Shown: positions 1 to 18,044 of the stretch, piece after piece | How positions within the stretch are numbered: position 1 is the stretch's first letter | How the letters are laid out: each line of letters opens with the position of its first letter | From: a virus | Taxonomy: Duplodnaviria; Heunggongvirae; Uroviricota; Caudoviricetes | Virus record (IMG/VR): IMGVR_UViG_3300022699_000502 | Span: 64,001 to 82,044 of that record | Direction: 5' to 3' (one strand) | Length of the DNA stretch: 18,044 nucleotides | The notes under the pieces: model-generated | What the model was told of the DNA's origin: nothing | Database searches by the model: none | What the model saw: the letters and a program-made list of their open reading frames with translations, nothing else | Position numbers and translations under genes: made by a program

Positions 1-810
1 TCTTGGGTAACACTTTCTAGTACGAGTGATCATGGCAGTTTGACAGGTTTAGGAGACGATGACCATACACAATACTTACTAACAAACGGTACACGTTCTA
101 TGAACGGTAGTCTCGACATGGGTACAAACAATATAACTAATGTGGGTAACGTTGATGGTATCGATGTCAGCGCACACGACCACGACGGAGATGCCCCTAA
201 CATTCCGAATGCGGGACTCGCAAACAGCAGTGTGACTGTAAATTCAGGTACTCTTTTGACAGGTGGTGGATCAGTAAGTTTAGGTAACAGCATCACCTTA
301 AATGTTGATGAAGGCTCGATATCACACGATAACATATCCGGTGTAAGCGAGAATGATCATCACGACGCATTTGTGGGGCTTGAAGATAATGCAGGTACAA
401 GTGTAGCACCGGCTGGCGATAACTACATTCAAATAACGGATGATGGTATAGTTAATGCGGATGCCGGAACAAACACTATAGATCTATCAGTGTCTGAAGG
501 TAACATTGATCATGGGAACTTAAGCGGATTAGGTGGTGATGACCACACACAATACTTGTTAGTCGATGGATCCCGTTCGATGAGTGGAAACTTAAATATG
601 GGTAACTACGATATAACGAATTGTACTGATATAACGGCTGATGGATCAATTGATTTCTCAAGTGGAACATTAAAGATGCCTTACTTCAGCCAATCCACAG
701 AACCCGACATAGCAAGTGATACAGTAGCAGTTTGGCAAGATAGTGATAACAGCCAAACTTGGCTCTTGATAGATGTAGCTGGAACACAGTATAAGGTAGA
801 GGCGGCATAA
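1..810 (+). CDS. Tail/head fibre-like protein, C-terminal part (5'-truncated; frame open from base 1)
   Basis: Frame 1 is open from the window start (SWVTLSSTSDHGSLTG...). Two copies of DHGxLxGLGxDDHTQYLLxxGxRSMxGxLxMG lie 480 nt apart. The TGGGSVSLGNSITLNVDEG module is shared with the 5407 protein. Gly/Ser/Thr/Asp/Asn-rich. Confidence 0.75.
   Translation, partial: SWVTLSSTSDHGSLTGLGDDDHTQYLLTNGTRSMNGSLDMGTNNITNVGNVDGIDVSAHDHDGDAPNIPNAGLANSSVTVNSGTLLTGGGSVSLGNSITLNVDEGSISHDNISGVSENDHHDAFVGLEDNAGTSVAPAGDNYIQITDDGIVNADAGTNTIDLSVSEGNIDHGNLSGLGGDDHTQYLLVDGSRSMSGNLNMGNYDITNCTDITADGSIDFSSGTLKMPYFSQSTEPDIASDTVAVWQDSDNSQTWLLIDVAGTQYKVEAA
28..624 (+). repeat. Two ~39 aa intragenic repeats (28-144 and 508-624)
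   Basis: DHGSLTGLGDDDHTQYLLTNGTRSMNGSLDMGTNNITNV vs DHGNLSGLGGDDHTQYLLVDGSRSMSGNLNMGNYDITNC. A related DHADLNGIGTDDHHTRY occurs in the 1132 ORF. Confidence 0.9.
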
Positions 811-816
811 CACTAT

Positions 817-852
817 TCCAAAACCTTTAAATAGTGGGATGGTGTATATAAA
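817..852 (+). promoter_or_regulatory. Archaeal-type viral promoter P1 (TCCAAAACC-TTTAAATAG-N10-TATATAAA)
   Basis: TATA-like TTTAAATA at 826-833, BRE-like A-run upstream and AT-rich TATATAAA at 845-852. GTGAT lies just before ATG 864. The same architecture recurs at 11931 (+) and 15846 (-). Confidence 0.75.
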
Positions 853-863
853 TACGTGATAGT

Positions 864-1121
864 ATGGATACATACTCTGAAGACGAGCGAAAATTAAATG
901 AGAGAAGAGAACAGCTTCAAGATCAATTGCAGCAACTACAACAGGAAATAAATGATAAAAGAGATCAGATGCAAGATGTTAGAGATCGTCTCATAAACAT
1001 AAACGGAAAACTCGAATACATCCAATATAGGAGAGAGAAAGATGCGAAGGAAGCTGAACAAGCCGAAGAAGCTGATGTAGATTTAGAACCAAAAGACATA
1101 AATGCTAATATAGAAGAATAG
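864..1121 (+). CDS. Small acidic coiled-coil protein (possible fibre-associated chaperone)
   Basis: 85 aa with a heptad pattern (LQDQLQQLQQEINDKRDQMQDVRDRL), preceded by promoter P1 and GTGAT. Confidence 0.7.
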   Translation: MDTYSEDERKLNERREQLQDQLQQLQQEINDKRDQMQDVRDRLININGKLEYIQYRREKDAKEAEQAEEADVDLEPKDINANIEE

Positions 1122-1131
1122 GTGAAAAGTA

Positions 1132-2298
1132 GTGGGAACATCCGATACAGGACATCATGATAAGCATGGTAATACGCATGCCGAAAACGGCGATGATGAA
1201 ATAGACCAAAAGTTATATCCGGGGGCATATCCCCAACTTTATGGTACTGATGGGAATAAACCAGTAGCGTCTATAGACGGACGTACTTATTGGTCTGACG
1301 ACCAACACGTATTGTGGTTAGATACTGGTAGTAGTTGGCAAAAAATGGCTGTTGCTGACCACGCCGACCTCAACGGCATAGGTACAGATGATCATCATAC
1401 TAGGTATGATGACAGTGAGGCCATATCTGCAATAAACAATGATGGTGACCATGGTTCAACCGCTTCACATAATTACTATACTGATAGTGATGCTGCTAAT
1501 GTAATAGAAACATATGGTGTAGATTATATACAATTTAATAATATAGAAAGCAGTACTTTAACCTCTGATTATCAATTAGGTTACGATAATAGTGACGGAT
1601 TCTACTTTATGGATGACGGTTCAACACATCAATTGTACGATGACCATCACAACCAACCGCCAAATACTCAATTGTCCAAAGAAACTGTACAAGACTATTC
1701 TTGGGATGTACTAACAGGCGTACAAGACTTTATAAACGTTACATATGACGATTCCAATAATGAAGTAGACTTTGATGTTCTTCCTGGAAATATGAGTTGG
1801 GGTGATTTAAATATATCAACATCCGATGTAAATATGGATGATATATCACCTGCAAATGTCGACCTTGATATGAACAACAACAACATAGATGATGTGGCCT
1901 CAATAGATGGCGGTGGGAATGCTGTACAATTCAACGACCAGATTATTACTGATAGTAGGATTTATGTAGATAATCATGGATATGGTGGAAATCCCTCTAT
2001 TGCCCTAGCAATAGGCGATACAGATACAGGTATTCATAGTGATACTGATGGTAGATTAGAATTTTGGGAAAACAATGATGAACGGGTAACATTAGAGAAT
2101 GCCACATTAACTATGCAAAGTACAGATATAGACCTGAACAATAATAACATCAACGATGTAGCATCTATAGATGGCGGGGGTAATGGTGTAGACTTTGACG
2201 ATGATGTTGATATGGGTTCAAATGCTACTAATTATACCAATTTTGAGGTAGTTTATAATAGTTCAAGTGATAGTTTAGATTTTAATTATATAGGATAA
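1132..2298 (+). CDS. Tail fibre-like protein
   Basis: GTG start after AGGTGA. SIALAIGDTDTGIHSDTDGRLEFW (1996-2070) resembles the SIxIGDxDTGxxxxxDGxL motif of phage tail fibres. Also a GRTYWSDDxxxLWLDTGSSW motif, two NNIxDVASIDGGG repeats and C-terminal FEVVYNSSSDSLDFNYIG. Confidence 0.75.
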   Translation: MGTSDTGHHDKHGNTHAENGDDEIDQKLYPGAYPQLYGTDGNKPVASIDGRTYWSDDQHVLWLDTGSSWQKMAVADHADLNGIGTDDHHTRYDDSEAISAINNDGDHGSTASHNYYTDSDAANVIETYGVDYIQFNNIESSTLTSDYQLGYDNSDGFYFMDDGSTHQLYDDHHNQPPNTQLSKETVQDYSWDVLTGVQDFINVTYDDSNNEVDFDVLPGNMSWGDLNISTSDVNMDDISPANVDLDMNNNNIDDVASIDGGGNAVQFNDQIITDSRIYVDNHGYGGNPSIALAIGDTDTGIHSDTDGRLEFWENNDERVTLENATLTMQSTDIDLNNNNINDVASIDGGGNGVDFDDDVDMGSNATNYTNFEVVYNSSSDSLDFNYIG

Positions 2299-5200
2299 GG
2301 TATATATGAGTTTAGTTGCGTGGTGGAAGTTAGACGGAGATGGAACCGATTCATCTGGAAATGGATATGATGGAATAGTTCACGGTTCCCCTAGTTGGTC
2401 TGATGGAATAATAGGTACTTGTTATGATAATAGTGCGGATAACTCAAGTACAGGTGTGGAACTCTTACAACACGCAGATGCTCAAAAATATGATTATCAG
2501 CATAGCTGGTCTTTGTGGTTTAAAAGTACAACAAGTAGCGGATCAACAGGTAACAGGATATTGAGCAGAGATTGTTCCGAATACTTATGTGCAAACATAG
2601 ACCAAGATAGTGACCCCAATCATCTTGATTATGTAGATAGTGCATATGATGACATTGAACTTAATCAATGGTATCATTTAGCTATAACTACAGATGATGG
2701 TGTAAACTATGATTGGTATCTTAACGGCGAACATTGTAGAAGTGGTAGTGAACCGTATGATGAAACTGCACGGCCTTGGGTTATAGGTGGAAATACAGAA
2801 GGTGATGGTGATATATCTGGTAACGAATTTGTTGGTATGATTGATGATGTTAAATTCTTTGACCATAAACTAAGCATTAAAGAAGTAAAAGAATTAAGCA
2901 GAGCCAAAGTAGCACATTGGAAGTTTGATAATTTAAATTTATTAAAAAATGCAGGATTTGAAGGTAACGATTTATGTGTGGGTGATCCAGAACATTGGAA
3001 TTATCCAAAAGATTGTTGGAAAGTTAATGATTTAAGATCTGCACCTGATAGCGATGGAAGCAAATCATTTGGTAACAATTGGGATGGAACGGCAGTGTGT
3101 GATTCAAGTAGTTCATCTGCTGGTGTTTGGCCTAATGCATATGTATATCAAGATGTAAGAGTAGGTAGTGTTGATGAAATAAACGCATCTGCATGGATTT
3201 ATATTCCATCAGGTGGTGGTTATACTGATTGTAGTTCAGGTAACCAATATGTATATGAAGATGATGGTAGATTGCATCTTTATGCCTATGATTCTAATAT
3301 GAACCAAATAGGTGAAAAGAAAGGATTGTGGGGTGGTGAACTACAAAAAGGTAGTGGTTGGAGTAGGTTTAATCTTTCATGGGATTTACCAGATGGTACG
3401 GAAACAGTTAGATTTCAGATAGATGGTGGTGACGGTAATAATAGTTGTATAGACCCAGAAACAGGTCACACTGGTAATGCTGGTTTGTATATTGATGATT
3501 GTTCATTAACTCCTGTTAGATATAAAGATTCGTCTGGTTATGGTAATGACGGTACATTTAGTGGTAATGAGCCGATATGGGATGAAGATAGTGCATTGGG
3601 TAATGGATGTTTATATTTTGACGGGGATGATATGATGGTTACTGTTCCCCATTCTGATACTATAGATATAACTGGTGATGAAATATCTGTGTCCTACTGG
3701 CAAAAATTTAAAGATGCTGGTGACCAAGATCATCCTACAATTACAAAAACTTCCGAAACTGGATGGGCTGTTAGCAACGGATATGCAATAGGCCAAGGTT
3801 GGAGTGATAATCTTTATTCAGGTTTAGCAGGTGGTAGTTTAGGCGGTCAAGATGCGTCTATTAGAGAAGATGGAACTTGGTATCATGTAGTTCATACTTA
3901 TAAAAATGGTGAAGGTATGAAAGTCTATACAAACGGTAATTTAGAGATTTCAGATAACAGCTGGTCTGGTACTATTGGTTCTTCAAGTCATGATTTATGG
4001 ATCGGAGATGCTGAAAGAGGAGGTCAGTATTTTGGTAATTTAGACGATATAAGAATTTATGCAACTGCTTTATCGCAATCTGAAGTACAAGAATTATATG
4101 AACAAAGGGCAAGCATAGATAATGTTGGTAACTTAAATTCACAAATGTTTACAGAATCACAAGATAAATTACTAATTGATGAGGAATATTATGAATGTGT
4201 TTCAAGGTTAAGAGGTGCTAGCCCGCCAGAAACATTAAATTATTTAGATTGGGTTGAAGATGACGATACGCTAGGAAACATAGCGTTAGAAGGATTAGTT
4301 TATCTTACAACTACTGATATAATTCCAGATAGGGTTGAATTTACAAGGATAAATAATGACGAAGGCTTAACTTTTTATTATACTGATTCAGATGTTATAA
4401 TATATCCTGATGGTAATTGGAGTGTTGGGTGGAATTATGTAATATTACCTACTGTCCATTCATGGGAAAGTCCCAGTTCTACTGACTGGTCAAATATGGA
4501 TAGATTAGAAATATATAAAAATGGCTCTGATGATTCATCTCAAACCATAGGATTTAAGAATTTACATCTCACTAAATATAAAGATAATTCAGAACAGTTA
4601 GATACACATCTTAAAAAAACAGGTAACTATTATATTAAAAGTTTAAATGAGATAGGTTCATTAGGCGATGATTTGATTGGATATTGGCCATTAAATGGAA
4701 ATGCAAATGATTATAGTAAGAATAGTTATGACGGTTCATTAATGAATTCTCCTACACTAACGGATGGTGTTATGAATCAATGTTATGAGTTTGATGGTAA
4801 TAATCAATATATACAGATGCCACAGGATACATATTCAGGCGCATTATCTGATAGTGATGATACTATGAGTATTATGTGTTGGTTATATCCAACAGCCGTA
4901 CAAAGTGCATCAACAAATCATGCTGTTCAAAATTGTTTTATAGGACATTCGTCGAGTTCTTATAATGATAATTTAGAGTTAGGAGTTGATTACGATGATT
5001 ATTCACTACAAGTATATTTAGATACAAACTCGAATGATACGACGGCTACATATACTGATATTACACTTTCATTAAATACTTGGCATCATATTGCGTTATC
5101 AGTTAACTTAGTTGATGGTAGTGTAAAAAGATATCATAATGGAAACCTTATAGGTAATGACACAACTACTTGGTCTGGTTCAAATACATTTGATAATTCT

Positions 5201-5790
5201 GGTGCTGAATTTACAATAGCTGCATCTAGGTCGTACAGAGAACCTTATACAGGCAAAGTAGATGATGTTAGGCTATATAGTAGAGCATTGTCTGATGATG
5301 AGATAAAAACATTATATAATATGACAAATCCAAATGAGAAGGAAAGAGTTAGTATGGATAGTAAAGGAACTGTATATACAAAAGGACAATTTAAGGAGAC
5401 GATATAATGGCCGAGTTAACAACCACAAGGATTTATGGTGATTTATTCGCACACGGTGATATAGATTTATTAGATGGCAATTTAGATGATGTAGCCTCTA
5501 TAGACGGCGGTGGAGATTCCGTTCAATTTGACGATAATATATATAGCCCAACATCTTTACAAGTGTCAAGTGATAATGTAAGTATTGATATGGGTGATAT
5601 AGGAGACCTCAATAATGAAGACGGTGATATTGGATTTGATATGGATAGCGGTGGTGAATTTAATGTAGGTAGAACAGGCGGAAAAATATTCACTGTCGGT
5701 GTTACTATAAATCATTATACTGATACAGAATTAAACAACAATAATATTAATGATGTAGCATCTATAGATGGCGGCGGAGATGACATATTA
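1873..5790 (+). repeat. Dispersed NNIxDVASIDGGG module, four copies (core at ~1891, ~2155, ~5488, ~5752)
   Basis: Read from translations of the 1132 and 5407 ORFs. The DNA core gatgt(g/a)gc(c/a)tc(a/t)ataga(t/c)ggcgg is recognisable in all four copies. Confidence 0.88.
2306..5407 (+). CDS. Large multi-LamG (concanavalin A-like) adhesin/receptor-binding protein with a carbohydrate-binding-like insert
   Basis: 1033 aa with three LamG-like units (WWKLDG..WYHLAIT..GMIDDVKFF; HWKFD..WYHVVHTY..GNLDDIRIYATAL; YWPLNG..WHHIAL..GKVDDVRLYSRAL). A NLLKNAGFE...LYIDDCSL CBM-like domain is inserted in unit 2. Confidence 0.85.
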   Translation: MSLVAWWKLDGDGTDSSGNGYDGIVHGSPSWSDGIIGTCYDNSADNSSTGVELLQHADAQKYDYQHSWSLWFKSTTSSGSTGNRILSRDCSEYLCANIDQDSDPNHLDYVDSAYDDIELNQWYHLAITTDDGVNYDWYLNGEHCRSGSEPYDETARPWVIGGNTEGDGDISGNEFVGMIDDVKFFDHKLSIKEVKELSRAKVAHWKFDNLNLLKNAGFEGNDLCVGDPEHWNYPKDCWKVNDLRSAPDSDGSKSFGNNWDGTAVCDSSSSSAGVWPNAYVYQDVRVGSVDEINASAWIYIPSGGGYTDCSSGNQYVYEDDGRLHLYAYDSNMNQIGEKKGLWGGELQKGSGWSRFNLSWDLPDGTETVRFQIDGGDGNNSCIDPETGHTGNAGLYIDDCSLTPVRYKDSSGYGNDGTFSGNEPIWDEDSALGNGCLYFDGDDMMVTVPHSDTIDITGDEISVSYWQKFKDAGDQDHPTITKTSETGWAVSNGYAIGQGWSDNLYSGLAGGSLGGQDASIREDGTWYHVVHTYKNGEGMKVYTNGNLEISDNSWSGTIGSSSHDLWIGDAERGGQYFGNLDDIRIYATALSQSEVQELYEQRASIDNVGNLNSQMFTESQDKLLIDEEYYECVSRLRGASPPETLNYLDWVEDDDTLGNIALEGLVYLTTTDIIPDRVEFTRINNDEGLTFYYTDSDVIIYPDGNWSVGWNYVILPTVHSWESPSSTDWSNMDRLEIYKNGSDDSSQTIGFKNLHLTKYKDNSEQLDTHLKKTGNYYIKSLNEIGSLGDDLIGYWPLNGNANDYSKNSYDGSLMNSPTLTDGVMNQCYEFDGNNQYIQMPQDTYSGALSDSDDTMSIMCWLYPTAVQSASTNHAVQNCFIGHSSSSYNDNLELGVDYDDYSLQVYLDTNSNDTTATYTDITLSLNTWHHIALSVNLVDGSVKRYHNGNLIGNDTTTWSGSNTFDNSGAEFTIAASRSYREPYTGKVDDVRLYSRALSDDEIKTLYNMTNPNEKERVSMDSKGTVYTKGQFKETI

Positions 5791-6630
5791 TTCGGCGATA
5801 ATATAGATTTAAACTCCAATGATTTAGAAGATGATACAGTTACCATTTGGGATACATCAAACCAGTATATACCACAAGGTAGGTTACAGAACGATAGTTT
5901 GACTATAAATAGTGGCACACAGCTTACAGGTGGTGGAAGTGTATCACTCGGTGGTTCTATAACATTAAATGTAGATGAAGGTGCTGGAAGTGGATTGAAC
6001 GCCGATTTGTTAGATGGAGTACATTTAGCGGACATCACTTGGTCAGATGTAAGTATGTCCACTACAGATGTAAATATGGATGATGTTAGTCCAGCTAATG
6101 TTAATGTTGATTTAAATTCAAATGATTTAGAAGATGCCGGTACTATTATATGGGATACATCTAATCAATATATCCCACAAGGTAGATTACAAAATGATAG
6201 TGTTACCGTTACTGCTGGCGATGGCTTAAAAAATGGTGGAAGTGCAAGTTTGGGTAGTAGTACAACTTTAGATATTGATGTTTCAGATTTTGCAGGTTCG
6301 CATCTATCAGATGATGGTAGTGAGAATTTACAAGTTGATGATGATTTTATTTTAAATAGTGGAGACACTATGAATGGTAATTTAACTATGTCTGGGAATA
6401 TAAATGCAGGTTCAGACAGTTCGTATGATATAGGAGCGGATGGAACAAGATTTGCAAATGTATATGCTGATAATATTTATGGTACGGTTCATTATGCTGA
6501 TATATCGTTTGAAGAGAAAAAATGTGCAATATGTGATGAACCTTTCGAAGTTGGAGATAGTATAAGTTTGATAGTTACAAATGTAAAAGAAGATGGTACA
6601 TATATGGTTCCAAAACACGAGGGTTGCTGA
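5407..6630 (+). CDS. Fibre-like protein with a C-terminal Cys/His putative Zn-binding domain
   Basis: TAATG overlap with the upstream gene. Two DVASIDGGG repeats and two DLEDxxxxIWDTSNQYIPQGRLQNDS repeats. GAGSGLNADLLDG is a common fibre motif. C-terminus CAICDEPF...PKHEGC. Confidence 0.75.
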   Translation: MAELTTTRIYGDLFAHGDIDLLDGNLDDVASIDGGGDSVQFDDNIYSPTSLQVSSDNVSIDMGDIGDLNNEDGDIGFDMDSGGEFNVGRTGGKIFTVGVTINHYTDTELNNNNINDVASIDGGGDDILFGDNIDLNSNDLEDDTVTIWDTSNQYIPQGRLQNDSLTINSGTQLTGGGSVSLGGSITLNVDEGAGSGLNADLLDGVHLADITWSDVSMSTTDVNMDDVSPANVNVDLNSNDLEDAGTIIWDTSNQYIPQGRLQNDSVTVTAGDGLKNGGSASLGSSTTLDIDVSDFAGSHLSDDGSENLQVDDDFILNSGDTMNGNLTMSGNINAGSDSSYDIGADGTRFANVYADNIYGTVHYADISFEEKKCAICDEPFEVGDSISLIVTNVKEDGTYMVPKHEGC

Positions 6631-7829
6631 TGAGTTTTAGTTGGAGTGAAGATGTAAGTAGTGGTGCCTCTATAGACGATGAGGATATGAACGAAGTATA
6701 CAATAACATACAACATGTTGAGGATGTATTGGATTCTTGGTATCAGTATGTAACATTCAACGGAACTTCAACTTACGGAGCCATATCTGGACTTAATTAT
6801 TCAACTTCTGGTGTAATATCTTCTATGACTGTTACCGCTTGGGTTAGAGTCCCTAGTGATGGTGGCGATTGGTCTATATTAGATTTTGACAGGAGTGAAT
6901 ATTTTACATGTGCGGCAGGTATTGCAGTCGGTGGTAATAACGGTGAAGGAAATGTAGTTAGTTTTCAAACACATCATACAAGTGCAGGTACTCATGATAT
7001 GTGGGGCAATCAAGATATAAGAGATAATAGATGGCATCATATAGCATGGGTATATGATGGAACATATAAAACTATATATGTTGATGGAGCGGAAGATGAA
7101 AAGTTAGATGTTAGCGGCGATGGTAATATAGGAAGTGGAACTACACGTTATGGGTTTATAGGTGATGGTAGTGAAGCCTCATCTTTTGATGGTAGTAAAA
7201 ACGACATATACTTTGAAGGTGATATCGCTAGTGTTACTTTTTGGGATAATGTTGCATTAAACCAGACAGAAGTTCAAGATGCTATGTCAGGCCATTATAA
7301 AAGCGGTATTACAGGACAATGGAGATTTAGAGAAGGTAGCGGTAGTACAGTAAGTGATAATTCTGGAAACGGATATGATGTTACTCTTTATAATTATACT
7401 TGGAATGGTTCTGATATATCATTTGGTTGGTCTGAATTTTCAGTTGAAGGTACAGAAGGTACACCTGACTCGATTACGAGTGCTCAAATGACTGATTTGA
7501 GAGACGGTACAGAATATATAGACACAAATATGTTTGCCACATATAATAGTGATAATGATTACAGTGTTGATAGTGGTCATGATACAACGGTATATAGTGG
7601 TGAAGATTCTACATATAATGATGCTGTACAGACTGGAGATAACACAGACTATAATACTAGTGAAGATGACGGGGCTAATAATACATATGACGGGTCATTA
7701 TTAAGTGCTGATGATAGTTCTGATTATAGTGAGAATGATACTGGTGATGATGAAACAGTATATACTTCACAGTATAATGATGAGAATAGTGGTTATGATG
7801 ATAGTGTTAGTTTTGATGGAGTGGTATAA
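6630..7829 (+). CDS. Leader-LamG-leader-tetrapeptide-repeat protein; putative radical SAM substrate fused to a lectin-like domain
   Basis: ATG 6630 overlaps the upstream TGA. The N-terminus MSFSWSEDVSSGASID matches the next gene's N-terminus. LamG core (WHHIAWVYDG..IYVDG; FEGDIASV; WRFREGSGSTVSDNSGNG). A second leader-like segment lies at 7416-7529, followed by 23 tetrapeptide units. Confidence 0.75.
   Translation: MSFSWSEDVSSGASIDDEDMNEVYNNIQHVEDVLDSWYQYVTFNGTSTYGAISGLNYSTSGVISSMTVTAWVRVPSDGGDWSILDFDRSEYFTCAAGIAVGGNNGEGNVVSFQTHHTSAGTHDMWGNQDIRDNRWHHIAWVYDGTYKTIYVDGAEDEKLDVSGDGNIGSGTTRYGFIGDGSEASSFDGSKNDIYFEGDIASVTFWDNVALNQTEVQDAMSGHYKSGITGQWRFREGSGSTVSDNSGNGYDVTLYNYTWNGSDISFGWSEFSVEGTEGTPDSITSAQMTDLRDGTEYIDTNMFATYNSDNDYSVDSGHDTTVYSGEDSTYNDAVQTGDNTDYNTSEDDGANNTYDGSLLSADDSSDYSENDTGDDETVYTSQYNDENSGYDDSVSFDGVV
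7542..7817 (+). repeat. 4-residue periodic core, 23 units
   Basis: YNSD NDYS VDSG HDTT VYSG EDST YNDA VQTG DNTD YNTS EDDG ANNT YDGS LLSA DDSS DYSE NDTG DDET VYTS QYND ENSG YDDS VSFD. Position 2 is D(10), N(6) or Y(4) in 20 of 23 units. Confidence 0.85.
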
Positions 7830-8354
7830 ATGAGCATAACTTGGAGCGAAGATGTGAGTGTAGGAGCATCTATTGATAGTACAGATATAGTAGAAATAAG
7901 GAATGAAGTGGATAGAGTGGATGATAATAAATGTAATGAACATGATAGTACTTATGATAATGATGTAAATGCTACCGAATATTCAGGCGAGAATTCTAAC
8001 GAAAACGCCACTAATTATTCTTCAGACAATAGCGACTATGATTCAGGTGAGAATGTTGGTGAGAATGTTAATGAGAATTTAACCAATTTTTCATCTGATA
8101 AAGACACTAATGATAGTGGTTATTGTGGAACAAATGTGAGTGGTGACTATAGTAGTAATGATACTGGATATTGTTCTACAAATAATACTACTGTTAACGG
8201 TTCACATGATGGCGATGCAGAAAGTTCTTATTATAGTGGAGAAGACAGTACTTATAATAGCGGAGAAGATTCTAGTTATAATAGTACTGAGGATAGTGGT
8301 TTTAAAGGTACTGATTATTCTGATGTATTAGGTACTGATTGTTTATTATTGTGA
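7830..8354 (+). CDS. Putative radical SAM-modified precursor: ~33 aa leader plus ~35 tetrapeptide repeats
   Basis: 174 aa. Its leader is 18/32 identical to the N-terminus of the 6630 ORF. The core is N/D/S/T/Y/G/E-rich with period 4. It lies immediately upstream of two radical SAM/SPASM genes. Confidence 0.75.
   Translation: MSITWSEDVSVGASIDSTDIVEIRNEVDRVDDNKCNEHDSTYDNDVNATEYSGENSNENATNYSSDNSDYDSGENVGENVNENLTNFSSDKDTNDSGYCGTNVSGDYSSNDTGYCSTNNTTVNGSHDGDAESSYYSGEDSTYNSGEDSSYNSTEDSGFKGTDYSDVLGTDCLLL
7929..8348 (+). repeat. 4-residue periodic core, 35 units; all four Cys in one register
   Basis: KCNE HDST YDND VNAT EYSG ENSN ... YCGT ... YCST ... YYSG EDST YNSG EDSS YNST EDSG FKGT DYSD VLGT DCLL. 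Position 2 is N11, D9, Y5, C4, other 6. Cys occur at residues 35, 99, 115 and 171 (all 3 mod 4). Confidence 0.88.
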
Positions 8355-8359
8355 TATTT

Positions 8360-9649
8360 ATGAAATTAAATGAAAGAGCAGTTGCGGTTGAAGTTGTTAG
8401 TACGGGATGGTGTCCATTAGATTGTGATTACTGTTACATCCCAAAAACAGACGAAACTAAAAATATGCATGAAAATATAGTTAATAAACTTAGGAGTGGT
8501 GAATGGATTGATAAATTAGATGATAAATTTGAAAATTTACACCATGTAGGCTTTTGGGGAACAGAACCATTACTTATATTAGATATAGTTACAAACCAAA
8601 TAGATGATTTAGTTAATGTTTTCCCAAATATAAAAACCATAGAATTTTCTACATCATTATGTTTAAATCCCTTACCAATAAAAAGGTTAAAGGATAAGTT
8701 AAACGAATATGATATTGATATGAAATGGCAAGTTAGTGCAGATGGACATTATACTGATATAAATAGGATGGATGGTGCAACCCAAAAGATTAAAGACAAT
8801 TTAAAAAAGTTGGCAAAAAATATGGATAAATTTACATTGAAGTGGAAACCCACCATATCAATAGATAATATAGAAGATATGGCAAACAACCCAGACGAGG
8901 TTGAAAAATTTCTTTCATTTTATAAAGATATGAAAGAATATGTATTAGATATAAATGATAATGTTGAAATAGCTGAGGGTTCATATGCACCAACATTAGT
9001 AGTACCAGGTAAATATACAAGTGATGACGGTAAAATTTTTGCTAAATATATTGAAAATATGAGAAAATATAATTATGATACCGCATATACTAATAGATTA
9101 AAAAGAGTAATGAATTATTCTTATGACCTAGATAGAAATCCTTCTATGTTCACGTGCTCGGGCGGAGATTCTAACTTTGGTTTTGACGATGGCAATATAC
9201 ATATATGTCATAGAACATTTTATCAAGATAGAAATAAATATATAGAAAGTATAAAACAACAGAAAAGATATGATAATTGGGATGTATCATTATTTGAGGA
9301 TGGTACTATAAATATGATAAAGGATAAGTATATAGTTGGTGATGATGATTTATTACGATTTGAATATGTCATGAGAAGTTATCACGATTATTTGGAATTA
9401 AAATTAAACCACACCAATGCAATAATAATAGAATTAGCCAAATGCGGTCAAGCAGATGATATTTATATGGATAATCCTGAGTTAAGAGAAACATTGGCTT
9501 TATTTCTACACACATCACATAGTTGTCCAGCTGAGAATTTATTAAATACAGGTGTGGTTCATTTTATGCCAGTAAGTATGATAAGATTATGGGCAAATGG
9601 AGCATTTCAAGAATTATTAAAAACAGTTGGTGATAATAATGAGTTTTAA
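8360..9649 (+). CDS. Radical SAM enzyme 1, SPASM/Twitch-like peptide maturase type
   Basis: CPLDCDYC (CxxxCxxC) at 8411-8434, FWGTEP (GGE-motif variant), QVSADG, and CSGGDSNFGFDDGNIHICHR (first SPASM/Twitch Cys pair). The start is placed at ATG 8360 after GTGAT. Confidence 0.9.
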   Translation: MKLNERAVAVEVVSTGWCPLDCDYCYIPKTDETKNMHENIVNKLRSGEWIDKLDDKFENLHHVGFWGTEPLLILDIVTNQIDDLVNVFPNIKTIEFSTSLCLNPLPIKRLKDKLNEYDIDMKWQVSADGHYTDINRMDGATQKIKDNLKKLAKNMDKFTLKWKPTISIDNIEDMANNPDEVEKFLSFYKDMKEYVLDINDNVEIAEGSYAPTLVVPGKYTSDDGKIFAKYIENMRKYNYDTAYTNRLKRVMNYSYDLDRNPSMFTCSGGDSNFGFDDGNIHICHRTFYQDRNKYIESIKQQKRYDNWDVSLFEDGTINMIKDKYIVGDDDLLRFEYVMRSYHDYLELKLNHTNAIIIELAKCGQADDIYMDNPELRETLALFLHTSHSCPAENLLNTGVVHFMPVSMIRLWANGAFQELLKTVGDNNEF

Positions 9650-10916
9650 GGAAGAAAATAATGAACTTGGGAAAAATTTTATCAAAAATATGTACTTGGA
9701 TTATTGGGAATCTGATGAGGATAATGGTAATCATAATAGAATTGAAATACAAACATCATATAAATGCAATTTAAATTGTAAATATTGTTATGTTGATAGG
9801 CATAGGGATAAATTATATAATGAAGTAGATGATGATGATTTATATGACAATGCGGAAATGTTAATAGATTGGTTAATCGAAAATGATTACAATCCTTCGA
9901 TAGACTATTTTGGCGGGGAAGTATTTGTTAATGATATCAATTTTAAAATATTAAATATGATATTAGATAAATTTAAAGATAAGGATAGCGTTCCACCCAA
10001 AATTGTAATACCAACTAATTTTACATGGATAAAAAGTGAAAATATAACAAAAAAAGTAGATGAATTAATAGAAAAATCAAGGAATATAGGTGTTCCTATA
10101 TATTTATCTGCTTCAATAGATGGGAAATATTGTACTGAGAACAGACCACCAATAAAATTCGATGATGATGATTATCAAAAATTGTTCAAGTTTTGCAAAA
10201 AATGGAAAATAAATTTCCACCCTATGATATATAGTGAAGAAATAGAAAATTGGAAAGATAATTGGTTATGGTTTCAGGATTGGTTAGAAAAGACTGATAG
10301 ACCTTTCGATTCTATATATTTGCTTGAAGTTAGAAATAGAGAATGGACAAAAGGACAAATAAACGAGTTTCAAGACTACATCAAATGGTTGATTGACTGG
10401 ACTATCAATAAAGTAGGTAAGGACGAACTGGTAAAGTTTATATTTGATGATGGTTATAATATATTAAGAACACCATTCACAACTATAGGAAGAGGTATGG
10501 GTTGTTCTATGCAAGCATCTTTATTCGTCAGGTTGTCAGATTTGACATTTAATATATGCCACCGTTTATCGTACGATGAATTTGAATTAGGCCATTTTGT
10601 TTATGATGATAAGATTGATGATTTAGTTGTAGATAAGCCTGAATTATTGATAGGAACAAAATCATTAGACCAAAAAACATATCCTGGTTGTGAAGATTGT
10701 CCCATAAATTATATGTGTAGTGGTCAATGTTTGGGTGCGATGTATGAATATACTGGGGATATGTATACACCGATACCTAATGTATGTAGATTAGAATTGG
10801 CAAAAATTAAAAGTATTATTGAAAAATTTAAGGATGAAAATATGTTAGATGAAGTAAAAAGATATGTTAACAGTAACATATTAAAACAAATAGAGTGGAT
10901 GGAGGAACAAATATGA
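9639..10916 (+). CDS. Radical SAM/SPASM enzyme 2, peptide maturase type
   Basis: CNLNCKYC at 9765-9788, YFGGE and SASIDG. Full SPASM-like pattern C-x17-C(HR)...CEDCPINYMCSGQC-x18-C. The start is placed at ATG 9639 after GGTGAT, overlapping enzyme 1. Confidence 0.92.
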   Translation: MSFKEENNELGKNFIKNMYLDYWESDEDNGNHNRIEIQTSYKCNLNCKYCYVDRHRDKLYNEVDDDDLYDNAEMLIDWLIENDYNPSIDYFGGEVFVNDINFKILNMILDKFKDKDSVPPKIVIPTNFTWIKSENITKKVDELIEKSRNIGVPIYLSASIDGKYCTENRPPIKFDDDDYQKLFKFCKKWKINFHPMIYSEEIENWKDNWLWFQDWLEKTDRPFDSIYLLEVRNREWTKGQINEFQDYIKWLIDWTINKVGKDELVKFIFDDGYNILRTPFTTIGRGMGCSMQASLFVRLSDLTFNICHRLSYDEFELGHFVYDDKIDDLVVDKPELLIGTKSLDQKTYPGCEDCPINYMCSGQCLGAMYEYTGDMYTPIPNVCRLELAKIKSIIEKFKDENMLDEVKRYVNSNILKQIEWMEEQI

Positions 10917-11395
10917 ACTTTGAGGAAAGGAAGAAAGCTATGTTAAAATTACTGAAAAGTCAAAAAGGACTTAATAAATATTGGAATGACGGCGATGCTA
11001 ATAAGATTAGAGATGCAACAAAATATATGATAAATACATTAGAGGATATAAAATGCGGAAAAACAGTAGTAATAGGTTCAAAAAGAGAAAATCAGATAAA
11101 AAATACAACAAATATGGTATTAGATGTTGTACTAAATCTTGGTATAACTGATTATATGAAGGACTTAGCAATATCATATGGTATAATATTAAAAAATTGG
11201 AATGATAATACATTAAATGATGAAACTTTAAAATATGAAGCTAAATCTATCGTAAGGTTAATAGAGTCCAATTACTCAATAAGAGACCTTATCAATATAG
11301 TAGATAAATTGAAAAGAAATAACATTGAAAATAGACATGCAAGATTGGCAAGACATTATTTAAAAACATTGGAGGATGATGTAGATGACAGTTAA
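10913..11395 (+). CDS. Hypothetical helical, Lys/Ile/Asn-rich protein in the radical SAM cassette
   Basis: ATGA overlap with the enzyme 2 stop, and GGAGG upstream. No motif recognised. Confidence 0.65.
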   Translation: MNFEERKKAMLKLLKSQKGLNKYWNDGDANKIRDATKYMINTLEDIKCGKTVVIGSKRENQIKNTTNMVLDVVLNLGITDYMKDLAISYGIILKNWNDNTLNDETLKYEAKSIVRLIESNYSIRDLINIVDKLKRNNIENRHARLARHYLKTLEDDVDDS

Positions 11396-11627
11396 AGAAA
11401 TAAATAACAATGTTGAAGATGTAAATATATTATTAACTGAAGTAAAAGATGAAGATACAGGTGAAATAACTAGAAAAAGTCTCGATATAATAATATATGG
11501 TATGCGAGATAGAATAGATATGTACGGTTTTTACGGTGACTACACATATACTGATAACAAAATAATAATCAAAAAGCATAGTAGTGCGGACGGCCATCTT
11601 GTAGAAACTATAACATACAATTATTAA
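11385..11627 (+). CDS. Hypothetical 80 aa protein, last gene of the cassette
   Basis: Overlaps the previous gene, with GGAGGATGAT upstream. Beta-strand-like pattern. No motif recognised. Confidence 0.6.
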   Translation: MTVKEINNNVEDVNILLTEVKDEDTGEITRKSLDIIIYGMRDRIDMYGFYGDYTYTDNKIIIKKHSSADGHLVETITYNY

Positions 11628-11666
11628 TGTATTGGTGCTTTATGGGGTGTGGGTTATTCAATTAAT

Positions 11667-11703
11667 ATTAAATAGTATAAAAAACATACTTATTATATAT
11701 AAA
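11667..11703 (+). promoter_or_regulatory. Possible promoter P2 (ATTAAATAGT...TATATAAA)
   Basis: A variant of the P1/P3 architecture with a longer spacer, in an AT-rich intergenic gap before the membrane protein gene. Confidence 0.45.
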
Positions 11704-11719
11704 GGTTTAGGTGGATATT

Positions 11720-11926
11720 ATGAAGAAGATAAAAAAGAAAGATGACCATGGTTTAATGTGGTTTACCGATGATTTCGTGGTATTGTTCCTGGTGATGAGT
11801 ACAGTAGCACTGTTTGCATTAGGATACGAACTACCAGAATACCTAACGAACGGTTTCTATGTAAGTTTACTCTATACAACTGGTAAAAAAGGTCTACAGA
11901 TGTGGAAACAGCTCAAAAATGGATAA
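11720..11926 (+). CDS. Small membrane protein, holin-like
   Basis: 68 aa with a basic N-terminus, hydrophobic FVVLFLVMSTVALFALGY, a second weaker hydrophobic segment and a basic C-terminus. GGTGG lies upstream of ATG 11720. Confidence 0.5.
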   Translation: MKKIKKKDDHGLMWFTDDFVVLFLVMSTVALFALGYELPEYLTNGFYVSLLYTTGKKGLQMWKQLKNG

Positions 11927-11930
11927 ATCG

Positions 11931-11965
11931 TCCAAAACATTTAAATAGTCAAAAAAATATATAAA
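11931..11965 (+). promoter_or_regulatory. Viral promoter P3 (TCCAAAACA-TTTAAATAG-N9-TATATAAA)
   Basis: Near-identical to P1, followed by GTGATAGG-ATG 11975. Confidence 0.75.
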
Positions 11966-11974
11966 AGTGATAGG

Positions 11975-13129
11975 ATGAAAATTTTATGGTATTCAGTAGC
12001 GCCCTTCGTTGCGTCCGGTTATGGAACTCAGACTAAAGGCGTAATTAATGAGCTAACAAAAAGAGATATTGACGTTGATGTAGATTGTTTTTCGGGTCAA
12101 CTACATGGAGATACAGAAGAGGAAATAAACGGGCAAACCGTAAAAATGTACGGCGGAAGCGGTGGAATATTCGATAAAGGTCTAATAAACAGATCAACTA
12201 ATTATGATGTTACCGTCACACATATGGATCAATGGATGATACCGGATCAATTAGAGAAGGTTAAAGGTGATATGATTCATTGGTCGATAATAGACCAGAC
12301 ACCACCACCAAGATCCTTACAGGCAATAGATGGATTTGAAAACACAAAAGGATTTGTACCTATGACGAATTGGGGTAAAAGCCAAATGGAAAAATATTAT
12401 GATTCGGATAATATGTTTGATCCAATATATCATGGTGTTGATCTAGACATATTTACTCCAGATAAGTCAGGTTTAGACGATAACTACCAAAAATTCGTCG
12501 ATAGTGCCGATTTCTTGGTTGGTATAATCGGTACAAACACATTGAGAGAAATGATACCGAATAATTTAGAAGCATTTTGTAAATTCGCGGAAAAAATAGA
12601 CGAAAAAGCTAAAATATATGTTAATAGCCAATTATATAGACAAGACGGGCATCATCTGCCAACTATCGTAGAAAATTTATTAGCAGATTATGATGTTACT
12701 AACGATCAAATTGTATTTAGAAATCCAGATAAAAACAAATTACCAGTTGACCAACTAGCTGCATTATACGCAAACATGGATGTGCATTTAGCAACAACAA
12801 TGGGAGATAGTTTCGGAATTCCAATTTGTGAAGCGGGTGCCTGCAAAACACCGTCCATAGTTACAAAATTTAGTGCACCTCCAGAGCTAGTAGATGATGG
12901 TAGAGGACTAAAAGTAAAACCACATGCTGATATTTGGATGCAAAGAACGAATAGCAAACAGAAAATCCCAAGTACAGACGATATTGCTAGAGCATTAGAG
13001 ATCTATTACGAAGATGAAAAGAAGCGTAAACTTCATGGTCGAAAAATGCGTAAATGGGCAAAAATGAACTGCAATTGGAACACCGTAGGAGAACAATGGG
13101 CCAATCTACTGAGGCGAGAATACGGCTGA
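11975..13129 (+). CDS. GT-B fold glycosyltransferase, family 4-like
   Basis: N-terminal MKILWYSVAPFVASGYG, plus PIYHGVD and LYANMDV...TMGDSFGIPICEAGACKTPSIVT...ELV (acidic-x7-Glu GT4 motif). Confidence 0.88.
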   Translation: MKILWYSVAPFVASGYGTQTKGVINELTKRDIDVDVDCFSGQLHGDTEEEINGQTVKMYGGSGGIFDKGLINRSTNYDVTVTHMDQWMIPDQLEKVKGDMIHWSIIDQTPPPRSLQAIDGFENTKGFVPMTNWGKSQMEKYYDSDNMFDPIYHGVDLDIFTPDKSGLDDNYQKFVDSADFLVGIIGTNTLREMIPNNLEAFCKFAEKIDEKAKIYVNSQLYRQDGHHLPTIVENLLADYDVTNDQIVFRNPDKNKLPVDQLAALYANMDVHLATTMGDSFGIPICEAGACKTPSIVTKFSAPPELVDDGRGLKVKPHADIWMQRTNSKQKIPSTDDIARALEIYYEDEKKRKLHGRKMRKWAKMNCNWNTVGEQWANLLRREYG

Positions 13130-13130
13130 T

Positions 13131-13529
13131 ATGATGAATGATAAGGAAATGAGACAACTGCTAGAAAAGCTAAACAAATTGATTGATGAAAGAGAAACAA
13201 GTAATGGTTCCCTCTCAAAAGTGGAGGTATCTTTAGGTAAACTTGAAACTAAAGTAGAGAATATTGAAGAAAAACAAGGCGATTTAAATGACCGTGTTAA
13301 CCAGATTTTAGGATACTTCAATGATCCCGCAAGAGAATCTGCTTCATTACGAGAACACATTGCTAACTGTCCTGCCAGAGACTTCTATGAATCTAAAGAA
13401 AGCATGACAACTAAACCTGAAATGTATGAAGGATTGCAAAAATCCTTGATAATAAAAATGTTATTGATAAACGGCGGCATGATGGTACTGGTTGTTGCCT
13501 TGGCGGAATTATTGATGATGATGATGTGA
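13131..13529 (+). CDS. Coiled-coil protein with a C-terminal transmembrane anchor (XhlA-like architecture)
   Basis: Heptad segment LSKVEVSLGKLETKVENIEEKQGDLNDRV and hydrophobic C-terminus MLLINGGMMVLVVALAELLMMMM. Confidence 0.6.
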   Translation: MMNDKEMRQLLEKLNKLIDERETSNGSLSKVEVSLGKLETKVENIEEKQGDLNDRVNQILGYFNDPARESASLREHIANCPARDFYESKESMTTKPEMYEGLQKSLIIKMLLINGGMMVLVVALAELLMMMM

Positions 13530-13534
13530 TTGAT

Positions 13535-15199
13535 ATGCCTTATGAAAATGAACATGCGTGTAGGTTACAAAACCCTGATAAATATAATCAGTTTAGAAGA
13601 GTTAATAATGATATCGAAGTTGGTGGTAAAAAAGCCGATGCAATATACGGTATAAATGGTGATACCGCTGAACTCCAAGCTGTTAGATTTAAGACGGATA
13701 AATTCACGGAGAATGAAGCACACAATTGGTGTAGAAACCATAACGGAACATTTGAACCGGCTTCAAATAATGAAGGTAATAAAATGAAAAATACACAAGA
13801 TAAAATTTTTAAAAATAAAGCAGTTCCTACCCATACACCAGATATGCTAGACGACGAATCGTGGGATGGAGATAATGCAGTTGATAACTTAAGACAATGG
13901 GCAAGTAACGACGGATCCGGTGATAAAGAAACTATTGATTGGGATGATTACAAATACGGATTCGGATGGTATAATGATAACGAACCAGAAAATTTCACCT
14001 CTTATAAACTACCACACCACAAAGTAGTAAACGGGGAACTTAGGACATCCAAACAAGGTGTGTATGCTGCGGCAGCTGCTGTTGAAGGCGCTCGAGGTGG
14101 TATAGATATATCTGATAGTCAGTTGGCAGATGTAAGAGACCACTTAGAAACGCACTATTCACAGATGGACGAAGATCCACCTTGGCGTGAAATGCAAGAT
14201 GAATATGTTTGTGAATGTCTAGAATGTGGACATATTGTAGAATCTGAAGAACATTGTAAAGATATAAAGTGTCCCGAATGTGGAGGACAAATGAGAAGAC
14301 TTGAAAGACCTGGTGAAGGCCGACATGAACAAACCGATAATTTCTATCTATTGAAACATTGGTGGAAAGGTCAATTTGTTGTTAAATGGGGTCCGTCTAA
14401 AGAACATTGGGACTTATTTTATAACGGTAAACAAATAGTACTTGATAGCAATCCATTAGAATCAAATGAGATGGGTACCGCAATACGCGAACCATACACA
14501 AACGACTTTGAGAAAAAGGGTTCTAATGGACCTGAATATATTGAACCAGGTACACCTGGAAATCCAACGAAGGATACGTCATGTTGGGTTGAAAGACTTG
14601 ATGAGGGTACAATCAACGTCGAAATAGACACGGAAACCAAAAAAGTATTTAGTATCAACGGAGAAAATCTGACCGACACATGGGTACTAGAAAGAGAAGA
14701 TGAAAATACTAATCTTTGGGTTATGAAAAAGCAGGAACAACACAGTGAACTACAACAACATGAACTCAGCTGCGATACACCTGTTGAAATAGAACTCATG
14801 GAAATGTTACCAACAGGTAACATGAAAATAGAAGGGTGTATATTGGGTGAAGGTGTCTGGAACGGATATTTCTGGCCCGGGGACGTAGTAAAAGAAGTCG
14901 GTGAAGAAGCTATCGAAAATCTTAAAATAGAAGTTGGACCTGACCACGAAGATAAAATCACTGACGCAGGTGAAGTGATAAACTATCAGTGGGATGACCA
15001 CAAAAAAGGTTGGCATATCGAAGCAATAATCGATAACAAAGAAGCGATCGAACGTGCACAATCGTTAGAAGATCCTGGGTGGTCTATCGAAGCAACTGCA
15101 TATAGTGACAACGTAAGAAACATAATAAAAGAAATAACAGATCTTAAATCTGCGGTACTAGTAAGAGTCCCTGCATGTAAGACCTGTTATGTATCGTGA
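13535..15199 (+). CDS. Multidomain putative prohead (capsid maturation) protease
   Basis: The C-terminal ~125 aa have the HK97-type layout: candidate His in GPDHED (14945), candidate Ser in GWSIE (15083), ending SAVLVRVPAC. Upstream domains are PYENEHACRL..ELQAVRF..WC, SYKLPHH..GARGGIDI..HLETHY, a Zn ribbon and a KHWW..HWDL segment. The gene lies upstream of scaffold and capsid. Confidence 0.7.
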   Translation: MPYENEHACRLQNPDKYNQFRRVNNDIEVGGKKADAIYGINGDTAELQAVRFKTDKFTENEAHNWCRNHNGTFEPASNNEGNKMKNTQDKIFKNKAVPTHTPDMLDDESWDGDNAVDNLRQWASNDGSGDKETIDWDDYKYGFGWYNDNEPENFTSYKLPHHKVVNGELRTSKQGVYAAAAAVEGARGGIDISDSQLADVRDHLETHYSQMDEDPPWREMQDEYVCECLECGHIVESEEHCKDIKCPECGGQMRRLERPGEGRHEQTDNFYLLKHWWKGQFVVKWGPSKEHWDLFYNGKQIVLDSNPLESNEMGTAIREPYTNDFEKKGSNGPEYIEPGTPGNPTKDTSCWVERLDEGTINVEIDTETKKVFSINGENLTDTWVLEREDENTNLWVMKKQEQHSELQQHELSCDTPVEIELMEMLPTGNMKIEGCILGEGVWNGYFWPGDVVKEVGEEAIENLKIEVGPDHEDKITDAGEVINYQWDDHKKGWHIEAIIDNKEAIERAQSLEDPGWSIEATAYSDNVRNIIKEITDLKSAVLVRVPACKTCYVS

Positions 15200-15204
15200 T
15201 ATAA

Positions 15205-15603
15205 ATGGATCTGGAACACAAATTTAAAGACGCGATCTGCGGTGTCTCGATAGAGAAAAAAACGCGGTCTAAGCTAGGGTTAAGAGCAAGACCTTGGGTT
15301 GAAATCCACACATCAAATCATAAAGCGAGACAGATCAAATACGAACTACTAAATTACGGTATTAACGCAACAGTCAACAACGATGGCGTCAGAATCCAAG
15401 GCATAACTAATTGCGACATGATAACGAGATTCTTCGATCCGCCTAAATGGTGGCAGCAGGCGATGAATATGTTCCGCAACAAAGACCACCTGGATAAAGA
15501 AGGCATGTTAAGAATAGTTCAATTAAGATCGAGAAATAGCGATCGAACCGTATCAAAATGGACGATCAAAAAAGTCGTTGAGACATTGAACAAAAATGCA
15601 TAA
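15205..15603 (+). CDS. Degenerate single-domain LAGLIDADG homing-endonuclease-like protein
   Basis: GVSIEKK..KLGLRARPWVEI, ITRFFD and KDHLDKEGMLRIVQLR match the layout of LAGLIDADG_1 proteins. The catalytic helix is reduced to FKDAICG. Confidence 0.65.
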   Translation: MDLEHKFKDAICGVSIEKKTRSKLGLRARPWVEIHTSNHKARQIKYELLNYGINATVNNDGVRIQGITNCDMITRFFDPPKWWQQAMNMFRNKDHLDKEGMLRIVQLRSRNSDRTVSKWTIKKVVETLNKNA

Positions 15604-15604
15604 A

Positions 15605-15621
15605 CCCAAAAACTTTTTATA
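15605..15621 (+). promoter_or_regulatory. Possible promoter P4 (CCCAAAAAC-TTTTTATA) pointing into the hairpin element
   Basis: BRE-like CCAAAAAC like P1/P3, then TTTTTATA at 15614-15621. The predicted start (~15644) coincides with the 5' end of the stem. Confidence 0.5.
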
Positions 15622-15643
15622 CATCCTATCACATAAGTATTAG

Positions 15644-15804
15644 TGCAACACCACCAAGGAGTTAGGGGTTCTTTTCCCTTTCTCCATACTAGCGCAAAAT
15701 TACCGAAATGCTAACCGGCAGGGTCACTATAGCTAAGTAGCCGTCAGAATATCTCGCAGTTTAGGAGGACGGAGAAGAAACCCATCCTCCCTTTTGGTGT
15801 TGTG
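15644..15804. ncRNA. Candidate structured non-coding RNA, ~160 nt rod-like hairpin
   Basis: Hand-folded nested helices: 15644-15653/15795-15804, 15656-15661/15787-15793, 15666-15677/15771-15783, 15680-15685/15764-15769, 15688-15694/15755-15760 and 15716-15719/15740-15743. The element is intergenic and flanked by promoter-like elements on both strands. Confidence 0.5.
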
Positions 15805-15811
15805 TGTATGT

Positions 15812-15846
15812 TTTATATACCTGTTGTTCTATTTAAATGTTTTGGA
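15812..15846 (-). promoter_or_regulatory. Reverse-strand viral promoter P5 (TCCAAAACA-TTTAAATAG-N9-TATATAAA)
   Basis: The reverse complement of 15829-15846 is identical over 18 nt to 11931-11948. The downstream TATATAAA lies at the same 9 nt spacing (15819-15812). The predicted start is ~15808-15810. Confidence 0.72.
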
Positions 15847-15862
15847 CACATTCGCGGACTAA

Positions 15863-15899
15863 TGTCCTACCCTCCCCATAACATTTAAATAGTAGGACA
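15863..15899 (+). promoter_or_regulatory. Promoter P6 (CCATAACA-TTTAAATAG) enclosed by an 8 bp inverted repeat TGTCCTAC/GTAGGACA
   Basis: TATA at 15884-15891, inverted-repeat arms at 15863-15870 and 15892-15899. It lies upstream of the scaffold-cement-capsid genes. Confidence 0.6.
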
Positions 15900-15925
15900 C
15901 CGATAGGTTTAAATAGGTGAACTAC

Positions 15926-16813
15926 ATGGGACAATCCCTCGCCGAGTACCCCCTTCCTGAAGAAAACAAACCGATGAAAGTGAGTGCCAGTGAACTCGAT
16001 TCTGTAGTCCTTATTTCAAAGGGTTATGAATCTGATGATACCATGCAAGACGGTGATATTTCAAGTGAAGTTCAAGGGCTTGCAGAGAAGTTGGGGGTAA
16101 AGGAGTCTAGTGTTGAAAGTTTACTGACTCCTTTATTCATGCAAGATTCTTACCCTATGCCGGATGGTGAAGAACCGATGAAGGTAGAGGCAGGAGAACT
16201 AGAGTACGTAGTACTTGCTCCGAAAGGATACGAGGGTTACCCTCAAACTGAAGGAGGTATGCAAATGACTGAAGAAGATGAAGAAGTTACTGAGGAGGAT
16301 CAAAATATGTCCGAAGATTCACAAGATCAAGAGCTTTCTGAGATGAAAGAGGAGGTCAAAAAGATGACACAGAAAAGCGAAGAACTGAAATTAGAAAACG
16401 AACAATTGTCAGAGAAAGTCGAGGAGTACGAAAACTCCGTTAGTGATTACGAAGAAAAAGTGGAACAGTTAGAACAGGAAAAGCAGGAATTACAAGACAA
16501 AGTCGATGAATACGAAGAGATGCTTGAGCAGAAAGAGAAGTCTGAGAAAAGACAACTTGCTGAAGACATAATGGAAATTCGTGAAAAGAAAGGTCTCGTA
16601 GATGAAGATTGTGATTGTGAACAAAAATTGAGTGAATTAACAGAGATGCCAAAAGATGCATTAAAGGCGATACTACAGGACTTAAAAGAAGTTAGTGAAA
16701 AGCTTTCCGAACCACAACCGAAAGTTAAAGAGAATGTGGAAGAGGAAGAACATAAAAACAGTGATGAAAAGAAAGAAGCTCTAAGAAAAGAGCTTTTCGG
16801 TGATAGAGAATAA
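15926..16813 (+). CDS. Capsid scaffolding protein
   Basis: ATG 15926 after AGGTGA (GTG 15917 is the alternative). Very acidic, with a long heptad coiled coil (LKLENEQLSEKVEEYENSVSDYEEKVEQLEQEKQELQDKV). Directly upstream of cement and capsid genes. Confidence 0.75.
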   Translation: MGQSLAEYPLPEENKPMKVSASELDSVVLISKGYESDDTMQDGDISSEVQGLAEKLGVKESSVESLLTPLFMQDSYPMPDGEEPMKVEAGELEYVVLAPKGYEGYPQTEGGMQMTEEDEEVTEEDQNMSEDSQDQELSEMKEEVKKMTQKSEELKLENEQLSEKVEEYENSVSDYEEKVEQLEQEKQELQDKVDEYEEMLEQKEKSEKRQLAEDIMEIREKKGLVDEDCDCEQKLSELTEMPKDALKAILQDLKEVSEKLSEPQPKVKENVEEEEHKNSDEKKEALRKELFGDRE

Positions 16814-16830
16814 TCTCCAGCAAATGGAGA
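16814..16830 (+). other. Short hairpin TCTCCA-GCAAA-TGGAGA between scaffold and cement genes
   Basis: A 6 bp perfect inverted repeat immediately after the scaffold stop codon. Function unknown. Confidence 0.3.
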
Positions 16831-16854
16831 ATATAAAATTAAAGGTGAATAAAT

Positions 16855-17217
16855 ATGTCTGCAGGAGATATAGATTACGAATTCAGCCTTTGGGTTAAAA
16901 GCGGCACAGCAAACGCTTCAATAACCGCAGGTGATATCGTATATAACGGTGGAGACGGATGGATACCCGCTGACGGCAGTTATAGTGGTCAGCCAATTGG
17001 TGTTGCAAATGCGGATGCAGATTCTGCATCTTCGTTCGCGATTATCAGATCAGGTGTTGTATCCGTTGCAAAGGCAACAGGAACTGCTACAGTAGATGGT
17101 ACAGAAGTTGATTTGACTAGTGGTGAAGTAGAAGAAGGTGGAACAACAACTCCAAATGCATTTGTTGTTGAAGCCACAGCAAGCGACGCTGAAGAAGTGC
17201 AAATTTATCTAGTCTAG
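16855..17217 (+). CDS. Capsid cement/decoration protein (DUF2190-like)
   Basis: 120 aa with ITAGDIVY..PIGVA..A..IIRSGVVSVAKATG pattern, located between scaffold and major capsid genes, with AGGTGA upstream. Confidence 0.7.
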   Translation: MSAGDIDYEFSLWVKSGTANASITAGDIVYNGGDGWIPADGSYSGQPIGVANADADSASSFAIIRSGVVSVAKATGTATVDGTEVDLTSGEVEEGGTTTPNAFVVEATASDAEEVQIYLV

Positions 17218-17228
17218 AGGTGATATGA

Positions 17229-18044
17229 ATGGGTAAACTAGTTGTTAGAGACGATTTGTCAGATCCGATGAAGGCTGAAGTAATACTGGAAGAAGTCTAT
17301 AGAGAAGTGAGAGCATCATATAATTTAAGAGAGGCTTGTAGAGTAATTGGTACGGGTGAAGCATTAAATATTGAGATTCCACTTGTAACCCAGAGAGTAT
17401 CTGGTCAGCAAGATGTGCCTGAATTAGAAGAGGCTGAGATCTCAAGTCAAGCTTATAGTCACATTTCATCCAAGTTACACAAGAATGTCGTACACATAGC
17501 ATTGTCCAGAGAAGCACAGATGGAAGCTAAACAAGATATATTGTCGATGCATGTACAAGATGCAGGTCAAGAGATCGGTAGAATGGAGAATGCAGAGATC
17601 GCTGATGAGTTTAGCGCATTAGACAGTAATAGCGGCAGCGATTGGTCAGCATCCAATGATCCGTTCGACGACATAATGACAGCTGCAACCACTGTACGTG
17701 AAAATGGATATGAACCAACACAATTGTGGATGGAACCGGGTGTTTATTCCGCGTTAGTATCCAACGATGACATACTTGACAGGCTCGAAAGAGGTGCTAC
17801 AGCAGACGGTCAGTTAGGAACCATAGCTGGTTTTGATATAAGACTTGATCAGGAACTACCTGATGGAGAAGCATATCTGATCGATCCAACCGCACCAGCA
17901 TTCGTGCTGTTCGATGGTCCAGAATGGATATCTGAATATAGTTCAGATACAGCATTCTATGATGGTTATATCATAGCGGACTTCCTCGGATTAGAGACAG
18001 TATTACCAAATGCTGCGTATAGGCTGACTGATCTATTAGGTTAA
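17229..18044 (+). CDS. Major capsid protein, HK97-like fold
   Basis: 271 aa with IEIP..VPELEE..KLHKNVVHIALSRE..DIL..IGRMENAEI, DPFDDIMTA..V..GYEPTQLWMEP and GTIAGFDIRLDQELPDGEAYLID. GAGGTGAT upstream; the stop is at the window end. Confidence 0.85.
   Translation: MGKLVVRDDLSDPMKAEVILEEVYREVRASYNLREACRVIGTGEALNIEIPLVTQRVSGQQDVPELEEAEISSQAYSHISSKLHKNVVHIALSREAQMEAKQDILSMHVQDAGQEIGRMENAEIADEFSALDSNSGSDWSASNDPFDDIMTAATTVRENGYEPTQLWMEPGVYSALVSNDDILDRLERGATADGQLGTIAGFDIRLDQELPDGEAYLIDPTAPAFVLFDGPEWISEYSSDTAFYDGYIIADFLGLETVLPNAAYRLTDLLG

Follow-up and report, generated by a model that had tools for sequence, protein, structure and literature searches.

A conserved virus-borne cassette of tetrad-repeat fibre paralogues and paired radical SAM enzymes

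Within an 18,044-nt window of a tailed-virus genome (IMG/VR record IMGVR_UViG_3300022699_000502, positions 64,001 to 82,044), we identified a cassette in which two paralogous tetrapeptide-repeat proteins, here called A1 and A2, are encoded together with two radical SAM enzymes and a small helical helper. We consider it probable that the cassette carries out the enzymatic maturation of virion fibre proteins, by a chemistry that we leave unassigned. Known targets of radical SAM/SPASM maturases are small secreted peptides plus a few proteins (sulfatases, the QhpC subunit and HxsA), and radical SAM chemistry of this type is otherwise known from peptide antibiotics. If the proposal is correct, applying it to the fibre proteins of a virion would represent a novel means of building or hardening a host-recognition apparatus. 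We found no description of this cassette in the literature searched.

Gene order and viral context

A first-pass annotation made from the sequence alone described six overlapping or abutting genes, and all six open reading frames (ORFs) are present, each with an ATG start and coupled on the plus strand across positions 6630–11627 (Table 1). The upstream fibre gene and A1 meet at TGATG (6628–6632), enzyme 2 and the helper meet at ATGA (10913–10916), and two further pairs of genes overlap by 11 nt (9639–9649 and 11385–11395). The same annotation placed these genes in a fibre/adhesin setting, and the neighbourhood agrees: LamG adhesin-like proteins and a PHROG match to ‘baseplate protein’ lie upstream, and a cement protein and a major capsid protein lie downstream, with tail-fibre genes on one side of the cassette and head genes on the other. 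PHROG matches of the tail, tail fiber and baseplate types occur upstream of the cassette both here and in other loci. The carrier is an uncultured, salt-adapted archaeal virus.

The last ~57 residues of the 407-aa fibre protein form a Cys3-His module with the pattern G.V.Y.D..F....C..C...F.......L.V...P.H..C. In 13 loci this conserved module immediately precedes the cassette. It forms the C terminus of proteins of 71–1655 aa in viruses and, in CPR bacteria, an 84–122-aa protein by itself.

Table 1 Features of the cassette and its neighbours (window positions)
Feature	Position (nt)	Strand	Basis
Fibre protein, 407 aa	5407..6630	+	PHROG 20556 ‘baseplate protein’, E 2e-6
Cys3-His module of the fibre protein	~6457-6627	+	
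A1, class II fibre paralogue, 401 aa	6630..7829	+	Pfam Laminin_G_3, E 3e-16; two domain copies; tetrad tail
A1 domain copy 1	6630-6728	+	Similarity to A2 N terminus
A1 LamG	~6816-7277	+	Pfam Laminin_G_3, E 3e-16
A1 domain copy 2	~7416-7529	+	Similarity to domain copy 1
A1 acidic Y/D/S/T/N repeat tail	~7530-7826	+	Tetrad register
A2, class I paralogue, 174 aa	7830..8354	+	Conserved domain (residues 1-35), then ~33 tetrads
Radical SAM enzyme 1, 429 aa from ATG	8360..9649	+	CxxxCxxC and three invariant auxiliary Cys
Radical SAM enzyme 2, 425 aa from ATG	9639..10916	+	CxxxCxxC and complete 7-Cys SPASM domain
Helper (acc166), ~160-aa all-helical partner (166 aa here)	10913..11395	+	Translationally coupled to enzyme 2; in 60/65 loci
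80-aa ORF	11385..11627	+	Orphan
Group 1 glycosyltransferase	11975..13129	+	Pfam Glyco_trans_1_4 and Glycos_transf_1

Conservation of the gene set

The gene set is widely conserved. Among 65 non-redundant loci with a relative of enzyme 2, enzyme 1 adjoins enzyme 2 in 62, the helper is present in 60, and proteins that bear the N-terminal domain of A1 and A2 occur in 47 (two such proteins in 45); tetrad-repeat proteins were found in 44 loci, and most exceptions to the full set are loci that end at a contig end. Two patterns that would have counted against the first-pass proposal, enzymes that usually occur without such repeat proteins or that cluster with cofactor- or DNA-modifying radical SAM families, did not appear, as the relatives lie nearly always beside the same repeat proteins.

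Most loci are on viral contigs, including viruses of halophilic archaea and TAG-recoded phages, and a few are in CPR/DPANN genomes. In the CPR loci the cassette lies directly behind tatC–tatA and a small protein with a twin-arginine signal, a position that fits a product completed in the cytoplasm and then exported folded. A profile of the N-terminal domain retrieved 1485 cluster representatives among 1.84 billion proteins, and enzyme 2 has at least 366 homologues at 40–58% identity. If the cassette works as we propose, these ~1,500 domain clusters (at 50% identity) and hundreds of enzyme 2 relatives would be an extensive, so far untapped source of enzyme chemistry.

Repeat proteins with a shared domain and a tetrad register

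A1 and A2 are paralogues: they share an N-terminal domain of ~35 residues, and their acidic tails keep strictly to a 4/8-residue register. The first-pass annotation had recognized both features, describing a common leader and a periodic core, and residues 1–32 of the two proteins are indeed 56% identical (E 4e-8). The N-terminal similarity is real, but the domain is not a simple cleavable leader: a second copy occupies residues 263–300 of A1 (E 6e-6), the two copies flank LamG, the domain occurs twice in class II relatives too, and in several relatives it is internal, behind large domains. Within the domain W5, G12, E22, N26 and D28 are nearly invariant, and its usual end is D-N-x-C (D-D-N-K-C in A2).

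Residue autocorrelation compared with shuffles gives z scores of 2.4, 7.6 and 5.1 at lags 4, 8 and 16 for A2, and a weaker 2.1 at lag 8 for A1. Across 68 related cores, the mean z lies between +2.6 and +4.3 whenever the lag is a multiple of 4 (as far as 24) and falls below zero at 2, 6, 10 and so on, with zero slips of register within any core. Tetrads of A2 follow the consensus [Y/H/V/E]-[D/N/Y/C]-[S/G/A]-[T/S/G], and the protein ends in C-L-L-L; across cores, position 1 is most notably Y (24%) or H (18%), position 2 is D (27%), N (25%), Y (15%) or, rarely, C (3%), and position 3 is S (37%), G (14%), T (13%) or A (11%). S, D, N, T and Y together make up more than half of the core composition, and the cores are acidic family-wide, averaging 16% D+E versus 3.4% K+R. 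Cysteine is scarce, with four residues in A2 and one in A1 (none in the A1 repeat tail), and the A1 and A2 cores each have one histidine.

Cores reach 380 residues. In relatives, the same domain and repeat form the C terminus of fibre-like proteins (557, 594 and 558 aa, with representatives up to 960 aa). Together with LamG in A1 and the tail-type genes upstream, this argues for the earlier suggestion that the products are structural and retained, and from this context we infer a location on the virion.

Searches of Pfam, NCBIfam, PHROG and PDB gave zero matches for A2, and the core of A1 likewise has no Pfam or PDB match. The core of one relative (L025:5707-6876), however, passes the Pfam models Gp5_trimer_C (41.2 bits) and DUF2345 (52.8 bits) and matches a VgrG/gp5 structure (PDB 9gtr_q, E 3.6e-4). 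Because both models pass on this core, the period of four may reflect the repeat unit of a structural beta-helix instead of a row of modification sites, and the repeat may fold as a gp5/VgrG-like triple beta-helix. The cassette cores share with the triple-stranded beta-helix of T4 gp5 and VgrG (PF22178 and PF10106) an octad periodicity, a hydrophobic or aromatic first residue, small turn residues and a virion spike or fibre context, but they are far more polar, and gp5 and VgrG require no radical SAM enzymes.

This likeness bears on the strongest alternative, that the repeats are a structural triple beta-helix only and that the enzymes modify one or a few sites at the D-N-x-C-x-x-H-[D/N]-S junction, much as HxsA of the HXS system carries a +8 Da change on one SHRSS motif only (PMC13128918). 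In 50 of 72 aligned copies the domain is followed by a cysteine, with a histidine three residues further on; A1 and other halophile class II proteins lack that cysteine, however, and the unusual D/N/S/T/Y/H make-up of the cores shows conservation that far exceeds that seen in gp5/VgrG helices. We regard this alternative as unlikely.

Two radical SAM enzymes

Judged by their sequences, both enzymes are radical SAM maturases that resemble peptide- and protein-modifying families alone. The CxxxCxxC motif comprises C25, C29 and C32 in enzyme 1 (invariant in 46 relatives) and C47, C51 and C54 in enzyme 2 (invariant in 29 relatives). Two SPASM enzymes had been proposed, and for enzyme 2 this holds: it exceeds the cut-off of the SPASM model TIGR04085 (29.5 versus 27 bits), and C293, C311, C355-x2-C358-x5-C364-x3-C368 and C387 are all invariant in the same 29 relatives. 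Enzyme 1, by contrast, has only three invariant auxiliary cysteines (C273, C290 and C396), the pattern of a twitch-like or partial rather than a full SPASM enzyme, and scores just below the cut-off of Pfam Radical_SAM (29.3 versus 29.5 bits).

The top NCBIfam model of enzyme 1 is PapB (45 bits), which is matched by all 46 relatives, and the GrrM, YhhB and AmcB models are matched by 42–44 of these. Enzyme 2 aligns with the whole PapB model at 62.6 bits; the cut-off is 340. All NCBIfam matches above noise are peptide or protein maturases (PapB, YhhB, AmcB, GrrM, anSME, QhpD-type and HxsB), with no cofactor- or DNA-modifying families among them. The closest solved proteins are CteB, ChlB, anSME and SkfB; for enzyme 1 they are CteB (5wgg), followed by ChlB (9gm3) and anSME (4k36). 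Neither enzyme reaches the NCBIfam cut-off of any named or characterized family, and because both fall far below every such cut-off, no chemistry can be transferred from these matches. The suggested kinship with CXXX-repeat, sactipeptide, ranthipeptide or triceptide families fails at every model cut-off. Only ~20–45 residues precede the CxxxCxxC motif, and we found no RiPP recognition element (RRE) and no PqqD-type Pfam match in either enzyme.

Helper, orphan ORF and glycosyltransferase

Of the two accessory genes in the first-pass description, the helper is conserved family-wide and the 80-aa ORF is without detectable relative. The helper is predicted by AF2 to adopt a six-helix fold (pLDDT 91.5), for which we found no specific structural match, and a separate copy accompanies each enzyme in four loci (L021, L022, L025 and L033). 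For the 80-aa ORF, comparison with the ORFs of 83 related loci gave no relative, and the gene that CPR loci have in this position is dissimilar (E 3.8); the ORF probably lies outside the conserved set.

The group 1 glycosyltransferase downstream is a possible further maturation enzyme. In relatives, a ~320-aa glycosyltransferase family, to which that of the window does not detectably belong, either forms a fusion with enzyme 1 (L006 and L062) or lies after the cassette (about 17 loci). These arrangements could suggest a sugar or a glycosylated residue as the target of the radical SAM enzymes, which, with the glycosyltransferase, would produce an unusual fibre glycan instead of peptide cross-links. 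N-x-S/T sequons are embedded in the tetrad consensus (12 in the A2 core versus 5.3 +/- 1.8 in shuffles), and the single auxiliary site of enzyme 1 is comparable to the twitch-like one of BtrN, a sugar-modifying radical SAM enzyme. Yet sequon enrichment is modest family-wide (mean z 1.1), a glycosyltransferase is present in only 18 of the 65 loci and absent from the closest relatives of the window (L002, L003 and L058–L060), and the sequence neighbours of both enzymes all modify peptides or proteins. We therefore consider a glycan product improbable.

Comparison with known systems

In architecture, the cassette resembles the HXS system, an antiphage defence in which the repeat effector HxsA, which is exported, is encoded with the radical SAM enzymes HxsB and HxsC and the small HxsC-binding protein HxsD (Li et al., Nat Commun 2026, PMC13128918). 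In both, one operon encodes two tandem radical SAM enzymes, a small partner and a repeat protein; the repeat-bearing substrate, putative here, remains a protein in each case, with cellular versions exported, and the cores of the relatives are rich in H-[D/N]-S. The resemblance is one of architecture only, as enzymes 2 and 1 score 44.3 and 20.2 bits against the HxsB model (TIGR03978, cut-off 370), and neither HxsA nor HxsC is among the NCBIfam matches listed. The cassette repeats are acidic and number tens to hundreds of tetrads, whereas HxsA has five basic, DNA-binding repeats and a peptidoglycan-binding domain that the cassette proteins lack; the cassette also sits in a virus tail-fibre module and its partner is all-helical. 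A virus-borne role in defence or superinfection exclusion, with matured repeat proteins that block competing viruses rather than forming virion parts, would account for the HXS-like layout and the linkage of cellular copies to Tat export. We give it little credence, given these differences, the fusion of the proteins to LamG, beta-helix and fibre domains within tail modules, and a PADLOC search that returned generic viperin-type noise only.

Both enzymes match PapB (NF047865) and CteB (PDB 5WGG) best by sequence and share with them the CxxxCxxC and SPASM architecture, with Asp/Asn-rich repeated motifs (in the putative substrate here) beside the enzyme gene. The Cys-X3-Asp/Glu repeats of PapB substrates are not matched, however: only C35-x3-D39 fits among the four A2 cysteines, and the one cysteine of A1 lies outside its repeat tail. 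Unlike ranthipeptide- or sactipeptide-type precursors, the putative substrates are 174–401-aa proteins in a virion module, nearly devoid of Cys donors, and no RRE domain was found.

The CXXX-repeat system (maturase TIGR04115; TIGR04119; targets TIGR04114/PF27846) likewise sets a strict four-residue core register beside radical SAM enzymes, and the rare A2 cysteines occupy the position otherwise filled by N, D or Y. PF27846 occurs in 19% of the members of one ESM-Atlas neighbour cluster. Scores are nonetheless low: TIGR04115 reaches 16.6 bits where 350 are required, and TIGR04119 reaches 16.8 where 150 are; no target family is matched, and D/N/Y stand in place of Cys.

Triceptide maturases (XyeB, GrrM/OscB, YhhB, AmcB, ChlB (PDB 9GM3) and HtkB/HaaB) offer a further parallel, as the cassette has a [Y/H]-x-[S/T/A/D] triplet every four residues that resembles repeated aromatic-X-X motifs. 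The XyeB, GrrM/OscB, YhhB and AmcB models reach only 18–34 bits against cut-offs of 310–450, Gly makes up 14% of tetrad position 3, and any cyclophane in these cores would be hypothetical.

A classical secreted RiPP (a bacteriocin-like moron, with host functions removing the leader and exporting the product) would share the layout of leader-like domain, variable core and SPASM enzyme, but is very hard to reconcile with the length of the cores, a domain that is duplicated and internal in large proteins, LamG within A1 and the lack of any protease or transporter in the window, as the first-pass annotation noted, or in viral relatives.

Proposed maturation of fibre proteins

We favour maturation of the fibre paralogues themselves. 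Before assembly, both radical SAM enzymes would modify the tails of A1 and A2, or the conserved Cys/His junction, through hydrogen-abstraction chemistry; enzyme 1 would use one auxiliary cluster and enzyme 2 a full SPASM set, each probably paired with the helical helper, and side-chain cross-links would be the most likely product. Assembly of the modified proteins would follow, probably into a trimeric gp5/VgrG-like beta-helix; they would stay attached to the virion, with the Cys3-His module at the end of the upstream fibre protein as the probable docking site. The glycosyltransferase may add sugars.

More tentatively, archaeal and bacterial tailed viruses, together with some CPR/DPANN cells, may share an attachment fibre with a polar tetrad-repeat shaft that the dedicated radical SAM pair staples covalently, a RiPP-chemistry ‘chain-mail’ that would serve as a structural organelle of host recognition and that the episymbiotic cells would export through Tat. 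Because Cys donors are nearly absent, the cross-link would be of a type not yet described. The occurrence of the cassette in halophilic-archaeal viruses, TAG-recoded phages and Tat-exporting CPR/DPANN cells would then link virus attachment with episymbiont surface biology.

Several observations weigh against maturation of the fibre proteins: the strict period is possibly purely structural, Gly takes up 14% of position 3 and Cys is rare, no RRE was found in either enzyme, the helper is all-helical and the A1 and A2 cores match nothing in Pfam or PDB. In its favour, AF2 models residues 1–30 of A2 confidently, as an extended segment and a helix (pLDDT 88–95), and leaves the core unfolded as a monomer (pLDDT ~50).

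A gene cassette between the fibre and head blocks

The window is the final 18 kb of a record of 82 kb, classed by IMG/VR as a provirus, and its source is a tailed virus. Between a block of fibre-like genes and a block of head genes sit six genes, each of which overlaps or abuts its neighbour. These encode two fibre-like paralogues with a conserved domain and a tetrad-repeat core (A1, class II; A2, class I), two radical SAM enzymes, a helical helper and an 80-aa protein.

Coordinates of the cassette and neighbouring genes in the window
Feature	Coordinates	Strand	Remarks
Fibre-/adhesin-like gene	1132-2298		Upstream of cassette
Fibre-/adhesin-like gene	2306-5407		Upstream of cassette; three LamG-type stretches
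Fibre-/adhesin-like gene	5407-6630		Upstream of cassette; 'baseplate protein' PHROG match
A1	6630-7829	+	ATG start
A2	7830-8354	+	ATG start
Radical SAM enzyme 1	8360-9649	+	ATG start
Radical SAM enzyme 2	9639-10916	+	ATG start
Helper ORF, 160-166 aa	10913-11395	+	ATG start
80-aa ORF	11385-11627	+	ATG start
Group 1 glycosyltransferase	11975-13129		
Cement protein	16855-17217		Downstream of cassette
Major capsid protein	17229-18044		Downstream of cassette

Conservation of the cassette

At least 366 proteins are homologous to enzyme 2, at 40-58% identity. A scan of viral contigs with the single enzyme 2 protein gave no match; profile scans succeeded and recovered 51 loci in IMG/VR and 26 in GTDB species genomes. 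Several IMG/VR contigs recur, with identical sequence, among the 'genome' contigs. ORFs were called in every locus and searched with HMMs that were based on the window and on four relatives, and the counts below are for 65 non-redundant loci. Enzyme 1 adjoins enzyme 2 in 62 of the 65 loci and the helical partner is present in 60. Conserved-domain proteins occur in 47 loci (two such proteins in 45 of these) and tetrad-repeat proteins in 44; most loci without repeat genes have a contig end just 5' of enzyme 1. The enzymes thus usually travel with such proteins, in line with the first-pass annotation. A glycosyltransferase is found in 18/65 loci, and a Cys3-His module (C-x2-C ... H-x2-C) lies immediately upstream in 13/65.

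The usual gene order is (a protein with the Cys3-His module at its end), class II with the domain twice, class I with a single domain copy that ends in D-N-x-C, enzyme 1, enzyme 2 and helper. Four loci (L021, L022, L025 and L033) have a separate helper paralogue after each enzyme. Among cultured phages, we found only a 24%-identical radical SAM protein of a Campylobacter phage, and the literature searched (phage, tail-fibre, SPASM, CXXX-repeat and CPR contexts) yielded no published description of the cassette.

Repeat proteins

The N-terminal sequence shared by A1 and A2 (18/32 residues identical, E 4e-8) had been read as a leader. The similarity stands, but the sequence behaves as a domain: A1 has a second copy (residues 263-300), with a LamG domain (Pfam E 3e-16) inserted between the two, and relatives place domain and repeat after large N-terminal parts, including a NosD-type beta-helix in L002 (557 aa) and other parts in L017 and L080. 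It is therefore not a simple cleavable leader. In the consensus M-A-F-[ST]-W-x-x-x-[IV]-x-x-G-x-x-I-...-E-[IL]-[RK]-x-N-x-D-x-[IVL]-x-D-(N)-x-x-C, conservation over 72 aligned copies is 72/72 for W, 71/72 for E, 64/72 for G, 63/72 for D and 50/72 for C. AF2 models the domain as an extended segment and a helix (pLDDT 88-95), and the core has a pLDDT near 50. A profile of the domain searched against 1.84 billion proteins retrieved 1485 cluster representatives (251 at E <= 1e-10), mostly of 60-250 aa, with some of 520-960 aa in which the domain lies near the C terminus. A word-based search with the A2 leader gave no candidate homologue, A2 had no match in PDB, Pfam, NCBIfam, PHROG or PADLOC, and its Atlas feature matches (score <=0.84) serve as leads only.

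The periodicity previously noted in the core is borne out in A2, in which residue autocorrelation exceeds that of shuffles at lags 4, 8 and 16 (z 2.4, 7.6 and 5.1); the A1 tail is more weakly periodic. An EM fit to 68 related cores gives a tetrad of Y/H/V/D, D/N/Y (C 3%), S/G/T/A and T/S/G. The register runs through whole cores without one slip, in 8/8 windows of A2 and in 23 consecutive 16-residue windows of a relative (L004:3330-4598). The cores are acidic (mean 16% D+E against 3.4% K+R; 26 acidic and 2 basic residues in A2). The core of a class II relative, L025:5707-6876, passes Pfam cut-offs for DUF2345 (52.8 bits) and the T4 gp5 C-terminal trimerisation domain (41.2 bits) and also matches a VgrG/gp5 structure. 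These matches suggest that a triple-stranded beta-helix may underlie the 8-residue super-period; the A1 and A2 cores of the window gave none of them.

The halophile class I proteins (A2, at 8340-8354, and those from L002, L003 and L060) end in Cys and then hydrophobic residues (D-C-L-L-L, F-C-D-I-L-N and F-C-D-M-L-A), which gives them a CaaX-like appearance. This end is clade-specific: across the family, a Cys within the last 12 residues occurs in only 20 of 98 members.

Radical SAM enzymes

Both enzymes carry CxxxCxxC. Their initial description as two SPASM enzymes holds in full for enzyme 2, which passes the SPASM domain model and has a complete set of SPASM cysteines, invariant in 29 relatives; enzyme 1 has only three invariant auxiliary cysteines. 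The two are distant paralogues (21% identity, E 0.002). PapB is the best NCBIfam match of both (45 bits for enzyme 1 and 62.6 for enzyme 2, against a cut-off of 340), and neither reaches the cut-off of any named family in NCBIfam. Weaker matches are to HxsB, SCIFF and CteB-type maturases, anSME, the QhpD type and cyclophane synthases. Relatives of enzyme 1 match the models for PapB (46/46), YhhB, AmcB and GrrM (42-44/46), anSME (38/46) and the CXXX-repeat maturase (29/46). Profile searches place CteB (5WGG), 8VPO, ChlB (9GM3), anSME (4K36-39) and SkfB as the nearest solved structures. As all of these matches modify peptides or proteins, rather than cofactors or DNA, the class is clear, and the specific chemistry is not transferable. 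Directly after the cassette of one viral locus are two further, very divergent radical SAM-like ORFs of 423 and 421 aa (L045:9820-12349).

Accessory proteins

The two small accessory genes proposed earlier exist as ORFs, and one, the 166-aa partner, is a conserved component; the 80-aa ORF has no relatives that we could find. The partner is predicted to fold as a six-helix bundle (pLDDT 91.5), for which Foldseek found no specific relative in PDB (best E 0.4), VIA-align gave a best Z of 8.6, under the meaningful level for helical bundles, AFDB clusters gave only two unnamed or auto-named look-alikes and Atlas gave only generic four-helix bundles. CPR loci have a 114-149-aa gene after the helper; it was considered as a counterpart of the 80-aa ORF and rejected (pairwise E 3.8). 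The Cys3-His module forms the C-terminal end of the upstream fibre protein in the window; in other viruses the proteins that terminate in it reach 1655 aa, and in CPR bacteria it occurs as an 84-122-aa protein.

Distribution in viruses and cells

Enzyme 2 of the window groups (support 100/99) with four other salt-adapted sequences, from one ENA contig and three short Thermoplasmata-MAG contigs. The next neighbour of this clade is a Nanohaloarchaeota MAG contig, on which genes for ribosomal proteins and RNA polymerase are next to the cassette. Seven CPR loci (Saccharibacteria, Parcubacteria, Paceibacterota and metagenome relatives; L004:1-1260, L006:614-1883, L062, L066, L067, L069 and L071) have tatC, tatA and a gene for a small twin-arginine-signal protein (RRKFLK) immediately 5' of the cassette. 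Such an arrangement hints that the modified fibre-like product leaves the cell in folded form, possibly by hitch-hiking. In the midpoint-rooted tree, the Tat-linked copies form small groups and the remaining branches are mostly viral; we infer no direction of transfer. In a sample of 300 further genomes from the phylum of one CPR carrier, no homologue of enzyme 2 was found at E <= 1e-40, and cellular carriage is therefore sporadic among the genomes searched.

In six viral loci (L031, L047, L052, L053, L054 and L082), the enzymes are intact only when TAG is translated as an amino acid. Under table 11 both are broken into pieces; with TAG, and not TGA, as a residue they are single open frames of 446-539 aa. 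Judged by these frames, the phage contigs (124-190 kb) probably use a TAG-recoded code.

A putative role in fibre maturation

The reading that we favour, as reasonably probable, is that A1 and A2 are first modified by the two enzymes, acting with the helical partner, and then assemble into a fibre or needle that stays on the virion. This reading draws on the near-obligate gene linkage, an enzyme class of peptide and protein modifiers, the fusion of repeat proteins to structural domains, the position of the cassette in the tail module and the link of cellular copies to Tat, an exporter of finished, folded proteins. Radical SAM maturation of proteins is known; its application to virion fibres would, on this reading, be new. 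The cores hint at several candidate chemistries. Position 2 of the tetrad (D/N, including the rare Cys) would match the residues from which PapB-, NxxcB- and QhpD-type enzymes abstract hydrogen, the [Y/H]-x-[S/T/A] triplets resemble triceptide motifs, and the E-x3-Y spacing of halophile cores is reminiscent of PqqA. The CXXX-repeat system has the four-residue register in common with the cassette, but differs in its Cys and in the model scores.

The repeat could instead be purely structural, as a gp5-like beta-helix might be, with modification at a single site, the conserved C-x-x-H junction. We regard this as a minority possibility. Glycan-directed chemistry, in which the enzymes would work together with a glycosyltransferase, is unlikely. 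Glycosyltransferases of one ~320-aa family are fused to enzyme 1 in two loci (L006 and L062) and come after the cassette in ~17. The glycosyltransferase of the window is not detectably of this family.

Closest in architecture is HXS, in which a pair of radical SAM enzymes is accompanied by HxsD, which binds HxsC, and by a repeat effector that bears one +8 Da modification (PMC13128918). An HXS-like exclusion system is nevertheless less likely still: apart from this architecture, every membership test failed, and the repeats of the cassette are acidic whereas those of HXS are basic. A secreted RiPP, for all the precursor-and-maturase layout, is very improbable for proteins fused to structural domains.

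Flanking genes of the window

Small ORFs with hydrophobic segments lie on either side of the glycosyltransferase: 11711-11926 encodes a 71-aa orphan, and 13131-13529 a 132-aa coiled coil whose C-terminal segment is membrane-like. The gene at 13526-15199, which lies between the fibre block and the head genes, encodes a protein of 557 aa with a zinc-ribbon (CxxC...CxxC) at its centre; its Pfam match to DUF7129 is below the cut-off and gives no family assignment. The product of 1132-2298 has His-rich repeats (D-H-H-x-R-Y-x-D-S-E-A-I-x-A-I-N-N-D-G-D-H-G-S-T-A-x-H-N-Y), several copies of which also occur in L003:2-613, just 5' of the cassette of the Nanohaloarchaeota MAG contig. This is a conserved fibre repeat, separate from the repeats of the cassette.

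Follow-up and report, generated by a model that had tools for sequence, protein, structure and literature searches.

The DNA analyzed here, a stretch of 18,044 nucleotides from a salt-adapted tailed virus (hereafter, the window), encodes two adjacent acidic proteins in which a conserved head precedes a core of four-residue periodicity, followed directly by two different radical-SAM enzymes and a small helical helper. On balance, we regard the two proteins as the probable paired substrates, A type and B type, of a virus-encoded, protein-scale, RiPP-like maturation system. Proteins and enzymes belong to a large family of such cassettes in viruses, undescribed so far. Sequence comparison establishes the period, the division into head and core, the gene order and the classes of the enzymes; from the gene neighborhood and the sequence pattern we infer that the enzymes modify the tails of these proteins, which residue they hit, what type of bond they make and where in the virion the proteins lie. 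The features of the region are as follows.

5407..6630 (+), fiber/baseplate-type protein, 407 aa, directly 5' of the A-type gene; PHROG baseplate match, E 2e-6
6630..7829 (+), putative A-type substrate protein, 399 aa from ATG; open reading frame (ORF) in which the head HMM finds two copies
6630..6737 (+), head (leader-like) motif of the A-type protein, copy 1, MSFSWSEDVSSGASIDDEDMNEVYNNIQHVEDVLDS; head-motif HMM
6816..7277 (+), LamG/concanavalin-like lectin domain between both A-type heads; Pfam PF13385, 60.4 bits against a cut-off of 27.6
7416..7538 (+), head motif of the A-type protein, copy 2, immediately before the core and without the junction Cys, ISFGWSEFSVEGTEGTPDSITSAQMTDLRDGTEYIDTNMFA; HMM domain 2, 70.5 bits
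7542..7826 (+), periodic core of the A-type protein, 95 aa, no Cys, starting at residue 305 of the ATG form; key position D10 N6 Y4
7830..8354 (+), putative B-type substrate protein, 174 aa, with one head, junction Cys35, a 35-unit periodic core and C-terminal Cys171-LLL
7932..7934 (+), codon of B-type Cys35, the junction Cys in DDNKC-NEH-D; family motif C-x-x-H-[D/N]
8124..8174 (+), two internal Cys units of the B-type protein, GYCG (Cys99) and GYCS (Cys115), spaced by 16 residues
8340..8351 (+), C-terminal Cys171 of the B-type protein, then LLL; C-termini of relatives are similar
8339..9649 (+), radical-SAM enzyme 1, 436 aa from TTG (database form: start 8360, 429 aa); Pfam, NCBIfam
9627..10916 (+), radical-SAM enzyme 2, 429 aa, with a full seven-Cys SPASM domain; conserved Cys, TIGR04085
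10895..11395 (+), helper protein of 166 aa, predicted all-helical bundle, LS+HYL motif conserved at the C terminus; locus synteny, AlphaFold2 model
11975..13129 (+), glycosyltransferase (Glycos_transf_1/GT4-like), possible accessory tailoring enzyme; Pfam PF13692 36.7 bits, PF00534 34.8 bits

The A-type ORF yields a 401-aa form from the start at 6624 and a 399-aa form from the ATG at 6630, both ending at 7829, and its parts follow in the order head motif 1, LamG domain, head motif 2 and periodic core. The Pfam match (Laminin_G_3, E 2.9e-16) covers residues 63 to 216, and the sole Cys of the 399-aa protein sits in this domain. The span 7542 to 8348, singled out in a preliminary description of this DNA, comprises the A-type C-terminal core and nearly the whole 174-aa protein.

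The four-residue register of the window cores

Periodicity was evaluated as the mutual information between residue type and position modulo k, against 3000 shuffles. It peaked at k = 4 in both proteins (z = 15.2 for the 174-aa core and 6.4 for the 399-aa core), with no signal at k = 3, 5 or 7 in either. Identity autocorrelation was maximal at lag 8 (z = 7.9 and 2.5, respectively) and also strong at lag 16, and since these lags are the strongest the repeat unit is best described as an octad of two tetrads. The strict four-residue register that the preliminary description had claimed for both cores is thus confirmed, with an eight-residue super-period added to it. Counting from residue 33 of the 174-aa protein, the third position of the unit is N11, D9, Y5 or C4 in 29 of 35 units, and all four Cys (35, 99, 115 and 171) fall in the N/D/Y phase; the matching position of the Cys-free 399-aa core is D10, N6 or Y4 in 20 of ~24 units. 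Both recounts agree with what had been reported for the Cys slot and for the D/N/Y ladder of the longer protein. The probability that four Cys share one given phase by chance is ~1/256, a figure that includes two conserved junction and C-terminal residues that are not ladder members. Tandem Repeats Finder detected only short arrays (12-nt units at 7700 to 7731 and 8046 to 8078 and 24-nt units at 8219 to 8284), so the register is upheld at the protein level and not by recent DNA duplication. Both cores consist mostly of D, S, N, T, G and Y, with 4 to 7% Val and few other hydrophobics.

The cassette family

Relatives were found via the enzymes. With the 174-aa protein as query, homology searches gave only low-complexity word matches and no homolog; a DNA search of the phage collection and a related-locus search with a single enzyme sequence had no match, and a Pfam scan of 22 B-type substrates assigned no family. 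The same cassette, in which a pair of paralogs with a conserved 36-aa head is combined with two different radical-SAM enzymes and a helical helper of ~165 aa, is present in 78 viral contigs, several metagenome contigs and one archaeal genome bin. Judged by enzyme 2, the window is closest (48% identity) to a cassette on an archaeal-bin contig. In the literature on phage radical-SAM/SPASM repeat systems we found no description of this cassette.

The head, whose consensus across the family is MAFSWTEPISSGDLIKAADINEIRDNIDYIDD, was matched by its HMM in 73 ORFs of 40 loci, beside the enzyme pair in every inspected case. Substrates of the relatives are mostly small (98 to 200 aa), and core lengths in the family range from 40 to 340 residues. 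A-type relatives with two head motifs (L003, L093, L095 and L097) are devoid of LamG, while a substrate of L020 has a fused N-terminal region of ~200 aa. Period 4 was found in 53 of the 69 distinct cores of relatives, period 5 in none and period 3 only in the B-type core of L003; a wider survey of ~100 tail regions showed period-4, -5 and -9 clades within the viral family. One locus (L026) sustains a single register over 320 to 337 residues. There were 46 register shifts in 8242 residues of relatives and, because they affect many of them, the four-residue spacing is not absolute. About 55 of the 2955 ORFs in the loci carry the ladder, and nearly all of these abut the enzyme pair.

The consensus unit is [D/N/Y/H]-x-[S/T/G]-x. 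In head-recognized cores, the key position is occupied by D (28%), N (20%), Y (17%), H (12%) and C (4%), and relatives such as L025 have His/Tyr-rich cores. Codons of the NAY type (D, N, Y and H) account for 79.5% of this position versus 5.5% for NAR (E, Q and K), a figure with some circularity, since it was by maximizing D/N/Y/H that the register was set. Ser and Thr represent only 0.9% and 0.5% there, versus 18 to 22% at neighboring positions. Adenine mutagenesis of the DGR type was considered as the source of the NAY codons and rejected, since it predicts NNY with much Ser, Thr, Gly and Ala at the key position, where these are near absent. In the four closest pairs of loci, heads are 77 to 93% and enzymes 61 to 91% identical, with core identities of 30 to 50% in three pairs and 71 to 79% in the fourth (L014/L016). 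This combination of a conserved head and a hypervariable core reads as a leader/core signature.

Enzyme 1 was found in 76 of 82 loci, in nearly all of these directly upstream of enzyme 2. It has a CX3CX2C motif and only three further conserved Cys (C25, C29, C32, C273, C290 and C396 among 61 homologs), a pattern that marks it as twitch-like, and its nearest solved structures are ChlB, anSME and CteB. In enzyme 2, the invariant Cys among 45 sequences are C47, C51, C54, C293, C311, C355, C358, C364, C368 and C387; it matches the SPASM model TIGR04085 (29.5 bits versus a cut-off of 27), has 267 cluster representatives at E < 1e-30, and is closest to CteB among solved structures (5wgg, E 3.6e-13). 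All the families and structures that the two enzymes match (PapB, HxsB, SCIFF, anSME, CteB and ChlB) are peptide- or protein-modifying radical-SAM enzymes. Neither enzyme reaches a curated-family cut-off (best, 62.6 bits versus 340 for PapB), and therefore the chemistry of known families is not transferable. The helper, present in 55 of 83 loci, overlaps enzyme 2 or follows it within ~100 nt in 45 and is duplicated, one copy after each enzyme, in L021, L022, L023 and L026. Its AlphaFold2 model (pLDDT 91) is a plain helical bundle, for which a Foldseek comparison with the PDB gave nothing better than E 0.26. No RRE (PqqD-like) leader-binding domain was found, and the enzymes have no room for an N-terminal one, since their SAM motifs begin at residues 25 and 47.

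In L011, L029 and L063, too, the cassette is preceded by a homolog of the 407-aa fiber-type protein, in two cases with tail-fiber PHROG matches. The C-terminal motif of the window protein (...KKCAICDEPF...VPKHEGC) recurs at the end of the gene that precedes the cassette in L093 and L095, the closest relatives. This context ties the substrates to the tail-fiber module and suggests a location in the virion.

We propose that the 36-residue head, an extended stretch plus an amphipathic helix, would be the handle recognized by enzyme 1, enzyme 2 and the helical helper, and that the enzymes would then act iteratively on the tail, which is disordered and hypervariable. Conserved in it is only an Asp, Asn, Tyr, His or rarely Cys at every fourth residue with Ser, Thr, Gly or Ala flanks, and this residue would be the repeated site of radical chemistry. 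Residues of this type have a short beta-methylene side chain with a pi system or heteroatom, and might provide either the carbon that loses an H atom or the partner (a heteroatom or an aromatic group) in a cross-link of short range inside the tetrad or octad. Neither leader removal nor export would follow; the modified molecule would remain a protein and operate together with the tail-fiber apparatus as a stapled, protease-resistant, fast-evolving appendage, one substrate of this virus being additionally fused to a LamG lectin domain. The earlier suggestion that the cores are radical-SAM substrates is strengthened by the head and variable core adjoining the two-enzyme pair in every relative examined and by Cys taking the Asx slot.

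Alternative readings of the tails

AlphaFold2 modeled the head of the B-type protein with a pLDDT of 77 to 85 (helix at residues 17 to 33) and the core, residues 40 to 157, below 50 from an alignment of 22 sequences; the Atlas model was equally poor (pLDDT 0.42). Neither contained a confident repetitive beta fold with a hydrophobic inward position, so that the ordinary beta-solenoid envisaged as the counter-case in the preliminary description did not appear, although a weak model is no proof of disorder. The prediction for a trimer of the 174-aa protein gave uninformative scores (0.01, with a partner pLDDT of 29). That the core is predicted to be disordered, as RiPP cores are, supports the RiPP-like reading. 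It also bears on the alternative that survives best, which we nevertheless consider unlikely, namely, that the tails are unmodified fiber elements (a triple beta-helix or other solenoid, or a disordered acidic bristle) with a period derived from folding or solubility, while the radical-SAM pair acts elsewhere, e.g., on a sugar or nucleotide for the nearby glycosyltransferase. Sugars are indeed the substrates of some twitch/SPASM enzymes (BtrN), a glycosyltransferase is recurrent in the cassette, and the genes are within the tail-fiber module. The eight-residue super-period would also fit, together with the V-x-V-containing octads of relatives such as L026, which we take to resemble the octapeptide beta-helix repeats of phage spikes, as would the indels between relatives, 61 of 116 being multiples of four, a count biased by the alignment of periodic sequences and of low weight. 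However, the window cores are nearly devoid of hydrophobics to fill a solenoid core, residues 40 to 157 have no predicted fold, register shifts are tolerated in many relatives, and all the enzyme matches are peptide or protein maturases. Unmodified tails would moreover leave unexplained a conserved head and a hypervariable tail that are always beside the enzymes.

A classical diffusible RiPP, with the heads as cleaved leaders and the modified cores released as a toxin, signal or anti-defense peptide, seems quite improbable to us. The leader/core logic, the SPASM enzymes and the small size of most substrates in relatives would agree with it, as would one archaeal-bin contig where the cassette is beside cellular genes, but no leader peptidase or exporter was found in the six-gene block of the window (6630 to 11627) or in the neighborhoods of relatives that were read. 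In addition, the cores are as long as 320 to 337 residues (L026), whole domains are fused to substrates (LamG here and the N-terminal region in L020), and the position inside tail-fiber operons is constant.

We give equally little credence to the tails being mainly glycosylation scaffolds, with Asn-x-Ser/Thr sequons or Ser/Thr sites for the neighboring glycosyltransferase and a secondary or unrelated role for the radical-SAM pair. The 174-aa core does contain 12 N-x-S/T sequons versus 6.0 expected (z 3.1), and the consensus [D/N/Y/H]-x-[S/T/G] contains the sequon, but there is no excess in the 399-aa core (z 0.3). The N-glycan sequon was rejected as the conserved feature, with Asn at only 20% of the key position and D, Y and H equally accepted. 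A Glycos_transf_1 gene lies beside the cassette here and inside or beside it in 15 other loci and, given this recurrence, part of the Ser/Thr/Asn pattern may serve glycosylation. Those genes are unrelated in sequence to that of the window, from which jackhmmer retrieved no relative in the loci, and represent a different lineage of the same Pfam family. In 67 of 83 loci there is no glycosyltransferase within reach, as opposed to the near-universal enzyme pair. Oligosaccharyltransferase-type N-glycosylation acts outside the cell, which makes it unsuited to a lytic tailed virus.

The distribution of Cys bears on the last alternative. Family-wide, Cys occurs 74 times in the key phase, 51 in the next and 7 in each of the other two; Cys units have Y or V before and S or G after, as Asx units do, and every in-phase Cys has D, N, Y or H four residues further. 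In 58 of 69 cores a Cys follows the head by no more than 12 residues, with H at +3 in 33 and N or D at +4 in 31, and Cys35 (C-x-x-H-[D/N]) is by this alignment a family-wide junction residue. The last 8 residues contain Cys in 11 of 69 cores, and the closest relatives end in FCDMLA, WCGHLA and YCDILA. In nearly all period-4 cores the Cys share is 0 to 3% (maximum 4.5%, L051), whatever the acidity of the enzymes. Those of the window are the most acidic of the IMG/VR set and the only clearly salt-adapted ones there, and its ladder resembles the others'; Cys fraction and enzyme acidity were not correlated (rho +0.18, p 0.15).

Descent from a Cys-x-x-x thioether substrate that decayed to Asn/Asp/Tyr by single-base steps while high-salt adaptation eroded its Cys ladder, as the preliminary description had it, is very improbable and already largely refuted: Cys does keep to the N/D/Y phase, two CXXX-repeat maturase models align weakly and collinearly with enzyme 1 (E 0.004 and 0.003), curated Cys-every-fourth and Cys-every-fifth families parallel the period-4 and period-5 clades, and one look-alike Atlas cluster carries a CXXX-target Pfam family (PF27846) on 19% of its members (score 0.81, a lead only), but the homolog survey, in which the radical-SAM link held for all examined relatives, revealed no Cys-every-fourth ladder among the 69 head-bearing cores and ~100 tail regions, the D/N/Y/H ladder is the family-wide state and shared by non-acidic relatives, Cys does not correlate with acidity and the sign is opposite to that required, Cys35 is a conserved residue of the junction and Cys171 one of the C terminus, and the maturase cut-offs are missed by an order of magnitude, with no match to the CXXX-associated protein TIGR04116 in the 82-kb record at E <= 10.

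Known radical-SAM systems and implications

Maturation of the tails by the enzyme pair, the reading that we prefer, has parallels among described systems. In the bacterial antiphage system HXS (HxsA/HxsB/HxsC/HxsD), HxsC with its small partner HxsD acts on the H-x-S repeats of an effector that carries five basic repeats and a peptidoglycan-binding domain, is processed at its N terminus and is exported to the periplasm (PMC13128918). There, too, two different radical-SAM enzymes and a small partner mature a whole protein with short-period [His]-x-[Ser] repeats, the modification mapping into the repeat. HxsB is the second-best curated match of window enzyme 2 (E 1e-11), and in four loci of the cassette family each enzyme can own a helper, a likeness of gene position only. 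In contrast, HxsB scores just 44.3 bits with enzyme 2 and 20.2 with enzyme 1 (cut-off 370) and HxsC was not among the matches; the window system is viral, lies in a tail-fiber module and has two paralogous substrates with 24 to 35 acidic units, without a visible hydrophobic signal-like N terminus or cleavage machinery. The 142-residue core of the 174-aa protein has only 2 His and no His-x-Ser repeats, with the generalized [D/N/Y/H]-x-[S/T/G] present. Thioether cross-links in archaeal proteins are a further reported precedent for radical-SAM modification of whole proteins (PMC13692751).

Among ranthipeptide/SCIFF systems (Cys-X3-Asp thioethers of PapB-freyrasin; CteB-thermocellin), PapB gives both enzymes their best curated match, enzyme 2 is structurally nearest to CteB among solved proteins, and the junction Cys35-x-x-x-Asp39 has the Cys-X3-Asp spacing. 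However, the PapB scores are 62.6 and 45 bits against a cut-off of 340, C-x3-[D/E] occurs once in the window core, which is no more than chance, and a thioether requires one Cys per link while Cys is found in only 4 of 35 and 0 of 24 units. The known systems also have one enzyme with an N-terminal RRE, absent from the window enzymes. CXXX-repeat and Cys-every-fifth families (TIGR04115/TIGR04119/TIGR04116; NF038107 CefB), on which we found no paper, share one special residue at period 4 or 5, which here is Asp/Asn/Tyr/His and not Cys, and the putative window maturase scores 16.6 bits versus 350 and 16.8 versus 150 (TIGR04115/TIGR04119), with a maximum of 32 among enzyme-1 homologs. In triceptides (three-residue cyclophane enzymes XyeB, GrrM/OscB, YhhB and FxsB), one SPASM enzyme processes aromatic-x-Ser/Asn/Asp motifs many times, and TvgA/TvgB is a repeat-core RiPP with four-residue TVGG repeats. 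The 174-aa core has an excess of the motif [Y/F]-x-[S/N/D/G] (14 versus 7.9 expected, z 3.5) that the 399-aa core lacks (z 1.2); the window enzymes reach 18 to 34 bits versus cut-offs of 310 to 450, about half of the window key residues are Asx and unable to be the aromatic partner, and the known triceptide and TvgA products are small peptides.

Radical-SAM maturases are known mainly from bacterial small peptide natural products. Here, the logic of handle, variable core and iterative enzyme would be applied to whole viral proteins inside a tail-fiber module. Should the tails be modified, they would represent a novel type of virion component or host-interaction device, and the chemistry would probably be new for the enzyme class, since most units lack sulfur. 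The window is the first clearly salt-adapted member of the family and, with its nearest enzyme-2 relative in an archaeal bin, this shows the ladder to be independent of host chemistry. The LamG fusion links one substrate directly to an adhesin-type domain, and, again if the tails are modified, the family, with at least 267 enzyme clusters at 50% identity, offers ready natural substrate variants for enzymology. We advance only tentatively, as a possibility that may well prove wrong, that the two-radical-SAM machine of bacterial and archaeal tailed viruses writes a largely sulfur-free ladder of cross-links or stereo-inversions on the Asp/Asn/Tyr/His of whole fiber-associated proteins, one link per four residues (five or nine in other clades), producing a rigid, protease-proof host-interaction filament. 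If true, this ladder would add a new class to the known protein modifications, and viruses would have in it a new means of diversifying and hardening their adhesins.

Organization of the cassette and its period-4 ladder

Two adjacent genes encode proteins with a periodic C-terminal stretch and are followed by a compact group of enzyme genes.

Cassette and neighboring genes in the window
6630-7829, + strand: 399-aa protein; its C-terminal 95 residues are the first periodic stretch (rows-of-four register)
7830-8354, + strand: 174-aa protein with the second periodic stretch (rows-of-four register)
8339-9649, + strand: enzyme 1, radical SAM
9627-10916, + strand: enzyme 2, radical SAM
10895-11395, + strand: helper, 166 aa
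11385-11627 and 11711-11926: small ORFs of 80 and 71 aa, between helper and glycosyltransferase
11975-13129, + strand: glycosyltransferase (Pfam match, Glycos_transf_1)

Written in rows of four, each protein holds a single register. The mutual information between residue type and position modulo 4 reached z = 15.2 in the 174-aa core and 6.4 in the 399-aa core (3000 shuffles), with no signal at periods 3, 5 or 7 in either, which confirms the strict four-residue register proposed in a preliminary description. Identity autocorrelation peaked at lag 8 in the 174-aa core (z = 7.9), which makes the repeating unit an octad composed of two tetrads. The ladder slot of each tetrad, here called the key position, is occupied in the 174-aa protein by 11 Asn, 9 Asp, 5 Tyr and 4 Cys (29 of 35 units), all four Cys of the protein falling in that phase, and in the Cys-free core of the 399-aa protein by 10 Asp, 6 Asn and 4 Tyr (20 of about 24 units); the counts first reported were exact. 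Since only short 12- and 24-nt arrays persist in the DNA of the core genes, the period is kept at the protein level.

The division into head and core is equally established. Both proteins start with a common 36-residue motif (MS-x-x-WSEDVS-x-GASID...E...N.V..V.D), the head, and a third copy lies within the 399-aa protein, immediately N-terminal to its core and separated from the first copy of that protein by a LamG lectin-type domain (Pfam, 60 bits). In the AlphaFold2 model (22-sequence alignment), the head consists of an extended segment and a helix spanning residues 17 to 33 (pLDDT of 77 to 85). The ordinary beta-solenoid that had been considered for the core did not appear in the monomer model, which showed no fold at residues 40 to 157 of the 174-aa protein, although such low confidence (pLDDT of <50) is no proof of disorder.

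Downstream, enzyme 1, enzyme 2 and the helper overlap or abut, and the glycosyltransferase follows after a short gap. Enzyme 1 has the CX3CX2C motif and only three more conserved Cys (C273, C290 and C396), making it twitch-like, while enzyme 2 has the complete seven-Cys SPASM pattern. The helper is predicted to form a confident helical bundle (pLDDT of 91), for which a Foldseek search of the PDB found no structural relative. The 80- and 71-aa ORFs had no family match and no homologue among the fetched loci.

Conservation of the cassette in viral loci

Searches gave 267 cluster representatives for enzyme 2 (E < 1e-30) and, in a set of 5.8 billion proteins, 225 relatives of enzyme 1 (E <= 1e-5), none with an informative name. 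In the loci fetched through these homologues (78 viral loci plus several metagenome or bin contigs), the pair and its helper are the invariant element: enzyme 1 was found in 76 of 82 loci, immediately 5' of enzyme 2 in nearly all of them, and the helper in 55 of 83, overlapping or no more than about 100 nt after enzyme 2 in 45. A head-motif profile retrieved 73 ORFs in 40 loci, adjoining the enzymes in every inspected case, the usual set being one A-type protein (two motifs, as in the 399-aa protein) and one B-type (one motif, as in the 174-aa protein). Ladder-bearing ORFs were about 55 of the 2955 in these loci, nearly all of them beside the enzymes. Four loci (L021, L022, L023 and L026; e.g., L023:3793-8832) show the order enzyme 1, helper, A-type, B-type, enzyme 2, second helper, so that a separate helper paralogue accompanies each enzyme, with the putative substrates placed between the two modules. 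In another group (L039:6386-8203, also L041, L044 and L045) the enzyme 2 homologue reaches 605 aa owing to a Hint/intein-like insert within the CX3CX2C motif (CNLNC|FPAGTMIRM...), with Hint-type Pfam matches at E of about 1e-5, under gathering scores.

The cassette belongs to a fibre-module context, with fibre or baseplate matches upstream of it in the window and in relatives. The gene directly 5' shares a C-terminal motif with its counterparts in the closest relatives (...F-x-EK+C-x-x-C-x-E-x-F-x-x-G-[DE]-x-[IV]-SLIV...EDGTY-x-[IV]PKHEGC; window 6490-6630, L093:3201-4130 and L095:811-1830), and this tail of a fibre-type protein looks like a small Cys/His metal-binding knob. Just upstream of another cassette, L018:3363-4148 encodes a collagen-like protein (z of 33.8 at period 3) with tail-fibre PHROG matches. 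A Glycos_transf_1 gene lies within or beside the cassette in 15 other loci (e.g., L011:8275-9213, L063:8272-9216, L014:9999-10985 and L020:8891-9877), in two of them between enzyme 2 and the helper. The one in the window, 580 nt downstream of the cassette, is of a different lineage in the same Pfam family. This recurrence suggests optional glycosylation of the Ser/Thr-rich tails.

The key position and the question of a Cys ladder

Period 4 exceeded z = 4 in 53 of 69 distinct cores (median of 9.7); none had period 5, and period 3 appeared only in the B-type core of L003 (z of 7.8). The cores of L026 hold a single register over 320 and 337 residues. The family tetrad, in percent and starting from the key position, is D28 N20 Y17 H12 C4, then S20 N10 A10 D9, S23 T22 G16 A10 and V13 Y12 D11 T10. 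Key-position codons are 79.5% NAY, a figure inflated by the register-setting procedure, as opposed to 5.5% NAR, 0.9% Ser and 0.5% Thr, contrasts that are not inflated, Ser and Thr being abundant in the neighboring positions. The slot thus favors Asx, Tyr and His and disfavors Glx, Lys, Ser and Thr. Two unit types recur, [V/Y]-[D/N]-[S/A]-[S/T/G] and [T/S/G]-[Y/H]-x-[S/T], and Cys units resemble the first. Tail spacing is clade specific: in more distant enzyme clades, at 28 to 30% identity, the tails are built on S-[N/Y/H/D]-G and repeat every 5 (z up to 43) or 9 residues. Examples are L069:5367-5618, L083:4480-5565, L084:4441-5580, L074:4703-5563 and L075:4570-5574, with [T/S]-x-S-[N/D/Y/H]-G at period 5 or WSQGANxNG and NTCSNGSxS at period 9. 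Between close locus pairs, heads are 77 to 93% and enzymes 61 to 91% identical, while core identity is only 30 to 50% for three of the four closest pairs and 71 to 79% for L014/L016.

With Cys kept neutral during register assignment, the 139 Cys of the family cores were distributed over the four phases as 74, 51, 7 and 7, the 74 being in the key phase. Cys therefore occupies the Asx slot across the family, as had been noticed in the 174-aa protein. Most of this signal comes from a conserved junction Cys in the motif C-x-x-H-[D/N], which 58 of 69 cores carry no more than 12 residues from the head. Cys35 is that residue, and Cys171 is part of a C-terminal [aromatic]-C-x-x-L-A/L ending common to the closest, equally acidic relatives, leaving Cys99 and Cys115 as the only ordinary ladder Cys of the protein.

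The preliminary description had derived the ladder from a Cys-x-x-x substrate whose Cys were perhaps eroded by salt adaptation; neither idea was supported. No enzymes in the IMG/VR set are more acidic than those of the window. The rest are near neutral, and yet their loci keep the same ladder, with 76 to 94% D/N/Y/H/C at the key position and about 1% Cys. Cys fraction was uncorrelated with enzyme acidity (rho = +0.18, P = 0.15). A Cys at every fourth residue was seen in none of the tails examined, and the Cys-richest (5 to 7.5%) belong mostly to the distant period-5/9 clades. Enzyme 1 and its homologues scored 16 to 32 bits against the CXXX-repeat maturase model (cutoff of 350), and the CXXX-associated protein is absent from the 82-kb record. 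One Atlas look-alike cluster carried the CXXX-target Pfam family on 19% of its members, with a score of 0.81, which by the calibration of the tool is no more than a lead. A weaker form of the idea holds up as an analogy: the cassette may operate as fixed-period Cys systems do, but with a residue other than Cys filling the key slot.

Putative host, mechanism and related systems

The window, the final 18 kb of an 82-kb IMG/VR record of a tailed virus, encodes an HK97-type major head protein and tail-fibre-type proteins, and its proteome is very acidic at a G+C content of about 36%. Genes for an eRF1-type release factor, a family-X DNA polymerase and an RNA ligase lie elsewhere in this record. 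The first, a 327-aa protein (G000:C1:27768-28754 in the virus record, L085), has three eRF1 domains above Pfam cutoffs (eRF1_2, 69 bits) and is an archaeo-eukaryotic-type release factor, which hints at an archaeal host or at manipulated translation termination. A third radical-SAM protein (265 aa, G000:C1:11829-12629, L087) lies in the early/replication region, at a position unrelated to the cassette. Judged by enzyme 2, the nearest relative of the cassette (48% identical) comes from an archaeal genome bin, where ribosomal-protein and RNA-polymerase genes are its neighbors on the contig. There (L003:1-12705, GCA_022865275.1), the cassette ends ~500 nt from an archaeal block of ribosomal-protein, NusA-KH and RNA-polymerase B genes. 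This arrangement reflects either a provirus in an archaeon, integrated or adjacent, or a join made during binning or assembly. The host of the virus is likely archaeal.

Asp, Asn, Tyr, His and Cys each have a beta-methylene adjoining a pi system or heteroatom. SPASM enzymes typically abstract hydrogen from residues of this kind or use them as coupling partners, as in PapB (Asp C-beta), NxxcB (Asn C-beta), dynobactin synthase (Asn and Tyr C-beta, with His as N donor) and the triceptide enzymes. We propose that the head would be a handle gripped by the enzymes and helper, that the enzymes would work iteratively along a disordered tail and that the ladder residue would be the reactive site. If the tails are modified, short-range C-C or C-O/C-N cross-links inside the tetrad or octad would be our tentative first choice, at a probability roughly judged to be somewhat short of even. 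Thioether formation at the few Cys (among them that of the junction Cys-x3-Asp), combined with another reaction elsewhere, is rather doubtful, epimerization is improbable to about the same degree, and some other chemistry takes what is left. Because neither a peptidase nor an exporter was seen with the cassette, tails reach 337 residues and domains such as LamG are fused, the product is expected to stay a protein, probably attached to or cooperating with the fibre apparatus.

By sequence, the cassette enzymes are nearest to PapB, SCIFF/CteB, HxsB, anSME and ChlB, far under every cutoff, and tests of membership placed them in none of the known families considered. In how it would work, the cassette most resembles the HXS antiphage system. 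There, two radical-SAM enzymes, one of which binds a small partner, act on an entire protein that has His-x-Ser repeats and is modified within a repeat (PMC13128918). Our literature search found no paper on a viral two-radical-SAM cassette with repeat-tailed proteins. To this picture the window contributes a quantified period-4 ladder with a family-wide consensus, a NAY-only key position and a junction Cys motif, period-specific clades, a LamG-fused substrate and a salt-adapted member, probably of an archaeal virus.

Follow-up and report, generated by a model that had tools for sequence, protein, structure and literature searches.

Two facing promoter-plus-leader modules appear to form a palindrome, possibly a hairpin RNA unit, upstream of the head genes of an archaeal tailed virus

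An uncultured soda-lake archaeal tailed virus carries an imperfect palindrome of 161 nt directly upstream of its scaffold, decoration and major-capsid genes. Judged by their sequence, the two arms of this palindrome are paralogous promoter-plus-leader modules in convergent orientation. We tentatively favour the reading that the palindrome is the junction of these two face-to-face modules and is transcribed to a hairpin RNA of about 200 nt. On this best reading the element is a transcription unit without a gene, specific to its lineage and placed in a variable slot, with the hairpin seen in one virus only.

Results

Genomic setting of the palindrome

The window analysed here is a stretch of 18,044 nt that forms the final 18 kb of an 82-kb IMG/VR virus record; coordinates refer to the window unless the record or another contig is named. 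The record encodes a terminase, a portal protein, a 2069-aa tape measure protein and fibre proteins, and ends in genes for a scaffold-like acidic protein, a decoration protein and an HK97-type major capsid protein. Among GenBank phages the sole named relative is Halogranum tailed virus 1, whose capsid protein is 28.5% identical, and no DNA match was found in that collection. GTDB genomes searched with the capsid alignment yielded no provirus, so that the search gave no handle on the host. Scanning IMG/VR with single proteins (the 132-aa, scaffold and capsid proteins) returned nothing. A capsid search produced ten proteins, the alignment of which led to eight contigs, and an alignment of the upstream 557-aa protein added three more informative contigs. 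These relatives originate from soda-lake sediment metagenomes. Relatives closer than these are represented by the capsid proteins P0002, P0003 and P0004, at 87%, 67% and 63% identity.

The palindrome follows a gene for a 132-aa protein (15205..15603, plus strand, stop codon at 15601-15603), and precedes the gene for an acidic coiled-coil protein, the probable scaffold (15926..16813, plus strand). The genes of the decoration protein (16855-17217) and the major capsid protein (17229-18044) come next, in agreement with the head-module location given in the original prediction. The 132-aa protein has no match in Pfam or PHROG and its function is unassigned. The ORF at the matching position in contig L009 shares 30% identity with it (E 6e-20); it aligns with ORFs of 127-155 aa at the matching position in seven relatives, and is a syntenic member of the head block in eight relatives at 25-45% identity. 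This conservation and synteny argue that the gene is not a mobile homing-endonuclease insert.

Upstream of the 132-aa gene lies the gene for the 557-aa protein (13526-15199), which is of mosaic composition. The first ~220 residues from its N terminus occur very widely, with matches in 4919 representative proteins (E<=0.001) and in 300 IMG/VR loci, and are followed by a zinc ribbon (DUF7129, below the cut-off), while its C-terminal domain of ~290 residues is also found fused to much longer proteins.

The palindrome folds into an unbranched rod on either strand

The palindrome (15644..15804) gives a rod-like hairpin on both strands. Its minimum free energy (MFE) is -55.0 kcal/mol with 51 pairs on the plus strand (z -3.83; 0 of 200 dinucleotide shuffles as good) and -57.6 kcal/mol with 53 pairs on the minus strand (z -3.47; 0 of 200 shuffles as good). 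The hairpin first proposed is thus real on both strands, and the count of about 45 pairs given for it was slightly low. In each case the fold is a single rod without branches. Its outer two thirds are common to the MFE and centroid structures, which differ over the apical ~40 nt (15704..15745), a poorly paired part with no significant match in the L008 intergenic region or in the rest of the 82-kb record. G-U pairs had been thought somewhat more frequent on the plus strand; they number five there and four on the minus strand, and the arm-versus-arm alignment contains six mismatches of T/G type (G-U on plus) against five of A/C type (G-U on minus), near-equal counts that indicate no real strand bias. 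Most interruptions of the rod are symmetric loops of the substitution type.

When all 160-nt windows of the 82-kb record were scanned, the region was one of the few most stable given its GC content, at ~3 sd under the GC-adjusted mean for the minus strand, and ranked second for pairs common to both strands; similar values occur elsewhere, including inside the capsid gene, and the hairpin region is not a unique outlier. Real and unusual as it is, the fold on its own is not overwhelming. The example inside the major capsid gene (17541-17700, record 81541-81700) forms a rod on both strands at -49.4 and -42.2 kcal/mol, with 51 and 48 centre-spanning pairs, and calls for caution about the frequency of rods in this genome. 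On the minus strand, no 160-nt window of the record folds more stably (about -3.75 sd) than one in a GC-rich island in AT-rich DNA at record 42940-43250 (L006:2940-3250). This island holds several copies of a palindromic TGCGAAAATTCGCA-like box, which make it a candidate operator or iteron array, or a structured RNA.

The hairpin region is non-coding, as its longest ATG frame has 13 codons, with an SD-like GGAGG directly abutting the AUG. At the gathering score no Rfam family matched anywhere in the window, and at E<=10 within 15400-16100 just two chance-level matches appeared (rli26 and the TMV pseudoknot), both far under their thresholds. The covariance models of 6S RNA (RF00013; gathering score over the window and E<=10 in 15400-16100) and of the phi29-type packaging RNA (RF00044; window and 15400-16100) gave no match, and a search for tRNA and tmRNA found none. 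The earlier statement that no known family could be recognised accordingly stands. Motifs of the C/D box, H/ACA and bulge-helix-bulge kinds were considered and dropped by eye, as was an attC-like reading, in which the AAC...GTT ends match only as those of any such palindrome would.

An orphan promoter points into the rod from the minus strand

A BRE/TATA-like core of 13 nt recurs across the record, and at most of its copies an ATG follows 25-45 nt downstream in the correct orientation, which identifies the core as the working archaeal-type promoter of the virus. Four matches with at most one mismatch are present in the window, against 0.12 expected. A promoter of this kind (15811..15847, minus strand; BRE/TATA core at 15829-15847 and a second AT-rich box at 15811-15819) points into the rod, which confirms the minus-strand copy of the viral promoter noted in the original prediction. 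It matches the promoter at 11930 without a difference over 19 nt and over the second 9-nt box, with 84% identity over 37 nt overall, and its 13-nt core is perfect (13/13), one of just five mismatch-free copies in the 82-kb record. No ORF lies behind it; the sole downstream ATG frame is the one of 13 codons. Because the ATG frame 25-45 nt downstream that accompanies most copies is absent, this promoter was classed as an orphan. The geometry of the other copies predicts a transcription start at ~15806-15808, 2-4 nt outside the stem.

The orphan promoter is divergent from the scaffold-gene promoter (15876..15899, plus strand), with which it forms a 24-nt inverted repeat. A GGACA...TGTCC palindrome between these divergent promoters (15822-15899) may be a shared operator. 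Another pair of promoter cores standing face to face, ~58 nt apart, occurs in the promoter hub at record 38973-39060, which makes convergent promoter copies a recurring feature of this virus.

On the opposite side of the rod, a weak BRE/TATA-like element (15605..15621, plus strand; TTTTTATA at 15614-15621) corresponds by position and homology to an L008 promoter of consensus sequence. It shows five differences from the 13-nt core by eye and was absent from the record scan at <=2 mismatches. The TATA assigned to the hairpin on this strand consists of ATA preceded by the T5 of an A5-C-T5 tract (15608..15618), which follows just after the stop of the 132-aa gene and is a candidate back-to-back oligo-T terminator. 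A T-run right after the stop of the equivalent gene is present in L008 and L009 as well, making the tract at least as likely a terminator of the upstream operon as a TATA box. The convergent-promoter geometry of the original prediction is credible, since the minus-strand promoter is consensus and the plus-strand site corresponds to the position of the L008 consensus promoter.

Archaeal RNA polymerase terminates at oligo-T tracts. The T5 on the plus strand is hence a candidate terminator of the upstream operon, and the T5 on the minus strand a candidate terminator of the hairpin RNA. Both stand without an adjoining stem, and a simple terminator scan of 15100-16100, which looks for a short GC-rich stem and then a T-run, found no such hairpin-plus-T-run site. 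From the promoter geometry and the T5 tract we infer both ends of a predicted non-coding RNA of ~200 nt on the minus strand (15608..15807), comprising a 5' tail of ~5 nt, the rod and a 35-nt tail ending in U5, which folds at -60.4 kcal/mol (z -2.98; 0 of 200 shuffles). The hairpin is probably transcribed as this minus-strand RNA, and perhaps a complementary plus-strand RNA arises from the weaker plus-strand module.

The arms of the rod resemble two modules that flank a gene in a relative

The leader of the plus-strand module forms the 5' arm on the plus strand (15644..15703), and that of the minus-strand module forms the 5' arm of the minus-strand RNA (15746..15806). Aligned with each other, the two leaders are identical at 41 of 57 positions (72%) in an almost gap-free alignment (z 6.0; 0 of 500 shuffles). 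The leader motif is limited to four promoter-proximal sites in this virus and its relatives examined, and a search of IMG/VR with the promoter-plus-leader pattern returned the L008 contig only.

L008, whose capsid protein is 57% identical to that of the virus, carries counterparts of both modules. Window positions 15605-15665 align with L008 137-198 at a local score of 35, which was reached by none of 1000 shuffles. The minus-strand promoter with the first ~25 transcribed nucleotides scores 42 against L008 (0 of 1000 shuffles), and the minus-strand leader alone, with promoters removed, resembles the L008 minus-strand leader located 5' of an 86-aa gene (z 3.0; 2 of 500). An extended palindrome including the promoters was rejected in this form, because the promoter parts of the two modules are no more alike than shuffles (1060 of 2000).

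The slot in L008 reads, in order, the upstream stop, a T5, the consensus plus-strand promoter, a hairpin of ~50 nt with a U-tract, and a minus-strand ORF. The promoter and the hairpin/U-tract RNA occupy 137-235 on the plus strand; the ORF encodes an 86-aa membrane protein with three helices, has its promoter just before the scaffold promoter and, with its structured 5' leader, occupies 290-680 on the minus strand. In L008, then, ~400 nt separate the modules, a short hairpin/U-tract RNA and a membrane-protein gene lie between them, and no rod is present. A fold-back between the 5' and 3' parts of the L008 mRNA was sought and is not in the MFE structure. The 86-aa protein gave only sub-threshold Pfam matches (Bax1-I, YLATT) and has no match or trace in the 82-kb record. 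To the left of the slot just 36 codons of the adjoining gene are visible, for which reason the orthology of that gene is weak. In its layout the L008 slot is reminiscent of the type I toxin-antitoxin loci of prophages or of a small holin-like moron.

Here the modules lie ~45 nt apart rather than ~400 nt as in L008, and the rod results from this proximity, as a transcript across both modules would carry one leader together with the complement of the other and fold back. The leader pair of the window is far more alike than that of L008 (z 6.0 versus 2.6), which fits maintained pairing or gene conversion. A duplication of more recent date, gene conversion between the nearby inverted repeats or selection on pairing could each account for it.

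The rod is seen in one virus among those compared

The gene order 557-like, 132-like, scaffold, decoration and capsid is conserved in the relatives, and the content of the gap between the 132-aa gene and the scaffold gene differs among them. This gap before the scaffold gene measures 322 nt in the window and 631 nt in L008. In the seven relatives more distant than L008 (L009, L011/L012, L014, L015, L019, L020 and L022) it is 0-155 nt long and contains the scaffold promoter only, with no hairpin. The minus-strand ORFs noticed in L020 are shadows of the plus-strand scaffold and decoration genes and not inserts.

None of the eight relatives compared, which share the gene order, has the rod, so that there is neither conservation nor compensatory change among them, and no basis for a covariation test. 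Of the marks of a structured RNA that the original prediction named, an unusual folding energy is present, and conservation and compensatory change in related contigs are not. Searches with a covariance model built from the rod sequence alone gave no match across 342 kb of loci and three whole records, exact 20- or 21-mers of either arm occur nowhere in IMG/VR or in 185,579 species genomes (GTDB), and the 82-kb record contains no second copy of the rod.

Discussion

Among the features that argue for the reading of the palindrome as a junction of facing modules and a source of hairpin RNA are the homology of both flanks to the L008 modules, the orphan consensus promoter with its second box, the fold statistics on both strands and the close match of the arms. 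Against it weigh the lack of the rod in every relative compared, the balanced mismatches and symmetric loops, the similarly strong folds at other places in the record, the negative outcome of the terminator scan and the weak orthology of the gene to the left of the L008 slot. In the mechanism that we propose, transcription from the minus-strand promoter would start near 15807 and run through its own leader and then through the complement of the opposing leader, whereupon the RNA would fold back into a rod of ~53 pairs. The transcript would stop at the U5 tract (15612-15608) to give a non-coding RNA of ~200 nt made with the late genes, and the weaker plus-strand module might add a fully complementary RNA. 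Should this reading hold, the chances would be perhaps evenly balanced that the unit acts in cis as insulation at the boundary of two late operons. Together, the facing promoters, the T5/A5 tract and the stable hairpin RNA in antisense orientation would then stop read-through of the upstream operon from entering the head genes, and the same three parts would keep antisense transcription out of the upstream 132-aa gene. Such cis-insulation needs no trans-acting role.

The main rival, doubtful in itself and nearly as likely as the cis-insulation role, is that the palindrome is a neutral relic, left either when an L008-like cassette lost its gene by deletion or when the leader was duplicated in inverted form by a replication template switch. 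It would be a decaying palindrome, perhaps transcribed, without a function of its own. The balanced G-U and A-C mismatches, the symmetric substitution-type loops and the absence of the hairpin from eight of eight relatives do give it the look of decaying DNA, and L008 has a gene between the homologous modules. Moreover, the plus-strand promoter has drifted from consensus, and the RNA shows no target complementarity above chance in the 82 kb (best antisense match E 0.6). Decay sits poorly, however, with a minus-strand promoter that has kept both its second box and one of the five perfect cores of the record, and with arms matched much better than the L008 pair. Loss of an L008-like gene would also have to be reconciled with a record that holds no trace of the 86-aa ORF.

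An RNA acting in trans appears improbable. Under this alternative an abundant, late, rod-like RNA would bind a host or viral protein, either as a decoy, comparable to adenovirus VA RNA, for a defence factor that binds RNA or duplexes or as a cofactor of head assembly or packaging. A consensus late-type promoter, a stable rod and the adjoining scaffold and capsid genes would all suit such an RNA. Against it, nothing in Rfam matches even at E 10, no strand asymmetry is seen, and the element occurs in no relative although the head genes are common to them, which is unexpected for an assembly cofactor. With a length of ~160-200 nt and an imperfect long hairpin, the rod is like 6S RNA and adenovirus VA RNA I, a likeness in shape only. 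6S RNA mimics an open promoter for the sigma-70 holoenzyme through a large central bubble between closing stems. In the rod the weak pairing is apical rather than a central bubble closed on both sides, and with archaeal BRE/TATA promoters in the virus a sigma-70 decoy would be without a target; together with the silent RF00013 model, this leaves the 6S-like RNA polymerase decoy, one of the functions first suggested, without support. The packaging-RNA idea fared no better, the rod being unbranched and without a match to RF00044, and no support was found for a replication primer.

Still less probable is an element working at the DNA level, that is, an inverted repeat that forms a cruciform or binds protein and acts as a replication origin or as a packaging or recombination site. 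The palindrome is equally good on both strands and is positioned between gene blocks, as such an element might be. Folded as DNA, it gives just -22.4 kcal/mol (z -2.15; 3 of 200 shuffles as good), a weak fold that makes a cruciform unlikely, and with 28% mismatch between the arms extrusion is disfavoured. The terminase gene, at 47.5 kb of the record, is distant, relatives with the same gene order lack the palindrome, and the palindrome contains no iterons, with a likeness to the promoter-hub iterons that is not above chance. A promoter-hub iteron (39.4 kb of the record) split in the apex (GCGCAAAAT ... CGGCAGGG) was considered and rejected, as its chained-seed score fell below the shuffle mean plus noise; the best chain of any apex-iteron comparison reached only p 0.06.

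A MITE inserted in the intergenic gap is scarcely credible and already largely refuted: for all its long terminal inverted repeats (41/57), its non-coding length of ~160-240 nt and a site that differs between relatives, the record contains no further copy, no exact 20- or 21-mer occurs in IMG/VR or the 185,579 species genomes, no target-site duplication is seen at either plausible boundary, and the supposed terminal repeats are the promoter-leader modules shared in situ with L008.

The gene-less transcription unit of our best reading has partial parallels among known phage elements. Phage morons, a concept from HK97 and HK022, are independent promoter-gene-terminator units between conserved structural genes. 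Like a moron, the unit has its own promoter and a candidate T-tract terminator on the opposite strand between conserved late genes, and occurs in a slot filled in some relatives only, with differing content. Unlike a moron it is gene-less, and unlike the described ones it is bounded by two convergent paralogous promoter-leader copies. The prophage loci bsrG/SR4 (SPbeta) and txpA/RatA (skin) are type I toxin-antitoxin systems with convergent RNAs overlapping at their 3' ends. They resemble our element in its putative convergent promoters a few hundred nucleotides apart and its predicted, strongly structured RNAs, and in L008 a gene for a small hydrophobic protein additionally stands opposite a short RNA. 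No toxin ORF is present in the window, just the 13-codon frame, and the 86-aa protein of L008 is larger than typical type I toxins; we claim no membership of this class, and we know of no experimentally shown type I toxin-antitoxin system in archaea. In the temperate coliphages 186 and P2, switches of convergent promoters with repressor operators control divergent lytic and lysogenic operons. The window resembles them in having two facing promoters whose transcripts would be fully complementary across the gap, and differs in that both promoters are copies of one late-type promoter and neither transcript need encode anything. General modelling of convergent-promoter switches that work by transcriptional interference and cis-antisense is available (PMC4519249).

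If the palindrome is only a relic, the analysis is still useful in that it removes a high-scoring candidate; a trans-acting decoy or an assembly or packaging cofactor, if true, would be the first in an archaeal tailed virus. The comparison with L008 offers a worked example of remodelling in a variable slot between late genes, in which two module copies bracket a small gene in one virus and abut as a rod in another, and so illustrates a route by which such elements can originate. In archaeal tailed viruses, non-coding RNAs have hardly been explored, and a predicted stable hairpin of 200 nt behind an orphan copy of the virus's strongest promoter provides a concrete and cheaply testable candidate.
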